Source: a virus
Taxonomy: Duplodnaviria > Caudoviricetes
Direction: 5' to 3' (one strand)
Length of the DNA stretch: 64,000 nucleotides
IMG/VR virus record: IMGVR_UViG_3300028833_000071
The position numbers and the translations under genes were made by a program. Shown here piece after piece: positions 1 to 64,000 of this stretch. How positions within the stretch are numbered: the stretch's first letter is position 1; each line of letters opens with the position of its first letter. The notes under the pieces were generated by a model. That model was not told where the DNA came from, made no database searches, and saw only the letters and a list, made by a program, of their open reading frames with translations.

Positions 1-293
1 AATGTAGCAATTTGTTGTTTAAGTTGTTCTATTTCAGTACTTAATTTATTCAACATTTGTGTTTGTTCCCAACTTCCGCCTTGTCCACCGTTATTATTGT
101 TATTACCATTACTACGATTACTTACAGCACCATTATACCCATCACTGAAATCTTGGTATGCATTTTTAACAGCACCCCATGCTTTTCCGAGCCCTGAAAA
201 GAAACCCTCGTTTTCCATTGCTTCTGAAAGTATTCTTTTAGTACTTTCGGCTATAAGTTGATTAAACTGTTCTTCTGTTAATCTATATTTCAT
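1..293 (-). CDS. Putative virion/internal head protein with shared N-terminal leader (partial, runs off window start)
   Basis: Hand translation from ATG at 293: MKYRLTEEQFNQLIAESTKRILSEAMENEG...; same leader as other small minus-strand genes; late motif at 315-324. Confidence 0.75.
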   Translation of the reverse strand, partial: MKYRLTEEQFNQLIAESTKRILSEAMENEGFFSGLGKAWGAVKNAYQDFSDGYNGAVSNRSNGNNNNNGGQGGSWEQTQMLNKLSTEIEQLKQQIAT

Positions 294-383
294 CTTTTTT
301 AAAAAAACTTTTTTAATAAATAGTTGAATATATTTAAAATTATTTACTTTATACCTTTAAATGTTATTTTTTAAGAAAAAAAT

Positions 384-608
384 ATGGAAAAAAAAGAAGA
401 TTTAACCAAATGTGGTTTAACAGAATTGATAGAACTTGAAAAAATTGCAAGAATTGTATGTATGAAGTATGAGAGTTCTTCAAAAAGTTATGACGGAACA
501 ATTATAAATAACGGAGAATATTCACTTTTTAATCTTTATAACACATTTAGAAATGATGTGATTAATGAGATGGAAAAGCGCATAAAAGATAAAATGGGTA
601 AAAAATGA
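384..608 (+). CDS. Hypothetical protein
   Basis: 74-aa ORF with A-rich start context, overlaps the next start. Confidence 0.6.
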   Translation: MEKKEDLTKCGLTELIELEKIARIVCMKYESSSKSYDGTIINNGEYSLFNLYNTFRNDVINEMEKRIKDKMGKK

Positions 609-1606
609 AAAAGAAGTATAATTTATTTAAAAGTGTGCTATTTGGCCTTAAACTTTTTTGGTATTCATTGCTTTATGGTATGGATAACGCCAATAAATTA
701 ATGTTTAATCAAAATGGTGACGTAATTGATAATGGTGTTCATCAAAATTTATCAAAGGGTGGTGTCATGGATGATTTGTTGGAGCAAAGGGTAACAAAAG
801 AAGTAGAAGAAATCCGTGAGAAACATTATAGAATTCTTAAGGAAGCCGATAAATATGACGCTTCAACAATTACAATGACATTTGATGAAGATGGAAATCC
901 AATATTTTCAAATACAGATTTTCTATTAAAGAAGACATATGCAGATTTTATGAAACATCCACCTGTTTACGAGACAGAAGATACCAAATTAAAAGTAATA
1001 CAAGACAATAAGATGTTTGAAAAAGAGGGAATACACATTCCCAGTGGAATATATGACTATGACACAATATTAACAATTGACCATGGAAATGTCATACCAA
1101 GATTCCAACTTGAAAAGTTTGTCACAAAAATGGCTGTTAGGGAACAAAGTAATCCAAATCGTGCTTTTGTCGATTTTTATATGCCCACACAAGCAAGTCA
1201 ATTTGGAAAAATAGACGCAATTTTAATATCCAATTTATTTACAATGTTTGAAACAAGAAACTTTAAATCAGATTTAATTGATTTTAAAGAAATTGAATGG
1301 GTGTCCAACAAGGCATGGAATTCAGAAGATATGTGTTTGTTTAAGTATGATGATATTAAAATGGTCGATATGAATGTTTTTGATGGAAGTTTTGTTCTTA
1401 CTTTTGATTGTAACATATTGTCAAATGGAAAATCCATTGTTGAAAAGTATATGACAAAAGAAATGGATGAAAAATACAATAAACTTGCACCAAAGAAAGA
1501 TGTTTTGGATTTTGGGGGATTGGGTGCATTGAAAAGACGAGATGATAAACTTAAGGAAATAGAAAAAGAGATAATAAATTTAGAAAATACAATAATTAAA
1601 GTATGA
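605..1606 (+). CDS. Hypothetical protein with N-terminal hydrophobic segment
   Basis: 333-aa ORF in an overlapping-gene operon. Confidence 0.7.
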   Translation: MKKKYNLFKSVLFGLKLFWYSLLYGMDNANKLMFNQNGDVIDNGVHQNLSKGGVMDDLLEQRVTKEVEEIREKHYRILKEADKYDASTITMTFDEDGNPIFSNTDFLLKKTYADFMKHPPVYETEDTKLKVIQDNKMFEKEGIHIPSGIYDYDTILTIDHGNVIPRFQLEKFVTKMAVREQSNPNRAFVDFYMPTQASQFGKIDAILISNLFTMFETRNFKSDLIDFKEIEWVSNKAWNSEDMCLFKYDDIKMVDMNVFDGSFVLTFDCNILSNGKSIVEKYMTKEMDEKYNKLAPKKDVLDFGGLGALKRRDDKLKEIEKEIINLENTIIKV

Positions 1607-2211
1607 GAATTGCAATAGACTTAAATGATGTCGTAAGAGATTTTTCAAATAATTTTTTAAGATATTATGTTGAAAAATACAATCATGAATTTGATTTGGA
1701 CGAATTTGAATTTTGGACAAACAAAATGAACGAACTTTTCCCTTTCAATAGTGAAGCAGCATATCATAATTTTATTTATAATGATTTTGCTTATGAATTA
1801 TATGGGAAGTGTGGTGTTTGCACCAAAAATTTGGAAACCGAATTAAATACATGGATGGAGAAGACGCTAAAGGACCTTGATTTGGATGAAAATGTTGAGG
1901 TTGTAATAGTTTCGCCAATGGAATATGGTTTATCAATTGGTAGTACACTTTTCTTTTTGTCCAAAATAGCTTGTAAGGCCCGTGAGATATTTTTCCCTAA
2001 AAATTCAGCCGAAATATGGGATAAATGTGATGTATTGATTACTGCTAATCCGGATTTAATCAATTTAAAACCTGAAGACAAGTATGTAATTAAAATAAAT
2101 GCAGAATATAATAAGGGCATACAATCAGATGAAGAATATTCAAGTTTAAGCTCTTTTATAAAAAATACAGATAATCTAATAAAAATAGTTAATAAATATG
2201 AAAAGATTTAA
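1603..2211 (+). CDS. HAD-superfamily 5'(3')-deoxyribonucleotidase-like protein
   Basis: N-terminal RIAIDLNDVVRDF resembles HAD motif I (DxDxV) of NT5C-type phage enzymes; second Asp is Asn. Confidence 0.6.
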   Translation: MRIAIDLNDVVRDFSNNFLRYYVEKYNHEFDLDEFEFWTNKMNELFPFNSEAAYHNFIYNDFAYELYGKCGVCTKNLETELNTWMEKTLKDLDLDENVEVVIVSPMEYGLSIGSTLFFLSKIACKAREIFFPKNSAEIWDKCDVLITANPDLINLKPEDKYVIKINAEYNKGIQSDEEYSSLSSFIKNTDNLIKIVNKYEKI

Positions 2212-2560
2212 GAACAAATATTTTGAATTTTGCGGTAAAAAGTACGCATTTGACCTTGCAAGACTTAAGGAAGTCTGTTTAACATCTTCAAAAGATGGTG
2301 TTAATAAAGAATATGAAATATCACACGCTTATGAACAAAATGAAGACGGTGATTTAGTATTATCGAACAAAGTTGAACATGAAACTAAAATTTTCGGCAA
2401 TCAGCAAAACGACATGATAATATATGATGTTGTTAAAGTTTTGGTTATTGCATTATTGGAAAATAATCAAGACGAAGATAATTTTGTGCTTGATTTTGGT
2501 ACTTGTTTAACGATTAACACCTTAATTAATTGGGGGATTTTAATTGAAATTGATGAATAA
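2198..2560 (+). CDS. Hypothetical protein
   Basis: 120-aa ORF in operon. Confidence 0.65.
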   Translation: MKRFKNKYFEFCGKKYAFDLARLKEVCLTSSKDGVNKEYEISHAYEQNEDGDLVLSNKVEHETKIFGNQQNDMIIYDVVKVLVIALLENNQDEDNFVLDFGTCLTINTLINWGILIEIDE

Positions 2561-2579
2561 TAGTAAAAAAAGAATATAA

Positions 2580-3686
2580 ATGGCAGAAATAACAAAAAGC
2601 GAAATGCTTAAAATAACCAATGAAAGTATTTCAAAATTAAAAAATAAAGAGTTTAAAGTTTTATTTTTTGTACTTGACACAAAAGGCAATCCCAATGGTT
2701 CGCTCGAATATATTTACCAAACAGCGTTGACATTGAAGAAACTTGGATATGATGTTGCAATGCTTCATCAAGAAAAGGAATTTATTGGTGTTGGCGGTTG
2801 GCTTGGGGAAGAATATGCTGAATTACCACATTATAACATTGAAAAACAGAATGTTAACATAACACCAAGTGATTTCTTGTTTATCCCTGAAATTTTTGCA
2901 AATGTAATGATACAAACAAAGAAATTACCATGTAAAAAAGTTGTTATAATTCAAAATTACAGTAACATATGCGAATTTATGCCACCACATTTAACTCCAA
3001 CAAGTTTAGGTATAACAGACGCTATTGTAACAACAAATGAGCAGGTTAAGAGAATAAAGGAATATTTTCCTGATTTAAGATGCCATGTTGTTTCACCTTC
3101 AATAAGAAAGATGTTCAGAAATAATGAGGCACCTAGAAAACTAGTCATTAATATTTTAGCAAAGAATCAATCGCATTACAATCAAATAATGAAACTGTTT
3201 TATTGGAAGAATCCGTTATATAAATGGGTTTCATTTAGAGATTTACGTGGTTTGCCACAAGATATGTTCTGTGAGGCATTGAGAGAGAGCACATTTACCA
3301 TATGGATGGATGATGAGACAAAATTTGGATATAATATTTTAGAAGCAATTAAATGTGGAAATATTGTTGTGGCCAAGGCACCAATTCATCCGACCGACTG
3401 GATGTTGGATAAAAATGGAGAATTAACTGATTCAGTTTTATGGTTTAATGAGATTGAAGACATACCTGATTTGCTCCCTTCGGTTATAAACAGTTGGATG
3501 CTAGATTCAATTCCTGAAGAAATCTATGAAAAGCAAAATAAATTATCGGATTTATATACCGAAGAAAATCAGGAAAAAGAAATTAATGATGTTTATGTCA
3601 ATGGACTTTTCAAGAAACGTTTGACTGATTTTGAAGAGGTTTTAGTTGATGTTGAAAATAATGTTTTTAAAACAAAAGAAGAGTAA
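2580..3686 (+). CDS. Glycosyltransferase, GT-B/GT4-like
   Basis: N-terminal GNPNGS..YIYQ..LxxLGYDV; C-terminal DETKFGYNILEAIKCGNIVV resembles the E-x7-E nucleotide-sugar motif. Confidence 0.7.
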   Translation: MAEITKSEMLKITNESISKLKNKEFKVLFFVLDTKGNPNGSLEYIYQTALTLKKLGYDVAMLHQEKEFIGVGGWLGEEYAELPHYNIEKQNVNITPSDFLFIPEIFANVMIQTKKLPCKKVVIIQNYSNICEFMPPHLTPTSLGITDAIVTTNEQVKRIKEYFPDLRCHVVSPSIRKMFRNNEAPRKLVINILAKNQSHYNQIMKLFYWKNPLYKWVSFRDLRGLPQDMFCEALRESTFTIWMDDETKFGYNILEAIKCGNIVVAKAPIHPTDWMLDKNGELTDSVLWFNEIEDIPDLLPSVINSWMLDSIPEEIYEKQNKLSDLYTEENQEKEINDVYVNGLFKKRLTDFEEVLVDVENNVFKTKEE

Positions 3687-4453
3687 TGAAAGATTTAACG
3701 ATAATTATACCATTAAAGTCATATAATGAGAATGTTACCAAATTATTGAACCGTGCAATTGAAAGTTGTGGCGATAATAAAATCATATTGGTTGGTAAAG
3801 ATGTTTATGAATTTTCAAATGATAAGGGGAAAGACATACAAGTTATAAATATGTCACAAGAAAATTCATATCAACATAATGTTAACATTGCCATTGATAG
3901 TGTTGAAACAAAATATTTTTCGGTACTTGAGTATGATGACATCTATTCAAAGAAATGGTTCGACAATGTAGAAAAAGAGATTGAATATGATACAAATGAC
4001 ACTTCTGCGTTTTTGCCGTTGACAATGGTGGCAGAATATGACGAGGATGAAAATAACACAAGCAGATTACTGGGTTATTCAAATGAGGCTTTTTGGTCAT
4101 CATCTTTTTCAGAAGAAATAGGATGCGTTGATGCTGAATCATTAGAAAATTATTTGGGCTTTAATGTTTCAGGTGCTGTATTTAAAACAAATGATTTTGT
4201 TTCGCTTGGTAAATTAAAAGAATCCATGAAATTGGTATTTTGGTATGAGTATTTACTGAGAGCAATCCATGAGGGTAAACGCATTTATGTTATACCAAAG
4301 ATTGGCTATTATCATTTTGTTGGTAGAAAAGATAGTATGACATACGAATATCAAGAGACAATGACAGAAAAAGAAGCCGACTGGTGGGTTGAGTTAGCAA
4401 AGAAAGAATTTTACTTTAAAAAAGATAGAAATAAGGTCTATACTGAAGAATAA
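3686..4453 (+). CDS. Glycosyltransferase family 2 (GT-A)
   Basis: LTIIIP start, AIES, FSVLEYDD (DxD-like), IYVIPKIGYYH. Confidence 0.75.
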   Translation: MKDLTIIIPLKSYNENVTKLLNRAIESCGDNKIILVGKDVYEFSNDKGKDIQVINMSQENSYQHNVNIAIDSVETKYFSVLEYDDIYSKKWFDNVEKEIEYDTNDTSAFLPLTMVAEYDEDENNTSRLLGYSNEAFWSSSFSEEIGCVDAESLENYLGFNVSGAVFKTNDFVSLGKLKESMKLVFWYEYLLRAIHEGKRIYVIPKIGYYHFVGRKDSMTYEYQETMTEKEADWWVELAKKEFYFKKDRNKVYTEE

Positions 4454-4602
4454 CAATAATGATGCATACAGAAATGGGGTAGAAATACCCCATTTAAACA
4501 TCTTAGGAAGACTCTTATGAATTTTTGAGTAAAAATACGGAAAGTACATTTTTAATGTAGATTTAGATGTTTTGCTGAGTTTTTGGAAAAAATTTAGCGG
4601 AA

Positions 4603-5490
4603 ATGGGAAAAAGAGGAAGAAAACCAAAAGAGAAAAAGGGTTATTTTTATGATACAGAGGAAAATGCAATAGTTCAATATATAAATGAAACTAATTTATT
4701 GGAGAAAAACAGAATTTTTAATAAAGTTCTGTATCCTGCATTAACAAAAATGATTGAATCAATCATTAGGCGTTATAAACTGTTTGTACCTGACGAAGAA
4801 TTCGAACAGAATTTTAGTGACACAATTTCGTACTTATTAACTAAATTAAACCACTTTAAGCCTGAAATATATTGTTATGACCCGTATACAGGTGATACTG
4901 AAAATATAAAGTTTACCGAAATCAGCGAAAGTGATTATAATGATAAAATTAAAGGTGCAGATGAAGAAGACCCTGAATTTATCCATGTAGATTTCGAAGA
5001 AGAACAAGGTGACAGTAATTTCAGAAAAGTTTTGCACAAATATAAGGCTTATTCTTATTGTGGCACTATTTGTAGAAATTATTTGATGTATAAGTGTTCG
5101 CAATACGCAAAAAAGAAACTAAGAAATTCTTCATATGAGGATATATATGAATCAATAAACAACGATGAGAAATTCTCGACAGAAGAAGATAGTTTTAGTA
5201 CACATGCAGAAGTATTAGTTAAGGGTATAACAAATGAGATAAAAAATATGATAGACAATAGAGAAATTTTTGGCTTAACTGATAGCGAGATAAAGGTTGG
5301 GACATCATTAATAAATCTTTTAAAGAATTGGGAAAAAGTATTACCGAATGAGGGTAGTAAAAAGTTACAGAAATCTTCAATACTTTATTTTTTGAGAGAA
5401 GATACCATGATGACAACTAAAGAATTAAGGGACAACATGAAATGTTTTAGAAATGTTTATTATTTCCTTAAAGAGAATGAAATAAAATAA
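4603..5490 (+). CDS. Putative late-transcription sigma factor (T4 gp55-like)
   Basis: YF...E.AIVQY, ALTKMIESII and KAYSYCGTICRNYL resemble region 2 of gp55-type phage sigma factors; contains an acidic insertion. Confidence 0.55.
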   Translation: MGKRGRKPKEKKGYFYDTEENAIVQYINETNLLEKNRIFNKVLYPALTKMIESIIRRYKLFVPDEEFEQNFSDTISYLLTKLNHFKPEIYCYDPYTGDTENIKFTEISESDYNDKIKGADEEDPEFIHVDFEEEQGDSNFRKVLHKYKAYSYCGTICRNYLMYKCSQYAKKKLRNSSYEDIYESINNDEKFSTEEDSFSTHAEVLVKGITNEIKNMIDNREIFGLTDSEIKVGTSLINLLKNWEKVLPNEGSKKLQKSSILYFLREDTMMTTKELRDNMKCFRNVYYFLKENEIK

Positions 5491-5513
5491 GGTGGTTAGA
5501 TATTTCACTAAAA

Positions 5514-5523
5514 ACTATTTATA
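5514..5523 (+). promoter_or_regulatory. Putative late promoter motif ACTATTTATA
   Basis: 14 bp upstream of ATG 5538; same motif precedes about 25 genes. Confidence 0.7.
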
Positions 5524-5537
5524 ATAAAAATTAGAGC

Positions 5538-5942
5538 ATGGAAGTTAAAAGATATAAAGTCAGATTAAATTCTGTTGAAAAAATAGAAGAATTGCTTCAA
5601 GAGATATACGACCAAGCTTGTAGGCAAATTAACGAAATACAAAACGAAATCAACAAACTCGTTAATTCAACCAATATGGGCGAAGATGGTTTTTCTATCG
5701 ATGCAAAGGCCACATATGCAAAATCAATACATGATTTCATCGGCGACAAACAAAAGGCTATTGCAGCCAAATTTGAAGTCGCCAAATTTATGGGTGAGAT
5801 TTTAAAGCATAACGGTGACGCAATGGCAACGGTTAATGATAAAAATTATAAGAAAAGGACTTCATTAAACCTTAATGAGATAAAAAATATGCTTGATGAA
5901 GACAATGATGGCTCAATAACATATGACCTTAAGAAAAATTAA
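5538..5942 (+). CDS. Hypothetical coiled-coil late protein
   Basis: 134-aa helical ORF after late motif. Confidence 0.7.
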   Translation: MEVKRYKVRLNSVEKIEELLQEIYDQACRQINEIQNEINKLVNSTNMGEDGFSIDAKATYAKSIHDFIGDKQKAIAAKFEVAKFMGEILKHNGDAMATVNDKNYKKRTSLNLNEIKNMLDEDNDGSITYDLKKN

Positions 5943-5947
5943 AAAAC

Positions 5948-8542
5948 ATGAATCAGACTGACAGGGTATTAAGCAACATAGGGGCAATAAGGACATTGCT
6001 TGAAAATTTTCCAATGGGATTATTCGAGAGAGACGGAAAAACTTATACTTCCGCCTTTGAATTTATTATGGATGTGCTTAAAGCGGTTGGTATAGACCCT
6101 AAGGAGTTGTTATCATATTTAATTGGTAAAATATATGGGTTTGAAGGTAAAATTGCTTATACAATTGATGGACTATATGAAAGTATAAGTAACGGGGACC
6201 TTAATGTTGACATGCAAAATCCATTTATTGAAGGCTTGGAATATTCAATAAAAGGTATTTTAATGGCTTTGTTTACAAGTATTTTTACTTGTTCGGCTTT
6301 ACCAATTTTAGATACTGAACTTTTTGATTATGACGCTCTTGAACCTCTTATGGGAGACGACGCAGAAAAAACAAAAAGAACTAATGATAATGATAAAAAT
6401 AAATTAAAAATTCCTGTTTCTTCAATTGATTTATTAGGGATGTTATCTATTTCGCCGTCAACAAAAGAGGGCTCTTTATATTATTTAACGGACGGAACTG
6501 ATAAATATTATCATAAGGAATATGTAACAGAATCAAAGATTGAAAGTGCACATACACAAGTGATTGCAGGTGAATCTTATTCAGCAATAACAAGTTTATA
6601 TGAAAAAGAATATTTGGTGAATTTTGAATATATGTTTCCAAATATGTATTTTGAAATTAATGAGCATGACATAAATACTGATACAATACAGTCAGCAGGA
6701 GCACCAATTGATTTAGAAATAAAAGTTAATTATTTAACTGGAGAGTGTGATAGTGAAGAAACAACAACTTTTAAAATAGATAAAGGCCAAGATTGTTCTG
6801 AAGGCCAAACCATACAATCTGTTATGATAAAAACGGGCTTAAGTGGTGAGGTTTATTATTATCCAACAGAAATTGTCAGTATAACGATTAATGGTAATAA
6901 ACAAGGGTGTGAAGTTGGAAATGAGGAAGACGGTACTAATTCATGGATATATTTAACAGCAACAAATGGCGAAGTGAATAATTGGGAAGAAAGTGGTGAA
7001 ACAATTGATTTGGAAATCTTTGGCGATTCAAGAGCGGATGAAAAAAAGATAGTTGTTAAAACAGCAGACCATACAGGCTCTTATGATTGTGAGATTGAAA
7101 CAACAGCATCATGGTATACATATAAACTTTTAGAAGACCCCAAAGAGGCCCAAGATGTAATTAGAAGTACTTATGTACCTGATAATGTATATGATACAGA
7201 CCCTGAATATATTGTGTGCTATGAAGGCGTAAATCCAAATCTTGTTTATCGTTCAAATGACATGAACGCATTTTTATGGTATTCATTAAATAAAGGTAGT
7301 GTGGTAAACCAACAAGAAGAAAACCATCTAATGTGGGATAGCCGTTTAACAGCTGCTAAAAAGGGGATTGTCCGTAACGGTGGCGACTGGAATATTTGGT
7401 ATTCTTCAAAATCAGAAGAAGGCGGAGAGTTTGAATATAACGAAAACCCTGAAACTGAAGTGTTATACCCAATTATACAGGTTGAACGTTATGATGAAGA
7501 TAATTTCTTATTGAGATTTCCTTCCCAAAGATATTACAAGCCTAAAAAGCGTAAGAAAATATATGATGGTACATATGAACATGGTAGTGATTTTGGACAA
7601 TACTTTAATTCAAGTATTTATCGTTTTGATTGGGAATATCTTAAGAATATACAAATACTTAATCCTAAATTATTGCTTGTAAGATTATTGGAATCGCTTA
7701 TAGGATTTGCTATGGATACACCTTCAAGTGTAAAATTTGATTTTAATAAAAAAAGGATAGAAGCAGTTATTGCTAAAGCCATTAAATCCATTATAACTGC
7801 CAATGATATGGAAATAGAGGATTGTTGGAAATCATTTTCAAATGAAGATTATAATGATTTATTGGAAGAAATGCTGTTAAGTAGATATCAAGCTACAAGA
7901 AGTGATGATGAATCGGTTAGAATTAGAGTACACGATGTTAATGATTATATAAACCAATTGGACCAAATAAATCAAAACACCTCTTCACAAGGTACGACAT
8001 CAATGATTACAAAAACAGTCACCAATGTGATGATGACAGAAGGTTCTGATGAAAAAACTGAATATAGTTTTGATTTTGGATTTGATTCAAATATGTACCA
8101 AAAACTTATATGGGCTATTGTTATGCCTATTGCTGAATCCTTGTTTACACCACAAGTAATGCTTTTAATGATGATTAATTTCCAAATGCTTGGTATTGTG
8201 AAGATTGACGAGGCTTTAGGTAACGATTTCACTAAAATTCTTAATTTAGTTATAAATAAAATTTTAGGCTTGATTAAATCAATTGTAATTTATATTAAAG
8301 ATAAGATATTACAGTTGTTACTTGATTTGTTTTATGAGAAAGTTATGCCAATGTTAACCGAGATGATGCTTATGCTTTATCTTGAAATGATTACCGATTG
8401 GCTTATTATATTGCTTAATTCAGTGAAATGCTTACCATTAATGATAGGTCTTGAAATTGAAAGAACTGGCGGCATTGACGAAGTTGATTATGCTGATATT
8501 GTAAACGAGCAGAATATACCTGAAAGCTCATCAGAGTGTTAA
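5948..8542 (+). CDS. Large putative virion (tail/baseplate-region) protein
   Basis: 864-aa ORF in late operon upstream of gp5-like gene; hydrophobic helical C-terminus. Confidence 0.55.
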   Translation: MNQTDRVLSNIGAIRTLLENFPMGLFERDGKTYTSAFEFIMDVLKAVGIDPKELLSYLIGKIYGFEGKIAYTIDGLYESISNGDLNVDMQNPFIEGLEYSIKGILMALFTSIFTCSALPILDTELFDYDALEPLMGDDAEKTKRTNDNDKNKLKIPVSSIDLLGMLSISPSTKEGSLYYLTDGTDKYYHKEYVTESKIESAHTQVIAGESYSAITSLYEKEYLVNFEYMFPNMYFEINEHDINTDTIQSAGAPIDLEIKVNYLTGECDSEETTTFKIDKGQDCSEGQTIQSVMIKTGLSGEVYYYPTEIVSITINGNKQGCEVGNEEDGTNSWIYLTATNGEVNNWEESGETIDLEIFGDSRADEKKIVVKTADHTGSYDCEIETTASWYTYKLLEDPKEAQDVIRSTYVPDNVYDTDPEYIVCYEGVNPNLVYRSNDMNAFLWYSLNKGSVVNQQEENHLMWDSRLTAAKKGIVRNGGDWNIWYSSKSEEGGEFEYNENPETEVLYPIIQVERYDEDNFLLRFPSQRYYKPKKRKKIYDGTYEHGSDFGQYFNSSIYRFDWEYLKNIQILNPKLLLVRLLESLIGFAMDTPSSVKFDFNKKRIEAVIAKAIKSIITANDMEIEDCWKSFSNEDYNDLLEEMLLSRYQATRSDDESVRIRVHDVNDYINQLDQINQNTSSQGTTSMITKTVTNVMMTEGSDEKTEYSFDFGFDSNMYQKLIWAIVMPIAESLFTPQVMLLMMINFQMLGIVKIDEALGNDFTKILNLVINKILGLIKSIVIYIKDKILQLLLDLFYEKVMPMLTEMMLMLYLEMITDWLIILLNSVKCLPLMIGLEIERTGGIDEVDYADIVNEQNIPESSSEC

Positions 8543-8570
8543 TAATAATTAAGATAAAATTTAAATATCC

Positions 8571-8963
8571 ATGAATATATCGGGTGTAATAGATACAATT
8601 ACAAAAGCATTGGAAAATACAAGAGTACCTGTGAACATTTTACCACCATTGTTATTAAGGTGTACTTCTTTAATGAGGACGGGCTTATCGGCGTATAAGA
8701 TAACATCACAGATAATTCAAAACAATAAACTTATTGGTATTCCAACAGATGAGAATCCGGATGGGACAACTAACTTAATAAATGCATATACATATAATGT
8801 GGTAAGAGCAATGGTTGATGCGTTAAAAAATGATGCGGCGGTTCAAGTGGCAGTACCGGCTAATAGCGTTCTTGTTGAAGTTGAAGGCGGTAATGCTGGC
8901 GGCCCGTTTACTGCAATTGGAAGAAATATATTAAATTCAATAGCAACAGGAATAATGCAATAA
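8571..8963 (+). CDS. Hypothetical late protein
   Basis: 130-aa ORF with Gly-rich C-terminus (GGNAGGP). Confidence 0.65.
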   Translation: MNISGVIDTITKALENTRVPVNILPPLLLRCTSLMRTGLSAYKITSQIIQNNKLIGIPTDENPDGTTNLINAYTYNVVRAMVDALKNDAAVQVAVPANSVLVEVEGGNAGGPFTAIGRNILNSIATGIMQ

Positions 8964-8976
8964 TTAAAGAAGAAAC

Positions 8977-9159
8977 ATGAATAGAACTGATTATAATAAT
9001 ATGTCAAATATGGAGTTAAAACTTTGTATTGAGACATTACAGAATGAATTTGAAGCCAAAAAAGCAGAAATAGTAAAAATTTGTGAAGAATTGGAAGAAA
9101 TACAGAGAAAATACAATGATGTAAACAACGAAATAAATCTTAGACAAAATATATTTTAA
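8977..9159 (+). CDS. Small coiled-coil protein
   Basis: 60-aa heptad-rich ORF in operon. Confidence 0.6.
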   Translation: MNRTDYNNMSNMELKLCIETLQNEFEAKKAEIVKICEELEEIQRKYNDVNNEINLRQNIF

Positions 9160-9161
9160 AA

Positions 9162-10079
9162 ATGGCTAAAATAAAAGGCGTTAGATATTGTAAGGTTATT
9201 GCTGTAAACGAAAAGTATAGTTCTTCGGGTGAAACTGACATGGATTTAATTAAAGTCAGAATATCGCCTGAAGACGATGGCATATCTGATGATAAAATAC
9301 CATGGGCTTTTCCTCTTTTACCTAAAATGTTACATGTAAAACCAAAATTCGGTGAAGGTGTTTTTGTACTTTTGACTGATTTAGGTCATTCAACAAGCCA
9401 AAGATACTATATTGGGCCTGTTATTTCACAAGACCATCGTATATTTAAGGATGATGCCAATTATGCAACTTCATTTATGCGCGGTACTGCATTTAAACCT
9501 GATATAGCCCCAAGCACAAAACCTGAATGTAATGGTATTTTACCAAATGACGATGATGTTGTTTTAAGGGGTAGGAAAAATGCGGATTTGCAAATCACTG
9601 ATGATGATGTAAGAATTAAAGCAGGTGTTAAACTCGTAAATGAAACTGACCATTATGATATGAAATTCAATGAACAAGACCCTGCTTATATTAAAATTAA
9701 ATATCATCCGAATGGAATTGTTACAGAAGGAAATGCTAAAAGCGGCGATACTCAGGTTAGAAGTACAGTAACTCTTGTCGGAGACAAAATTAATTTATTA
9801 CAAAATAATTCAAAAGAAGAGAAATTTGTTACCACCGATAGAAAAGATTTAATTACCGATGAAGAATTAAAACGTGCCATGGATGAAGCCTATAAACTTC
9901 CATATGGTGAAAAACTGGTTGATATTTTATCAACTTTTATTGATGCATTTATAAAACATACGCACCCATTTCCAATGTTACCACCTTGTGACGCAAGTGG
10001 TTTACCTGAACTTAAGGAGAAAAAGACCATGTATCTTGATGACGGAAAATTATTGTCAGATACAGTTAGAATAAACTAA
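9162..10079 (+). CDS. Baseplate hub/central spike protein (gp5/gpV-like OB-fold)
   Basis: IKVRI...PWAFPLLP...PKFGEGVFVL OB-fold pattern, LRGRKNADL, C-terminal HTHP metal-binding tip motif. Confidence 0.65.
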   Translation: MAKIKGVRYCKVIAVNEKYSSSGETDMDLIKVRISPEDDGISDDKIPWAFPLLPKMLHVKPKFGEGVFVLLTDLGHSTSQRYYIGPVISQDHRIFKDDANYATSFMRGTAFKPDIAPSTKPECNGILPNDDDVVLRGRKNADLQITDDDVRIKAGVKLVNETDHYDMKFNEQDPAYIKIKYHPNGIVTEGNAKSGDTQVRSTVTLVGDKINLLQNNSKEEKFVTTDRKDLITDEELKRAMDEAYKLPYGEKLVDILSTFIDAFIKHTHPFPMLPPCDASGLPELKEKKTMYLDDGKLLSDTVRIN

Positions 10080-10083
10080 AAAG

Positions 10084-10111
10084 AAAAGGCCGCTTTAATA
10101 ACGGCCTTTTT
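10084..10111. terminator. Bidirectional intrinsic terminator
   Basis: AAAAGGCCG-loop-CGGCCTTTT between convergent genes. Confidence 0.8.
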
Positions 10112-10112
10112 G

Positions 10113-11765
10113 CTATTCATATCTTTCTGTTACATCACTTATAATTTCGAAAGAAAGCACATTTTCAAAAAATCTTATTTCTCTACCATCATTTACCTTA
10201 ATATCAATATGATATTTATTTGGTATGAAATCTTGTGTGTATATTTTAAAGAAGTTATTTAAGAAACACTTTTCTATTTTTGTATATGGGACAACCTCCA
10301 ATTGTCTTGCCCCATCATAAACATAAATGCGATATTCAGCGTTTGAGACCAACATTCTTTTATCTGTTGAGTATTTCTCCCTGAAATCAACGGTTATTTC
10401 ACGCTCTTGGCCTCTTTTAAGTCTTTCATTATCATTTATACCATATAAAGAAGGCACCAAAAGATTTTTTGAATATGAATTTTCGCTGATTTTTAATTTA
10501 TTTGATAAAGGTTTTGTAGAGAACTCTAATTCTACATCTTCGTTAGAAACGCCGTTTAAAACGATTTCAGACCATTTATCATAATAGATGGCACCCTTTT
10601 CCATTTCATTACCTGAAGTGCTCACAGAAGCGTAATAAACGCCTTTTGTGGATTGTTTCACTTCAACATCTTCATCATTAATGGTACATATTGGATTTTT
10701 GTCAAGATTGGTAGGTATTCCATCATCAAAGACATAAAGATAAAGTTTATTCTCTTTTCCTAATGTAAACGATTCCCTGTCATCCATTATATATTCATTA
10801 TAATTTGCTTCAACATAAGGATGGAAGAATGTGTTTGTGTTGTCAGTAAAGAAACCAACATAATATTCATTAAGTTGTGAGCCTATTTTTTCGGTTTCGG
10901 GTACAAATGCAAGGCCCAAACCAAAATTATCAATACATTTTTTCTCATAATCTTCCAATGTATCGTCTATTTCGTCTTTTAACTCATCCATGACATATTT
11001 TGTTATGTCTATTGAAAGATTTTCGTTACCGAAATCAAAATGTTGTGTACCAATTATAATAGAATCCTCGCCATTAAGATATTTTTCATATTCTTCCATT
11101 AAAAATTCGTTTGAATATATACCTCCATGTAAAGCCTCTTCGTTTAATGAATATGATTCAGTTAACTCAATAAGGTCATTTTGTGCTTTTTCCCAATCGC
11201 CTGTATCTGAATAAGCGCTTGCAATTTTAAATATTTCCTCTGATATTTCATCTGACCTTTTCCTATCATAGTATTTTTTCCTATTGATATTCAACGGCAT
11301 ATTATCAAGGTCAAATTTATCTCTTTCATATTTCCATGGTACGAATTTTTTTGCAAAATACCAGTTAGAGCCATCTTCGGCATATGCAAGTTTGTCTTGA
11401 ATATAAAAGTCGTTTTTATAATCAAAGCCACGGCCCATATCAAAATCCATGGGAAGTTTGAAAAGCATTAAGTCGAATGAAGTGGCCCTATCAAATTTAA
11501 AATCAGGTGCAATATGTATCGGTTTTTCATAAGGGACCGTATCAACTGAGAAACAATTTGTCATTTTAAGAGTAAAACTTAATTTATCCGTATTGGCAAA
11601 TGTTTTATTATTTATTAAATCTTTTATTTCGTTTATATCGAAATGAAGTAATCCCCTCATTAAAAACTGGCCGTATCCAACGCTTAAAATAGGATTTAAC
11701 CCTAAATTTTGGAGCGAATTCTCAATAATCGTATTGGTTTTATCTAAAAAAAAGTGTCTTATCAT
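10113..11765 (-). CDS. Putative structural protein
   Basis: 550-aa ORF; late motif at 11784-11792. Confidence 0.65.
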   Translation of the reverse strand: MIRHFFLDKTNTIIENSLQNLGLNPILSVGYGQFLMRGLLHFDINEIKDLINNKTFANTDKLSFTLKMTNCFSVDTVPYEKPIHIAPDFKFDRATSFDLMLFKLPMDFDMGRGFDYKNDFYIQDKLAYAEDGSNWYFAKKFVPWKYERDKFDLDNMPLNINRKKYYDRKRSDEISEEIFKIASAYSDTGDWEKAQNDLIELTESYSLNEEALHGGIYSNEFLMEEYEKYLNGEDSIIIGTQHFDFGNENLSIDITKYVMDELKDEIDDTLEDYEKKCIDNFGLGLAFVPETEKIGSQLNEYYVGFFTDNTNTFFHPYVEANYNEYIMDDRESFTLGKENKLYLYVFDDGIPTNLDKNPICTINDEDVEVKQSTKGVYYASVSTSGNEMEKGAIYYDKWSEIVLNGVSNEDVELEFSTKPLSNKLKISENSYSKNLLVPSLYGINDNERLKRGQEREITVDFREKYSTDKRMLVSNAEYRIYVYDGARQLEVVPYTKIEKCFLNNFFKIYTQDFIPNKYHIDIKVNDGREIRFFENVLSFEIISDVTERYE

Positions 11766-11846
11766 TTTTTATTATTCTTTAACATAAATAGTTATAAAAT
11801 AATAGTTTTTTTTAATGTTGTTTTTTAAAAAAATACCAAACCAAAA

Positions 11847-11968
11847 ACTATTTATAAGAAACAGATTGGGAAATATTGTTTAAAGAAAAATAATGACGCT
11901 GCCCAAATCTCGCTATGAGGTCATAAGGTTAGTCAATGAAGGGAGCCTATGCGCAAGGGCCCCTTTTT
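11847..11968 (+). ncRNA. Candidate small structured late RNA (alternatively a 31-aa ORF)
   Basis: Late motif 11847-11856; stem AGATTGGG/CCCAAATCT; terminator-like GC hairpin plus T-run at 11939-11968; GC-rich relative to flanks. Confidence 0.35.
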
Positions 11969-12016
11969 CGTTATTTGACTTTTTTTAAAAATATATTATA
12001 TTTTTAAAAATATTTT

Positions 12017-12463
12017 ATGAAAAAGATAAAAAGTGAAGTAAAATTTTCTGATGACATTTTTAAAATTAAAATTGGAACCATTGATAAAAAAAATCCTGAA
12101 GTGATTTATATTGAATTGGGTTCTTACATTTCTCCTATTAAGGAAAAAGAATCATATAAAAACAATATTTTTAGTATAGAGAATAAAGCCAAGACATTAC
12201 TCAGTGATTTTCTGAAGAACAATCCGTTATGTAAAAGGGATTATATGTTAGTTTCGGATATAGCCGACACTCGTATGACCAAAAACAAGAAATCGTATTT
12301 TGAAATACAGATTTTCATGAAACCAACAGATGAAGCCAAAGCATCAACTAATTTTTCGGGCCTTGTTGATAAAATCAATGATGAATGTGTTTCAAAAATT
12401 GTTCCATGTATAAAGGGATATATTGAGGAAAACGATTTTGAATGTTTTAAAACAAGGAAATAA
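12017..12463 (+). CDS. Hypothetical protein
   Basis: 148-aa ORF. Confidence 0.7.
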   Translation: MKKIKSEVKFSDDIFKIKIGTIDKKNPEVIYIELGSYISPIKEKESYKNNIFSIENKAKTLLSDFLKNNPLCKRDYMLVSDIADTRMTKNKKSYFEIQIFMKPTDEAKASTNFSGLVDKINDECVSKIVPCIKGYIEENDFECFKTRK

Positions 12464-12499
12464 AGGTTATTTTAAACTATTTATAGTAAAAATAATAAG

Positions 12500-12889
12500 A
12501 TGCAAAATTTCATAATAAGACAATTCTCTAAATTGCCGTCACTAGAATTAGAATTAATAAATGACGGAAGATACGATTTTCAGAAATCATTAATAAATGA
12601 GGCTCTACAAGACAGTACGGTAACTTTTAGCATGAAAGACGAAGAAACTGGATTACTTAAAGTGGCAAAAGCCGAAGCAAATATTGTACTTGCCAATGAA
12701 GAAGGTTGTGATGAAAAATATATTTTACAATACAAATGGAAAGACCGTGATGTTGCAAAAAAAGGTATTTTCGATGGATGGTTTGAAATAAAATTTAATG
12801 GGGATTTAATAAACTGTGATGGTACTCAATACCCAGAAGGCAATTTAATAGTCCCTGTCGAAGAAGAATTAAGAATAATTATAAAATAA
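12500..12889 (+). CDS. BppU-like Ig-fold baseplate-associated protein
   Basis: LPSLELEL...TVTFSM...LQYKW...D...G.F.GWFEI.F...LIVP pattern; late motif at 12476-12485. Confidence 0.5.
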   Translation: MQNFIIRQFSKLPSLELELINDGRYDFQKSLINEALQDSTVTFSMKDEETGLLKVAKAEANIVLANEEGCDEKYILQYKWKDRDVAKKGIFDGWFEIKFNGDLINCDGTQYPEGNLIVPVEEELRIIIK

Positions 12890-12897
12890 GCAAAATA

Positions 12898-13833
12898 ATG
12901 GTTAAAGAGACAACTATATCACCAAAGTTAAAAAGAAAAATGCTCGAAGAACAAATTGATAATATAATCAATGAAGAATTGGGTATTGCAGATGAGGTTG
13001 TTAAACTTGCGGATTTAATTGAAAAACAAGTTTTTTCTCTATTAAATCAAGGTATTACAGAAAAATTTTTTAATGTTAAGACTAAATTATCTGATGTTAA
13101 TGTGGATTTTATTTATAAAGAATTTAGTAATGCGGAAGAAGCATTAAATTGGATAAATAAAAATGGACGTTCTGATGGATATTCATATCAAACAAATACA
13201 ATATATTTAGGTGTTTATTTAATTGGTGGCGTTTTAAATACATTTGACCTTAATGATACAATAATGCATGAATGCAGTCATTATTGGGAATGTAAAAAAT
13301 CAGGAAAAACACAATATAATGATGCGTATGCCACGATAGCAAGGGGAGTGAGTAATTGGAATCCTTGTATTAGCCAATTGTGTGAAATATTATACTATTG
13401 TGATAAACATGAAATAAATTCATTTGTAAATGGAACATATTCAACAGCGATGAAAAAGAAAAAGCATTACGGAAGTTATAGACAATTTATCGCTGATAAC
13501 GGCGTTAGTAATTTATATGTGATGCTTAGAGATGCTGAAGAAATTGTAAGGAGTTTAGAAATAAAAAACAGTTCCTCATTCTTTATTGCTGCATTTTGGC
13601 TTATAAGCAATGGAATATTTAATTGTGAAGCAGAAGAAGTAGTGGATAAAATAATTAAAATTGCTCAAAATGCCTATCAATATTTAATTAGTCGAATCGG
13701 CAAAGCATATGCATTATATACAGCAAGACTTAAGGAAGAAGAAGAAAAATTGAGAGATGCACAAATTAAAATGATGCTTCAAAGATATAAAATTGGAACT
13801 GAAAATAATGAAAAAGAAAAAGGCGAGATTTAA
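12898..13833 (+). CDS. Zincin-like metallopeptidase (HExxH), putative virion cargo
   Basis: IMHECSHY motif; leader IDNIINEELG; paralogous to 60954-61814. Confidence 0.55.
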   Translation: MVKETTISPKLKRKMLEEQIDNIINEELGIADEVVKLADLIEKQVFSLLNQGITEKFFNVKTKLSDVNVDFIYKEFSNAEEALNWINKNGRSDGYSYQTNTIYLGVYLIGGVLNTFDLNDTIMHECSHYWECKKSGKTQYNDAYATIARGVSNWNPCISQLCEILYYCDKHEINSFVNGTYSTAMKKKKHYGSYRQFIADNGVSNLYVMLRDAEEIVRSLEIKNSSSFFIAAFWLISNGIFNCEAEEVVDKIIKIAQNAYQYLISRIGKAYALYTARLKEEEEKLRDAQIKMMLQRYKIGTENNEKEKGEI

Positions 13834-13846
13834 TCGCCTTTTTTTT
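13817..13846. terminator. Intrinsic terminator; IS inserted in its T-tract
   Basis: AAAAAGGCGA-loop-TCGCCTTTTT hairpin. Confidence 0.75.
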
Positions 13847-13973
13847 AGGGAACTATGTACATGATGGCACAAAATTAGAAAGAAATTTCTGATTTTCAGT
13901 TAAAAAACTGGTTTTTCAGGTTGAAAAATTGTATATTCTACACTATAAATAAGTGTAACCAACCTGAATTGCT

Positions 13974-14909
13974 ATGATTAACCTTGCCCATTTCAACTCC
14001 CTGCCCCAAATCTTCCGCCATTTCCGTGACAAAGCCACCTGCCTAAAGTTCATTGAGGAACAAATCTACCCTGACGGACTTGTTGCTTGCCCGTATTGCG
14101 GTGGTATGCACCCATATCGCCGTGGTGACGGACGCTTCAAGTGCCGTGAGTGCGGTTCCTCGTTCTCAATCCTTCAGGAAACCATCTTCCAAGACACCAA
14201 ATTGCCGTTATACAAGTGGTTTGGAGCCATTTTCCTTATGTCAACTCACTCAAAGGGTGTTTCCTCAAAGCAAGCCGCCATTGACTTGGGTGTGACGCAA
14301 AAAACCGCTTGGTTTATGCTCCACAAGATTCGTACCACCTTTGCACAATCAGCCCCAATTCTTGAGGACGAGGTTGAGATTGACGAAACTTATGTGGGTG
14401 GTAGGGAAACCAACAAGCACGAAAGCAAGAAGGTTGAGGGTACTCAAGGCAGAAGCACCAAGACAAAGACACCCGTTTTCGGTATGGCGCAAAGGGAAGG
14501 CAATGTGTTTGCCATCAAGGTTGAGGACACAAGGAGCGCAACGCTTATGCCCATTATCAAGAACCATATCAAGGTTGGTTCAGTTGTTTACACGGACGAA
14601 ACCAATATCTACTGCAACTTGAACGATAACGGGTATGTCAGGGAGATTGTCAACCACAGCCAAAAGGAGTTTGCCGTGGGACGAAAGTACACGAACACGA
14701 TTGAGGGCTTTTGGGGACAATTCAAGCGTATGGTTTATGGCACATACCACTTTGTTTCACGCTACTATATGCAGCGTTACATTGACGAGGCGGTGTTCCG
14801 CTACAACAACAGAAAAAAGAAGGGCGGCGAAAGATTCGCTGCCATTATGGAACACGCCCTGAATGTTGTCACATTCGAGGAGGTTAAGATTGTCAAGTGT
14901 GCTGCTTAA
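13974..14909 (+). CDS. tnp: IS1595-family (ISXO2-like) DDE transposase
   Basis: Zn ribbon CPYCG...CREC, KTAWFMLHKIR, VEIDETYVGG, VYTDE, TNTIEGFW, YIDEAVFRYN; GC content much higher than flanks. Confidence 0.95.
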   Translation: MINLAHFNSLPQIFRHFRDKATCLKFIEEQIYPDGLVACPYCGGMHPYRRGDGRFKCRECGSSFSILQETIFQDTKLPLYKWFGAIFLMSTHSKGVSSKQAAIDLGVTQKTAWFMLHKIRTTFAQSAPILEDEVEIDETYVGGRETNKHESKKVEGTQGRSTKTKTPVFGMAQREGNVFAIKVEDTRSATLMPIIKNHIKVGSVVYTDETNIYCNLNDNGYVREIVNHSQKEFAVGRKYTNTIEGFWGQFKRMVYGTYHFVSRYYMQRYIDEAVFRYNNRKKKGGERFAAIMEHALNVVTFEEVKIVKCAA

Positions 14910-15463
14910 TCATCTATTAGTCTTATAAATGCACAATTGCCGTAATATGATATATCATAGACATCATCAGCGTCCACATAATCATTTAGTTTACTACATT
15001 CTTCTTCACTATCAAACCAAATATATAAAGTCGTCTTTTCATCTGAGAACTTGTAATTCAAATCACCAAAGGGTGTATCAATCAACAAACCATTGTGTAC
15101 ATTTTGAGCATCCAAATAGTTATATACAAACTCATAAAAATCGTCTTTCGTCCATTGTAGTATCTGGTTTTCTTTCAGCACCATCTTTACAGACTCTTTC
15201 ACAACCTTCTTTACAAGGTTATTGACTTGACTTTCGTTCAGTCTTATCGTTTGTTTCTTGTTCATTTTTCTATTCTCTTTTATTTCTTGGTTATTTTCTT
15301 TGTTGTTTGCTTGTTGTGGTGAAGTGTTCTGCAATGCAACACCTGTTTTATCGTTGTAAATCCCGTTTGATAAATATTCAATTATACTCAATATGATTTT
15401 TTGTATTGGTTGTTCAACATGGATTCTTTCGAATGGCTTTTTTATTTTTCTTTGATTCAACAA
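14906..15463 (-). CDS. IS passenger gene, leader-bearing putative virion cargo protein
   Basis: Lies inside the TIRs; internal MNKKQTIRLNESQV...KESVKMVLKE; late motif at 15482-15490; stop overlaps the transposase stop. Confidence 0.8.
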   Translation of the reverse strand: MLNQRKIKKPFERIHVEQPIQKIILSIIEYLSNGIYNDKTGVALQNTSPQQANNKENNQEIKENRKMNKKQTIRLNESQVNNLVKKVVKESVKMVLKENQILQWTKDDFYEFVYNYLDAQNVHNGLLIDTPFGDLNYKFSDEKTTLYIWFDSEEECSKLNDYVDADDVYDISYYGNCAFIRLIDD

Positions 15464-15503
15464 GCATTATTCGTTTTTCCAATAAATAGTTCGGAAAAAC
15501 AAA

Positions 15504-15531
15504 AAAAGTTAGCCTTTATCGGACTGACTTT
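15504..15531. terminator. Terminator-like hairpin at IS right end
   Basis: AAAGTTAG-loop-CTGACTTT; related hairpins near 25520, 40415, 40757 and 44595. Confidence 0.65.
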
Positions 15532-15559
15532 GTGCCATCAAGTATATAGTTCCCTTTTT

Positions 15560-15862
15560 TTATTGTTTCTTGCGTCTTGCAAATTCTGTTTTAAAATCGT
15601 TTTCCATATCTTTATTATTATAAAGTTCCATCATTCTTTTACAAGTTTCCATTATTATGGAACCAATCATTTGTGGGTTGCCTTTTAGACTTTTATCTGT
15701 GTTTAGGTCAACACCAAATTGATAAAGTTTCATTATCAAATCACCTAAATTGGTGCCTTCTTCAAACTTTTTAAAGGGGGAGTCTTCATTTAGAACTTTT
15801 GTAACAGCACTTTTGACAATTTTGCCAAGTTGTTCTTCGTTTATTTTAATTATTTTTTTCAT
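15560..15862 (-). CDS. Small leader-bearing putative virion cargo protein
   Basis: MKKIIKINEEQLGKIVKSAVTKVLNE leader; stop codon lies in the IS target duplication. Confidence 0.75.
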   Translation of the reverse strand: MKKIIKINEEQLGKIVKSAVTKVLNEDSPFKKFEEGTNLGDLIMKLYQFGVDLNTDKSLKGNPQMIGSIIMETCKRMMELYNNKDMENDFKTEFARRKKQ

Positions 15863-15946
15863 ATTTTTAATTTTTTCCCTTTATTTTTCATAAAATTCTT
15901 ATAACATACATAATACCACAAAACCAATTTTTTTCAAAAATGGCGC

Positions 15947-16261
15947 TCAATAATAGCAAACATTATAAATATCTTCAAGAGTTTTTGTCCAGCTTTCAAG
16001 TTGTTCTTTTGTGATGTATTTACCATTAAATTCAAAACCTTCATTAAAGCCACAAGCCAAGTACAACCTATTTTGGCAATATAATAAATCTTCAACGGCT
16101 TGCCCCATTTGTTTAATTATTTCGCTAATCTCATTCATGGTATAACCATTTTCACCATCAATTCCCATTTTTACATTTTCATTCAGAACTTTTTTTACAG
16201 ATTCAGATACAATTTGTTTCAATTGTTTTTCGTTAATCTTAATTTCTTGTTTATTATTCAT
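15947..16261 (-). CDS. Small leader-bearing putative virion cargo protein
   Basis: MNNKQEIKINEKQLKQIVSESVKKVLNE leader. Confidence 0.75.
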   Translation of the reverse strand: MNNKQEIKINEKQLKQIVSESVKKVLNENVKMGIDGENGYTMNEISEIIKQMGQAVEDLLYCQNRLYLACGFNEGFEFNGKYITKEQLESWTKTLEDIYNVCYY

Positions 16262-16297
16262 CTTTTTTTTAATTATTAGACATTATTGCTTTTTTTT

Positions 16298-17011
16298 TTA
16301 TGTATTTAAAATGGGGTACATTTTTATTATTCGATTCATTATACTTTTAACTTTACCTTCATATCCTTTATCACTAGCGTATCTTTTACCATTCATATTT
16401 ACAAATGAACCTGGTTTTAATAAATCATCCAATGTTGTATCATCAGCCAAATAATCGTTTTTAATCAAATTAATAAAAGGCACAATACTTTCATCAGGCG
16501 AGGAATAAGTACAGACATTTTTACCACTGTCATATGACCCAACTGAAAAGACGCTATTAGTCGTTTTGGCTCTATTTGTTTGACCAAAGCAAGACTCTAA
16601 GTTTGCAATTGCCAATGTAAATGCAAGGTTGAAGTTGTTTTCTTCACAAGCGGTAACCAATGCTTCTGGAGTTAAGTTAGTTGTGGACCAATCATAACCC
16701 TGATTTTTCATAGCCCATTCCATGTAATCTTTACAGGCTTGTACTTTTTGGTCGTGTATTGTATCGGCTTCAGGCAGCATTTCTTCGACATATTCAATTA
16801 AATCGTCCTTTTCCATTTGACTTATTCCCATTTTATTAACAGCGCCAATGATAGTAGCGGCGGTAATGCCGATTAGAAGTGCTTTTTTAATTTTTTTCTT
16901 AATATCATCCAGATTAAGTGATTCATTTAGTTGTTTTGCTAAAATATATTCACCTTCTTCTGAAATAATGTTTTTTAATTGTCCTTCTGTTAATATAACC
17001 GTTTTCATCAC
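16298..17011 (-). CDS. Glucosaminidase/lysozyme-fold peptidoglycan hydrolase-like protein with leader
   Basis: LAIANLESCFG (catalytic Glu), NSVFSVG and YASDKGY resemble GH73; leader VILTEGQLKNIISEE. Confidence 0.6.
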   Translation of the reverse strand: MMKTVILTEGQLKNIISEEGEYILAKQLNESLNLDDIKKKIKKALLIGITAATIIGAVNKMGISQMEKDDLIEYVEEMLPEADTIHDQKVQACKDYMEWAMKNQGYDWSTTNLTPEALVTACEENNFNLAFTLAIANLESCFGQTNRAKTTNSVFSVGSYDSGKNVCTYSSPDESIVPFINLIKNDYLADDTTLDDLLKPGSFVNMNGKRYASDKGYEGKVKSIMNRIIKMYPILNT

Positions 17012-17916
17012 TCAAAAATGTTTGACAATTCAATTAAATTACAAATATCCTCTCCGATAGTGTCAAGAGAGTATTTTTTATTGTTTACTTGTTCTAAAAC
17101 AGTTGATAATCTGTCGCTTGATGCCTTATCACCTTTTGTTTCAAACATTATTTTGGCCTTTTCTATGTTTTCAGCGCATAATGATTTATAGCGATTGAAT
17201 ATTTGTTCTCTGTTTTCACTTGAGGCAATTTCTTTTAGAACTTTAGTTTCTTCTTCGTTTAGAGTTTCTGAATATTTTTTATTGAATTGTTCCAAAAGTT
17301 CATTTGCTAGTGTATCAAGGTCTTTTTGTTCAAATACATTTTTTGACGTTTCATTATTCTCTATATTTTCTCTAATGACTTTGATTGCATCGCTGTATTC
17401 AGATATATTGTTTAACGAATATTTATTTTCTGCAATATAATCAATGGCTGAATATAATTTTTGGTTTTCTGAAGGTATAAGGCCATTTGCTTTTTCACCG
17501 ACCATCAGATAACCTTCGGCTAAGACCATACCAAGTGCCTTAACATCTTCTTTCAATGTGGATTTGTCAATATCGACCTCTTTTTCAGATAGTTTTTTAA
17601 GGAAAAAGTCAATATCAGTGTTTTTACCTGATTTTCTAATTCCTTCACAGATTGTTTGGTAGGTCGAAAGGTTTTTGTTTGAATTAACCAAATTTATATA
17701 TTTCTTCAAAACATTTTTACCATCCTGCATATTGAAAAGTTCAGGTGACAATGATTCAAAACACTCTTTTATATAGCCGAAGTTTTTGTTAGACAAATCA
17801 TTTGCCCTTTTAACTAAATTGATGAAACTAATTCTAGAATCACATTCTTCATTGATTTTGTGTCTGTAATCCTCAACTTCCTTTATTGTATTGAATTTAT
17901 TTATGTTTTCAGTCAT
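17008..17916 (-). CDS. Putative prohead core protein
   Basis: 302-aa helical ORF directly downstream of portal; late motif at 17931-17939. Confidence 0.55.
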   Translation of the reverse strand: MTENINKFNTIKEVEDYRHKINEECDSRISFINLVKRANDLSNKNFGYIKECFESLSPELFNMQDGKNVLKKYINLVNSNKNLSTYQTICEGIRKSGKNTDIDFFLKKLSEKEVDIDKSTLKEDVKALGMVLAEGYLMVGEKANGLIPSENQKLYSAIDYIAENKYSLNNISEYSDAIKVIRENIENNETSKNVFEQKDLDTLANELLEQFNKKYSETLNEEETKVLKEIASSENREQIFNRYKSLCAENIEKAKIMFETKGDKASSDRLSTVLEQVNNKKYSLDTIGEDICNLIELSNIFE

Positions 17917-17996
17917 AACTATTTTTTCTTATAAATAGTATTATAACCAAAAAGGGTGTTTTGTCACCCCTTTTTGAATGATAATTTAATTATTTT

Positions 17997-20087
17997 TTAA
18001 TTTTCAATCTCGTCACTTTCGTTTAAATCAGAAATTGCTTCGTTTAGTAATGTTTCACGGTTAATTTCATCTTCATCAATTAATGTCGTGATTTTATTGC
18101 ATATTTTTTGGATATTTTCTTGTAATGTGGCATTTTTAATGTCATAATCCATTACTTCTTCAATATTTTCTGTTGCTTTTTGACTTTCTGACAATAAGTT
18201 CATATATTCATCAAAACTTGATTTTTTATTTGAAGATGGCAATCCTTTTTTGGAAAGTGAATCAAAATATTTGTCAGTAAATGATTTAATTGATTCATTC
18301 AAAGGGGCACCCATATCTGCTTCTGGAGCATCACTCATGTCAGTTTCACCAGTTTCACCGCCCATGTCACCCATATCATCAGCGCCAGGTTCACCCATAT
18401 CTAAATCACCATCGCCAAGGCCTCCCCCCATAGGTGCTCCGCCTCCGCCGCCCATACCGCCGTCTTCATCTTCTTGTTGTGGTTGTTGTTGTGACGGATT
18501 GTGCATTGCATTATAATCACCATATATTCTATCGGTTGTATCAAATATACCAGTATGTTTAATGATATTGGTTGTGGCGGCAATTTCAGAGGCCATGGCT
18601 TTTTCAAGTCTGATTTCGTTAAGCATATCCTTTATTTCAATATCACTCATTTTCATAATTTCTCTCAATGCTTTATGTAGTGACATTAACGGTATACCAT
18701 TACCTGGGTCAGCAAGAGCTATTTGCATTATAGTTAGACGTTTTTGAAGGTCATCTAATTCTTGTGACTCAATAAGAGAAGTTGGATTATTTAATGTTAA
18801 TGAGAAATTACCGATTTCATCAGCAAGCCCCATAACATATAAATGTATCATTGCTATCTTATTAAGTTCCATTAAAAGATATTGTTGGATACGGTTAATC
18901 ATTCTAGCAAATCTGATGTCCAAAAATGAAAGATTTTGTCCTTTACCTTGTGCCTCTTGGAAATTTAAAAATGATTTAGGAACTCTTATTGCTGCAAAAA
19001 TCTTATTTTGCATATATTCAATATCTTCCATTTGAACTTGACTATTAGCTGCTGCAAGTGTTTCGATTGGGTTTGGAGCATCTTCTCTTCTTACAGGAAT
19101 AAAATAATCACTTGACACATCCAAGAAATTTTTCCTTAAATCAACCTGGCCAGTTAACGGGTCTATTATTTGTGTTCTTTTGAATTCATTTGCAATTTGG
19201 TTTATGTATGCAGGTACATCAGCGTCATTAATTCCACCGACATAGATTTTATAAACACGTCTTTCAATGGCCTTATCCAAACGCCATATAAGCATTGCAT
19301 CTTCCATCATAGACCACATTCTCCATGCTCTACGGGCCTTATGAAGCAAACTGCACCCATAGGGTAAAAAGAATGAATCATTCAACAATCTGAAATGTGC
19401 AACTTGCCAATTAAAATAAGGACTATCACCATTATGGCCTTTCCATACAAATCTGATGTCATCAGGCTTTATTTCGCTTGTTTGTTGTACAACAGTTTGG
19501 GTATAAGTTGCACCATAACCGTTTTCTTCCCTATCAACTTCATAAACAGGCATCATCATCCAACCCATGACACCATTTGATTTGTCTATGTTCAGTAACA
19601 TAAATGTATTGCCGTATTTTGTAACATGACGAGCAATCATAGGTAACTCAGTATAAATATGAAGCCTATTGACAAATAAGTCCTCTAATATTGATTTGGT
19701 CCTTTGTGATTTTGAGTATATATTAAGCATTGAACCTTTGCTGTTTATCGGACATGTCTCTTCCGAGATAATATCTAACGCTGAGCCAATTTCACAAGTA
19801 CCATCCATTAAATCGACATCACGGTACATCAATTTGACAGCATTATATCCTGCCAAACTTTCCATTGTATTGTCAGCATTAGCTTTTTTCCATTGATAAG
19901 CTAAATACTTTTGCTGCTTGTATGTTTGTAATTTACGCTCGTATTCTGCTTTGTCGTTTGTTGTGAAAAGAATTTCGTTCCTTTCTTCTGGTGTTTTTGA
20001 AGTCATTACAGTCTGTGAAATCTGATTACTTGTAGGACCTCTAAAAACATCACTAAGTCTTTGAAATATAGTTCTGTTATCTGCCAT
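17997..20087 (-). CDS. Portal protein (T4 gp20-like)
   Basis: VAHFRL, PYG.SLL..ARR.W, MEDAMLIWR...ERRVYKIYVG, DYFIPVR, EDIEY...KIFAA.RVP, DIRFAR; acidic Gly-rich tail. Confidence 0.93.
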   Translation of the reverse strand: MADNRTIFQRLSDVFRGPTSNQISQTVMTSKTPEERNEILFTTNDKAEYERKLQTYKQQKYLAYQWKKANADNTMESLAGYNAVKLMYRDVDLMDGTCEIGSALDIISEETCPINSKGSMLNIYSKSQRTKSILEDLFVNRLHIYTELPMIARHVTKYGNTFMLLNIDKSNGVMGWMMMPVYEVDREENGYGATYTQTVVQQTSEIKPDDIRFVWKGHNGDSPYFNWQVAHFRLLNDSFFLPYGCSLLHKARRAWRMWSMMEDAMLIWRLDKAIERRVYKIYVGGINDADVPAYINQIANEFKRTQIIDPLTGQVDLRKNFLDVSSDYFIPVRREDAPNPIETLAAANSQVQMEDIEYMQNKIFAAIRVPKSFLNFQEAQGKGQNLSFLDIRFARMINRIQQYLLMELNKIAMIHLYVMGLADEIGNFSLTLNNPTSLIESQELDDLQKRLTIMQIALADPGNGIPLMSLHKALREIMKMSDIEIKDMLNEIRLEKAMASEIAATTNIIKHTGIFDTTDRIYGDYNAMHNPSQQQPQQEDEDGGMGGGGGAPMGGGLGDGDLDMGEPGADDMGDMGGETGETDMSDAPEADMGAPLNESIKSFTDKYFDSLSKKGLPSSNKKSSFDEYMNLLSESQKATENIEEVMDYDIKNATLQENIQKICNKITTLIDEDEINRETLLNEAISDLNESDEIEN

Positions 20088-20194
20088 AATAATAATTTCT
20101 ATTCATTATAAAAAAAATAAACTAATTACCTAAATTATAAATAGTTTTTGATTTTAATTTTGTTTTTTGTATATTTATGTAAAAATATAATAAC

Positions 20195-20440
20195 ATGGAA
20201 ACATTTGAAGAAAAAGTTGAAAGGTATATGCAATGTGACAAAAGAACACTTGCAGAAATGCTTGCATTAAAGGATTTGGTTGATGAGAATAGACAATATA
20301 TGTATTATAGACCATATATTGATACCGTAGAACCAATTCAACCGTATTATCATGAGCAAGAGCCTGATGTTGTAAAGCCAACAAAGACAGCCCCCTATAT
20401 GCCGTTAGGTGGTGATTGGGTGATTACTTGTGCGGTTTAA
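20195..20440 (+). CDS. Hypothetical protein
   Basis: 81-aa ORF preceded by TTGTATATT motif and followed by a terminator. Confidence 0.65.
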   Translation: METFEEKVERYMQCDKRTLAEMLALKDLVDENRQYMYYRPYIDTVEPIQPYYHEQEPDVVKPTKTAPYMPLGGDWVITCAV

Positions 20441-20446
20441 AAACAG

Positions 20447-20472
20447 AAAAAGCGGCTGAGATGGCCGCTTTT
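20447..20472. terminator. Bidirectional intrinsic terminator
   Basis: AAAAGCGGC-loop-GCCGCTTTT. Confidence 0.8.
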
Positions 20473-20504
20473 ATTATTTGATTTTTAAAAGATGATAAGG
20501 ATAG

Positions 20505-20873
20505 TTAATAATTATCTAATCCTAAACTATTCTTATTATTTCTTTCATTATCCATGCCTTTATAACCAGCTCTGTCATAAAAAATATCAAAGGCATCCCT
20601 GATAAGACGATTGGCTCTGTTTAATTTTTCCATTACAGATTTCATTGTAAAACTACATCCAAGCTCATCAGTATCCTCTTGATTACACATTACTCTGAAA
20701 TTTTCGTCCTCAAGCATTTTTTTCCATATATTTGAAATGCTTTGATTTGCTGCTTGTACTAATTGTTTTATTTCTCCAGAAAAAGTATTTTCGTTAAGTA
20801 CTTTTTTTACAGATTCAGTTACAATCTGTTTTAATTGGTTTTGATTGATTTTAATTTTTTGTTTTTTGTTCAT
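20505..20873 (-). CDS. Small leader-bearing putative virion cargo protein
   Basis: MNKKQKIKINQNQLKQIVTESVKKVLNE; 5' region nearly identical to that of 44275-44544. Confidence 0.8.
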   Translation of the reverse strand: MNKKQKIKINQNQLKQIVTESVKKVLNENTFSGEIKQLVQAANQSISNIWKKMLEDENFRVMCNQEDTDELGCSFTMKSVMEKLNRANRLIRDAFDIFYDRAGYKGMDNERNNKNSLGLDNY

Positions 20874-20949
20874 ATTTTTAATATTATTTATCTTATTTCT
20901 TTATAAATAGCCAGCAAACAAAAAGAGACACATTTTATGCGTTGTACCA

Positions 20950-22092
20950 TTAGGATATGGTATAAATACCCAAAGGTGTGTATTGCTGAAGTTTGATATT
21001 GCTTTCCATCAATTCGGCTTGTTCTTTCATCATATTAACAGGCCTCATTCTCTCAAGTCTTTGCTTTAACGCTTCCATCGTGGCATCATATTCTTCTTTG
21101 CCTTGTTGTAATAACATTTGATAATCCATGGTCATTTCTGCTTGTGGAATACTAACCTTTCCTGAGAATTTACCTCTGGTAAGACCGAGTGTTTGTTTTG
21201 CTTTCGCCACTAATAATTGTCGTACAACGACTTTAGACGGGTCATTTAAAAACTCATATTGCATATTTTCCATTGGAACTTGGTCGGGGCTAAGTATTAC
21301 ATCGTCAGCATGATATAACATACATTCATCTTCACTACCATCTGAAGTATCATAATAGGTATACCACACTTCACAGCCTATTAAACCAATACCACCATTA
21401 ACATTTGCCCCAGCGAAGCCAAATGACAATCTACTACCAGGAGTTGACATTAAATGAAGCAAGTGTGTACCATCAGGTCCTGCCGTTACCTTATAAGTTA
21501 AATCGCCTCTAAACAAGCGGCTTTTGAAATTTAAATCAGCCGCCATATAAGCAACATCCATGGCTTGTGTTGTATAAAATCCGCCAAGGCCACCACCATA
21601 TCCATATCCTGCTCCAACTTGACCCATACCAGGCATAAAGCCAACGCCACCGCCCATATAATTGGCAAATAAAGCCACATCAGTCATTGGGGGGTTAACA
21701 TACATAACCTTATTGATTGTACGTCCTGAAGGTATTACATAAACCTGTTTACCTGCTTCAATTGTGATAAAATCTTTTTTAAGCTCCCATTGCCCCTCCT
21801 GTTGCAAGCCCACTTGTTTTGAAAACCAGTCTGAATATTGTTTTGAAAGGTCAAGGCTTCTTGTCATAAAGCCATACATTAAATCTTTTGCGTTGGTTGT
21901 GCTTTTACCGTAAAAACCCATCCAATTATTTAATATAATCTCATTTTGAACCGCTGAAGAATAATCCTGCATCGCAATTTGCAGTAAATCACAAAGTTGT
22001 TCATTTGTGAGTTCAACCGCTCTCACAGGGCTTCCCAGACTACTTTTAACTAATCTAAATAATTCTTCTATATTTTTAGTTATCTTTATCAT
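20950..22092 (-). CDS. Neck/head-completion protein (T4 gp13-like)
   Basis: LGSPVRAVELT.EQL.D; AKAKQTLG..RGKFSG.V.IP...MDY..LLQQG.EE; position between portal and terminase. Confidence 0.8.
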   Translation of the reverse strand: MIKITKNIEELFRLVKSSLGSPVRAVELTNEQLCDLLQIAMQDYSSAVQNEIILNNWMGFYGKSTTNAKDLMYGFMTRSLDLSKQYSDWFSKQVGLQQEGQWELKKDFITIEAGKQVYVIPSGRTINKVMYVNPPMTDVALFANYMGGGVGFMPGMGQVGAGYGYGGGLGGFYTTQAMDVAYMAADLNFKSRLFRGDLTYKVTAGPDGTHLLHLMSTPGSRLSFGFAGANVNGGIGLIGCEVWYTYYDTSDGSEDECMLYHADDVILSPDQVPMENMQYEFLNDPSKVVVRQLLVAKAKQTLGLTRGKFSGKVSIPQAEMTMDYQMLLQQGKEEYDATMEALKQRLERMRPVNMMKEQAELMESNIKLQQYTPLGIYTIS

Positions 22093-22126
22093 AGTGAATA
22101 ATTATTTACCATAAATAGTTCTTAAA

Positions 22127-23998
22127 TTAAACAATTAACCATTTATATGCATTAAATTTTTCATTATTGAGATTAAGAGATTTGTCGGTATAGAATGGCT
22201 GTGGATATATCTTTTTATTATCAGACATAAGAGCCGCATTTTTCGCGACAGACGAAGAAGAAGTCCATGCTTTAAGAATGGCCTTGTCTTTTTCTTGTGC
22301 CGCAATAAGTCTTTTCATTGAAAAATTCATCACAAATGTAGCCATAGCCAAACAAGTCAATGTATCATCGTGACATCCGTCTTGGTGGTCTATTCTTGCC
22401 GCTGTTCCTTTATAAATCCATGTATCCAATTCATTAATTACACGAGAGGACCTGATTTTAATTTGATTGGTTTTAACCATATTGGCGAAACTGGTAAGCA
22501 TTTGGAATCTCACAGAACTGCTATGGAAGCCGGGCAATTTTCCATCATTTGTTACTTTAATTGAGGAACTTTCCCTTTGCATTGTGTATGTTTTAAGTTC
22601 GGGGTCGTCATAATATAAATTTGTATACCCTAATCTCATCATCATAAGCAGACAAGCATCTCCTGTACCACCGATACAATCTATTGTCGTAAAGGCATCT
22701 CCATACATTTTGCCATAACGGTATGCAATTTCACCGATGTCATCACCTGTTTTTTTGCCATGATATTCAAGAACTTGTTCTAAGATTGGTTCACCTGTGT
22801 CATCATCAATACCGTCTAAGTCAAGAATTTCAATAGCTGTCCTATCTGCTGCATCACCTCTTGAGCAGTCAATACCCATAAGATAACGATGACCGGGAAT
22901 AGGTTCTTTCCATATCCATGTATCTTCAATTAAAGGGTCAACATATAAAGGGTCTTTAACATTTAAATTATCTTGCATTTCAATAAATTCAGGCTCAACA
23001 ACATTTGAAGACGAACCCAAGAATGAAACATCCAACTCTTGTGCTATTTTCTGTGAGTCATTATTGAATTGTTGACACATTTTCACATACCATGGAGAAC
23101 GAGGTAGCCATCCGTCTTTAACTTTTTCTTCCCAATGTTCCTCATTATATTTTATATTTCCTTCTTTATCCAGAACAGGCTCTTTTTCAATAATAACTTC
23201 ACCTGTTTCAGGGTCTTTTTTGGTCCATTCAAGGAATTTATTATACCTTGGGTCTTGATACCATTTCATTTCAACCAGTTCAAAACCATTCCAATCAGCA
23301 GTTCCTTTTAATTTTGCTCTTCGACATGTTTCATAATATAACATATCTTTACCATTCGGGGTGGATATAAGTATTATATGACCCCCTGTGGAAACTGTTG
23401 GAAGTGCGGACGCATAAACATCTTTTCCATTCTCAATGAATGCTGCCTCATCAAAGATAAGCCAATTAACACCACCGACACCACGAGATGCATCAGGTCC
23501 TGATGAACGTGCAACAACCTTGCATCCGTTTTTAAGTTTAAGTTCCTTTGAATTGCATATGTCAAATATTACATTTTTGTTTGGGGGTGGTAACATTGGG
23601 TCATAACCCAAATCCATATATTCGTCACCCCACATCCATAATGGAAACTGTAATAAAAAGTCCCTTATTTTAAATAACATTTGTTGAGAAAGGTCTAATG
23701 TGTTACCAATTGCAAGAACTGTTTGCGGTGAATCTTTATCTGCAAGGACCATTTCACAAGAAATAAAAGCACCTGCTGTTGTTGTAACACCTGCTTGTCT
23801 TGGTTTTTGTGTGACAACTGACATCGCATTTCCAAGTGTTCTACATATAACCTGTTGTCTTGGGAACAGATTAAACGGAACATCTTTTTTAACTGTATTG
23901 TCATATGTTTTCAAAAAATGTTGAATCATATAGATGCGGCTTTTATCTTTGTAGCATTTTAAGTATTCTGCCGCAAGATAGTCATAATCTATAATCAT
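22127..23998 (-). CDS. Terminase large subunit (T4 gp17-like)
   Basis: KPRQAGVTT Walker A, LIFDEAAF Walker B, ISTPNG coupling motif, QELD.SF, YLMGIDCSRG, HDDTL nuclease motif. Confidence 0.95.
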   Translation of the reverse strand: MIIDYDYLAAEYLKCYKDKSRIYMIQHFLKTYDNTVKKDVPFNLFPRQQVICRTLGNAMSVVTQKPRQAGVTTTAGAFISCEMVLADKDSPQTVLAIGNTLDLSQQMLFKIRDFLLQFPLWMWGDEYMDLGYDPMLPPPNKNVIFDICNSKELKLKNGCKVVARSSGPDASRGVGGVNWLIFDEAAFIENGKDVYASALPTVSTGGHIILISTPNGKDMLYYETCRRAKLKGTADWNGFELVEMKWYQDPRYNKFLEWTKKDPETGEVIIEKEPVLDKEGNIKYNEEHWEEKVKDGWLPRSPWYVKMCQQFNNDSQKIAQELDVSFLGSSSNVVEPEFIEMQDNLNVKDPLYVDPLIEDTWIWKEPIPGHRYLMGIDCSRGDAADRTAIEILDLDGIDDDTGEPILEQVLEYHGKKTGDDIGEIAYRYGKMYGDAFTTIDCIGGTGDACLLMMMRLGYTNLYYDDPELKTYTMQRESSSIKVTNDGKLPGFHSSSVRFQMLTSFANMVKTNQIKIRSSRVINELDTWIYKGTAARIDHQDGCHDDTLTCLAMATFVMNFSMKRLIAAQEKDKAILKAWTSSSSVAKNAALMSDNKKIYPQPFYTDKSLNLNNEKFNAYKWLIV

Positions 23999-24114
23999 AA
24001 TTTATTTATTTTTATTTAGTTATTAAATTATTTTAAATAGTTTGTTTTTAAAAAAAGTTGTTTTTTTTACATTTTTTTTGTATTTTTTATAATAAATAAA
24101 GAAAAAACTTTGAA

Positions 24115-24528
24115 ATGGTTGATTATAAAGCGTTTTTAGAAAAGACACAAGGAGAGTTAATTATTGAAAATGACAAACTCGAAAAGAAATATACTGAAAT
24201 TGAGACAGATTGTTTAAAAGAGGGGTTATCATATGAAGCCTTTTGTGAAAAGGCTCATGATGTCAAGGAAAAGTTGTTCTTCATTGATAAGGCAATTAGG
24301 CTAAAATCCGAACCAGTGTTAACCTATGGGAAAGAATGGAAGGGCAAATTATATGGGCTTGATGTATTTAAATCCATGTGTCTTAAAGGAGAAATATTAA
24401 CCGATGAGGATGGAATAGGATATTATGCAACAGAAAAAACAAAAAGCGATATTGAGGTAAGACCGTCTGATTTCAAATATGATTTATATAGAACTGATTT
24501 CACACATGTGCTTTGGTTTGATAAATAA
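24115..24528 (+). CDS. Hypothetical protein
   Basis: 137-aa ORF. Confidence 0.7.
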   Translation: MVDYKAFLEKTQGELIIENDKLEKKYTEIETDCLKEGLSYEAFCEKAHDVKEKLFFIDKAIRLKSEPVLTYGKEWKGKLYGLDVFKSMCLKGEILTDEDGIGYYATEKTKSDIEVRPSDFKYDLYRTDFTHVLWFDK

Positions 24529-24548
24529 AAATTTAAAGAATATAAAAT

Positions 24549-24743
24549 ATGGAAACATTGATAAAATTTTTGGGGTTTATTGGAATGATGATTTTAATGG
24601 CCTTCATTTTTTCTTTGCCGATAATGTGGCTGTGGAATTGGTTAATGCCAACATTGTTTGGCCTTGTTGAGATAAATTGGCTTCAAGCACTTGGTATAAG
24701 TATTTTAACAGGATTTTTATTTAGGACAAATAACAATTGGTAA
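24549..24743 (+). CDS. Small membrane protein
   Basis: 64 aa with two hydrophobic segments (LWNWLMP...INWLQALG). Confidence 0.7.
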   Translation: METLIKFLGFIGMMILMAFIFSLPIMWLWNWLMPTLFGLVEINWLQALGISILTGFLFRTNNNW

Positions 24744-24761
24744 AGATTAAATACAGTAATT

Positions 24762-25508
24762 ATGAATTTTGGTGAAGCAATAGAAGCCATGAAAAATGGT
24801 AAACGAGTAACAAGAAAAGGATGGAACGGTAAGAATATGTATCTTTGGCTGCTTCCCGCCGCAACAGTTAAGGCTGAATGGTGCAAAGAACCGCATTTAA
24901 AGACCCTTGCAGAAGAGAACGGCGGTGAAGTGGAGTGTCTTGGCTCTATACGGATGAAAACCGCTGACAATAAAGTTTTGACGGGTTGGTTGGCAAGTCA
25001 AACTGATATGCTATCTGAAGATTGGGAACTCTATGGCGAAGATAATGTGGATAAGACAAAAGTATACCGTGATGTAAGATATATTGGTGTTGATGTAGGA
25101 TGTGCGTCTTGGGGTGATGCTTATGTTAATGGGAAACGGGAAGATGAAAATGACCCAATAATGCCATGTCTTGAAAAAGACTTATTTGGTTATAGATGGA
25201 AAATTTTGATTGATGTAACAACAGGACAAATTCTGAACTGGGAAAAAGGAAACAAAGCTAATGTCTATTATAAAGTCGTTGATAATGGTGTTTATCGAGC
25301 GTTTAATGAAGATAAACAGGAAATTTATACCTCACAATCACAATTTAGGTATGTACCCTATATTTTGAATATCAATGATAATGATGGCTATTATGGGTAT
25401 GGTGATTATTTAGGTTTGGATATTGACGAAAACGGCTTTATTAAAGGATGGCCTGTTTATGAAGAAGAAGTTGAATTCTTTATTGATGATTTTTTATCGG
25501 GGTCATAA
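24762..25508 (+). CDS. DUF2829/Tad2-like anti-defence domain fused to unknown C-terminal domain
   Basis: MNFGEAIEAMKNGKRVTRKGWNGKNM...GWLASQTDMLSEDW is the DUF2829 signature. Confidence 0.75.
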   Translation: MNFGEAIEAMKNGKRVTRKGWNGKNMYLWLLPAATVKAEWCKEPHLKTLAEENGGEVECLGSIRMKTADNKVLTGWLASQTDMLSEDWELYGEDNVDKTKVYRDVRYIGVDVGCASWGDAYVNGKREDENDPIMPCLEKDLFGYRWKILIDVTTGQILNWEKGNKANVYYKVVDNGVYRAFNEDKQEIYTSQSQFRYVPYILNINDNDGYYGYGDYLGLDIDENGFIKGWPVYEEEVEFFIDDFLSGS

Positions 25509-25514
25509 TTTGTA

Positions 25515-25547
25515 AAAAAAAGTCAGTCTGATAAAGGCTGACTTTTT
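25515..25547. terminator. Intrinsic terminator, inverted near-copy of the IS right-end hairpin
   Basis: AAAAAGTCAGTCTGATAAAGGCTGACTTTTT; its reverse complement matches 15504-15531 with 2 mismatches. Confidence 0.75.
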
Positions 25548-25553
25548 AATTTA

Positions 25554-25639
25554 GGCAATTATATACCAGTTAACACAAAAATTTTGGTAATTTTCCTCTG
25601 AAAATCGCCTAAATTTTTTGATTTTTAGTGAAAAGCGGC
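25554..25639 (+). mobile_element. IS1595-like left end (TIR plus subterminal sequence), no transposase
   Basis: GGCAATTATATACCAGTTAACACAAAA resembles the intact TIR; subterminal AAATTTTTTGATTTTTAGTGAAAA resembles AAATTTCTGATTTTCAGTTAAAA of the intact element. Confidence 0.75.
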
Positions 25640-26011
25640 TTAATCACAGTCCCCATATTCAAATAAATATGCAATTTCTTTAAAATTTTGTGAAGCATAT
25701 CTGAATGCTTCATCATAGGTTTTGAATACTTTAAATTTTATCCATCCACTTGAATCCATCCCATATTCAACATCTGGTAATAAATACTTTTCTTCAATTG
25801 GGCTAAGCCAGTTTTTTTCAATGCTCACTAAATAACCTATTTCTTTACCGTTATAAAAAATGGTTTGTCTATGTCTACCCCTACCTAAATCCACAGAGTC
25901 ACTAAAGGTAAATTCGTTAGTAACTCCTTCTTTCAACAGTTTCTTAACCGACTCACTCACAATCCTTCTGAGCTGGCTTTCGTTCAATCTAATTGTTTGT
26001 TTCTTATTCAT
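25640..26011 (-). CDS. Leader-bearing putative virion cargo protein (relic IS passenger)
   Basis: MNKKQTIRLNESQ identical to the intact-IS passenger; stop abuts the left-end relic; late motif at 26041-26049. Confidence 0.8.
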   Translation of the reverse strand: MNKKQTIRLNESQLRRIVSESVKKLLKEGVTNEFTFSDSVDLGRGRHRQTIFYNGKEIGYLVSIEKNWLSPIEEKYLLPDVEYGMDSSGWIKFKVFKTYDEAFRYASQNFKEIAYLFEYGDCD

Positions 26012-26054
26012 GTTTTAATTTTTTTTCGTTTATTTCAAATATAAATAGTCTGTA

Positions 26055-27533
26055 TTAATCGTTTTTCCACACATATTTAATTAGGCCACAATCCCATATT
26101 CTGTCATATCCCAACTCTTTTGCCATCTCGGTTTCCGTCATTGTTAGCGGAAAACCATATTTTTTATGTAGTTTTTGCTTTCTGAAACCAAATTTATGAT
26201 ATCTTTTTTTGGCATTTGACAATAATATATATTTATAGTTTTGCGGAACGAAAGAATCAAATTTAAAGCCAATCTTGGTATAGAAATTATCATTTAATGT
26301 TGTGGACCATCTTCGGTCAGCAAATGATTTTATCATTTTAGGATTATAGTTTTTAATAAACCAAGAAAATATTTTTCCGCCAACGCCGATACAATTGTAA
26401 TCAATATCTGTTGCAAATCTATTTAATTCCCATTCACTTTTGTTTTTGTTTAAAGTTTTAAATGTCATTACAGAAATAAGTTTGTCATTGAAAAATGCCC
26501 CAATATAAATTGTTGAAGAGGCAAAACCTTGTATATGGTTTTTTTCAAGAAAAGTTTTGGCTTCATTAATTGAAATCTCTGATATTGTGCATTTTCGGCC
26601 ATAAATTTTAGATATATTGTTATTATAGTGTAATATGTGTTTCAACTTTTCTTCAACAATGTGTTTATTGTTTTTATATTCATCTTCAAAAATTTGAATT
26701 AATTGTATTCCTTTGCTTTCACAGTTAATTGTTTTTGAAATATGGTAATTTCTATCTTTTCCTGCAAACCACTCAGAATGCCACTTTAAACCATTAAATT
26801 CAATAGCAAGTTTCTTTGATGGTATATAAATATCAAGTTCTTTTCCGTTTAATGCGGTTCTGTCGTTTTTAACATATTTATCGGTTATAATTTTAATAAT
26901 TTCATCTTCGAATTTTGAATAATGGTTTCCGCATTTAGGACAGCCTTTGCCATAAAGATGATTTTCAGCGGATTGTAAAAAATCGCCGTGTTTTTTACAA
27001 GTTATTAAAAGTGGTGTTCTGTAATTTACATATTCTGTTTTATCATATGAATATTTATCTTTATGTACTTTTTTTGCTTTTTCGATAAATTCTTCATTAG
27101 TTAAACCTTTCCTACTTTTCTTTTTATCAGGGTGCCCACAACCTTTTAAATGCACATTTGGCTCTTGCCAGTATTCACCATATACAGGGTCTATTATACA
27201 AACTTTTGTGTGCATGTTTACATATTTAACCTTTGAATAGTCAAGCCCCTCATCTTTATGCACCTCTTTAAATCGTTCAATGATTTCATCTTGTTTAGCA
27301 CGTTTTGACAACGAGATGCGTTTACCGCGTTTTTTAGGGTGACATTTTCCTTTAAGAAAATTTGAAGGTGTTATCCAAAATTCACCATATTCTTCTCCTT
27401 TCTCATCTAAATCATGGTCAATAATACATACTTTGGTCCTATTATTTACATAAAGAACCTTTGAATAGTCTAAATTTTCATTTTTATGCTTTTCTAAAGC
27501 TTTTTTAATAAACTCTTCTTTTCTATCAATCAT
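26055..27533 (-). CDS. Hef-like free-standing homing endonuclease (DUF723-type repeats, Vsr/PD-(D/E)XK nuclease, GNAT-like C-terminal domain)
   Basis: LDYSKV.YVN..TKVCII repeats, ELDIYIPSKKLAIEFNGLKWHSE, ELNRFA, SFADRRWS. Confidence 0.75.
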   Translation of the reverse strand: MIDRKEEFIKKALEKHKNENLDYSKVLYVNNRTKVCIIDHDLDEKGEEYGEFWITPSNFLKGKCHPKKRGKRISLSKRAKQDEIIERFKEVHKDEGLDYSKVKYVNMHTKVCIIDPVYGEYWQEPNVHLKGCGHPDKKKSRKGLTNEEFIEKAKKVHKDKYSYDKTEYVNYRTPLLITCKKHGDFLQSAENHLYGKGCPKCGNHYSKFEDEIIKIITDKYVKNDRTALNGKELDIYIPSKKLAIEFNGLKWHSEWFAGKDRNYHISKTINCESKGIQLIQIFEDEYKNNKHIVEEKLKHILHYNNNISKIYGRKCTISEISINEAKTFLEKNHIQGFASSTIYIGAFFNDKLISVMTFKTLNKNKSEWELNRFATDIDYNCIGVGGKIFSWFIKNYNPKMIKSFADRRWSTTLNDNFYTKIGFKFDSFVPQNYKYILLSNAKKRYHKFGFRKQKLHKKYGFPLTMTETEMAKELGYDRIWDCGLIKYVWKND

Positions 27534-27648
27534 TGCACCAAATGTATTTTATTAAACCGCAATCCCATATTCTGTCATATCCCAACTCTTTCGCCATCTC
27601 GGTTTCCGTCATTGTTAGCGGAAAACCATATTTTTTATGCAGTTTTTG
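26089..27648. repeat. 89-bp direct repeat (26089-26177 and 27560-27648)
   Basis: 87/89 identical by eye; encodes QKLHKKYGFPLTMTETEMAKELGYDRIWDC in both endonuclease genes. Confidence 0.9.
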
Positions 27649-29208
27649 TTTATTAAAGGACATTTTATGTATTCTTTTATATTTTAAATCGGTATTTTTA
27701 GCCGAGTAATATTTATAATCAGGTGCCGTATATTTGTCAAATCTAAAGCCTAATTTAATATATAAATTGTTATTCTCATTGATAGTCCATCTTCTATCGG
27801 CAAATGATACGATTTTATATGGTTTGTATTTATTAACAAAATACTTGAAAATTTTAGAGCCAATCCCTTGGCAAACATAGTTATAGTTACTTGCAAATCT
27901 AACAAGTTCCCAATCAGGATTTTTTATGTTTCCATTTTTAAATGACATTACAGCAATTAGTTGATTATCATAAAAGGCACCGACATAAACACTTGCACTA
28001 ACAAAACCCTGAATATGATAGGTGTTTAAAAAGTTTTCAGCATCATGTTTATAAATTTCTTTTATTTCACATTTCCTTGCCATTATTTTAGGACATTCGT
28101 AATCAAGCCCCAAAATATGTGATAGTTTATGTAAAACAATTTCTTTATTATTAACATATTCATCTTCAAAAATATGAATTAACCCATAACCTTTTTGGTT
28201 ACATAATTTTGTTTTTTCAAGATGATATGCGTGATTTTTTTTCCCAAACCATTCTGTATGCCATTTTAAACCGTCAAATTCAATACCGATTTTTTTATCT
28301 TCTATTAAAATATCAATTTCTTTACCAATTAATATTTGGCGATTTGTTGTAAAATTAACATTATGGTTTAACAAAAAGTCTTGTAACTCTTTTTCATATT
28401 TAGATATGAATCTTGATTTCGGTGTCGTTAGGTTTGTTAGTTTAACAGCATCTAATATCTGTTTTAACATAGTGTTGGAAAGTATTTCTTGTTGTGGATA
28501 TTTATTCCTAAATTCTTCCATTGTCATATTATGTGATAAAATATGGCTTTGTGTTAATTTTTCATATTTATTTCCACAAATTGGGCAAATAACATAATTG
28601 CCTTCTATTTTAAGTTTTTTTTCTTTATTAATTTTTTTGTTATAGTTTTTAAAATACTCAAGGTCTTGTGGAAAATTTTCGATATGTTCTTCAATTGATA
28701 AATTATGTTTTTCTTTTAAATGTGTTTGAAAATATCCACTTTTATTGTCAATATCGCATGTTTCCCATTTACAATATGGGCATTTTTTTGTCTCTTTATC
28801 TCTTATTAAGATTATATCAAACCATTGTTCCCACCAATAATTACCTGTTTCTTGATAATATATTCGTCTATCATATAATGAAGGAATTTCAATATTCAGT
28901 GTTTTTTTAATGTATGAAGTTAAGTATCCACCATTATTTTCATAATCGTTAAATTCAGTACCATCTATTTTTGACTTTGCAATATAATGGAAACCTTCAA
29001 CAGGTTTATATTTTTTGATTTTCCAGTCATCTATCTTAAAATTTCTTTTTTTTATTGATGAGCCTTTTTTTCTTATTATAATTCCTTGTGATGTTATAAT
29101 TTTTTTTGCTTTTAGTTTCCCGATTTTATATGTTTTACAGATATAATCAAGGCCATAGCCATTTTTATAATCATTTGATAAATTATGAATGTCAATTTTT
29201 TGTTCCAT
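27526..29208 (-). CDS. Hef-like free-standing homing endonuclease (Zn fingers, Vsr-like nuclease, GNAT-like domain)
   Basis: CPYC/CPIC fingers, EIDILIEDKKIGIEFDGLKWHTE, ELVRFA, SFADRRWT; ATG 29208 preferred because the late motif lies at 29239-29247. Confidence 0.75.
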   Translation of the reverse strand: MEQKIDIHNLSNDYKNGYGLDYICKTYKIGKLKAKKIITSQGIIIRKKGSSIKKRNFKIDDWKIKKYKPVEGFHYIAKSKIDGTEFNDYENNGGYLTSYIKKTLNIEIPSLYDRRIYYQETGNYWWEQWFDIILIRDKETKKCPYCKWETCDIDNKSGYFQTHLKEKHNLSIEEHIENFPQDLEYFKNYNKKINKEKKLKIEGNYVICPICGNKYEKLTQSHILSHNMTMEEFRNKYPQQEILSNTMLKQILDAVKLTNLTTPKSRFISKYEKELQDFLLNHNVNFTTNRQILIGKEIDILIEDKKIGIEFDGLKWHTEWFGKKNHAYHLEKTKLCNQKGYGLIHIFEDEYVNNKEIVLHKLSHILGLDYECPKIMARKCEIKEIYKHDAENFLNTYHIQGFVSASVYVGAFYDNQLIAVMSFKNGNIKNPDWELVRFASNYNYVCQGIGSKIFKYFVNKYKPYKIVSFADRRWTINENNNLYIKLGFRFDKYTAPDYKYYSAKNTDLKYKRIHKMSFNKQKLHKKYGFPLTMTETEMAKELGYDRIWDCGLIKYIWCND

Positions 29209-29320
29209 TTTTAAAAATTCTTTTATTATATTATACAAATAAATAGTTTAAAAAACAATAATATTGTAAAAAAACCTTTTAATGGTACAAAAAATTAAGC
29301 CTTATAAAAAACAAAGAAAT

Positions 29321-29348
29321 AAAAAAAGGAGAGATTTCTCTCTCCTTT
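29321..29348 (-). terminator. Terminator after major capsid gene
   Basis: AAAGGAGAGA-loop-TCTCTCCTTT with 7-T tail on the minus strand. Confidence 0.8.
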
Positions 29349-29377
29349 ACAATTATTTGATACACAAGTATTTATGT

Positions 29378-31330
29378 TTAACGCATTTCTTGTGGGTCCC
29401 ATTGAGTAAGTCCATCGACCTTCACAGCACCATAAAATCTGTTGTTAACACATTTCTTCGCATATCGTGTCATTATACCTTTTACAGGTGCAAAGTTACC
29501 TGGATTGTAGATGGTTGGGGTTAATTGCATTGGGATATAAGGTGCATAGATGTAACCTGTATCCAATAATGATTTACCCTTGTGACCGATTATGATTGAC
29601 CAAGCAGGTGAATATGGGTCTCTATAGACTTGGTATCTACCGTTGATTGAACCGGTTCTTTCAATACCCATGTTGTATTGGTCGCTTTCAGGATTTGCGT
29701 CTGAAACATGGAAGTATTCCAAGTTGTCGAACAATGCTGAAATTTCTGAAGATACAACGATGAAGTTTGCACCACCTCTAAGGGTTGATTTGTGAATTTG
29801 TGCTGATACTTGATTGATTTTGGTAATCAATTCTTGGTTCCAGTCTTTTTGTGTATAGTTGGTTGAGAAACCAGCTTGTCTTCTCCAACCATTGACATCC
29901 CAACGAGCTTGCCATGGAGCGGCTTTTCTAAGGTCTCTAAGGATTTCACGGTCGATTTCAGCAGCAATTTGTTCTGATAACAATGCTGTTAATTCGGCTT
30001 CAGCGTCAATGTTGTGGAATGCGCTAACGTCTTGGGCAAGTTCAGGTGACCAAGTAGCACGAAGTTTTCTTTCTTCAACAGAAACTGTTACATCGCTAAG
30101 TTTGAATGAAACTTCACCGATTTCAGTTTCAAGTTCTAATGAGTCATATTGTGACCATGCAACATTGAATAATGTTGAAGCGGTGTTTCCTGATTCAAGC
30201 ATTCCGGCAATTATTTCAGGGTCAACGCCAATATAACCGTCAAGTGTTTGTCCTTGTTTCTTTGAAGGTTTAGCAAGGTCAAGTTCGATTAAGATTGAAC
30301 CGTCAGCTTGGCAAGGATTGCCGTATTCAACAATACCGTGGCCATATCTTTGTGATACGATTCTGAAAGGAATACCTTCGTTTTCAACGAATGTAGCATA
30401 ATCATTGGCATCATCGGATTTAATGTCTTTGGTTGCAAAAACTTTTAATGAAGCTAAGAAAGCCTCGGTGTCCATTTCGTTTCCATCAGGACCTGTTAAT
30501 TTACCTGCGTTCCAGTTCGAGAAGCCTTTAACTTTAAGCATAAGATTTCTAACTGAACCGTCAGCATATTTTTGAATTGTATCTTCGGTAAGAGGTTCAA
30601 CTTCGAATCTGTTAAGGATAACAGGTGCTACATCACCAGAAACTCTGATACGGATTTTACCTTTTGAGTTGTCATACAAAAAGTCATTGTAGAACAAATC
30701 ATAAAGAGTTCTCTTATTGTATTTTGTTACATTTGGTGAAAGTTGTCTTATAATAGCACCTTCGCCGGCTTCTGCAACAACTTCATCATAAGTAGTACCG
30801 GAAGCGGGAGTCCAAGATTTACCGTCAGTAGTATATTCAAATGTCATTGCATTAACTACTTCATCAGGAAGATAGAAACGGTTGTATGTGCTGCCATTTC
30901 TTCTGTCTGTTCTTTCGTAGCCCATAAGACCTTTATGACGACCGACTGAACCATCTTTAATTTTGTCATTTTCGTCTAAATAATCCCATTCTCTTTCGCT
31001 TGTTACAGGAAGCATGAAGAACAATTTACCAACAGGTAAGTTCATTGCTTGAACTGAAACAATGTCGTTTGCAAGGAGTTTGCTGAAAACTCTTCTTACG
31101 ATAGGGAATACAACAGTTTCGAATGAACCGCTATTGTCTGAAGCAGTTGCCTCTGAAAGGAGGGCTTTAGCCTCGTTTTCATACAATGTAGCGACATTCT
31201 CTTTAACTATACCCTTAAGACCGTCAACCATACCAAGTGATGACCAACGGTTGGTGATTTCTTGTCTGATTCTTTTCTGCTCGTTGAGTTCTATATTACC
31301 AACTAAGCCAGAAGCTAAAAATTCTCTCAT
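29378..31330 (-). CDS. Major capsid protein (T4 gp23-like)
   Basis: PIVRRVF..LLANDIVSVQAM..P.G.LF, RKLRATWSPELAQD..AFH.IDAEAEL..LLSEQIAAEIDREI, GYIYAPYIP, P.KGIMTRYA. Confidence 0.97.
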   Translation of the reverse strand: MREFLASGLVGNIELNEQKRIRQEITNRWSSLGMVDGLKGIVKENVATLYENEAKALLSEATASDNSGSFETVVFPIVRRVFSKLLANDIVSVQAMNLPVGKLFFMLPVTSEREWDYLDENDKIKDGSVGRHKGLMGYERTDRRNGSTYNRFYLPDEVVNAMTFEYTTDGKSWTPASGTTYDEVVAEAGEGAIIRQLSPNVTKYNKRTLYDLFYNDFLYDNSKGKIRIRVSGDVAPVILNRFEVEPLTEDTIQKYADGSVRNLMLKVKGFSNWNAGKLTGPDGNEMDTEAFLASLKVFATKDIKSDDANDYATFVENEGIPFRIVSQRYGHGIVEYGNPCQADGSILIELDLAKPSKKQGQTLDGYIGVDPEIIAGMLESGNTASTLFNVAWSQYDSLELETEIGEVSFKLSDVTVSVEERKLRATWSPELAQDVSAFHNIDAEAELTALLSEQIAAEIDREILRDLRKAAPWQARWDVNGWRRQAGFSTNYTQKDWNQELITKINQVSAQIHKSTLRGGANFIVVSSEISALFDNLEYFHVSDANPESDQYNMGIERTGSINGRYQVYRDPYSPAWSIIIGHKGKSLLDTGYIYAPYIPMQLTPTIYNPGNFAPVKGIMTRYAKKCVNNRFYGAVKVDGLTQWDPQEMR

Positions 31331-31369
31331 TTTTTTATTCTTTTTTTCTTTTATTCTTATTTTTATTTA

Positions 31370-31378
31370 ATAAATAGT
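31370..31378 (-). promoter_or_regulatory. Putative late promoter motif (ACTATTTAT in gene sense) for the capsid gene
   Basis: About 40 bp upstream of capsid ATG. Confidence 0.75.
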
Positions 31379-31379
31379 A

Positions 31380-33101
31380 TTAACAACTCAAAACTCTGCC
31401 CATAAGGTCAATTGTTTTTAACAAATCATTGGATTTATAGATTTTTTGTTCATTTAAATCCTTTGTGCCATTGGCTGTTGTTGAACTTTCGTTGAGATTG
31501 ATTTGCTGATTTTTCTTCAATTGTTTGTTTATTGACTCATAAAGAGCGGCTGATTGTTCTACTGTTTTTGCCTCATTTGAGAAACGGTTGACAATATCAA
31601 TTTTTTCTTCTTTTGAGGTTGTGTTTTCAAGGAACAATTTTGTTATTTTTCCAAGGTTGACATTTGTAATGTAAGCTTCATTTAAGTTTTTGCGGAGTTC
31701 CATTATGGCTTTTTTAAGTTCTTTGTTTTCGTTTTTAATGGTTTTTAACTCCTTGCTTTCATTAACTGATTTTTCTGCTTCATAACCATCTTCGGCTGTT
31801 GAAACTTTTTTAGTTACATTAGGTAGATAATTTTTTCTTCCATTTGAAGGTTTTGTTTTTACACTATGTCTTGCGTTTTGTGTTGAATTTGACATTGCTT
31901 CTTCCACAGGGACTTCATTAGCACCCATATCGGCCATGTCTTCTTCATTTACACTACCTTGTACTTTTTGTGTGTGTTTAAATGGGTCGCCTTTTGATTT
32001 TGAATCACCGGCCCATGGTTTTTTTGTTCCTGTTGGAACACCTTTGTGCCAAGATTTACCGCTTTTAGAAGGTTCATCGTTAGAAAGTCCTGCTATCGGG
32101 TCTTTATCTTGGTAATTGTCTGTATATCCAAGGTCTACCTCGAATAACACTTCTTTACTTTCTTTCATTGGCTTTCTTGTTTTTTTATTATTTCTTATTT
32201 TGCCTTCCATTAATTCGTCTTCATCTTCAAAAGGTTGATAGGTGTCTTCTAAATCCTCGTCAGACAAGTCTTCATCAGGTCCACCTAATTCGTCAACAAA
32301 GGCATCGTTTTCCCATCCGATATAATCACCATATTCGGTATCGTCAAGATAATCATTGTTATCAAATTCACCGAACTCGTTTTCATCTGAGTCTTCAGGG
32401 AAACCCGCCATTTCGTCATCGTCTTCAACTTCAAAGATTGATTCATTTAAATCTTCGGGCATTTCCTCACCGTCCATTGGTTCAGATGCTACTTCAGGCT
32501 CTTCACCTTCGTCACCTAAATCAATTACATATTCAGTGCCGGCATTATTGTCTTGAAGATTGATTGTGTTGCCTTCTTTTCTGATAACAACTTGGTCATC
32601 ATCGTTCAAGAGTTTGTAAACCTTTACTACTGTGTCGTAGTCATTCTCACCCGTGAGGTCGTATGTATTACTGTTACCTACTTGATAATCTGAAAAATCT
32701 TCCCAACCTTCTTCACCATTACCATCTTGAGCGTTCATTTCGCCATTATCTGGTACTTGCTCGGCTCCTTGTCCTTGTACTCCACCCATTTCAGGTTCTG
32801 CTGTCTGTGGTTGATTCATTGCTTCATTACCACTTTCGTCATTACCATCCATATTGGGGTTTCCAACTTCATTTTCTGATTTCTTTGAGTTCTTTTTCTT
32901 TTTACCTGAGGCTTTTTCATCTTCGTCTTGGATTTCGTAATCATCCTCATCTTCTTCATTGCAACTTTCTCTTAATGCATTCTTAACGGCTTCAGATAAA
33001 AGAGTTGATATGGAATTTTTACTTTCCTCTTTTAATGCAGCAGTTATTGCGTCCATTTCTAAAAGTGCTTGAGAAGCTATGTTTTTATTCTTAGTGCTCA
33101 T
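31380..33101 (-). CDS. Prohead scaffold/core protein (T4 gp22-like)
   Basis: Very acidic with coiled-coil C-terminus (LNEAYITNVNLG..TKLF.E) and many [LIV]xE sites; lies between protease and capsid genes. Confidence 0.75.
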   Translation of the reverse strand: MSTKNKNIASQALLEMDAITAALKEESKNSISTLLSEAVKNALRESCNEEDEDDYEIQDEDEKASGKKKKNSKKSENEVGNPNMDGNDESGNEAMNQPQTAEPEMGGVQGQGAEQVPDNGEMNAQDGNGEEGWEDFSDYQVGNSNTYDLTGENDYDTVVKVYKLLNDDDQVVIRKEGNTINLQDNNAGTEYVIDLGDEGEEPEVASEPMDGEEMPEDLNESIFEVEDDDEMAGFPEDSDENEFGEFDNNDYLDDTEYGDYIGWENDAFVDELGGPDEDLSDEDLEDTYQPFEDEDELMEGKIRNNKKTRKPMKESKEVLFEVDLGYTDNYQDKDPIAGLSNDEPSKSGKSWHKGVPTGTKKPWAGDSKSKGDPFKHTQKVQGSVNEEDMADMGANEVPVEEAMSNSTQNARHSVKTKPSNGRKNYLPNVTKKVSTAEDGYEAEKSVNESKELKTIKNENKELKKAIMELRKNLNEAYITNVNLGKITKLFLENTTSKEEKIDIVNRFSNEAKTVEQSAALYESINKQLKKNQQINLNESSTTANGTKDLNEQKIYKSNDLLKTIDLMGRVLSC

Positions 33102-33193
33102 TTAATCAGCAATTTTAATTATTATTTTTAAAAATAAATAGTATATATTTTGAAAAAAGTTAAATAAAGATAATAATTTTATTGATTATTTCC

Positions 33194-33910
33194 TTATTTT
33201 ATTAGCCATTTATCAAAAATTTCGAGTTTTTCTATAATTTGGTTCTTATTTTCTTTTGAAGTGTTGTTTTCAACATATTGTTGCGGAATTTTATCTTCTG
33301 GTGTTATCCATGCATTGGGGGTCGATGGGTCTGATACTACATCCCAACAAACAATTTCATAGTCATCTGAAACATATAAAACACCCATTTTATTGGTTAC
33401 AGTTCCAAGACCTCTTGAAGAAACACCGACTTTAATACCTTGCAAAATGAGATTTGCCACTTGGTCGCCTTGACAAGTAATCATACCATATTTCCTAAAT
33501 CCTGGGCTTGTTATGATTTCAAGTTTTCCTACTAATGTATGACCTTCCCAATGTAATTCTATTATATTAATTGCAACTCTTGATAGGTCTATTACGGATT
33601 CGCTTGGGTGATTACATTCACCTATAGCTCTTTTTTCCACAATTTTTTCCATGTATTTTTGTACCTCACGTTTTAATACATCTTCAGGATATATTCTTCC
33701 GTTTGCGTTTTCTATACCGAATTTTTGGAATACGGCTGAAACAACTAACGGGTATGGGCAATGAAAATCATCATTAATTTTACCTGTACTTATATCTTCA
33801 AAAAGTTTTTTATTTTCTCCTATTTCAGGGGAAATATAGCCATCGTGTTCGATAAGTAAACCAGTACCTGTTTCACCTTTTTTAATTTCAACTAAAGTAT
33901 TTTTTTCCAT
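33194..33910 (-). CDS. Prohead protease (T4 gp21-like)
   Basis: NANGRIYP, AIGECNHP, VGVSSRGLG (catalytic Ser), WDVVSDPSTPNA. Confidence 0.93.
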   Translation of the reverse strand: MEKNTLVEIKKGETGTGLLIEHDGYISPEIGENKKLFEDISTGKINDDFHCPYPLVVSAVFQKFGIENANGRIYPEDVLKREVQKYMEKIVEKRAIGECNHPSESVIDLSRVAINIIELHWEGHTLVGKLEIITSPGFRKYGMITCQGDQVANLILQGIKVGVSSRGLGTVTNKMGVLYVSDDYEIVCWDVVSDPSTPNAWITPEDKIPQQYVENNTSKENKNQIIEKLEIFDKWLIK

Positions 33911-33925
33911 TTTAATATAAATTGG

Positions 33926-35704
33926 TTATAATTCGTCTTCATTAATGAATTCGTCAATTATTATTGATTTATCTAATTTCATTTTATTCATTTTATCTGT
34001 GAATTTGTCGTATTCAATATCTTTTTTGGACTTTGAACATATTTTTGCCATTATTTGTTTTCCTTTTTTAGTTTTTGCCAAAACTTCTTTCATCAAGAAA
34101 TTAAATTTATCAACATCGAGGCAAGATATTCTTTTTAATAAATAGGGCAAATCTGTTAAAGTTATGTCGTTAAATGATTTTGAAACAATTTCCCATAATA
34201 TCGGACCCAATCTCATATCCCATGGTTCGGCTTTAATGAAATCAGATTTACCTATTACAATTTCAGCCAATTTTCTGTTATCAGGTAATCCATGTGATAT
34301 AAACAATTGCATAAGTCCGTTTAATGTCTCACTAAGCAATACAGGGAATATTTCCCCTTGTGCCGTTATTCTTACTTGTCTATCAGGGCCTCCTAACTCA
34401 ACATTTACAGTACCTATTAATTTATTGTCTTTATCATTGATACCAATGTCTTCTTTTGTGAAAAGCAAATAATTGTTAAGGGCAATAATCTTTTTATATA
34501 AGTCGCATAATTCAGGCGACAATTTATAAATACTGTCAAAATAAGAGTCAATATCGGAAGATAATATAATAGATTCACCCATACATAAGGCATTTAACAA
34601 TCTTCGTTTATATACTTCACCATATATGTTTGAAGCCATTTCAATATCGTCAAATTGGAAATCATCGTCGCCGTCAATAGGGTCTATAATTATTGATTTT
34701 GCAGCTAAATCAATTTTATCGGCTAATGAAACATTTATTTGGACCGAATCTTCTGGAATGTTGAATGTGTCAATAACATAATTAAGGCATAAATTTTCAA
34801 GTTCATTTCTGAAAGGTCTTTCTATTTTTTTGCACTTGTTGATTAGTTTTGATAACATGGTATCAATTTTGGTGTCTTCAAAATCATCAATTTTGCCAAT
34901 TTCAGAAAGTGTTTCTTTAATGCTATTAAGCCTGTTATTTGTGATTTTCAATAAAAATGGCACATCAAATATGTCGGGTATTGCGGGATTGTTACCCAAA
35001 GAAGTTGTATGATTGAGCAATGACATTTTAATATCATCGGGCAAATCGTTTATAAGGATATTTTCGTTTAACATTTTTTTGCTTGTTTTTTTATTCTCGT
35101 CTGATTGATATCTTAATAATTTATATGGTAGGTAACCACCATATTCAGCATATTTATCAGAATCTATGGAAGCATTTTTCTTTTTTTCCTGTATTCTATA
35201 AGCATTAGCAACATCGTCAAGTGATGACATTCCTTTTGAAATATATTCCTGCACAGGGATTGAATAAATATAGAAACCGTCATTACTACCGAATGGTGAC
35301 CATTTTCTTAGTGTTTCATTCATAGTTCCTTCAAACAGTAATTTAATGCCGTTTATTTTCAATAGTTGAATCATTTTTTCAAATACTTGATTCGACATAT
35401 ATGTTCTTGGGGCATCTTCGGCCCATACTGTCATAAGTACATCTCCATCAGCGAACCAAATTCTGCCACATAATGTATCACTGCGTTTTGAAGGTATCTT
35501 AAAATCATAAAACATTTCGTTATGCGCTTGTCCACCTTTTCCTGTAATAACTTTTTCTTCTCCATATTCGTCAAAATAGCAAACAAAAGGATATGAATTG
35601 GGATTTTCATAATCCATTTCTATATTCCAAAACGGTAGTGACAAGTCATCACATACAGCGATAAATTTTCCGTTATAATCTTTCGAATAAAATCTTTCAA
35701 TCAT
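33926..35704 (-). CDS. Putative head protein; probable fusion of a variable N-terminal domain to a core domain
   Basis: ATG 35704 follows the late motif at 35724-35732; junction-like linker SDENKKTSKKMLNE near residue 205. Confidence 0.6.
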   Translation of the reverse strand: MIERFYSKDYNGKFIAVCDDLSLPFWNIEMDYENPNSYPFVCYFDEYGEEKVITGKGGQAHNEMFYDFKIPSKRSDTLCGRIWFADGDVLMTVWAEDAPRTYMSNQVFEKMIQLLKINGIKLLFEGTMNETLRKWSPFGSNDGFYIYSIPVQEYISKGMSSLDDVANAYRIQEKKKNASIDSDKYAEYGGYLPYKLLRYQSDENKKTSKKMLNENILINDLPDDIKMSLLNHTTSLGNNPAIPDIFDVPFLLKITNNRLNSIKETLSEIGKIDDFEDTKIDTMLSKLINKCKKIERPFRNELENLCLNYVIDTFNIPEDSVQINVSLADKIDLAAKSIIIDPIDGDDDFQFDDIEMASNIYGEVYKRRLLNALCMGESIILSSDIDSYFDSIYKLSPELCDLYKKIIALNNYLLFTKEDIGINDKDNKLIGTVNVELGGPDRQVRITAQGEIFPVLLSETLNGLMQLFISHGLPDNRKLAEIVIGKSDFIKAEPWDMRLGPILWEIVSKSFNDITLTDLPYLLKRISCLDVDKFNFLMKEVLAKTKKGKQIMAKICSKSKKDIEYDKFTDKMNKMKLDKSIIIDEFINEDEL

Positions 35705-35723
35705 TTTAAATTGTATATCAATA

Positions 35724-35796
35724 ATAAATAGTTTGATATTCAATAAAAAAAGCACATCTTTTAGATGTGCCTTGTGTTAAATGGTATATAATTGCC
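35724..35796 (-). mobile_element. IS1595-like right end (late motif, hairpin, TIR), no transposase
   Basis: Reverse complement of 35772-35796 is GGCAATTATATACCATTTAACACAA, 24/25 identical to 25554-25578; same promoter-hairpin-TIR order as the intact IS right end. Confidence 0.75.
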
Positions 35797-35814
35797 AAAA
35801 AAAACAATAGTTGG

Positions 35815-36444
35815 CTATTTTTCTAATGGTTTCCAATTTCTTTTTGCCATTTTTGCAAAATTTGCCCTTTTTCTTGTTAAAGGATTTTTTGAATGGGTTA
35901 ATTCTTCTGTTGATTTTCCTGTCCTTTTCTTTGTTGCATTGAATTTGCCTTTATTTTTGGGGTCAATTTCAATTTTGTTTTCTTCTTCATTGAAATTTTC
36001 TTGTAATTCCTTTTTTGTCATTTTATGACTTTCATGGATTTTTTTAAGACGGGCTTCTTCTATTTGGCGCTTTGAAAAACATTTATGTTCAGATATGCCA
36101 TCACCTGATACATCAATATCACCAGGAACATCAGGATTAACTTGTTGTTGTATGGCCTGTTGTATGTTCTCCCCTCTTCCAACATTTACATGTTGTGTCG
36201 GGGCTGAATCATTTGACCCGTTGGCATTTTGGTTTGAAATATGTAAATCAACATCACCGTATTTGCTTGCACTGTTAATTTCGGGTTGATTTTGTGTAAC
36301 AGCGTTTGTTATAGCAGGAATCGTGTTACCGGTTGTATTTATTTGGACGGTTGTGGTTGTTTCTTTTAAAACCTCATTCAACTGTTCTCTTGTCAATATA
36401 ATTCTTTTAATATTATTTTTTCCCATATCAAGTAGTTTTTCCAA
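35815..36444 (-). CDS. Putative internal head protein with leader and basic C-terminal motif
   Basis: IILTREQLNEVLKE leader; C-terminus IDPKNKGKF...RKRANFAKMAKRNWK; likely ATG at 36426. Confidence 0.65.
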   Translation of the reverse strand: MEKLLDMGKNNIKRIILTREQLNEVLKETTTTVQINTTGNTIPAITNAVTQNQPEINSASKYGDVDLHISNQNANGSNDSAPTQHVNVGRGENIQQAIQQQVNPDVPGDIDVSGDGISEHKCFSKRQIEEARLKKIHESHKMTKKELQENFNEEENKIEIDPKNKGKFNATKKRTGKSTEELTHSKNPLTRKRANFAKMAKRNWKPLEK

Positions 36445-36453
36445 TATTCTTTA

Positions 36454-37049
36454 TTAATTCATAAATTTAGGGTTGCTAAATGGTGAATTATTTGTTTTTG
36501 ATTGTTTTTTTGGTAATTCTTTTCTGTTATTTTTATTCATTAATTCATCTTGTGTTGGCCCGAAATTTTCTTGAATTTTATTTATTTGTTTTTTTGTAAA
36601 GATAACTTGTTCCATCATGGGTTGCTCTTCTCCACCATTTTGTTGAGTTTCGTCTCTGCTTAACATACTTTCAGCATATGACCTTACAGCCTCTTTATCT
36701 TTGTCTGATAGTTTGTTAATTATTGATAATGTGTCGTCACCACCACCCATATTGGGGTCTTCATCACCCATAGGGCCACCTATATTGGGGTCTTCGCCGC
36801 CCATTGGCCCACCTGCATTTGGGTCATTACCCATATCACCCATAGGGCCACCCATATTAGGGTCTTCACCGCCCATTGGCCCGCCTGCATTTGGGTCATT
36901 ATCCGTTGGCATATTCATATTAGGGTCTTGAGACAAAGAAGCATCATCTACTGACGGTTCTTGCATATTATTTGCCGTAGATGATGCTTTATTTAATTTC
37001 AAAAAGGTTTTTTCGCTTAATGAATTTTCATTCAGTCCACTTTTTTTTT
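36454..37049 (-). CDS. Gly/Pro/Met-repeat head protein, probably expressed as a -1 frameshift extension of 37032-38714
   Basis: Frame is open from the A9 run at 37041-37049 (KKSGLNENSLSEKTFLKLNK...) with no ATG until NNMQEP. Confidence 0.6.
36744..36927. repeat. Coding tandem repeat (DPN[AMI]GGPMG units, 72-bp period)
   Basis: 36769-36829 is nearly identical to 36841-36901. Confidence 0.85.
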
Positions 37050-38714
37050 ATTTGCACCTTCAATCGGTATACCTTTTTTTAATTGATACATAACATCTTT
37101 TGTGACATTATTAACCAATTCAGTAAATGGGTCACCATTGCCTATTTTGCTTCCAAAAGGCTCTTCGTTGTGGACACTTTCGTCATTCCAGTCTCTACCC
37201 CATTGATTTTGGTCTTCACCTGTTGTAGGTAATTCCATGGGTTTTTTTCTGTAACCGGGGTGTTTTCCGAAAACATGTAATTCATCCTCATTAAGAAATT
37301 GATTAACAACCGATTCAACAATACGATTCATTTTTGCCCTTTTTGATTCCATCATTTGTTGTGGTATTTCACCGCATTCTTCAATTTCGTCAAAGCCTTC
37401 TTCACCATCATTTTCGTCAAAATCATCCTCTTCAAAATCTTCTTCCTCGAAATTTTCATCTTCATTATTATCAAGTTGTGCTTTCAAAGTTTCTATTTCG
37501 GCTTTCAAAGAATCAATTTCACTTCTTAAATCTTCATCTTCTGTTTCATTATCCATTTCAAGGTCGAAATCAGCATTGATTGAATCTTCATCTTCGGTAT
37601 CGAAATCGTCATTATTTAAATCGAAATCTTCTTCAGTTTCATCTTCGTCATTAAAGGTTTCATCTTCGCCGTCAAATTCAGCATCGACAGTATCTTCTTC
37701 TGTTGAATCTAATTCATCAGTGTTGTCACCATCAATGGTTTCTTCCTCATCATCAATTGAGAAAGTATCTTCCTCTTCCTCGTTTATTGAATTGTTAAAT
37801 GGGTCATTGTTGTGGTCAGTATCGGCTTCACCAACGCCAGCTGCATTTGGTAAACCTTCGTCCCATTCATTTGTCTCTTCGTTTACTGTTTCTTGGTCAT
37901 CCATGTCCCAACCAATTTGCTCTGGGTTTCTACCTTTATTTATTCCCTCAGTTCCCCAGTTTCTTGTATTTGGCAATAGTGGAGCATCACCGATATCACC
38001 GGCTTCTTCATTGCAATTTCCTTGGCATTCACATGGATTTTTACCGCATTTTCCACAGCAAGCGCCTTCATTCATTCTTTCAGTAAATGGATTACCTGTT
38101 TTGTCAGCGTGTGGTTTGTTACCATTAAAGCCTTTAACTTTATCTTGGTCAACAACTTTTGCGTCAGTTCCATCATTGATTGTATTTCCGTTTTTCTTTG
38201 GCGTTTCGGGATTTTTGCCGTCATATTTAACAACATTATTTTTATTTGAAGCACCAATTTCGTTTGCTTCGTTCATAATCATTGATGCATTGGACATAAT
38301 TTGTCTTTGACGTGCAATTTCATCTTTCATATTTTTAGTACATTCAACCAAATACTCTTCTTTTCTAAATGGGTCTAAAGTTGAAATATTTACAGTGCCA
38401 TTGTGTGCTTCATTAATCGAGGCCATTTTAAGTTCGAAATTCTTCAAAGCATTGGCATAACTTGTATATTCATAGTCACGTTTATTGCAAAAACCACCAA
38501 GATAGTCATATGCTTCAGCAACCATTTCTTTGTCTTTTGGTGCTGATTTAATGTAATACTTGCTGCATTCTTTTATAATACCATAACTTTTACCATCGGC
38601 TGCAATTGCATGATGTTCCAAAGTGTGAGCTTTAATATCATTGCTTTCGTTTAACTCTTTACCATAAGTGTAAAGGCCTTTCATTCTAGCAATCGTCTCT
38701 TCAAAATTTGACAT
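37032..38714 (-). CDS. Acidic prohead core/internal protein
   Basis: 560 aa with a long D/E tract and many xNE sites; late motif at 38757-38765; ends on an A9 run (KKKVD*). Confidence 0.7.
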   Translation of the reverse strand: MSNFEETIARMKGLYTYGKELNESNDIKAHTLEHHAIAADGKSYGIIKECSKYYIKSAPKDKEMVAEAYDYLGGFCNKRDYEYTSYANALKNFELKMASINEAHNGTVNISTLDPFRKEEYLVECTKNMKDEIARQRQIMSNASMIMNEANEIGASNKNNVVKYDGKNPETPKKNGNTINDGTDAKVVDQDKVKGFNGNKPHADKTGNPFTERMNEGACCGKCGKNPCECQGNCNEEAGDIGDAPLLPNTRNWGTEGINKGRNPEQIGWDMDDQETVNEETNEWDEGLPNAAGVGEADTDHNNDPFNNSINEEEEDTFSIDDEEETIDGDNTDELDSTEEDTVDAEFDGEDETFNDEDETEEDFDLNNDDFDTEDEDSINADFDLEMDNETEDEDLRSEIDSLKAEIETLKAQLDNNEDENFEEEDFEEDDFDENDGEEGFDEIEECGEIPQQMMESKRAKMNRIVESVVNQFLNEDELHVFGKHPGYRKKPMELPTTGEDQNQWGRDWNDESVHNEEPFGSKIGNGDPFTELVNNVTKDVMYQLKKGIPIEGANKKKVD

Positions 38715-38781
38715 ATTATTTCTTCTTTTTACTTATTATTTTCTTTTTTTTTTCTTATAAATAGCATTAAAAATAAAAAAA

Positions 38782-40371
38782 TTAAGGTAAACTGTTTAAA
38801 TTATCATATGTTTTGGAATTTAATTGCCATAATTTATCCAAATATCCAAGTCTGCGCAATGATTTATAGATTATATTACCATTTGATATTTCAGATTTAC
38901 CTTTATTTAATCCGCTTTTTCTTTCATTTTTGATAACATCCCATAATTTATCTGCTTTATCGGCAATAATTTCAATTTTATGGTTATCGTTTTTATATCT
39001 ATTATATAAATCAATAAGTTCATCAATATTATCAATATATTTTGCAACTTTTGATTTAATTAAATGTTTGTTTACTTTTGATTTTGCTAATTTATCTCTT
39101 TTTGGCTCAGTAAGCCATTCGTTTTTATCCAACGAATAAACACCGCTTGAGGCATGTGCTTCATTTGTGTCTTGCACATAAACTTCAACTGGGAAACCAT
39201 ATATATTCAAATCTTTATGCTCTTCATTCCAAATATTTTTTAATGAATCAAAGTATTTTTTAACAAATTCCGTTTTTTCATCAACTTTGGAATAATCAAT
39301 CAAAACATGTAAATCAATGTCTGAATATTTTTTATGCCAATTATAATTAGCCAAAGAGCCTGTGATTATAACATCATCAGGTTCAACCCAGTCAACGCCC
39401 AAGAAATCAATAAAATCATCGGCAATATCCATGAGTTTCAATCTAATTCTTGAATCAAGCAAATTGTTTTTCCAAAATTTAGGATTAAGTTCATGTTTTA
39501 TATTAAATGAGGATAAATCAACATCCTCAGGGTCTGTTTCGTCTATTATATTTGTTTCTTTTATGGCCTGTTCATTTAGCGTAAATTTTACTGTGCCATA
39601 ATATTTACCACATTTTGAACATTTATAAACAGGCTCACCACAGATATAAGTTCCTATTTTTCCACCACAATCGCAATAATCGGGGACAATTTCACCTTCT
39701 TCATTTTCTATTTCTTTGTTTTTTGATTCTTGCAATACATCTTTGTCTTTTGAATTTTCGTATTCGGTCCATTTTCTGAAATAGATATTACCTTTAAGAT
39801 ATGCCTCTGCTTCAATTTTCTCAAGTTCTTTATTATCTTTAACATCATCTTCTGAAGTAAAATTAAGATTTATACCTTCCAAATTTTGCATGTGGTGAAT
39901 CATTTCATGGGCAAATGAGCGTAAAATATCTTTAATATGTCTGTCATTGCAGAATATGGTGACTGATTTTTCTTCGGGTGAATAAAAGCCTGTGCGTATA
40001 AATAATCCTTCTTGTTCAGACCAATCAAGATTTAAATCCGGATAAGGGAAAACATTAAGCCCATCTTCTTTCATAAAATTCTCAATTTCATGGCAGTATT
40101 TTCTAATATCTTTTTCACTGTCTTTGTTATTTTCATTAATATGATAATAGGGGTTTAAATCCATGGATTTTTCAGGACCAAGCATAAAAGTATCAGAATT
40201 ATCAGATTCAGTGTTTTCTTCCATAGCACCACAACCTGTTATAGCGTCCATTATTCCTGCATTCACTTTTTTATGAACTTGGTCTTGCGCTGCGGGTATT
40301 TTTTTTTCAGACAACCTTTCAAAATCTTTGATTTTACCTATTTGCTCTTCTGTTATATATATCGTTTTCAT
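38782..40371 (-). CDS. Multidomain protein: leader, HExxH peptidase, Zn ribbon, Pol-beta-superfamily nucleotidyltransferase
   Basis: MKTIYITEEQI leader, FAHEMIHH, CDCGG...CSKCG, ITGSLANYNW...SDIDLH (GS and DxD motifs). Confidence 0.75.
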   Translation of the reverse strand: MKTIYITEEQIGKIKDFERLSEKKIPAAQDQVHKKVNAGIMDAITGCGAMEENTESDNSDTFMLGPEKSMDLNPYYHINENNKDSEKDIRKYCHEIENFMKEDGLNVFPYPDLNLDWSEQEGLFIRTGFYSPEEKSVTIFCNDRHIKDILRSFAHEMIHHMQNLEGINLNFTSEDDVKDNKELEKIEAEAYLKGNIYFRKWTEYENSKDKDVLQESKNKEIENEEGEIVPDYCDCGGKIGTYICGEPVYKCSKCGKYYGTVKFTLNEQAIKETNIIDETDPEDVDLSSFNIKHELNPKFWKNNLLDSRIRLKLMDIADDFIDFLGVDWVEPDDVIITGSLANYNWHKKYSDIDLHVLIDYSKVDEKTEFVKKYFDSLKNIWNEEHKDLNIYGFPVEVYVQDTNEAHASSGVYSLDKNEWLTEPKRDKLAKSKVNKHLIKSKVAKYIDNIDELIDLYNRYKNDNHKIEIIADKADKLWDVIKNERKSGLNKGKSEISNGNIIYKSLRRLGYLDKLWQLNSKTYDNLNSLP

Positions 40372-40475
40372 TATTTAAAAAGAAATTATCATTTATAAAT
40401 AGAATGGTTCAAAAAAAAAGTCAGCCATTTCTGACTGACTTTATACTTTAACACTTACTTTATTTAACATTCGGT

Positions 40476-40700
40476 TTAGCCGTTATTTTCGACCTTTTCT
40501 TCTTGCAATGCAACAACATCAATAACTTCTAAAGCATCACTACCTTTAGCATTAAAACCGAAGCATTTGACATTGACATCACTTGTGCCAGTGGTTTTTA
40601 CACCTTCAATTTCCATCAATTTAGGCATAAGGCCGTCAAATTTAGTACCTTCAATAAAATCGTATTGATTTAATTCATGATTTATAGGATAATTTTCCAT
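40476..40700 (-). CDS. Small late protein next to an IS right-end relic
   Basis: 74-aa ORF; late motif at 40733-40741. Confidence 0.65.
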   Translation of the reverse strand: MENYPINHELNQYDFIEGTKFDGLMPKLMEIEGVKTTGTSDVNVKCFGFNAKGSDALEVIDVVALQEEKVENNG

Positions 40701-40731
40701 TTCTGATATTTTTTTATTGTTATTATTTAAT

Positions 40732-40789
40732 AATAAATAGTTTGGAAAAACAAAAAAAAGTCAGTTTTTATTTAACTGACTTTGTGTTA
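40732..40789 (-). mobile_element. Truncated IS1595-like right-end relic
   Basis: AATAAATAGTTTGGAAAAACAAAAAAAAGTCAG...ACTGACTTTGTG closely matches 15481-15534; outer TIR missing. Confidence 0.6.
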
Positions 40790-40810
40790 TTTACCTTAAA
40801 AACTTAAAAA

Positions 40811-41527
40811 TCATTTCAATAAATATCTTCTTAAAATATTAGACCCTGTTCCTGATATTTTGGTATTGTCTCTTACAAAAGCAATATCTTTAGAAGAAGC
40901 CATTGTCATTGCAGCATCACGTTCTTCATCGCTTGTAAAGCCACCTTTAGTTTTCGTTATTTTTTCATTTTTATTTCTTGGGGTTTCAAACATATGATAA
41001 ACGGTTATCCTATCAGGGTCAATCAATAAAGAATCAATTAAATAATTTTGGGTCATAATATCAACGCCATGGTAATCACCAATAACAAATTTTGCCTCAG
41101 GATTTTCATATAAAGCGTAATCAATGGCTAATTTATAGTTCATTTCAAATTCTTCTTCGGTTATATCTCTATGGCCAGATATAAAATAGGTGTTGGCTAT
41201 GTCACAATCGTCTTCAATAAATTTATCAAATTCGGCTTTTAATGCATTCATATCAGCTTCACCTATTTTTTCATAATCATATTTTCCCTTGATTACTTTA
41301 TTTAATGTTTTGCCGACAGAAGCCTCTGTGCCACCGTTTATTAAAATCAAATAATCTTCAAATCTAACACCTTTATATATATACTTTTGTCCATTTTTGA
41401 AAACAATGAACAAATTTCCGCTATTTTCATTTTCATTTTCAACCATTTCGCTGTAATAAATCATTGAAGAATCATACCAAATTTTTTGGGTTTTTGTTTT
41501 TTCGTCATAAATCTTTTTAAGTATCAT
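40811..41527 (-). CDS. KTSC-like domain fused to SLOG-superfamily domain
   Basis: DSSMI...LFIVFKNGQKYIY..V...SVG...I.GKY.YEK (KTSC-like); YFISGHRD, VIGDYHGVD, ERDAAM, SGT (SLOG-like). Confidence 0.6.
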   Translation of the reverse strand: MILKKIYDEKTKTQKIWYDSSMIYYSEMVENENENSGNLFIVFKNGQKYIYKGVRFEDYLILINGGTEASVGKTLNKVIKGKYDYEKIGEADMNALKAEFDKFIEDDCDIANTYFISGHRDITEEEFEMNYKLAIDYALYENPEAKFVIGDYHGVDIMTQNYLIDSLLIDPDRITVYHMFETPRNKNEKITKTKGGFTSDEERDAAMTMASSKDIAFVRDNTKISGTGSNILRRYLLK

Positions 41528-41649
41528 GTTCTAATTTTTAAATAAAAATAACTTTTTCTATAAAAAAGTCAAAAGATTTGTTTCATATTTTTTCTTTTTG
41601 TATGTTAGGGATAACGAATTTATAATTTAACATATATCAAATTTAGAAT

Positions 41650-44244
41650 ATGAACAATAACAATGACCAAACATTTGACATTATGAATGATATTAATATG
41701 TCAAATGAACTTGAAGGACTTTTTAATTTCATTGTTGAAGATTTGTCAAAAGAATTGCCGACTTTAACAATAGATTTGAATTATTTTATGCTTGGCGCAT
41801 TAATTGAAAAGAACAACAACTTATATAAACGTCTTGAAATGTGTATGATGACAAGCACATTGGGCGCAATTTACAATAGTTTTTATCAGGTTGTAAGTTC
41901 TAAAGCATTAAGTGCGGTAAAGGCCAATAGAAAGGTAAGTTTTGATACCAAGGTGATTGAAACGTTTAAAAAGGCTGAAGAGATTGCAAAAGAATTGGAA
42001 AGCGAGGAAACAACCTCGGAACATGTGTTTCTTGCAATTTTAAACGATACTGATGATACAAATAAAATAAGAAAAGTATTTAATAAAGCTGGCTTGACTT
42101 ATGGCGTTTTCAAAGATAAACTTCAAGACAATCTTATTTCATTCAATGGAGATGGTGAAATGGAAAGTTCTGTCTTGGATGGAATGAGTGTTAAATTTAT
42201 TACGGCGAGAACACCGGAAGAGGCAATAAAGAAAATGAAAGACATGAAAGAAAAGGAAGAAGGAGAAATAAATTTGAATTCAGATTTAAAATTAAATAAG
42301 TCAAAAAAATCCAATTCCAAAACACCATATATTGACACATATTGTGTTGATTTAAATGCACTTGCTGAAAATGGTAAAATGGAACCAATAATAGGCCGTG
42401 AAAAAGAAATAACTGAAATTATTAGAATTCTTGGGCGAAAGAATAAGAACAATACAATTTTGGTCGGTGGAGAGGGTGTTGGTAAAACTGCTATTGGTGA
42501 AAATATAGCATATAAAATAGTAAACGGTGACGTGCCTGAATTTTTACTTAATAAAAGGCTCGTTTCACTTGATATGACAGCTATGATGGCAGGTACAACG
42601 CTTAGAGGTATGTTTGAAGAACGTGTTAAGGGCGTGATGGATGAAATAAAGAAGAATAAAAACTTTATCCTTTTCATGGATAATATAGGGGCAATTTTGG
42701 CTGATAAGGGGCGTAATGATTTCGAGTTTTCTTCCATGTTGTCACGAGGTCTCGAAACAGGCGATATTCAAGTAATTGGTACTTCTGATTTTGCTTCCTA
42801 TAGAAAAACATTTGATAAAGACCCAAGTTTGGCGAGACGTTTTCAAAAGATAATTGTCGAAGCACCTAATGTTGAAGAAACTGTTAAGATATTGAATGGT
42901 ATTAAATCTTCATATGAAGAGTATCATAAAGTTGAATATAATGAGGAGGTAATCAAGACATGCGTTAAACTTGCCGACAAATATATTTCAGAAAGAAATT
43001 TGCCTGATTCGGCTATTGATGTTTTGGATGAAATTGGTTCTTTAATTAGTACTTCTAATGAGCCCGAAATATTAAAGGAATTAAAGAAAGACATTAATAC
43101 TCTTGAAAATAAGTTAGAAGTCGCAAAAAGAGAAAAAGACTACGAAAATGTAGACGAAATATCAAAACAAATCATTTCATTAAAGCAGCAATATAATGAT
43201 GAAAAAGATGGTTATGAAAAAAATAGGACCGAAAATCACATACCTGTGACTGTTGATGATATACTTAATCTAATATCTACAAAAACAGGCATTCCAGTAA
43301 GTAATTTGAATTCTGATGATAAGAAAAAATTGTCAGGAATTAATGATAGGCTTAAGGAAAGTGTTATTGGACAAGATGAAGCAATTGATACTGTCTGTAA
43401 GGCATTGAAACGTAATAGAATTGGACTTAGCAATAACGGTTGTATGTATAGTTATATGGCAATCGGTAAAACAGGTACAGGTAAGACTTTATTGGCGAAA
43501 AAACTTGCTAAAGAACTCTTTGGTGACGAAAAGGCCCTTGTGAGGTTTGATATGTCTGAATATTCAGATAAGGTGTCAGTAAATAAACTCATTGGTTCAA
43601 ATCCTGGCTATGTTGGCTATGAAGAGGGTGGACAATTGACTGAAACCATTAAGAACAAGAAACATTGTGTTCTTTTGCTTGATGAAATTGAAAAAGCAGA
43701 CCCTGAGGTTTACAATATTTTCTTACAGGTTCTTGATGAAGGTTTCTTAACTGATAATTCAGGACAACGTGTGGATTTCAAGAATGTTATAGTTGTTTTT
43801 ACTTCTAATGTGGGTGCAAAGGCAGCTAGTGAATTTGGAAAAGGAATCGGTTTTGCTAACGATGAGGAAGAAAATACAAAGAGAATTCTATTGAAGCAAC
43901 TTAAAAACAGATTTCCACCTGAATTTTTAAATCGTATCAATGATGTTATCTATTTTAACACGTTGAATGACAATGACCTTAATTCAATTATTAAGATTGA
44001 AATCAATAAACTTGAAAACAGATTAAATGGAATGGGATATTCCATGGAATATGACAATGATGTTGTCCAATATATACTTAAAGAAATACAAGAGGAAAAA
44101 GATTTTGGTGCAAGGCCAATCATAAGATGTATCCAAGAGAATATAGAAGACAAATTAACCGACAAATTGCTTGAAAACGATTATGAAAAGGGGTATGTGT
44201 TTAAGGTTTCATGTCCCGCATTAAGTGTGGTAACTGTTGCATAA
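41650..44244 (+). CDS. clpC: ClpC/ClpB-family AAA+ unfoldase
   Basis: Two NBDs (GEGVGKT and GKTGTGKT), RFDMSEY, PGYVGYEEGG, LLDEIEKA, GIGF ClpP-docking loop, PEFLNR, GARP. Confidence 0.88.
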   Translation: MNNNNDQTFDIMNDINMSNELEGLFNFIVEDLSKELPTLTIDLNYFMLGALIEKNNNLYKRLEMCMMTSTLGAIYNSFYQVVSSKALSAVKANRKVSFDTKVIETFKKAEEIAKELESEETTSEHVFLAILNDTDDTNKIRKVFNKAGLTYGVFKDKLQDNLISFNGDGEMESSVLDGMSVKFITARTPEEAIKKMKDMKEKEEGEINLNSDLKLNKSKKSNSKTPYIDTYCVDLNALAENGKMEPIIGREKEITEIIRILGRKNKNNTILVGGEGVGKTAIGENIAYKIVNGDVPEFLLNKRLVSLDMTAMMAGTTLRGMFEERVKGVMDEIKKNKNFILFMDNIGAILADKGRNDFEFSSMLSRGLETGDIQVIGTSDFASYRKTFDKDPSLARRFQKIIVEAPNVEETVKILNGIKSSYEEYHKVEYNEEVIKTCVKLADKYISERNLPDSAIDVLDEIGSLISTSNEPEILKELKKDINTLENKLEVAKREKDYENVDEISKQIISLKQQYNDEKDGYEKNRTENHIPVTVDDILNLISTKTGIPVSNLNSDDKKKLSGINDRLKESVIGQDEAIDTVCKALKRNRIGLSNNGCMYSYMAIGKTGTGKTLLAKKLAKELFGDEKALVRFDMSEYSDKVSVNKLIGSNPGYVGYEEGGQLTETIKNKKHCVLLLDEIEKADPEVYNIFLQVLDEGFLTDNSGQRVDFKNVIVVFTSNVGAKAASEFGKGIGFANDEEENTKRILLKQLKNRFPPEFLNRINDVIYFNTLNDNDLNSIIKIEINKLENRLNGMGYSMEYDNDVVQYILKEIQEEKDFGARPIIRCIQENIEDKLTDKLLENDYEKGYVFKVSCPALSVVTVA

Positions 44245-44245
44245 T

Positions 44246-44276
44246 AAAAAAGCCCGATTTATTTCGGGCTTTTTTT
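44246..44276. terminator. Bidirectional intrinsic terminator
   Basis: AAAAAAGCCCGA-loop-TCGGGCTTTTTT. Confidence 0.85.
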
Positions 44277-44544
44277 ATACATTTGTAAATCCATATTTTT
44301 CAAGAACATCTATCAATTCTAAACATAAGTCTTCTTGCATTTGTGAATTGGCATAGGCTTCTATTTTATATATTTTGTTTGTTATTCCTTGAATGTGTTT
44401 ATTAAAGGCTTCATTACTAAATGTCCCATTAACGCCAAAATCCGTTTTACGAAAGCCGCCTTCTTTCAAAACTCTTTTTACTGACTCAGATACAATTTTA
44501 TTTAATTGGTTTTCGTTGATTTTAATAACTTGTTTCTTGTTCAT
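44275..44544 (-). CDS. Small leader-bearing putative virion cargo protein (relic IS passenger)
   Basis: MNKKQVIKINENQLNKIVSESVKRVLKE; late motif at 44574-44582. Confidence 0.8.
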   Translation of the reverse strand: MNKKQVIKINENQLNKIVSESVKRVLKEGGFRKTDFGVNGTFSNEAFNKHIQGITNKIYKIEAYANSQMQEDLCLELIDVLEKYGFTNV

Positions 44545-44573
44545 ATTTTAAACATTATTTATCTTATTTTTAT

Positions 44574-44644
44574 ATAAATAGTCAAAAAAGCAAAAAGGTC
44601 AGTCTTCATCGGACTAAATTCATGCTATTGGGCACATAGTTTCC
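44574..44644 (-). mobile_element. Degenerate IS1595-like right end
   Basis: 44611-44644 matches 15521-15554 at 23/34 positions (mostly transitions); same promoter-hairpin-TIR order. Confidence 0.6.
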
Positions 44645-45237
44645 TTTATGTTTTTGCCTTCTTCTAATTTTTTCTTTTGAATTTCAATATATTCAGAAAA
44701 AGGCTTTCTTTGTTTATTTCCTCTATAAAGCCATTTTTTGAATAATCGTAATGAAACTCCTGTTATTGCTCTAAATCCTTTCCATCCTTTGCTATAGTTT
44801 GCAAGATATGCTTTTTTGGCTTCTTTTTTTGAGTTAAACCCAATCATGACCTTACTTTCATCGAATTCGTCTTCCTTGTTATTTTGGTCAATAACATATA
44901 CTTTATCGAAATCATCCGTATGTGGACCGATAAAAACATCAACGGCATCACCATCTTTGCCATTACCTGTCGTATTAGTGAAATAGCCATAATGGTTTTT
45001 CATAATTACAAAACCTTCTGTACCATCGTCATTTTTATATTTTCTTTTTGAGCCTTTTGGATTTTCGATTGAAATAGGCATACCTTTTACATAAAAATGG
45101 CCCATACGGTAATTTCCCGCTTTTTTTTGTGCTTCAGTGGGCGTAGTATTAACATTTTCACATTTCGCATTAATTTCTTTTGAGGAAATTTCGGAAATTA
45201 GATGTTTTATTTGATTTTCTGTTAATATGACTTTCAT
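44620..45237 (-). CDS. Inorganic pyrophosphatase-like (InPase, polyvalent-protein type) domain with leader
   Basis: PTEAQKKAGNY..GH, ISIENPKGS.R, HYGY, DGDAVDVFIGP, FDESKVMIGF, AYLANY..GW. Confidence 0.75.
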   Translation of the reverse strand: MKVILTENQIKHLISEISSKEINAKCENVNTTPTEAQKKAGNYRMGHFYVKGMPISIENPKGSKRKYKNDDGTEGFVIMKNHYGYFTNTTGNGKDGDAVDVFIGPHTDDFDKVYVIDQNNKEDEFDESKVMIGFNSKKEAKKAYLANYSKGWKGFRAITGVSLRLFKKWLYRGNKQRKPFSEYIEIQKKKLEEGKNIKETMCPIA

Positions 45238-45238
45238 G

Positions 45239-46249
45239 CTATTTCAAAAAGTTAATATCAAGTGTTCCATGTACACCTATTTTATTATTTAGCCAAGCGT
45301 TCATTACTTTTCCCAAGAATAAATCACGCTCGGTTTTATCCAGAAACATTTTTTGAAATGTATCAATAAGATAATCTTTTAAATCATCAGTATACATGTA
45401 TTTTAAAACATTATCACCGTCCATCATACTGACAATTTTAATCTTTTTCTTTTTGCCGCCTTCTAATGTGGTATAATCATATTTCCTAAAGTTATTGTCA
45501 AGATGTTTTTTAACTATCAAAACCTTTTCGGGGTCAATACAATATGGCTTGTTGACTTTTTTATCAACAGGCATTTGTGTTTTTTGAATATAATCTTCTC
45601 TTAAAAGTTTAATTAATTTTTGTTCTTGTTTTTCTGACAATATAATTTTTTTACTTTCGTTAACTTGTTGTTGTGGCGTTTGCCCTTGTTTTGCTTGTTG
45701 CAATTTTGTCAGCCTTTCTCTTAATTGTTGTAATTCAGCAAACATTTTTTGCGTTTTTTCTCCAAATTCTTTATCATTTAAAATATGTTCACCTTGATTG
45801 GTTTCATCATCTAAAATATCAGGTATTTCTTCACCATTTATTAAAACATCACTATCACTTTTATCATTCTTTTCCGATATTTTCCATCCGTCCTGATTTA
45901 TTCTAGCGGCTATTTGATTAAATTCTTTTCCATGTTCAGGTAATATATGTAATATCAAAACACAGTATTCATGTATCATTTCATGGAGTAAACTATTTTG
46001 GAATGACCATTCGGTCCTATAATAGCCTTTATTAAATGCTAATTCGCCTGAATCATTGGCCTTTATTATCTGTTTTCCTTTATATTGTGCAGTATTATTG
46101 CGATAAACGGCCCAATTTTCAGGTTGACAATTATAACTGAATTTTGGCGTTGGTAAACTTTCGTTAAAATATTTTTTGTTAAAATAATTGAAGTTATTTA
46201 CCATCCACTCTTTATCGGGCACCATTTTATTTTTATCGTATTCTTTCAT
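45239..46249 (-). CDS. SprT-like zinc metalloprotease-domain protein
   Basis: FN.KYF...LP.P, LLHEMIH, HGKEF; internal leader-like KIILSEKQ; late motif at 46268-46276. Confidence 0.75.
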   Translation of the reverse strand: MKEYDKNKMVPDKEWMVNNFNYFNKKYFNESLPTPKFSYNCQPENWAVYRNNTAQYKGKQIIKANDSGELAFNKGYYRTEWSFQNSLLHEMIHEYCVLILHILPEHGKEFNQIAARINQDGWKISEKNDKSDSDVLINGEEIPDILDDETNQGEHILNDKEFGEKTQKMFAELQQLRERLTKLQQAKQGQTPQQQVNESKKIILSEKQEQKLIKLLREDYIQKTQMPVDKKVNKPYCIDPEKVLIVKKHLDNNFRKYDYTTLEGGKKKKIKIVSMMDGDNVLKYMYTDDLKDYLIDTFQKMFLDKTERDLFLGKVMNAWLNNKIGVHGTLDINFLK

Positions 46250-46286
46250 TTTTAAAGTTTATATCATATAAATAGTTTATACTTAT

Positions 46287-46400
46287 AAAAAAAGCGGGAA
46301 TGAACCCGCTTGAAAAAAAACGATTTGAATATACGGCGCTCGGTAACATTCTTAAGGTATACGCCCACTATATTAAATGTTTTTTCTCCAAATAAATATC
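46287..46400 (-). ncRNA. Candidate small structured RNA
   Basis: Variant late motif at 46392-46400; GC-rich stem AATATA..GGCG/CGCC..TATATT; terminator AAGCGGG/CCCGCTT plus T-run. Confidence 0.25.
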
Positions 46401-46454
46401 ACACTTTTTTAAAAAAATATTTTTTTGTATATTTTTTTTATAAAAATGTAAAAA

Positions 46455-47186
46455 ATGAAATATCAAGGAAACAAGAATAGAATTGTTAATGACATTTTAC
46501 CAATTCTTTTAAAAAATCGAAAAGAAAATCAATGGTATGTTGAACCTTTTTGTGGCAGTTGTTCTGTCATACAGAATGTTGATGGAAATAGGCTTGCTTC
46601 TGATAAAAATAAGTATCTGATTGCGATGTGGAAATCATTGGTTGACGGAAAGAAAATGCCAACGAATATACCAAAGGAGTATTATGATGATGTTAGGGAT
46701 TGTTTTCATGGTAAAAATAATAATTATACTGATGATATAATTGGATGGGTTGGATATATGGCTTCTTTTAATGGTAGATTTTTTGATGGGGGATATTCAG
46801 GTCATAATGTTGTTGGTAAAAATGGTAAAACAAGGGATTATATTGCGGAGAATATTGCAAATACATTAAAACAACCTCAATATCTTAAAGATGTTGTATT
46901 TAATAGTGGTGATTATGATACAATTGAAATACCCGATAATTCGATAATATATTGTGACCCGCCGTATAAAAACACAAAACAATATCAATTTTCAAGAGAT
47001 TTTGACTATGATAAATTTTATTCATGGTTAATAGAAATGTTTAAAAAGGGCCATGAAGTATATATATCTGAGTATTCAATGCCGGATAATTTTGAGTGTA
47101 TTTGGTCAAAAGAAGTTACCAATGCTATGAATCCAACAATAACTAAGCAAACGGTTGAAAAATTATTTATACCTAAAGAGAAATAA
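46455..47186 (+). CDS. DNA adenine methyltransferase (D12/Dam class)
   Basis: KYQGNK, YVEPFCGSCSV (motif I), IYCDPPY (motif IV). Confidence 0.88.
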   Translation: MKYQGNKNRIVNDILPILLKNRKENQWYVEPFCGSCSVIQNVDGNRLASDKNKYLIAMWKSLVDGKKMPTNIPKEYYDDVRDCFHGKNNNYTDDIIGWVGYMASFNGRFFDGGYSGHNVVGKNGKTRDYIAENIANTLKQPQYLKDVVFNSGDYDTIEIPDNSIIYCDPPYKNTKQYQFSRDFDYDKFYSWLIEMFKKGHEVYISEYSMPDNFECIWSKEVTNAMNPTITKQTVEKLFIPKEK

Positions 47187-47188
47187 TT

Positions 47189-47803
47189 ATGGCACAAGAT
47201 TGGAATGGAAATAAAAACAGTATTTTTAAAACCTTAGGGGCTTCAAATCACACTGACAAAGAACGAGAAATTGATGATTTTTATGCAACGGACCCAATAG
47301 CAATAGATAAATTGTTGGCCGTTACCGAATTACCTAAAAACAAAATAATATGGGAGTGTAGCTGTGGGCAAGGGCATTTGTCCGAAAGGTTAATAGAGTA
47401 TGGTTATCAAGTAATGTCAAGTGATTTGATTGACAGAGGTTATGGCCAATCCGGAGTAGATTTTTTAAAGACATCATCAGGAAATTTTGAAAATATTTGC
47501 ATATTAACAAATCCACCATATAAATATCACAAGGAATTTATACGACATGCTTTGGATATATTGCCGGATAATACACCCGCAATATTTTTGTTAAAAACAA
47601 CTGCACTTGAAGGTAAGGGCCGTTATGAAGAATTTTATAAAAAAGGCTATCTTAAGTATATATATCAATTCTCAGAAAGACTTTTGTGTGCTAAAAACGC
47701 TAAGTTTGACGAGATGAAGGCGGGCGGTGGTTCAGCTGTCTCATATGCATGGTTTTGGTTTGAAAAAGGTAATAAAAATGATACCATAATAAAATGGATT
47801 TAA
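47189..47803 (+). CDS. N6-adenine DNA methyltransferase-like protein
   Basis: DDFYAT, WECSCGQGHL, SSDLIDRGYG, DFL, TNPPY. Confidence 0.8.
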   Translation: MAQDWNGNKNSIFKTLGASNHTDKEREIDDFYATDPIAIDKLLAVTELPKNKIIWECSCGQGHLSERLIEYGYQVMSSDLIDRGYGQSGVDFLKTSSGNFENICILTNPPYKYHKEFIRHALDILPDNTPAIFLLKTTALEGKGRYEEFYKKGYLKYIYQFSERLLCAKNAKFDEMKAGGGSAVSYAWFWFEKGNKNDTIIKWI

Positions 47804-49392
47804 TGGAAAAAGTTAACTTTAGTGAAGAGCAAAAGGCAATATTTGATTTTGCCGAACATGGTATTCCTAATATGATTGTTCAGGCGGTTGCAGGCGCAGG
47901 AAAAACGACAACCCTTGTTGAGTGTGCTAATAGGATAAAATCCTCCAAACGCATCATGTTATTGGCTCATAATAAGTCAACTAGGGATACATTGCGTCAA
48001 AAAATTGGTGATAAAAATAATATAAAAGTTTTTACAATCCATGGTTTGGCATACAGAATGTTTATGGAACATTTTGAATTTGAGCCCAATATAGACAATG
48101 ACAAGTACAGAAATTACATAAACAAGAATATTGATGTAATTGGAAGTGAAGACTATCATTCACTTTCGGGTAATGCCAAAATGATGTATAAGTCAAATGT
48201 TTTTGATTTGATAGACAAGGCTCGGCATAACTTGAAAAAATCGGAGCGTGAGTTAAAAAGACTTGCTGAAAAAAAGTATAATATGACTCTAATAGCAGAT
48301 GAATGCTCGTTTGTGAATAAGATACTTGAATGGGGTTATCAAACAACTGATATTGTCGATTTTCAAGATTTATTGTGGTATCCAAGCCAATATGCTTATT
48401 ATACTAAAAAGTACTTATCTGATATTATAATGCTTGATGAGGCACAAGATGCGTCATTGGCCCAACAAGATATTATAAGTCGATGTTTTAAAAGAGAAAC
48501 CAGAATGTTTTCGTTTGGTGATAAAAATCAGTCAATCAATTCTTGGTGTGGCTCGGATACAGAATCATTTGAGCATTTAAAGGATACAACTCAGTTTAGA
48601 CGAGAAGCTGTTGAATTTCCGTTAACAACCAATTATAGATGTGGTACTAAAATTATTGAATATGCTAAACAATATGTTAATAATAACATACAAGCAAGAG
48701 AGGGTGCGCCTGAAGGCGAGATAAATTTTGATGCGCATGTAAATGACATTAAAAATGGTGATATGGTTTTATGTCGAAATATATCTCCATTGATGGAATT
48801 TTATAGAATTGGTGTTTCACAGGGGAAAAAAATGCACTTTAAAGGAGAAGAACTTGGAAAATCTTTGATAACGGCAATTGATTGTTCTTATGGTAATACA
48901 CCAAAAGAAATAATTGACAGCCTTAAGCATAGACTTATTGCAACTTGGGATTTTCTTACGGAAGAGAGTGGACTTGATAAAAAAGAAACCATGACAAATT
49001 CTATGATAATTTCGTTACTTGATAATATAAAAACAATTGAGAATTTTCCTAAAACAGTTGAAACACGAAATGATATTGAAAAGTTTATAAAAGAGGTGTT
49101 TTCAAATGAAGAAGAAGACGGTGTTGAATTATCCACAATACATAGAGCAAAAGGTCTTGAATCTGATAATGTTTTTATTATTTGTCCTTCATTGATACCA
49201 AGTAGACTTGCAGAAACTGATTGGGAAATAGAGGAAGAAAGACATCTTCAATATGTTATGTGCACAAGAGCCAAAAATACGCTTAATTTTGTGAGTGAAA
49301 AAGAAATAAAGCCAAAAGAATATTTTTCTGAAAAGAATACACTATTTAAAGAATTAGAAAAAATACGAGAGGAAATAAATTATGTTGTATAG
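47794..49392 (+). CDS. UvrD/Rep superfamily 1 helicase
   Basis: AVAGAGKTT, LDEAQD, GDKNQSI, NYRC, STIHRAKGLE, YVMCTRAK. Confidence 0.9.
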   Translation: MDLMEKVNFSEEQKAIFDFAEHGIPNMIVQAVAGAGKTTTLVECANRIKSSKRIMLLAHNKSTRDTLRQKIGDKNNIKVFTIHGLAYRMFMEHFEFEPNIDNDKYRNYINKNIDVIGSEDYHSLSGNAKMMYKSNVFDLIDKARHNLKKSERELKRLAEKKYNMTLIADECSFVNKILEWGYQTTDIVDFQDLLWYPSQYAYYTKKYLSDIIMLDEAQDASLAQQDIISRCFKRETRMFSFGDKNQSINSWCGSDTESFEHLKDTTQFRREAVEFPLTTNYRCGTKIIEYAKQYVNNNIQAREGAPEGEINFDAHVNDIKNGDMVLCRNISPLMEFYRIGVSQGKKMHFKGEELGKSLITAIDCSYGNTPKEIIDSLKHRLIATWDFLTEESGLDKKETMTNSMIISLLDNIKTIENFPKTVETRNDIEKFIKEVFSNEEEDGVELSTIHRAKGLESDNVFIICPSLIPSRLAETDWEIEEERHLQYVMCTRAKNTLNFVSEKEIKPKEYFSEKNTLFKELEKIREEINYVV

Positions 49393-49612
49393 TAGAAGAG
49401 CTAGACGCCAAAAAAAGAGGGATTCTGATAACGATAGTCTCTTTTTTTATACGGATAATAGCGTGGCAAAAATCGGACCTGTTCCATATTGCAATGATTG
49501 GGACATGGGAAGAAATGGTGCTTCTTATTTAAATGAACAATTATACATTTATGATAATAACATTGTTAAACTTGAGACAGCAAGTAGTTTAATGTATCGT
49601 TATAAAATTTAA
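49382..49612 (+). CDS. Hypothetical protein
   Basis: 76-aa ORF in operon. Confidence 0.5.
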   Translation: MLYSRRARRQKKRDSDNDSLFFYTDNSVAKIGPVPYCNDWDMGRNGASYLNEQLYIYDNNIVKLETASSLMYRYKI

Positions 49613-49625
49613 AAACTTAAAAAAA

Positions 49626-50339
49626 ATGAAAATATTAGCAACTTCAGATTTACATGGGTTTTTACCCGAAATAGGAGAACAATTTGATTTATTGTTAATT
49701 TGTGGCGATATATGCCCGGTTGAATGCCATAACAGAAAATTTCAAGACAAGTGGATACATGAGGATTTTATCCCATGGATAAATTCATTACCATACAAGG
49801 AAGAATGGTCAAAAGTTATTATGATACCAGGAAATCATGATTTTATTTTTGGAAAATATTCAAAAAAAGATTGTAATGAAATTGAAGAAAAATGTAATAA
49901 TAGCCTTAAAATTCTTAGGCATGAATTGTATGAATTTGAATTTTCTGTGAGTGACGGAATCGATTCTTTAAAGATATTTGGTACGCCTTATTGTACTATT
50001 TTCGGTAATTGGGCATTTATGTGTGAAAATGATGTTTTGGAGAAAAAATATTCTGAAATACCTGAAGATATTGATATTTTAATGTCCCATGATGCCCCTA
50101 ATGTTAATAAATTAGGGGCTATTACACAAGGAAACTATAAAAGTGATACAACAGGGAATCCATTATTATCTAAAGTAATTGAAAGAGTTAAGCCCAAAAT
50201 GTTTATTTGTGGCCATTTTCATAGCGGAAACCATGAATGGTCAAAGATAGGTGACACTTTATGCGCAAATGTTTCATATGTAAATGAAGAATATGAACCT
50301 TTTTGGGCAATTCAAACTATTTATCTTGATGAAGAATAA
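49626..50339 (+). CDS. Calcineurin-like metallophosphoesterase
   Basis: SDLHG, CGDI, PGNHD, SHDAP, CGHFH. Confidence 0.9.
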   Translation: MKILATSDLHGFLPEIGEQFDLLLICGDICPVECHNRKFQDKWIHEDFIPWINSLPYKEEWSKVIMIPGNHDFIFGKYSKKDCNEIEEKCNNSLKILRHELYEFEFSVSDGIDSLKIFGTPYCTIFGNWAFMCENDVLEKKYSEIPEDIDILMSHDAPNVNKLGAITQGNYKSDTTGNPLLSKVIERVKPKMFICGHFHSGNHEWSKIGDTLCANVSYVNEEYEPFWAIQTIYLDEE

Positions 50340-50357
50340 TAAATTAAAAATAAAAAT

Positions 50358-51266
50358 ATGTCAAAGAATTTTTTAAACGAAGTTAAGTCATTAATTAATA
50401 GAATGGAAAACCCTGAAACATTAAATGAGGCAAAGACAAATTTTAGATTTATTGAAAATCCGGAAAAACTTCCCGATATGCTTACGAGTCTTAAACCAGG
50501 TAAAATGTTTACATTTGGATATGTAACTGCTGCTTCGGTTGATTATCCAACAGTAAAGAAGAAAAACCCTGAAACAAACAGAATGAAAGCCTATAATGAT
50601 TATGAAACATTTGGGAAAAATCTTGGAGAAGAGGGTGAAATCGTAGGCGTTATTAAAGTCGCCATGTATAATTTTCCATGGCAAGAACAACAGGGTGTTA
50701 TTGATAGATATAATGATTGGAAAACTAAGAGAGACGAACTTGCTGCAAAATTTGGTGTTGAATATGGAAAAGCTAGATATGGTACTGAAATGAATGATTT
50801 TGGCAGTGGCCTTCAAAGTTATAAAGGTAATAATCAGGAACTTATGGGGAATACTTATTTGAATTTTATTTCACCAAATGAGATTAAGGCGTTTAAGAGT
50901 ACTTATTACTTATTATTTAAAGATGGTAGCATTAAAGAAGTCGATAAAAATAAATTAAAATTTAAAAATGCAAAACCTGCATATGATGCTCTTCAAAAAT
51001 TAAGAGACGCTGGCGCAACAGAAAAAGATTTGGAGGGCCTTGCCACAATGAATTATAAAAAATTTGAAAACTCACAAATTTTGTTTGTATCAGGAACTGA
51101 AATAGATGGCGTACCTACTCTTTTAATTAACGATAAATTATCGGATAAAATAAGTGGCATAACTGGCGCAAACCGTGAGGCTATCATTCAGATTGCAAAA
51201 GACAGGTATGCAGACGCTCTTAATGTACAAGAGGGTAAAGAAGCAGTTTTTGTTGAAGTTTTATAA
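50358..51266 (+). CDS. Putative virion protein (late-controlled gene inside an accessory operon)
   Basis: Late motif at 50316-50324 inside the upstream gene; N-terminal FLNE...TLNE sites. Confidence 0.6.
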   Translation: MSKNFLNEVKSLINRMENPETLNEAKTNFRFIENPEKLPDMLTSLKPGKMFTFGYVTAASVDYPTVKKKNPETNRMKAYNDYETFGKNLGEEGEIVGVIKVAMYNFPWQEQQGVIDRYNDWKTKRDELAAKFGVEYGKARYGTEMNDFGSGLQSYKGNNQELMGNTYLNFISPNEIKAFKSTYYLLFKDGSIKEVDKNKLKFKNAKPAYDALQKLRDAGATEKDLEGLATMNYKKFENSQILFVSGTEIDGVPTLLINDKLSDKISGITGANREAIIQIAKDRYADALNVQEGKEAVFVEVL

Positions 51267-51318
51267 GAAAAAGTTTATTTTTAATTTTTTTTGTATATTA
51301 AAGAAAAACTTTATTTTT

Positions 51319-52137
51319 ATGATTAACAAAGAAGATAGATTAAAATTATTTGTCAATGAACTTAATGACATAACAGAAGAAAACATAAAAAAGTTTGCTG
51401 AGGAACTTATTTCAAATGCAGATGAGTATTTTTTTATTGTACCCGCTTCAACTAGTGGCAAATATCATCCGCAATTTGACCTTGGCGATGGTGGTCTTGT
51501 AAGGCATACAAGATGTGTTGTTTTCTTTGCCCAATGTGAGGCAATTTCAAGAATGTTTAGTGAACACGAAACTAATTTACTTATTGTGGCAGCAATTGCC
51601 CATGATATAAAGAAACTTGGCGACGGAAAAGGAAAACATACAGTTGATGACCACCCAATTCATGCTGCTAAATATGTTAAAACCATGAACGAAAAAACCA
51701 AATTATTAAATGCTGATGATGAAAAGACAATTTTGCATATGGTTTTGTCTCATATGGGAAAATGGGGCCATGAAAAGGTATCAGCATTGCCATTGCCATC
51801 TACTGATTTGGAAAAGGCTTTGCAGGCGGCTGATTATATTGCAAGCAGAAAGGAATTGCTTGGTTTTGACTTTAAACCGACAGAAAAAGTCGAAATTATT
51901 AAAGAAGAAGTGAAACCATCTGATTTTATTATTAATTTTGGAAAATTCTCAGGCAAGACAATTAAGGAGGCTTATGAAGCAGGTAAACCTGATGATACAT
52001 ATCTTCATTGGATGATGAGACAAACGGAGTTTAATAACCAAGAAACACGTTTAATGGGTATGAAATATCTCAATGAGATTGGCAAACTTCCAAAAGAATA
52101 TTTAAAAGAAATTGAAGGAAATAATTTTGTTATATAA
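51319..52137 (+). CDS. HD-domain phosphohydrolase
   Basis: PASTSGKYHP, GGLVRHT, AHDIKK, HPIH, SHMGKW, ADYIAS; ATG 51319 preferred. Confidence 0.85.
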   Translation: MINKEDRLKLFVNELNDITEENIKKFAEELISNADEYFFIVPASTSGKYHPQFDLGDGGLVRHTRCVVFFAQCEAISRMFSEHETNLLIVAAIAHDIKKLGDGKGKHTVDDHPIHAAKYVKTMNEKTKLLNADDEKTILHMVLSHMGKWGHEKVSALPLPSTDLEKALQAADYIASRKELLGFDFKPTEKVEIIKEEVKPSDFIINFGKFSGKTIKEAYEAGKPDDTYLHWMMRQTEFNNQETRLMGMKYLNEIGKLPKEYLKEIEGNNFVI

Positions 52138-52174
52138 ACTTTTTTCTGTATATTCTTGTTATAAAATCAAAAAA

Positions 52175-52714
52175 ATGAGAAATTTTCCTGTTAAAATAGA
52201 AGATAAAGAATATTGGATAAGTCGTTCTTGTGCTGTTGTCGGCATTGTGTATAAGACAGATGGGAATGGTGATGTTATTAGTTTATTGGCCAATAAAAGA
52301 GGTATTGGCTGTCCCGATTATATAGGAAAATGGAATTTACCGTGTGGCTATTTGGATTATTATGAAACATTGAGACAAGCTGTTTCAAGAGAAGTACATG
52401 AAGAAACTGGTCTTGATATTCCTTATTATGTATGGAAATTGTGGTATGTCAATAGCGACCCAAATGATGAAAAGCAAACAGTTTCTTTTAGATTTATCAC
52501 CAAATTTGAAGAAGACTATGGGTCTTTTAATACAGATTTTTCGGAGCCAAATGAGGTTGAAGAAGTTAAATGGATTCCCGTAGATGAAATCTATAATTAT
52601 GAATGGGCCTTTAATCAACAAGAAGTTATTGGTGATTTTTTATTTACAATGAATAATCTTAAAATTATGGGAAAAATGGGTGTTGAACCCAATCTTAATA
52701 CAGTAATTTACTAA
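52175..52714 (+). CDS. Nudix hydrolase
   Basis: Nudix box GYLDYYETLRQAVSREVHEETGL; ATG 52175 preferred. Confidence 0.9.
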   Translation: MRNFPVKIEDKEYWISRSCAVVGIVYKTDGNGDVISLLANKRGIGCPDYIGKWNLPCGYLDYYETLRQAVSREVHEETGLDIPYYVWKLWYVNSDPNDEKQTVSFRFITKFEEDYGSFNTDFSEPNEVEEVKWIPVDEIYNYEWAFNQQEVIGDFLFTMNNLKIMGKMGVEPNLNTVIY

Positions 52715-52725
52715 AAATTGTTATC

Positions 52726-52938
52726 ATGGGAAAAACTTACACACTTGACGAATTTAGAAATTTTGTTAAAAAAGAGGACCCATTTAAAATGGACCGTTTT
52801 GATATGGAGCATGGTAAGGCCTCTATACATAGATGCAATCTTGACAAATATTTAGAGAAGTATGCTTGTCGAGATGAAGAAGACCTTGGTGATACATTAT
52901 GGTATTCATACGGATGTTTAATTAAAATAATTGATTAA
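52726..52938 (+). CDS. Hypothetical protein
   Basis: 70-aa ORF. Confidence 0.6.
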   Translation: MGKTYTLDEFRNFVKKEDPFKMDRFDMEHGKASIHRCNLDKYLEKYACRDEEDLGDTLWYSYGCLIKIID

Positions 52939-52963
52939 TTTAAAATTTAAAAAATTATAATTT

Positions 52964-54109
52964 ATGTCACAAGTATTTTTAAGAAGAGGTGATTTTTATT
53001 CACAGACTGAAGGTAATTTCGATGTAATGCCAAATCTTGATGATGGCATATATCAGATACATCAAAACCCAATGACAGGGGAAATATTCCTTGAAAGAAT
53101 TGCTGATGAGTTTTTCTTTGGTTTTAAACTTTATGGCGTTGATGAAGTTTTTGTTGACCATGTTCTTAACACATACAACAAACAATCTTCAAAGCATAAC
53201 ATTGGTGTACTTTTGAATGGTGCAAAGGGTACAGGAAAAACAGTTACAGCTAAATTGTTATGTAATAAACTTGGTTTACCTGTTATTATAATAGATAGGC
53301 CCCTTAATGGCCTTGCTAATTTTTTGGCTAGTATTCACCATGATTGTGTCTATTTGTTTGATGAGTTTGAAAAAAATTTCAGACTTATTGATAAAGACGG
53401 TGAAGAACAAGCGGGGGAAAATTTACTTTCTATAATGGATGGCGTGTATAATGGTGAAAATTGTCACATCTTCATTATGACTACAAATGAGTTAAGAGTT
53501 AACAGCAATCTTTTGAGTAGACCGTCAAGAATTAGATACCTAAAGACTTTTGAAGATGTAATTGATAGACGAGTTCTTGAAGAATTTATTGATGATAATT
53601 TGAAATATCCTGAGTATAAACAAGAAATAATTGATTTCTTTGAAACATTGACTATTGGTACAATTGATATTCTTCAAAGTATAGTTGATGAAGTCAATCT
53701 ACATAACTGTGGTATTGATGAATTTAAGAAATTTTTCAATGTCAAAGAAGCTAAATACATTTATCAATGTAAATTTTGGACTGAAGATAAAGATACACCT
53801 AAAACCAAAAAGACAACACTTGAAGAGTTTGTTAAAAGGGCAAAAGCCCCTTATGGCAAATTTTCATGGTCGCCAAGTTATAATACCCTTGTATTGGAAA
53901 AAAACATTAAAAAATATAAGGTTGGCGATGTAATTAATAATAGGTGGATTATTAAAGAATTGCATTTAGATAAAAATACTATTATAGTGGATGATACACG
54001 TTATCAAAGCATTGCGTTTTACTTTTTTGAAAATATAGACGAGAAACCAAGTCTTTATGATATAACACACAGAGAAACTTATGGTTATGAATATGATTAC
54101 TATAACTAA
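52964..54109 (+). CDS. AAA+ ATPase
   Basis: GAKGTGKT, LFDEFEK, LLSIMDG, MTTN, RPSRIRY. Confidence 0.88.
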   Translation: MSQVFLRRGDFYSQTEGNFDVMPNLDDGIYQIHQNPMTGEIFLERIADEFFFGFKLYGVDEVFVDHVLNTYNKQSSKHNIGVLLNGAKGTGKTVTAKLLCNKLGLPVIIIDRPLNGLANFLASIHHDCVYLFDEFEKNFRLIDKDGEEQAGENLLSIMDGVYNGENCHIFIMTTNELRVNSNLLSRPSRIRYLKTFEDVIDRRVLEEFIDDNLKYPEYKQEIIDFFETLTIGTIDILQSIVDEVNLHNCGIDEFKKFFNVKEAKYIYQCKFWTEDKDTPKTKKTTLEEFVKRAKAPYGKFSWSPSYNTLVLEKNIKKYKVGDVINNRWIIKELHLDKNTIIVDDTRYQSIAFYFFENIDEKPSLYDITHRETYGYEYDYYN

Positions 54110-54117
54110 AAGGAGAA

Positions 54118-55524
54118 GTGGAAATGGTTAATTTGTTAAATCAACTTAAAAACAATGGGCTTCTATGGCTTTACTTTGGAACTTTAATTAGTTCAGACAA
54201 TATTTTAACCGTGGAAGATTGTGATAGGTCAATAGAACTTTTAAAGCAGACTAAAAAAGCCATTCCAAATTCAGAAATTTCTGAAGAAGAAAAAAAAGAA
54301 TTGCTTCAATTTTGTGATAATGGAATTAAAATTTGCGAAGCGGATAAAAATAATTTTTTAAAGGAAAAAAGAAATATGAATAATATTGGCACTATTAGTA
54401 TGGGCGTAAAAGCTCCTTTAATTAAAGAAGGTGACGATATTGTCGAAATTGTGACAAATTCAATCCTTGATGCGACAAGAGTAAATGGTGAAGTGGGTGT
54501 ATATTATGATTTGGACCATAATGATATTATTGGAATTACTGAATCAGTTGTTGCCCGTTCTCAGGGAAATTATGTGACCATTGATGAAATTGCTGACGAG
54601 ATTAAAACTAAATATGGTAAATATGCAATAATTGATGTCATTGAGCCGATTTATTCAAGAAATAGATTTGCCATGATATTAAAAGGTATCGCAAGAGGGG
54701 CTAAAAAGGTTAGAATTTTAATGCCACTAGTCGACGAAGTTGGCAATGTGCTCCATAATCATCCATTTACAAAGATGAATTATGATGAATATTATAAGGA
54801 AATTTGTGAAAATGAAGATTGTGAAGTTGAGATTTATAATGATATAGACTATTTGCAAAATGAAGAAAACCTTAATATTTTATTCTGTTATTTACATGTT
54901 TCCAATGAAGAAGCATTAAAGACATTTAATATGAATATAAATGGTTCTGTATCACATTGTTATTCTTTAACTGATATATGCAGTGATAAATGTGAATATG
55001 GCCTTCTTGGTTCAAATAAAGCCACTGAAGAAAAACTTAAACTTTTCCCAAGAAAGAAAGATTTAATTATTAACGGTAAATTGAATAAAGGTTCTGACCG
55101 TATTGTTGAAGAAATCAAGGAAAAAATTTTGGAGAAAACAGGCGCTGATGTAATTGTGACTGTATATGGCGATGGATGTTATAGAGATGCAATTTTTGGT
55201 ATATGGGAATTTGCAGACCCTGTGTCATTGGTTTCATACACAGATGCTAATATTATTGAGTCAACACCAAATGAGACAAAGATTAAATATATTATAGATA
55301 ATAAGTTTTCAAATTTAAATGGTGCTGAACTTGAGGAAGCAGTTAAAAATGAATTAAATGAAAATCAAAAGAAAGATTTAAAAGGTAATATGATTAGTCA
55401 AGGCACAACACCAAGAATGTATCGTGATTTAATTGCTTCACTTATGGATTTAACTACTGGTTCAGGTGGAAAGGGTACTCCATTGACATTAATTAAAAAT
55501 TACTTTAATAATTATTCAAATTAA
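54118..55524 (+). CDS. CofE-like (F420-0:gamma-glutamyl ligase family) protein with N-terminal extension
   Basis: MGVKAPLIKEGDDI, ITESVVARSQGN, VYGDG, DLTTGSGGKGTP; domain begins at internal ATG 54376. Confidence 0.75.
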   Translation: MEMVNLLNQLKNNGLLWLYFGTLISSDNILTVEDCDRSIELLKQTKKAIPNSEISEEEKKELLQFCDNGIKICEADKNNFLKEKRNMNNIGTISMGVKAPLIKEGDDIVEIVTNSILDATRVNGEVGVYYDLDHNDIIGITESVVARSQGNYVTIDEIADEIKTKYGKYAIIDVIEPIYSRNRFAMILKGIARGAKKVRILMPLVDEVGNVLHNHPFTKMNYDEYYKEICENEDCEVEIYNDIDYLQNEENLNILFCYLHVSNEEALKTFNMNINGSVSHCYSLTDICSDKCEYGLLGSNKATEEKLKLFPRKKDLIINGKLNKGSDRIVEEIKEKILEKTGADVIVTVYGDGCYRDAIFGIWEFADPVSLVSYTDANIIESTPNETKIKYIIDNKFSNLNGAELEEAVKNELNENQKKDLKGNMISQGTTPRMYRDLIASLMDLTTGSGGKGTPLTLIKNYFNNYSN

Positions 55525-55525
55525 A

Positions 55526-55963
55526 ATGAGAGAAAATTATTTAAAACCCGATAAGGATTTAATTGAGGAAATATGCCAAAAATACGGAGAAAGCGTAAGA
55601 GAAGCAGTAACAAAGGCAGTTGCTTCAAAAAATATTGATTTTCAAAAGACGCATAAACCGATTTATGAAATTGAAGATTATAAAAAGTATTACAGGCATT
55701 TGATACAATTGAATCCGAATGTTGCAATGTTGATACATTTATTTCAAAAAGATAATGATGATTCATGGGAATCTGTATGGCTTAATGATAACGAACAACA
55801 TTCAGCAGTTGAATATGACTGTATGAGAGAATCAGCCCATCAGCTAATACTTCAATTAGAAGGACATTGGTGTGATTTGTTTATTGAGGCACTTAGGGAT
55901 GAATGTGATAAAATTCTTAAAGAATCCGCTATTCAACAAAATAAAATGAAAAATAAAAAATAA
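55526..55963 (+). CDS. Hypothetical protein
   Basis: 145-aa ORF in operon. Confidence 0.65.
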   Translation: MRENYLKPDKDLIEEICQKYGESVREAVTKAVASKNIDFQKTHKPIYEIEDYKKYYRHLIQLNPNVAMLIHLFQKDNDDSWESVWLNDNEQHSAVEYDCMRESAHQLILQLEGHWCDLFIEALRDECDKILKESAIQQNKMKNKK

Positions 55964-55965
55964 CG

Positions 55966-56367
55966 ATGATAATAACTGAATACAATTTAAAAGACAACGA
56001 AAAACTTTCTTCAAAAGAAGAAATAGAAAAGGATTATCCTGTTGTACATGATTTTCTTGAGTTTTTTAGTCAACAATATGTAATAACCAAAAACGAGGAA
56101 AAAGGTATTTATAAAATCCATCTTTTCACTGACAATTATGAATATACAATAATTGTATTTGAAAACTATTGTGGCGGTTTTACAACAGTGAGAAAACATG
56201 GCATAATGGAAAATTGGGACCGTGGTAATGATTTAGTTGACGGTGTACCATCACAGCAACTATTCACCAAGATAGCATTGTATATGATTAAAAATGAATT
56301 AATTGGACTTGGCGAAATTGAGTTTAAAAATTCGAATGAAATCTTTGGCCCAGAAGTAACTAAATAG
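55966..56367 (+). CDS. Hypothetical protein
   Basis: 133-aa ORF in operon. Confidence 0.65.
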   Translation: MIITEYNLKDNEKLSSKEEIEKDYPVVHDFLEFFSQQYVITKNEEKGIYKIHLFTDNYEYTIIVFENYCGGFTTVRKHGIMENWDRGNDLVDGVPSQQLFTKIALYMIKNELIGLGEIEFKNSNEIFGPEVTK

Positions 56368-56370
56368 AAA

Positions 56371-56703
56371 ATGGAAAATAACTTTTTAATGGAAAAGCCT
56401 AACAATGAAAGGCTTAAACACTGTATGGTAAAGATATTCAAAGGAGTATCAATGCACGATTATATAACGGATTCAACATATAATGATTGGTGCAGTTTCT
56501 ATTTTCCCGAAGGCATAAAAGAAAAACTTGTTGATGATGAATATTATAAGGTGTGGTTTCAATACCATGAAGCGTCAGACCCTATGGATTCTTCTTGCCA
56601 ATATACAATCAACTATATAGAAGTGTGCAGGGAAGATATTAAACAATATTTGATGGAAAAAGAAAAATTCGAACCATTAATAATTGATTATCTGAAAAAA
56701 TAA
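56371..56703 (+). CDS. Hypothetical protein
   Basis: 110-aa ORF in operon. Confidence 0.65.
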   Translation: MENNFLMEKPNNERLKHCMVKIFKGVSMHDYITDSTYNDWCSFYFPEGIKEKLVDDEYYKVWFQYHEASDPMDSSCQYTINYIEVCREDIKQYLMEKEKFEPLIIDYLKK

Positions 56704-56732
56704 TTGTATATTTAATAAAAAACAAATAAGTT

Positions 56733-57125
56733 ATGGCATTTAAAAAAATTAATTTAACAGAAGAGCACTTGAAACTCATTGAAAACATCAAGTTCGAAAA
56801 GTTTATATTCGACATGGACACTAGAAATGGCCGCTTTGGTTGGGGAATCGACCAATATAGTCTTTTCGGTGGTAGTTATGCCATGGAAGATATTGCTTTG
56901 ATTCTTGGCCATTGGGGTGAGTACATAAAAGGCACCGAGGAAGACCCTATGGGAAGACGCTATCCCGAAGAAATGGAAAACCATATGTGGGACCTTTATA
57001 ACTATTTGTGGGATAATATGGAATATATAATCAAACTTGTGTTTTACTTCACTAATAAAGGCGGATTAACACCTGGTGAATACAAATTTAACACAAATGA
57101 CGAAACTTGGGAGAAAATAAACTAA
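56733..57125 (+). CDS. Hypothetical protein
   Basis: 130-aa ORF after a TTGTATATT motif. Confidence 0.7.
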   Translation: MAFKKINLTEEHLKLIENIKFEKFIFDMDTRNGRFGWGIDQYSLFGGSYAMEDIALILGHWGEYIKGTEEDPMGRRYPEEMENHMWDLYNYLWDNMEYIIKLVFYFTNKGGLTPGEYKFNTNDETWEKIN

Positions 57126-57138
57126 AATTTTATAAATT

Positions 57139-57459
57139 ATGGTAAAAGGATATGATATTTTAACAGGCCAAGAAATAGAGAAACTGGCTGATTGTAATTA
57201 CAAAAAAATGTGCCTTAATTGTACTTCTTGTCTTTCAGACACAGAAAAATACAGATGTAATAACGAAAAAGTAATGGCTGTTGGAAAGAAAAAGATTATG
57301 GACAGTCTTCCTGAAGGTTATGAAATTGAAAGTATATCATTAAAACCCATGGAATTGAAAGACCCAACTAAGAAATGTAAAAACTATGCCGCCAATATTG
57401 AGCAAATTACACAATTTGTTAGGTTTTTCTATGAAAACCAAACTGAAGAAAATAATTGA
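57139..57459 (+). CDS. Cys-rich hypothetical protein
   Basis: CLNC..C, C, C pattern. Confidence 0.65.
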   Translation: MVKGYDILTGQEIEKLADCNYKKMCLNCTSCLSDTEKYRCNNEKVMAVGKKKIMDSLPEGYEIESISLKPMELKDPTKKCKNYAANIEQITQFVRFFYENQTEENN

Positions 57460-57481
57460 TTAATTGAAATTTATGAAAACT

Positions 57482-57513
57482 AAAAGAGCACCTTGTTTAA
57501 GATGCTCTTTTTT
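57482..57513. terminator. Bidirectional intrinsic terminator
   Basis: AAAAGAGCA-loop-TGCTCTTTT. Confidence 0.75.
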
Positions 57514-57544
57514 GGTTGTTTATATTACTTTATTTAGAATATTA

Positions 57545-58045
57545 TTATTCTTTACCTAATTTTAAAATTTTCTTAACTGATTCATTAACCATATAGCATA
57601 AATCAGACATGGTAATATCCATTTTTTTGCTTTCACTTAATGTATTTGAAAGTTCATTTTTAAGGTGAAGTGCTTCTTCAGGACTTAAGTATTGTGGATT
57701 TCCATTACTATCTGGTTTATGGTTTAATTTTTTATAGAGTTTACTCCTTGCATTCTTATGCTCATTATCATCACCTTCTTTACCATTGCTGTCACTAATC
57801 GAAAGGCCTTCCAATTTGTATGCATAAGGAGCAATGTTTATGCCTGGTTTTTTCAATTCTTTTTCAACTGAGATTCTAACTTTGCGTTCTTTTTCAGTTT
57901 CATCATCAGAAGATTCATTGCTATTATAATCATAATCTTCACTTTCTTCATTATACATGTTGGAAAGGTCTGTTACACTCTCTTTAACTAATTTGTCTAT
58001 GATTTTATTAAGGCGTTGTTGCTCATTCATTATTTTCTTTTTCAT
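57545..58045 (-). CDS. Leader-bearing putative virion protein (leader-like motif at both ends)
   Basis: RLNKIIDKLVKESV and C-terminal ITMSDLCYMVNESVKKIL; late motif at 58063-58071. Confidence 0.7.
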   Translation of the reverse strand: MKKKIMNEQQRLNKIIDKLVKESVTDLSNMYNEESEDYDYNSNESSDDETEKERKVRISVEKELKKPGINIAPYAYKLEGLSISDSNGKEGDDNEHKNARSKLYKKLNHKPDSNGNPQYLSPEEALHLKNELSNTLSESKKMDITMSDLCYMVNESVKKILKLGKE

Positions 58046-58232
58046 GTAAAATATATTTTTACATAAATAGTTTTATTTTTCAAATTATTTGAAATTGTGG
58101 CATAGTTTTTGTATATTAGTATTTGTGTTATTGAAAAAAAAAAGAAAATATTTTTTAAAAATTATTTGTTTTTTTAAAATTTCGTTTGTATATTATTTTT
58201 GTTGTTTAATTATGAACTTAAAATTGAAACAT

Positions 58233-59885
58233 ATGGCAAACATGAACAATGGATTTATTAAGGCCAATACAATTGGCGCAGGTGCAAATGACGCACGTAC
58301 AGAGAATGGTGCAATTTCTTACGCAACAATAGGTACAGCATTGCTTGACCAATTTGGTAAGGCAGGTTCTTTCCGTGGAAGAGAACTCATGGATGTATGG
58401 GCTGACCAATCTAAGTTGTGGTCGGAGGACCCTGAAAACGCTTTGAAGTTCCCATTCTATCTTAGAATGATTACCCGCCAATCAAACATTTTGAACGGCA
58501 ATAAGACCGAAAAGGTCCAAAAGGGTCAAGGTAATCGTGATGAATCTTTCAAGAGATTGCTTTGGATTGCTAAGTACCATCCGGAAGAGTTCTATCTTAA
58601 CCTTTGGTTGCTTCCTATCGTAGGCTCATGGAAGGATTTGTGGACATTGCTTTCATTCGAAGGTGCTGATGAGTATCTGAAAGCCAATAAGTTCTTCGAG
58701 GTTATGGCTGAGGGTATTTCTGACCCTAACCACAAGGACCTTGTAAAGAAGTATTTGCCTCGTATCCGTTCAGACAAGAAATGTACCACTCCATGGGCTA
58801 AGTCTACTAATATGTTGGCTAAACTCTTTGCTAGAACAGCTGGTTGGTCTTATAAGGAATATCGTGAGTTTAAGGCTACTGGTATTGCACATAAGTTCCA
58901 AACCTATATTTGCAAGGGCCTTTATAGCAGCATTGATTGGAAGACTATTCCTGGTAAGGCTTTGCTTAACCTTGTTAGTGGAAACTTCTTGAAGGCACAT
59001 AACCTTGAAGATAGTTACATTGAATGGTTGAAGAAGCAACCTGTAGCTAAGTTTAATGGTTATGCTTATGAACTTGGCCGTAAACTTAAGGAGTGCAAAC
59101 TTAATCCTAGTTTGGCTACCAAGATTACAATTGACAAGCAATTTGATGGACTTATTCAGACTGCATCAAAGAATAATGGTGCAATACAAGGAAATGTCCT
59201 CTGTGCTCTTGATACATCAGGCTCCATGACCTCATTGGTTGATGCTAAAAACAACATTTCAGCATATGATGTGTGTGTTTCACTTGGTATCTACTTCTCA
59301 GAGTTGAATCAAGGTGCATTCCATAATGTAGTTGCAATGTTTGATAATACATCAAGATTGATGACTCTATCAGGTACATTTACTGATAAGTATACACAAA
59401 TTGCTCGTAGTTCTGTCGCTTGGGGGTCAACCGATTATATGTCATTAGTGAATTTAATTGTCAAAACAAGAAGAGAACATCCCGAAATTCCGGTTGAAGA
59501 CTACTGTAAGACCATTTGCGTAATCTCTGATATGCAATTCAATCCTTCAAATAGTTGGACTTACAGAAATAATAAACTTGCAGAGCAAACAAATTATGAG
59601 GCTACGATTAAAAAACTTCGTGAAGTATTCCCTGAAGAGTTTGTTAAAGATTTTAAAATTATTTGGTGGTATTGTTCCAATTCAAGAACAAGCGATTTTC
59701 CATCTACTATGGAAGACTCAGGCACTTACATGTTATCTGGCTTTGATGGTGCTATCGTAAGTTTTGTGCTCGGAGGGGATATACCAACAAAGGTAGATGA
59801 AAATGGTAATACAGTACAGCCTTCAATGGAAGATATTGTTAATGCAGCTCTCAATCAGGAAGTACTAAGTTTGGTTAAAAACTAA
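58233..59885 (+). CDS. TROVE/Ro-like helical domain plus vWA protein (DUF2828-type)
   Basis: TENGA, GQGNRD, GSWKDL, MIDAS-like ALDTSGSM, ISDMQF, LSGF; ATG 58233 (or 58212) preferred. Confidence 0.75.
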   Translation: MANMNNGFIKANTIGAGANDARTENGAISYATIGTALLDQFGKAGSFRGRELMDVWADQSKLWSEDPENALKFPFYLRMITRQSNILNGNKTEKVQKGQGNRDESFKRLLWIAKYHPEEFYLNLWLLPIVGSWKDLWTLLSFEGADEYLKANKFFEVMAEGISDPNHKDLVKKYLPRIRSDKKCTTPWAKSTNMLAKLFARTAGWSYKEYREFKATGIAHKFQTYICKGLYSSIDWKTIPGKALLNLVSGNFLKAHNLEDSYIEWLKKQPVAKFNGYAYELGRKLKECKLNPSLATKITIDKQFDGLIQTASKNNGAIQGNVLCALDTSGSMTSLVDAKNNISAYDVCVSLGIYFSELNQGAFHNVVAMFDNTSRLMTLSGTFTDKYTQIARSSVAWGSTDYMSLVNLIVKTRREHPEIPVEDYCKTICVISDMQFNPSNSWTYRNNKLAEQTNYEATIKKLREVFPEEFVKDFKIIWWYCSNSRTSDFPSTMEDSGTYMLSGFDGAIVSFVLGGDIPTKVDENGNTVQPSMEDIVNAALNQEVLSLVKN

Positions 59886-59921
59886 GTATTTTTAATTAAA
59901 AAATCATTAAAAAAGAGGACC

Positions 59922-60890
59922 TTAGTGGTTCTCTTTTTTTGTTTTTAAATACAATAATAATTTGTTTTTATTAGTAAAATACTTTTCATCATCCACTTTT
60001 TCTTTAGTAAAATAAATTAATTCAACATTATTGTTTTCGCATAATTTTAATTTTTGTTTATCTCTTTCAATTTGTTTTTCAAATTCTTTTTCGTCACCAA
60101 ATAGTTTAACCGGTTGAAAATGTTGTTTTCCTTGACATTCAATGGCGATGTTATAATCAGGTAGATAAAAATCTATAAATTGATGACATAAAGTCAAATT
60201 ATTAATTAACCATTCAAAAGTTTTTTGTCTTTCAAAATTTATATTATTTTCTTTTAAAAAATTGTTAATTTCAGATTCTAAATGTGATTCTTTACATTGA
60301 GGACAACCTGATTTTGAAGTTAAATGATGGTCAGGTCTAACCCAAAAGTTTCCATGTTTTGGGCAGATTACGCAAACTTTTGTGTCACAATTAATATACT
60401 TAACTTTTGAATAATCATATACATTACCATGAATATTAACTGCTTTTTTTATAAATTCTTCAGTATTACTTCTTTGTGAGTTTCCTCGTTTATTATCATA
60501 GCATTTAATACAGCCACCACCTCTTAAATGATTATTTGGTGTTTGCCAGAATTCACCATGTTTAGGACATATAATACAAACTTTTGTCTGTGCATTCACA
60601 TATTCTACCTTGGAATAATCATATTTATCTCTATGAACTCTTTTCGCTTTTTCTACAAAATCTTTAGTAGAAGATAATTTTTCTTTTGATAAATTTTGAT
60701 AATGGCACTTTTTACAGTTGCATCCCTCTAAATGAGAACCTGGTTCTTGCCAAAATTCACCGTGTTCAGGACAAATTATACAAACTTTTGTATGGTTATT
60801 AACATATTCCACCTTGGAATAATCATATTTATTACCATGGATTTTTCTTGCTTTTTCAATAAATTCTTCTGTTGTTAAATTTTTAGACAT
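59922..60890 (-). CDS. Putative homing endonuclease (three DUF723-type Zn repeats plus PD-(D/E)XK nuclease)
   Basis: YDYSKV.Y....TKVC.ICP.HG.FW..P..HL...GC..C three times; IDFYLPDYNIAIECQGKQH; late motif at 60905-60913. Confidence 0.8.
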   Translation of the reverse strand: MSKNLTTEEFIEKARKIHGNKYDYSKVEYVNNHTKVCIICPEHGEFWQEPGSHLEGCNCKKCHYQNLSKEKLSSTKDFVEKAKRVHRDKYDYSKVEYVNAQTKVCIICPKHGEFWQTPNNHLRGGGCIKCYDNKRGNSQRSNTEEFIKKAVNIHGNVYDYSKVKYINCDTKVCVICPKHGNFWVRPDHHLTSKSGCPQCKESHLESEINNFLKENNINFERQKTFEWLINNLTLCHQFIDFYLPDYNIAIECQGKQHFQPVKLFGDEKEFEKQIERDKQKLKLCENNNVELIYFTKEKVDDEKYFTNKNKLLLYLKTKKENH

Positions 60891-60953
60891 ATTGTTATTT
60901 TTTTATAAATAGTACTAATTTTTAGAAAATATTTGTTATATAACAAAATAAAT

Positions 60954-61814
60954 TCAAATCCAAAATAATTGTCCTTGTTTCATATTGGAATTTGGATGAA
61001 TATGTGGCCTAACGCCTTCGTTGATAAATTTATCTTTTTTAAGTTTAAATACTGTACGGGCGAATTTTCGTTCAAAACTTTTTATAACTTTTATTATAAA
61101 GTTAATAAATGATTCTTTTGATTTTCCGTTAAGATATTTTTCATCAATTTCGTTGCTTTTAAAGAATTTATAATTATCATAAAGTTTTTTAATCCAAATT
61201 GCTGCTTCAGTATTTTTAAGTATTTCGGCCCAATCGTCACAATAATTAACATTTGAAAGGTTTCCGTATAATCCATTAATCATGGCATCTTGTTCATTTC
61301 TGTCGGCACAATAATATACTTCTGCAATCCTTCTTGATATTTCGTTTTCAGATTCTAAATTTGAGATTGCTTTAAGATATTTGGGCGTAGGATATTTAGG
61401 CGATTGTAAAAAAGTATCCTTGAAAAAATGGTCTAATTCATGGTATATGGTATCATAAAATTCCTCATAATCATTATTTTCACCAATTGTATATAAAGGT
61501 ATCATAATCATATTTGTTATTGGGTTATAAGATTGCAAAATTATATGATTTGCCTGAAAATCTTCTTTTTCTTCAATGGTTTCAAAATAATAATTTGTAA
61601 CATAGATTGATACCCTTTTATTATTTAATGTAACAGTTTCTTTGTAATTTTTAACTAAAGTACCGTCATTTCGTTTTGTGAAATTTAATGAAGTTAAACT
61701 TTTGGTAATTGAATTAGCCGTTGCCTTAGCCACTTCATCGAAATCATTATTAATCCCAAATTCTTCTGTTATCAATCTATTAATCCGTTGTCTAAATATT
61801 TCGTCTCTTTTCAT
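60954..61814 (-). CDS. Zincin-like metallopeptidase (HExxH), putative virion cargo
   Basis: IYHELDHF; leader RINRLITEEFG; paralogue of 12898-13833. Confidence 0.55.
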   Translation of the reverse strand: MKRDEIFRQRINRLITEEFGINNDFDEVAKATANSITKSLTSLNFTKRNDGTLVKNYKETVTLNNKRVSIYVTNYYFETIEEKEDFQANHIILQSYNPITNMIMIPLYTIGENNDYEEFYDTIYHELDHFFKDTFLQSPKYPTPKYLKAISNLESENEISRRIAEVYYCADRNEQDAMINGLYGNLSNVNYCDDWAEILKNTEAAIWIKKLYDNYKFFKSNEIDEKYLNGKSKESFINFIIKVIKSFERKFARTVFKLKKDKFINEGVRPHIHPNSNMKQGQLFWI

Positions 61815-61902
61815 AATAAAGAATTTTCAATAAATACTATGATATTTTTGATTATTTTCAATAAAATTTGTAAATTTAAATTAAAATGTTATAAATTAAA
61901 AT

Positions 61903-62064
61903 ATGGCAAAGAAAACACAAACTTCATCATTTGGCGTTTCTGAAAAAGTAAATCATAATTCAGAAAGATTTTATAATTCAAAATTATATGAAGATATAAA
62001 GTTAAATAATATAGTAGAAATAGCAAATAATAGAATTTTAAACATAACAAATTATGAAAAATAA
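61903..62064 (+). pseudogene. Possible N-terminal remnant of a site-specific DNA methyltransferase
   Basis: 53-aa ORF MAKKTQTSSFGVSEKVNHNSERFYNSKLY resembles N-termini of N4/N6 MTases; no catalytic motifs follow. Confidence 0.35.
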
Positions 62065-62833
62065 AACAAATAAGGAAAAAGAAACTGTTAATGTTAAATT
62101 AGGCCATGAATATGTTGACCTTGGATTGCCAAGTGGTACATTGTGGGCCAAATGCAATATTGGTGCCAATTCACCTGAAGATTTCGGTGATTATTTTGCT
62201 TGGGGAGAAGTTAATGGTTACAAGTACGAGAATGAGCAATTTGTACTTGATGTAACTGGTAACCAAGAAGATGCTGTCACTTATGACAAAACAGTAAACG
62301 GATTCAGTTGGGAAAGTGGAACCAACACATACAAATTCGGTTCTTATGATGGTAAAGCATCTCCAGACTATGGTATGACAAAATACAATAAAACCGATGG
62401 CAAGACAGTTCTTGACCTTGAGGATGATGCTGCTTATGTCAATTGGGGAGAAAATTGGAGGATGCCCACAGTTGAAGAGATAAGTGAATTGATAGATTCA
62501 AAGAATACCAGTCATGAATTTACTTCAATGAATAATGTACAGGGTATATTGTTTACATCATTGTCCAATGGTAATACGTTGTTTGTCCCTTCTGCTGGTA
62601 GCGCTTGCGGTACTTCAGTCAATTACATTGGTGACTACGGTTACTGTTGGTCTGGTTTGCTGTATAGTGAGAATGTCTACAATGCGCGGCATTTGAGTTT
62701 CATTAGGGACAGGGATGATGTCTACGTCGACAACTACTACCGGTACAACGGGTTCTCTGTGCGCCCTGTATATAAAGATAAAATTCAAATTGTTGATGGT
62801 TTTAATCAATATGTAATTAATTTTCCCGAATAA
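62054..62833 (+). CDS. C-type-lectin-fold (Fib_succ/DUF1566-like) protein, DGR-target-like
   Basis: HEYVDLGLPSGTLWAKCNIGA, GDYFAWGE, DDAAYVNWG..WRMPT, LFVPSAG, RYNGFSVRPV. Confidence 0.8.
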   Translation: MKNKTNKEKETVNVKLGHEYVDLGLPSGTLWAKCNIGANSPEDFGDYFAWGEVNGYKYENEQFVLDVTGNQEDAVTYDKTVNGFSWESGTNTYKFGSYDGKASPDYGMTKYNKTDGKTVLDLEDDAAYVNWGENWRMPTVEEISELIDSKNTSHEFTSMNNVQGILFTSLSNGNTLFVPSAGSACGTSVNYIGDYGYCWSGLLYSENVYNARHLSFIRDRDDVYVDNYYRYNGFSVRPVYKDKIQIVDGFNQYVINFPE

Positions 62834-62854
62834 AAAATTAAAATTTAAAATAAA

Positions 62855-63304
62855 ATGACATTAGAAGAAAAAATACAAAAGGATTTGATGGATGCGACAA
62901 AGAATAAAGATAATTGCCGCATGGAAACATTAAGACTTGTCAAAACTGAAATAAGCAAAGTTAAAACGGCACCGAATTCAAAGGGCGTGTTAACTGATGA
63001 CGATGTTTTGAAAATAATGCAGAAAATGCAGAAAGAAAGACAAGAAACATCTGAAATATATAAGGCAAATGGCCGAAATGATTTGGCTGAAAAAGAATTA
63101 TCAGAATTAAACATTATTTCAGAATATTTGCCACAAAAACTTAGTGAAGATGAAGTTGAAAAAATAGTTAAAGAGATAATTGTTAATTTGAATGCCTCAA
63201 CAATAAAAGACATGGGTAAAGTAATGAAAGAGGCTTCAACAATAATCGGCTGTCGTTCTGATGGCAAAACTATTAGTTCAATTGTAAAGAAATGTTTAAG
63301 TTAA
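62855..63304 (+). CDS. yqeY: GatB/YqeY domain protein
   Basis: LEEKIQKDLMDA.K.KD, R.E...Y..NGR.DLAEKE..E..II.EYLP..LSE.E, KDMGKVM. Confidence 0.9.
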   Translation: MTLEEKIQKDLMDATKNKDNCRMETLRLVKTEISKVKTAPNSKGVLTDDDVLKIMQKMQKERQETSEIYKANGRNDLAEKELSELNIISEYLPQKLSEDEVEKIVKEIIVNLNASTIKDMGKVMKEASTIIGCRSDGKTISSIVKKCLS

Positions 63305-63335
63305 TAAGAATAATATAGTTTAATAATTTATAAAT

Positions 63336-63710
63336 ATGTCAATATGTTTTAATGGACGTGGTAATATTCGTCTAAAAAAAGAAACCGCAAAAGAGTTTAC
63401 AGATAAAATTGAAGGCCTTTTGAAAAAATGCAATGAACATAGTTTTAAGTACGACAGTGATAAAAATGTGTTTTATTTTGATAATTATGCAAGATATACC
63501 TTTATGGAAGATTGCAAACAGATTATTGAAGATAATATTGATTTAATTGAAGAAGGAAAGATTTTCTTTGTTTGTGATGACGAAGACGGAAGTGTTGAAA
63601 ATCCTTTTCCTTTTATGATTATGTATGAAATTGTCGAAGGAAAATTTTATGAGGAAACGCTTAAAAGTCGCTTACCTTTTGATTGGGAATTGCATTATGC
63701 CATTAAATAA
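63336..63710 (+). CDS. Hypothetical protein
   Basis: 124-aa ORF. Confidence 0.65.
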   Translation: MSICFNGRGNIRLKKETAKEFTDKIEGLLKKCNEHSFKYDSDKNVFYFDNYARYTFMEDCKQIIEDNIDLIEEGKIFFVCDDEDGSVENPFPFMIMYEIVEGKFYEETLKSRLPFDWELHYAIK

Positions 63711-63718
63711 ACAAAACC

Positions 63719-63994
63719 ATGAATTTAATAAAACAGACACTTTTAGATAATGGTTATATTGAATTAATGACCGGTTTTAACCGTTTTTATAAACCATTTA
63801 TAAGTGGCGGTTGCATTTTTGTCTTTTTAGACGAAATCAATCATTATGTTAGATTTGAATATAGGTATAACGATAACACAGAACAATTTATAGCACTTGA
63901 GCAAACGGTATTAGATATACTTGATACTTTTATCGTAGATACGGAAGAAAGATTTAAATTATTTAAAGATAACATAAAATTTAAAAAATTATAA
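63719..63994 (+). CDS. Hypothetical protein
   Basis: 91-aa ORF. Confidence 0.6.
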   Translation: MNLIKQTLLDNGYIELMTGFNRFYKPFISGGCIFVFLDEINHYVRFEYRYNDNTEQFIALEQTVLDILDTFIVDTEERFKLFKDNIKFKKL

Positions 63995-64000
63995 TTATGA

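Follow-up and report, generated by a model that had tools for sequence, protein, structure and literature searches.

A passenger-carrying IS1595-family element with a phage-style cargo unit in a large T4-like phage

In the genomes of lytic phages, insertion sequences are regarded as rare and short-lived, and recombination is the usual explanation for gene flux in T4-like phages. Three described systems come close to the locus reported here. Passenger-carrying members of the IS1595 family are known as transporter IS, or tIS (Siguier, Gagnevin and Chandler 2009, as cited in PMC11891212). In T4-type phages, the PeSL promoter-terminator cassettes bring about modular shuffling. These repeated composites border small, variable ORFs in the plastic parts of the genome and act as points of exchange; they carry early promoters and rely on homologous recombination alone (PMC2839356, PMC4122927). 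The internal proteins of T4 have a capsid-targeting sequence as their sole shared feature (PMC3012670). Proteases of the gp21 type cleave after Glu, and long propeptides with several such sites are removed (PMC5694885).

An IS1595-family element of 1,707 bp was located at 13848-15554 in the genome of a large T4-like phage from rumen or gut. All positions refer to the window, the whole 64,000-nucleotide stretch of IMG/VR virus record IMGVR_UViG_3300028833_000071 that was analysed. The element is closest to the passenger-carrying tIS of the IS1595 family. It shares with them a single DDE transposase with an N-terminal zinc ribbon, inverted ends of about 26 bp, an 8-bp duplication and passengers placed between the transposase and one end. 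It differs from them in residing in lytic-type T4-like phages besides hosts and in carrying a unit for phage expression, made up of hairpin, upstream motif and leader-tagged ORF, and not a regulator or resistance gene. Cargo turnover at a shared leader is fast, and transposase-less cargo derivatives are numerous. A literature search found no description of a phage-resident passenger-carrying IS1595 element.

The locus may resemble the PeSLs in that composites of a hairpin and the motif ACTATTTAT stand before many small genes and make up the inner part of the element's right end, and near-identical hairpins recur. Unlike PeSLs, the cassettes here would be moved by a transposase acting with inverted ends and target duplications, and their motif is that of the head genes. 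The best overall explanation, given a probability of about 0.8, is that 13848-15554 is a genuine passenger-carrying tIS belonging to a phage and host lineage and equipped with a phage-style cargo unit. At the level of sequence comparison its anatomy, its mobility as one unit, the diversity of cargo across the family, residence in both phages and hosts and selection on the transposase are established.

Element ends, insertion site and transposase

The terminal inverted repeats (TIRs) are 26 bp long and occupy 13848-13873 (plus strand) and 15529-15554 (minus strand). They are identical at 24 of 26 positions, or 28 of 32 when extended, and begin with GGGAAC at either end, the GG start being as in the IS1595 family. 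The 8-bp target-site duplication TTTTTTTA, a low-complexity T-run, lies at 13840-13847 and again at 15555-15562, where its last three bases form the stop codon of gene 15560-15862. These ends and the duplication are as described in an earlier note on this DNA. The pairing of a GC-rich transposase with a convergent AT-rich passenger, also proposed there, agrees with GC contents of 47.8% for the transposase and 31.9% for the passenger. Neighboring phage DNA has a GC content of 28%. L003 and L005 have an identical left end at sites other than this one, and contigs L003 and L184 break off within a 99-100% identical left end, again at other sites. Neither the element nor its flank matched any GenBank phage at the DNA level.

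The insertion target was the U-tract of a two-way intrinsic terminator hairpin (13817-13843, both strands) common to the convergent flanking genes. Folding of this hairpin was strong on each of its two strands compared with shuffled sequence (z -5.0 and -4.7), in line with the suggestion that the element had landed in the T-tract of a bidirectional terminator. Orthologous terminators are present without any insertion in relatives L199 and L197. Empty sites had been expected in relatives; an exact-sequence search for the predicted empty site gave no match. Related phages that lack the element at this locus also lack the two small leader-bearing genes adjoining it (15560-15862 and 15947-16261, both minus strand), and no relatives of gene 15560-15862 were found in the viral contigs searched. 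In the proposed mechanism, the DDE transposase with its N-terminal zinc ribbon would act on both 26-bp inverted ends. The whole 1.7-kb unit would have been inserted into the U-tract of the two-way terminator, with duplication of 8 bp.

The transposase gene (13974-14909, plus strand) is intact and encodes an IS1595-family protein of 311 aa. It matched Pfam DDE_Tnp_IS1595 (PF12762, E=1e-44) over positions 2-153 of the 153 in the profile. Pfam Zn_ribbon_IS1595 (PF12760, E=8e-9) matched N-terminal residues 21-61. The protein scored 203.7 bits with the NCBIfam model for IS1595 family transposases (NF033547, E=3e-60), for which the cut-off is 75. The dN/dS of the transposase against other copies was 0.03-0.04, with a dS of about 0.3 among phage copies. 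On this measure purifying selection on the transposases of phage copies is strong, and such a transposase persists in T4-like phages alongside non-autonomous derivatives. Phage copies share 92-96% nucleotide identity among themselves compared to 83% with the bacterial copy L087. By their third codon positions they are AT-shifted (GC3 of 0.57 compared to 0.82 in L087).

A promoter-like motif, TTGTATATT, is located at 13929-13937 on the plus strand, 37 nt upstream of the transposase ATG. It precedes other plus strand phage genes too and occurs 11 times in the window compared to 2.7 expected, as fits the earlier report of this motif in front of the transposase. It is found upstream of the transposase in phage-borne copies and is absent from L087.

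Passenger gene and right-end expression unit

The passenger ORF (14906-15265, minus strand) encodes 119 aa from its ATG, with the leader at the front and an acidic orphan domain making up the C-terminal part. It is convergent with the transposase gene and the two stop codons overlap (TTAA). The leader-coding part (15170-15265, minus strand) specifies 32 aa ending in L-K-E and includes a tandem duplication of 24 nt. A remnant of the N-terminal domain of an ancestral longer cargo gene (15266-15420, minus strand) shares the reading frame of the passenger and is 93% identical to positions 536-725 of the cargo of L180. In L180 the right end runs through an intact leader-bearing gene of 339 aa to the same transposase 3' end. 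The deletion junction in the phage copy is at 15419/15420, where 401 bp were lost with a frameshift. A 17-codon ORF (15414-15467, minus strand) marks where the L180-type cargo gene originally began and now ends early because the deletion shifted the frame. Set beside L180, the cargo gene of the phage copy has been shortened from a longer one, and the copy is partly decayed. The cassette had been called complete, a description that the frameshifting 401-bp deletion in the cargo gene and the weakened hairpin at the right end contradict.

The right-end 136 bp, comprising the TIR, hairpin, motif and start codon, are 97.8% identical to L180. The proposal that the element moved as one unit with its passenger is upheld by the duplication, which encloses both genes, and by the same right end and transposase 3' end in L180. 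The same C-terminal domain was found at the same transposase stop in L196 but with a different N-terminal domain ahead of it. This domain is nearly an orphan, a homologue search giving one relative of 85%, also joined to a transposase 3' end. An AlphaFold model of the passenger from its single sequence had a pLDDT of 50, too low for a fold search, and an ESM Atlas feature search with the passenger gave no usable match.

The late-promoter-like motif ACTATTTAT lies at 15482-15490 (minus strand) and points inward from the right end. It occurs 20 times in the window compared to 1.8 expected. Nineteen of these copies are intergenic, mostly 15-50 nt before an ATG, and the motif precedes the capsid, scaffold-position and 33926-35704 genes. 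The subterminal hairpin with its T-run (15499-15531, minus strand) abuts the right TIR. The earlier note had placed a terminator hairpin and the late motif of the phage here. The motif was recovered. The hairpin has one central mismatch that weakens it, and its folding was no better than that of shuffled sequence (z +0.45). The spacing is also wide, with the motif 217 nt upstream of the passenger ATG instead of about 20-40 nt. Between the transposase stop and the right end, the phage-style expression unit would be read inward as hairpin, ACTATTTAT and ORF, the last consisting of a shared leader of 28-32 aa and then the orphan C-terminal domain.

A terminator for the cargo gene within the transposase 3' end, a segment retained in some deletion derivatives, was also considered. 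It was not called by a terminator scan, and the idea was dropped because the fold was no better than shuffles (z -1.25).

Leader peptide and head genes

Besides the passenger, five or more further genes of the window carry the leader, as expected from the claim that many genes of this phage have it in common. In 18 of 18 aligned genes, (L/I)-x-E is the exact point at which homology ends; Glu at P1 and Leu/Ile at P3 make up the prohead protease motif. Leader codons specify the same residue in 65% of cases, and 52% of these use a different codon. Selection thus acts on the leader as a peptide. Recent gene conversion was rejected as the source of leader conservation, synonymous differences being abundant. 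A leader profile matched 3,251 representative proteins, and L-x-E ends 134 of 146 motifs in the best 150. Leader-bearing proteins include an InPase, a nucleotidyltransferase domain, a SprT-like protein and a glucosaminidase.

The head genes of the phage comprise Gp23 (T4 gp23-type capsid), Portal_T4 and Peptidase_S77 (gp21-type prohead protease), the last with a match of E=1e-28 at 33194-33910. Genes with the leader are located directly downstream of the portal gene. The leader may be a capsid-targeting propeptide which is cut after (L/I)-x-E by the gp21-type prohead protease, the cargo being loaded into the head and injected. The chance of this is put at close to even, and slightly below it. 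As in T4, unrelated small proteins share a short N-terminal peptide ending in a Glu-terminated motif, a likeness known here from sequence alone. The phage also has gp21-, gp23- and gp20-type head genes as T4 does, and the cargo includes conflict-type enzymes. Unlike the T4 capsid-targeting sequence, the leader can be internal or repeated. The T4 capsid-targeting peptide is about 10 aa long compared to about 28 aa for the leader here, which is not known to resemble it. If the tag is a capsid-loading signal, it would offer a route for rapid exchange of injected counter-defence proteins, and the leader could be used as a handle for protein loading into these phage heads.

The same transposon could also carry a leader which has no part in loading the virion. 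The leader would then be a helix for oligomerisation, a site of partner binding or a linker for shuffling, the cargo proteins would act in the cytoplasm of the infected cell and the element, a selfish hitchhiker, would pick up abundant phage genes by chance. This is plausible, with the chances well short of even. Among 127 top matches, 39 have the leader in an internal position and 18 have it twice or more. Such positions are not predicted by a plain N-terminal signal and count against loading into the virion. The same type of cargo also occurs in bacterial chromosomes (L088, L200), where a virion signal is without obvious use, and this too counts against loading. The leader peptide had no match in the cultured phages of GenBank, and the phage copy of the element is decaying. 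A leader without a loading function is in turn opposed by homology that ends precisely at (L/I)-x-E in every aligned case, in a phage with a gp21-type protease, and by leader genes that follow the portal gene behind the motif that precedes head genes. The conflict-type enzymes among leader proteins, as among T4 internal proteins, also argue against it. Internal and repeated sites are normal in the propeptides of giant-phage head proteins (PMC5694885).

Relatives in phages and bacteria

Perfect 8-bp duplications flank nine other elements with different cargo, eight of the same lineage plus L008 (55% transposase identity). They include L182, L186, L178, L173 and L187 of the same clade, which like L008 are AT-rich, and L087, L200 and L204 in a bacterial setting. 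The motif ACTATTTAT and a leader gene are paired in 6 of the 11 complete clade elements of the set, and all 11 but L187 are on AT-rich loci. Cargo with neither leader nor motif was found in clade elements L186, L179, L187 and L002. No transposase gene is present in L178, L173 and L187. Twelve different cargo sequences directly join the transposase stop, and at least 12 cargos share the same ends. As had been predicted, close relatives in other AT-rich phage contigs combine the common leader and ACTATTTAT with C-terminal domains that differ, often with perfect 8-bp duplications.

The same lineage occurs in Bacteroidales chromosomes, again with perfect duplications and AT-rich leader-bearing cargo (e.g. 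L088, L200), so the element cannot be called phage-specialised as the earlier note had it. The lineage thus inhabits both the chromosomes of rumen or gut Bacteroidales and the large T4-like phages of these bacteria. Its cargo would be swapped by recombination at the leader-coding stretch, and transposase-less derivatives with the same ends would be mobilised in trans. Autonomous and non-autonomous elements would in this way carry genes equipped with a promoter and a tag from phage to phage and between phages and hosts. A further step is to see the lineage as a cassette delivery system, in which autonomous and transposase-less elements spread units of hairpin, late promoter, capsid-targeting leader and effector among T4-like Bacteroidales phages and into hosts. 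This is rather unlikely. If it were true, a new head-packaged, injected counter-defence protein could be gained in one transposition step.

The relatives also bear on whether the passenger is cargo at all. A short IS could have inserted beside a resident phage gene, with a stray repeat beyond and a chance T-rich duplication. The low complexity of TTTTTTTA, the solo and fossil element ends in the same phage genome and the neighboring genes of the same leader type would fit such an arrangement. It is contradicted by the order of transposase, cargo and right end on independent contigs with other flanks (L180, L176, L007 and L196), in which both ends are 94-98% identical. Perfect duplications that are not T-runs, such as CATATTTA, AGAAATTT, TTAATATT and TTTTAATT, also flank elements with other cargo, both in this lineage and in a sister lineage, and a chance arrangement of this kind is very improbable. 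Misjoining of bacterial IS reads into the phage contig, which would suit the host-like GC of the transposase and the many contigs that break at the element, is just as improbable in view of the duplication at both junctions within a phage terminator, the phage-like composition and motifs of the cargo half, a phage-copy GC3 well apart from that of the bacterial copy, and 92-96% identical copies in other phage contexts from independent assemblies of other samples, one on a 302-kb contig.

The leader was rejected as a general hallmark of IS1595 cargo, being carried at just the three closest (at least 52% identity) of 160 more distant IS1595 transposase loci. Of seven phage-context elements, five are inserted in a strong terminator hairpin, either in its T/A-tract or in its loop.

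An IS1595 element in a T4-like phage

The genome is that of a T4-like phage. It encodes a Gp23-type major capsid protein (29378-31330; E=8.5e-72), a gp21-type prohead protease (Peptidase_S77; 33194-33910; E=1e-28) and a gp20-type portal (17997-20087; E=1e-65). The closest cultured capsid proteins, from Flavobacterium and Microcystis phages, share only ~40% identity. Relatives of the protease are common in metagenomes, where their contigs reach 367 kb; the longest contig recorded for the window's own protease (P0007) has 163,973 bp. Gp23 and the cultured relatives matched the 650-aa capsid protein in two pieces that cover about half of it, pointing to a large insertion or an additional domain. 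Two large HNH/homing-endonuclease genes (26055-29238) adjoin the capsid gene.

The element lies at 13848-15554. Its inverted repeats (13848-13873 and 15529-15554) are identical at 24 of 26 positions, or 28 of 32 once extended, and the 8-bp duplication TTTTTTTA is present on both sides. It encodes a full-length IS1595-family transposase with a zinc ribbon (13974-14909, plus strand) and a convergent passenger ORF (14906-15265, minus strand). The GC content is 47.8% in the transposase gene, 31.9% in the passenger and 28% in the adjoining phage DNA. The element went into the U-tract of a strong two-way terminator (13817-13843), which stands between two genes that converge. The earlier note had described the repeats, the duplication, the transposase with its convergent AT-rich ORF and the insertion into the T-tract of a two-way terminator, and all were found in the sequence. 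By every sequence criterion the element is an IS1595 family member of the passenger-carrying "transporter IS" kind.

In two related phages a two-way terminator is all that separates the orthologue of gene 12898-13833 from the glucosaminidase gene. Compared with these the window has, in addition, the element and two small genes (15560-16261) with the leader, a peptide of about 28-32 aa common to many genes and ending in (L/I)-x-E. The locus is a plastic spot. An exact search for the exact empty site of this insertion found none.

Two DNA motifs are real. ACTATTTAT occurred 20 times in the window versus 1.8 expected; 19 copies were intergenic, mostly 15-50 nt 5' of a same-strand ATG, and a terminator hairpin frequently stands 5' of the motif. 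The genes it precedes include the capsid gene, the scaffold-position gene and gene 33926-35704, and it is reasonable to regard it as a candidate late promoter. TTGTATATT, found before the transposase, occurred 11 times versus 2.7 expected, with six copies intergenic and 5' of plus-strand genes. TTGTATATT is present in phage-borne transposase copies (in L182 with one mismatch) and absent from the closest bacterial one.

Related elements and the origin of the passenger

A family was assembled by searches with the inverted repeat and with the transposase. Copies at 92-96% nucleotide identity were carried by AT-rich phage-like contigs, and a syntenic 302-kb relative has one copy at another site with three different passenger genes. 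Perfect 8-bp duplications surround the window copy and those at loci L182, L186, L178, L173, L187 and L008, and also L087, L200 and L204 in a bacterial setting. L178, L173 and L187 have ends and cargo without a transposase gene, and further elements retain just the last 60-110 bp of that gene. Most loci of 38% GC or less have copies of ACTATTTAT while those of 44% or more have none, so the loci divide into those in a phage setting and those in a host setting. Of seven insertions in a phage context, five were in a terminator hairpin, either in its T/A-tract or in its loop.

Eleven clade elements of the set were complete, all except L187 on AT-rich loci. Six pair ACTATTTAT with a leader gene. 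Relatives with other C-terminal domains behind the same leader and motif, as proposed earlier, do exist. One has the leader only and four have other cargo, such as a GHKL-type ATPase. A transposase-less clade element (8624-10485) in the 106-kb viral contig L002 encodes a 517-aa GHKL-type ATPase (HATPase_c_3, E=8e-22).

Twelve different, unrelated cargo sequences begin directly at the transposase stop codon (14907-14909 in the window and 11 other loci), which the stop of the convergent cargo often overlaps (TTAA). Over 136 bp the inner right end of the window copy, made up of the repeat, a hairpin, ACTATTTAT and the ATG of a reading frame that starts MLVESKKNKK, matches contig L180 at 97.8% identity. 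In L180 the same ATG starts an intact 339-aa gene with N- and C-terminal domains and a leader placed internally, and this gene ends at the same transposase 3' end. The window copy of this gene type has lost 401 bp, so the original start now yields a 17-codon ORF (15414-15467). The transposase of this copy is intact and its cargo gene is shortened, and the description of the cassette as complete was not supported. The leader and C-terminal domain start at ATG 15265, 217 nt from ACTATTTAT. This C-terminal domain is unlike that of L180; its sole relative (85% identity) is in L196, joined to the same transposase stop with a different N-terminal domain in front. The passenger belongs to the element. 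As the 5' part is shared with L180 and the 3' part with L196, the leader-coding stretch is a crossover point. Leader recombination accounts for the reshuffling of existing parts, not for the arrival of new C-terminal domains at the transposase stop. A 24-nt tandem duplication in the passenger leader (15171-15215), repeating eight helix residues, is absent from L196.

The leader peptide

In 18 aligned genes similarity stops exactly at the Glu of (L/I)-x-E and the downstream parts are unrelated. Pairwise, 65% of leader codons specify the same residue, 52% of these by different codons, indicating selection on the peptide and not the DNA. A leader profile search (E of 0.001 or better) matched 3,251 representative proteins. 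Among the top 150 of these the leader was N-terminal in 88, internal only in 39 and present twice or more in 18, and L-x-E closed 134 of 146 leader motifs. Two full copies, one N-terminal and one 90-150 residues in, were seen in P0248, P0249, P0256 and P0257, a layout resembling a fusion of two tagged genes or a polyprotein. The leader as a general trait of IS1595 cargo was rejected.

Leader genes of the window encode a glucosaminidase, a nucleotidyltransferase-domain protein, an InPase-domain protein and several orphans; the leader also adjoins or lies inside a SprT-like protein, and three leader genes are directly 3' of the portal gene. The leader-associated proteins at 38782-40371, 44620-45237, 45239-46249 and 16298-17011 have nucleotidyltransferase, InPase (pyrophosphatase), SprT-like and glucosaminidase domains, a mix that points to roles in conflict and entry. 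The internal proteins of T4 counter defences and, diverse as they are, have in common only a capsid-targeting sequence (PMC3012670). Proteases of the gp21 type cleave after Glu, and the propeptides removed may be long with several sites (PMC5694885). The leader may be a capsid-loading signal, at slightly less than even odds.

Transfer between phage and host, and relic ends

The transposases of three phage copies had dS of ~0.3, dN of ~0.01 and dN/dS of 0.03-0.04. Their GC3 was 0.57 compared to 0.82 in the Bacteroidales copy L087, a shift that fits a long stay in AT-rich phage DNA. L200, in an NCBI bacterial assembly, has genes for an amidase, a phosphatase and an M48 peptidase as neighbours, and the surroundings of L204 are bacterial too. 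At each of these two loci the duplications are perfect, and GC is 28-36% in the cargo and 45-50% in the flanks. The L200 cargo is a 375-aa gene with an internal leader, L204 has ACTATTTAT just inside the right end, and L088, from a Prevotellaceae genome, also has a leader gene. The AT-shifted phage copies and the AT-rich or leader cargo in bacterial loci mean that the lineage moves both ways between phage and host. The observation behind the earlier note was sound and its interpretation was supported in part; the label "phage-specialised" was not borne out, as L200, L204 and L088 sit in bacterial DNA.

Among known routes by which small genes move, the PeSL cassettes of T4-type phages come closest; unlike this lineage, they have no transposase. 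New relative to known transporter IS is that the elements reside and persist in T4-like phages, that their cargo is a phage expression unit bearing a shared tag, that derivatives with cargo alone exist and that there is traffic between phage and host. A literature search found no publication describing such phage-resident, cargo-carrying IS1595 elements.

Inverted ends of another, related type (GGCAATTATATACC...) were present at 25554-25579 and 35771-35796 (24/25 identical). These ends face each other across 10.2 kb containing two homing endonucleases and the capsid, scaffold-position and protease genes. No matching duplication flanks them (TTAATTTA versus AAAAAAAA), and they are probably two separate relics and not the ends of a single mobile 10-kb unit. 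Some 60 nt separate the left end from the convergent leader gene 25640-26011, and the right end abuts a hairpin and the ACTATTTAT of gene 33926-35704. The region 44586-44646, 5' of leader gene 44275-44544, looks like a fossil cargo cassette, with ACTATTTAT, a hairpin akin to that of the element's right end and a degenerate right repeat (44619-44644; about 16/26 matches). Gene 24762-25508 is followed by the terminator hairpin GTCAGTCTGATAAAGGCTGAC (25517-25549), identical in sequence to the hairpin inside the right end of the element copy in the 302-kb relative, and a near-identical hairpin lies beside the L178 insertion. It seems that the element took up a widespread phage terminator at its right end.

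Follow-up and report, generated by a model that had tools for sequence, protein, structure and literature searches.

Bacterial RNA polymerase, whose RNA-DNA hybrid measures 9-10 bp, slips efficiently in vivo on nine A or T (PMC5009743). The dnaX gene of Thermus thermophilus yields tau and gamma by transcriptional slippage on a nine-base run (PMC5009743, Atkins et al. 2016), whereas E. coli dnaX employs a -1 ribosomal frameshift at A_AAA_AAG (PMC5009743). Transcriptional frameshifting on poly-A/T runs is also described for tssM of Citrobacter rodentium and for spa13 and mxiE of Shigella, and in spa13 an extension of 112 aa is present in 25-30% of the product (PMC4256274; PMC5009743). Among phages, proteins extended by frameshifting include 10A/10B of T7, the major head protein of Lactobacillus phage A2, those of Listeria phage PSA, and G/GT of lambda (PMC5221750, PMC5009743). 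Phage T4 has capsid targeting sequences and a set of core proteins processed by gp21 (IPs, Alt, gp22, gp67, and gp68), L/I-X-E being the gp21 cleavage motif, which is cut after the E (PMC9026906).

We examined a 64,000-nucleotide stretch of DNA (hereafter the window) from an uncultured T4-like rumen phage, for which an initial annotation had proposed a programmed -1 fusion of an acidic head-core protein to a repeat-rich extension. The fusion was supported by our analysis, while the downstream hairpin noted there turned out to be weak in the window. The minus-strand end of the 560-aa ORF (ORF1) reads GCA AAT AAA AAA AAA GTG GAC TGA, as had been noted, and the -1 frame is closed by a TAA directly upstream of the A9 run and then open to 36454, again in agreement with the earlier reading. 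Following this TAA (37050..37048), the -1 frame reads KKSGLNENSLSEKTFLKLNK... for 197 codons up to a stop at 36456..36454. In the predicted trans-frame protein 195 residues are added after K558, giving 753 aa; the layout thus predicts isoforms of 560 and 753 aa, close to the 560 and 750 aa estimated before. Judged from sequence, we put the probability that the locus makes these two isoforms by programmed recoding at the A9 run at about 0.9. The coordinates of the relevant features are collected in Table 1.

Table 1. Features of the ORF1/extension locus and its head-module neighbours (positions in the 64-kb window)
Feature	Position	Strand	Remarks
GCTATTTAT	38757..38765	(-)	one-mismatch late-type motif, ~45 nt upstream of the ORF1 ATG
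ORF1	37032..38714	(-)	560 aa, 0-frame product; C-terminal end ...EGANKKKVD
ORF1 stop codon	37034..37032	(-)	
A9 run, predicted slip site	37041..37049	(-)	0 frame AAA AAA AAA; T directly before
-1 frame TAA	37048..37050	(-)	made of the preceding T and the run's first two A's
-1 extension	36454..37047	(-)	197 codons + stop; basis: translation and 61 complete relatives
Junction peptide L-N-E-N-S-L-S-E	37012..37035	(-)	LNE 37035..37027, LSE 37020..37012; followed by basic KTFLKL
Weak 5-bp hairpin TGAAT GAAA ATTCA	37021..37034	(-)	overlaps the 0-frame stop
Low-complexity Pro/Gly/Met/Asp repeats, DPNxGGPMG units	36736..36927	(-)	predicted disordered
Helix-turn-helix block DDTLSIINKLSDKDKEAVRSYAESML...	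36640..36738	(-)	conserved in extension alignment
VIFTKKQINKIQE motif in extension	36568..36606	(-)	conserved in extension alignment
Next gene, leader-bearing	35815..36444	(-)	209 aa; start 9 nt past the extension stop
T4 gp21-like prohead protease (Peptidase_S77, PF03420)	33194..33910	(-)	Pfam E 1.2e-28; PHROG 207 E 1.4e-43
T4 gp23-like major capsid protein	29378..31330	(-)	matches gp23 in the PDB sequence search, E about 1e-25

In the window we counted 20 copies of the late-type motif ACTATTTAT, where 1.8 would be expected. On the minus strand no copy lies between 38765, where a one-mismatch copy is found upstream of ORF1, and 35732, and the window motif scan found no promoter motif between ORF1 and the extension; the extension was thus correctly described as lacking a late motif. 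GCTATTTAT is probably the promoter of a unit comprising ORF1, the extension, and the 209-aa ORF, the last of which would share this putative transcription unit.

The initial annotation had pointed to conservation in homologues as a check on its proposal. Among 78 distinct homologous junctions, 70 carried a run of A9-A11 that is followed at 0-6 nt by a stop in the 0 frame, with the -1 frame remaining open for 161-260 codons. The run was T-A9 in 56 junctions, A10 in 13, and A11 in one, and run and -1 layout persist down to about 28-30% protein identity. The stop in the -1 frame abuts the run, as TAA in 64 T-preceded junctions and as TGA in the hand-checked G-A10 cases. A chance origin of the layout is excluded by this sequence conservation (70/78 junctions). 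The ORF1 protein ends in KKK in all 120 homologues listed (47-72% identity), followed by 0-2 residues in 119 of these 120 and by 7 in P0003. Elsewhere in these genes Lys is encoded by AAA in 61% and by AAG in 39% of cases; despite this the run itself never contains a G, which indicates that selection acts on the run at the nucleotide level.

An alternative is that ORF1 and the extension are two separate genes and the A-run is incidental, translation of the extension starting at an ATG at codon 28 (MQEP) or at the TTG at 37002, or resuming by reinitiation past the stop of ORF1. The -1 ORF has, as previously stated, no ATG near its 5' end; codon 28 is its first, and the only start-type codon before it is that TTG, which encodes the L of TFLKL. 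Gene callers do start nearly all of the 263 extension-family clusters at an internal Met, as proteins of 100-220 aa, in one clade (L096, L100, and L104) the stop of ORF1 overlaps an ATG (ATGA), and stand-alone extension-like genes with their own start exist (L080-L084, P0127, P0180, and P0190), indicating that a covalent link to ORF1 is not universally required. Scans of viral contigs for stand-alone P0127 and P0180 found nothing. Against separate initiation, 53 of the 61 complete relatives that keep the extension contain no ATG, GTG, or TTG in its first 12 codons, and in these the most conserved N-terminal block precedes every start codon. Among the 61 sequences the first ATG is scattered between codon 3 and codon 54, the relative L003 lacks the codon-28 ATG of the window, L102 has no ATG at the ORF1 stop even though it belongs to the ATGA clade, and an SD-like sequence precedes the first ATG in only 8 of 61 extensions. 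In the stretch upstream of the first ATG, differences at codon positions 1, 2, and 3 number 13908, 9997, and 17305, and among codons that differ by a single nucleotide 45% of the differences are synonymous; with position 3 the most variable, the -1 frame is marked as coding from the run onward. Selection on the nucleotides of the run and natural fusions that join the two parts at the same point also speak against separate genes. L022, L024, and L025 each have a separate gene in which a copy of the C-terminal module of ORF1 is fused in frame to the extension, with a run of just A8 or A6 or none at all. In the L024 ORF, residues 9-81 match residues 478-549 of P0001 (E 7e-21), and its remainder matches the extension (tblastn E 3e-22; hhalign probability 97.6%). 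Together with the L069 contig, in which T-A10-G gives one continuous ORF of 728 aa, these fusions support a covalent ORF1-extension product. Fused forms were recognised by reading the loci themselves; a 'longer' word-index search returned no fused extension relatives, which is weak evidence, and no protein of at least 600 aa was among the best 150 of 263 extension profile-search hits. Internal initiation, which the initial annotation had set against its own proposal, is thus countered by the start-less majority of relatives, although the ATGA clade and the stand-alone genes do exist, and we consider the two-gene explanation very unlikely. Still more improbable is an artefact, decay, or DNA variation, by which either a true A10 would encode a single 753-aa gene, A9 being an assembly error or mutation, or genomes with A9 and A10 would be mixed through replication slippage (phase variation). 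Homopolymers are error-prone and mutable, and L069 does show A10 with a single ORF. Nevertheless, 70 distinct junctions from many separately named metagenome or viral contig records need the same -1 shift, members with A10 or A11 in other phases need it as well, and a broken gene would not keep the nearby 0-frame stop and an intact -1 frame to such low identity. The DNA and RNA evidence consists of assembled Logan contigs, from which rare variants are dropped by assembly; an RNA-library contig of 1906 nt (X6) spans 36856-38753, is identical to the window over that range, and carries A9; it thus contains ORF1 co-linear with the start of the extension. Where read support for nine A's had been called for, the assembled contig X6 shows A9 and no A10 RNA form is listed, X6 being the one record with a proper bridge across the run. 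No variants of run length are listed in DNA or RNA contigs, though assembled contigs lose rare variants.

Other contigs end near the run, at 37026 (X5 and X7) and at 37053 (X8). A deletion behind short-sided joints from ~36422 to 38716/38733 was considered and rejected, these joints reflecting a gene-start region that is repeated and very deeply covered.

Which machine would slip at the run is a matter of weighing run length against RNA structure. A purely ribosomal -1 frameshift, in which tRNA-Lys pairs slip one base on A_AAA_AAA of a homogeneous A9 mRNA with help from a hairpin in some clades, has many phage precedents at the 3' ends of structural genes (PMC5221750). The heptamer is in 0-frame phase in the window and in 70 of 70 junctions, with the 0-frame stop close behind, and the RNA-library contig X6 carries A9. 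The hairpin TGAAT-GAAA-ATTCA, reported earlier 6 nt past the A9 run, is indeed there; however, with -4.3 kcal/mol over 60 nt (z +0.28) it is weak in the window and no better than shuffled sequences. Stronger hairpins of 6-9 bp occur in the close relatives L028, L042, and L003, and z was below -2 in 10 of 40 sequence clusters, including the closest relatives of the window, compared with 1-2 of 40 control windows. The significant hairpins in these ten clusters lie 4-16 nt past the run, their stems differ between clades, and synonymous codon choices preserve the pairing. Since downstream RNA structure cannot affect a polymerase that is transcribing the run, this points to a ribosomal component in the hairpin clades. 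Most clusters have no downstream structure, and no consensus structure is conserved across clusters; with 30 of 40 clusters, the window among them, showing nothing better than shuffled sequences, folding indicates that the downstream hairpin is not a general stimulator. An upstream hairpin was found in none (mean z -0.2), which argues against an IS-type stimulator of slippage.

The length of the run bears on the same choice. The heptamer mechanism needs only seven A's, yet runs of seven or eight were never seen among the 78 junctions where a -1 extension follows, and the two A's in excess never vary, although the lineages use AAG for 39% of Lys. In addition, runs of A10 and A11 begin variously at codon position 1, 2, or 3 and still need the -1 shift. 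Because the run is never shorter than nine A's whatever its codon phase, and because the hairpin of the window resembles shuffles, we lean slightly toward slippage by RNA polymerase over ribosomal -1 frameshifting. The window contains just six A/T runs of at least nine, and one of them, an in-frame A9 (40299-40307), lies near the N-terminus of a neighbouring 529-aa gene; efficient slippage there would be wasteful, which is a point against the polymerase. That ribosomal slippage on A_AAA_AAA contributes, or is even the main route, is possible if somewhat doubtful, and an exclusively ribosomal mechanism we regard as unlikely.

We then considered what the two products might do. The ORF1 gene sits in a T4-type head module together with genes for an S77 protease and a gp23-like capsid protein. 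Its product is acidic, mostly disordered or helical, and prohead-core-like, with an AF2 model of pLDDT 44 that is mostly disordered. The family comprises 654 metagenomic relatives. Searches against Pfam, PHROGs, and PDB sequences gave no match (the sole profile hit was a chance-level one to IF1 in PDB), ORF1 tblastn and locus blastn against 50,697 deposited phage genomes gave none, and in the Pfam, PHROG, PDB-sequence, and tblastn searches no homology to T4 gp22, gp67, gp68, IPs, or Alt was found; the ORF1 family is known from metagenomes only. Sites of the type [ILV]NE are kept in ORF1 at residues 21-23, 100-102, 277-279, 310-312, and 474-476, and in the ORF1 alignment the N and E of 22-23, 101-102, 278-279, and 311-312 do not vary, nor does E476. 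From motif and synteny we infer that the ORF1 product is located in the head and cleaved by a protease, presumably the S77 enzyme of this module.

Protease-type sites had been reported in the overlap, and both LNE and LSE are present in the junction peptide; an [LIV]xE lies within the first 16 residues of the extension in 59 of 61 sequences, compared with about 11% expected. The consensus kept among relatives at the junction is [LIV][STN]E[KR]K[VT][IL]K[IL]. This conserved motif just past the junction suggests that the carrier takes the extension into the prohead, where it would afterwards be cut off. AF2 predicted the extension as mostly disordered (pLDDT 57 overall), with helices at 104-111 and 115-136, in the conserved helix-turn-helix block, where pLDDT is about 85, and no match was found in Pfam or PHROGs. 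A regular-expression scan of the window located VIFTKKQINKIQE also as the N-terminal leader of the late ORFs 16298-17011, 44620-45243, and 35815-36450. The DPNxGGPMG repeat region also breaks short-read contigs.

Put together, recoding, slippage, and prohead loading with release make up an explanation that we hold to be reasonably probable as a whole. Translation of ORF1 would mostly end two codons past the run and give the 560-aa form. The late transcription complex may stutter on the nine-T template stretch and add one A, and the resulting A10 mRNA would read straight from ORF1 into the extension; in this minority of products the shift to the -1 frame falls within the run and a further 195 residues are made, giving the 753-aa form. 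ORF1 would be a prohead-core protein cut by the gp21-like protease, its C-terminal module would bring the extension into the prohead in a fixed, sub-stoichiometric proportion, and the [LIV]xE just past the junction would let the protease free the extension, following the logic of Gag-Pol.

The predicted behaviour has parts in common with each of the systems described above. As in dnaX, a homopolymer run of nine lies in a coding sequence with stops close by in the other frames, and two products would share their N-terminal part at a set ratio; the Thermus and E. coli solutions mirror the choice between polymerase and ribosome here. In dnaX, however, the slip leads to the shorter product of a replication gene, whereas here, as read from sequence alone, it would lead to the longer product of a phage head gene. 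Slippage on A/T runs in tssM and spa13/mxiE likewise gives a second, C-terminally extended isoform, functional in those systems; these are bacterial secretion genes, in contrast to a phage late gene of a large conserved family in which a protease-type site follows the run. The T7, A2, PSA, and lambda cases share with the predicted behaviour of this locus a shift close to where a late gene for structure or assembly ends (its 3' end) and a minor long isoform that co-assembles through its common N-terminal part. They are ribosomal, use short heptamers with stimulators, and concern capsid, tail-tube, or chaperone genes of smaller phages, unlike the A9-A11 runs in a prohead-core-like gene of a huge T4-like phage, whose 195-aa extension appears designed for cutting off. 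The T4 core system resembles the present one in having a head module with an S77 protease and L/I-X-E-type sites, here found within the protein and at the junction, and in tying cargo to a targeting element from which it is then, in our case presumably, released. In T4 the targeting peptide is joined in frame at the N-terminus and not by recoding from the preceding gene, and ORF1 shows no homology in sequence to the T4 core proteins. In retroviral Gag-Pol, too, a -1 shift at the end of an abundant assembly protein adds a minor part that the virion protease frees; this is only an analogy, the proteins being unrelated, the phage a DNA phage, and the extension devoid of an enzymatic domain.

Recoding of this kind is a known trick, and existing knowledge of its mechanisms is unchanged by our finding; the ORF1 gene family itself has not been described before. 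Because gene callers miss the event, a predicted 753-aa head protein is absent from the annotations of widespread rumen and gut phages of 150-400 kb. We tentatively propose that in a large group of uncultured T4-like giant rumen phages poly-A slippage may set the stoichiometry of the prohead interior and load it. A cargo or accessory module without a targeting helix of its own would be attached through recoding to the C-terminal module of an abundant core protein, co-assembled, and released at a protease site directly past the slip site, and recoding, in-frame fusion to a duplicated carrier module, and a stand-alone tagged gene may be interchangeable ways of loading the head. The family constitutes a natural experiment, with one module present in recoded, in-frame-fused, and stand-alone form, and these versions let one ask why slippage would fix the proportion between two head-core isoforms and whether recoding is a way to load protease-released cargo.

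On the minus strand, the 3' end of ORF1 in the window reads GCA AAT AAA AAA AAA GTG GAC TGA. The initial annotation described a 560-aa ORF ending in an A9 run and TGA, a −1 stop at the start of the run followed by a frame open to 36454, and a short hairpin 6 nt beyond the run; all of these were recovered, with coordinates as read. Beyond its TAA the −1 frame holds 197 open codons (KKSGLNENSLSEKTFLKLNK...) up to a stop at 36456..36454. Its earliest ATG is codon 28, and the TTG at 37002 encodes the L of TFLKL. We consider recoding at the A9 run, which would join this extension to ORF1, to be real with a probability of about 0.9.

Coordinates of features at the junction, in the head module and in related loci
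Feature	Position	Strand	Remark
A9 run	37049..37041	minus	window sequence
0-frame stop of ORF1	37034..37032	minus	ends 560-aa ORF with start at 38714
−1-frame TAA	37050..37048	minus	T preceding the run and the run's first two A's
Hairpin TGAAT-GAAA-ATTCA	37034..37021	minus	6 nt past A9 run
Motif [VI]I[LF]T..Q[LI]..[IL].E	36568-36606	minus	inside extension
Same motif	16298-17011, 44620-45243, 35815-36450	minus	opens these three unrelated ORFs
In-frame A9	40299-40307	minus	in neighbouring 529-aa ORF 38782-40371
gp23-like major capsid protein	29378-31330	minus	PDB gp23 match, E about 1e-25
573-aa gene		minus	occupies position held by gp22 in T4
Peptidase_S77 (gp21-like) prohead protease	33194-33910	minus	
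609-aa gene and 209-aa gene		minus	members of head module
Extension frame and ORF1		minus	members of head module
In-frame module+extension genes	L024:1462-2442; L025:5219-6109; L022 about 5720-6430		sister lineage

The initial annotation had raised the question of whether the A run and the −1 arrangement are conserved in homologues, and this proved to be the case. KKK stands at the C-terminus of every one of the 120 ORF1 homologues listed (47-72% identity), followed by 0-2 residues in 119 and by seven in the homologous protein P0003. From IMG/VR and metagenome contigs, 105 loci were taken, each anchored on the conserved C-terminal module of ORF1. They gave 78 distinct junction sequences, 70 of which have a pure A run (T-A9, n = 56; A10, n = 13; A11, n = 1). 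The 0-frame stop lies 0-6 nt past the run in 70/70, and the −1 frame is open for 161-260 codons in every pure-run junction whose contig is long enough. No run of 7 or 8 A was found among the extension-bearing junctions, and the layout is kept even in relatives at 28-30% identity to ORF1. In members with A10 or A11 the codon position of the run start varies, and the required shift is −1 every time. Since AAA accounts for 61% and AAG for 39% of the other lysine codons in these genes, a G-free run in about 40 sequence clusters reflects selection on the nucleotides rather than on a KKK peptide. A second A9 lies about 20 nt into the extension of one homologous locus (L008:4780-4800; E-D-K-K-K-V) and several other relatives have A8 there, so the region just past the slip site tolerates long A runs.

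The best-conserved part of the N-terminal half of the extension is the peptide straight after the run, [LIV][STN]E[KR]K[VT][IL]K[IL]; in more distant members the conserved junction peptide begins right after the run's two Lys. In the stretch from the run to the first ATG, pairwise differences number 13908, 9997 and 17305 at codon positions 1, 2 and 3, and 45% of single-nucleotide codon differences are synonymous, together a signature of coding in the −1 frame. Independent initiation of the extension, by comparison, is very improbable: ATG, GTG and TTG are absent from the first 12 codons in 53 of 61 complete extensions, and the first ATG is scattered from codon 3 to 54. A Shine-Dalgarno-like sequence precedes that ATG in only 8/61, and locus L003 has Ala in place of the window's Met. 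These sequence comparisons indicate that the −1 frame is translated starting at the run, not at an internal start codon. The rest of the extension is likewise a conserved protein, with a low-complexity Pro/Gly/Met/Asp region, a predicted helix-turn-helix block (AF2 pLDDT about 85), the motif PMMEsVIFTKKQLxKINE and a C-terminal SPFNxPKF. Several other late genes in the window have the extension's motif VIFTKKQINKIQE as their N-terminal leader.

Where the long run is missing, the locus has an alternative architecture. The ORF1-like gene of L022, L024 and L025 has no run at its end, and a terminator hairpin comes next; the following gene has its own ATG and carries a second ORF1 C-terminal module (FGKHPGYRKKPM...WND...EPFG...) in frame with the extension (...VKKIISEDVDEKTFLRLP...). 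Residues 9-81 of the L024 product match 478-549 of the homologue P0001 (53% identity, E 7e-21), and the rest of the product matches extensions (tblastn E 3e-22; hhalign probability 97.6%). The fused genes carry just A8, A6 or no run at the equivalent point. L080-L084 encode the extension-like protein in a stand-alone gene that has its own N-terminus, and a profile search revealed more such forms (P0127, P0180, P0190 and P0158), in which an N-terminal amphipathic helix is followed by LSE and KKVIKI. Finally, L069 (contig Ga0352977_1011399, 32-2218) has T-A10-G and a single 728-aa ORF comprising ORF1 and extension; this A10 is either a true genotype or an assembly error in the homopolymer, and its close relatives L067 and L071 have A9 and need −1. 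The fused, stand-alone and continuous forms together show that a carrier element is meant to precede the extension, that the carrier is joined exactly at the position of the run, and that only loci in need of a frame change keep the long run.

One A added to the mRNA is equivalent to a −1 ribosomal shift, and the frame arithmetic suits both mechanisms. Although a heptamer frameshift requires just seven in-phase A's, the run is never shorter than nine, whatever its phase, which favours slippage by RNA polymerase over a ribosomal route. Bacterial RNA polymerase slips efficiently in vivo at nine, a length that also fits the RNA-DNA hybrid of 9-10 bp, and Thermus dnaX employs a run of nine for slippage (PMC5009743). 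Downstream structure was no better than in shuffles in 30/40 clusters, the window included (−4.3 kcal/mol, z +0.28), which also counts for the polymerase. We thus lean towards transcriptional slippage as the main mechanism. Ribosomal −1 frameshifting as the main route is possible but less probable; a ribosomal component is suggested by significant hairpins 4-16 nt past the run in 10/40 clusters, against 1-2/40 in three control windows, by stems that vary by clade and appear to be kept by synonymous codon choices, and by the fact that structure 3' of the run is unable to act on a polymerase still transcribing it. An artefact or DNA-level variation is the least likely explanation. The RNA-library contig X6, spanning 36856-38753, has A9 and no difference from the window; no run-length variants are listed, but the data are assembled contigs, which suppress minority forms.

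The A9 of the neighbouring 529-aa gene shows that such runs are tolerated within genes here. It encodes E-K-K-I straight after the N-terminal leader (...ERLSE|KKIP), in an LSE-KK context identical to that of the extension junction, and slippage there would truncate the protein past its leader. A 598-aa ORF (58089-59885) has an A10 run (58134-58143) close to its listed TTG start; the first 40 codons of this ORF look non-coding, so that its true start is probably downstream.

The window has a G+C content of 31.5% and encodes a T4-type head module on its minus strand. The 9-mer ACTATTTAT occurs 20 times in the window against 1.8 expected (e.g. 35724-35732, 33134-33142, 31370-31378), and the copies that were checked sit just upstream of genes, making it a putative late-promoter element in this phage. 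A one-mismatch copy lies at 38757-38765, about 45 nt upstream of ORF1. Because minus-strand copies resume only at 35732, ORF1 seems to share a single late transcription unit with the extension and the 209-aa gene. Depth at 38716-38800 is very high (130-680 versus about 10) in DNA and RNA contig sets alike, with many short-sided joints leading to about 36422; in these samples, many genes or phages share the sequence of the ORF1 start/promoter region.

ORF1 is acidic and predicted to be largely disordered or helical; our search found no known homologue. The alignment contains invariant [ILV]NE sites at residues 21-23, 100-102, 277-279, 310-312 and 474-476. T4 gp21 cuts core and internal proteins after L/I-X-E (PMC9026906), a motif that these sites match in sequence. 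A Cys-rich insert (CCGKCGKNPCECQGNC) occupies a variable region at about 38010-38070 (residues about 217-235), where the alignment has no consensus. An [LIV]xE lies at most 16 residues past the junction in 59/61 extensions, versus about 11% expected, and the other two have MNE; in the stand-alone and small-gene versions the helix or the ORF1 C-terminal module precedes the same site. The simplest reading of function would be that the module or helix brings the protein into the prohead core, that the slip joins the extension to this carrier in a fixed minority of molecules, and that the protease afterwards releases the extension, whose freed form would begin KTFLKL....

Gut metagenomes (rumen-type) from sheep, goat and bovine hosts contain the phage DNA, as do metatranscriptome libraries from sheep. 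Searches of deposited phage genomes with the locus and ORF1 returned nothing similar, while 654 relatives of ORF1 are known from metagenomes, on contigs of up to about 400 kb. IS elements recode on A/T runs to give two isoforms. The same is well known for dnaX, tssM and Shigella spa13 (PMC4256274; PMC5009743), and the two isoforms predicted here would resemble all of these. Phage structural proteins lengthened by frameshift are also well known, as in T7 10A/10B, the A2 major head protein and lambda G/GT (PMC5221750; PMC5009743), and the predicted extension of ORF1 by a frame change would be of this kind. A literature search for recoding in this gene family found no description. What is new is the family itself, whose prohead-core-like protein, found in uncultured T4-like giant phages, is undescribed, together with how widely the slip site is conserved, the presence of a protease-type site at the junction, and the existence side by side of recoded, fused and stand-alone architectures.
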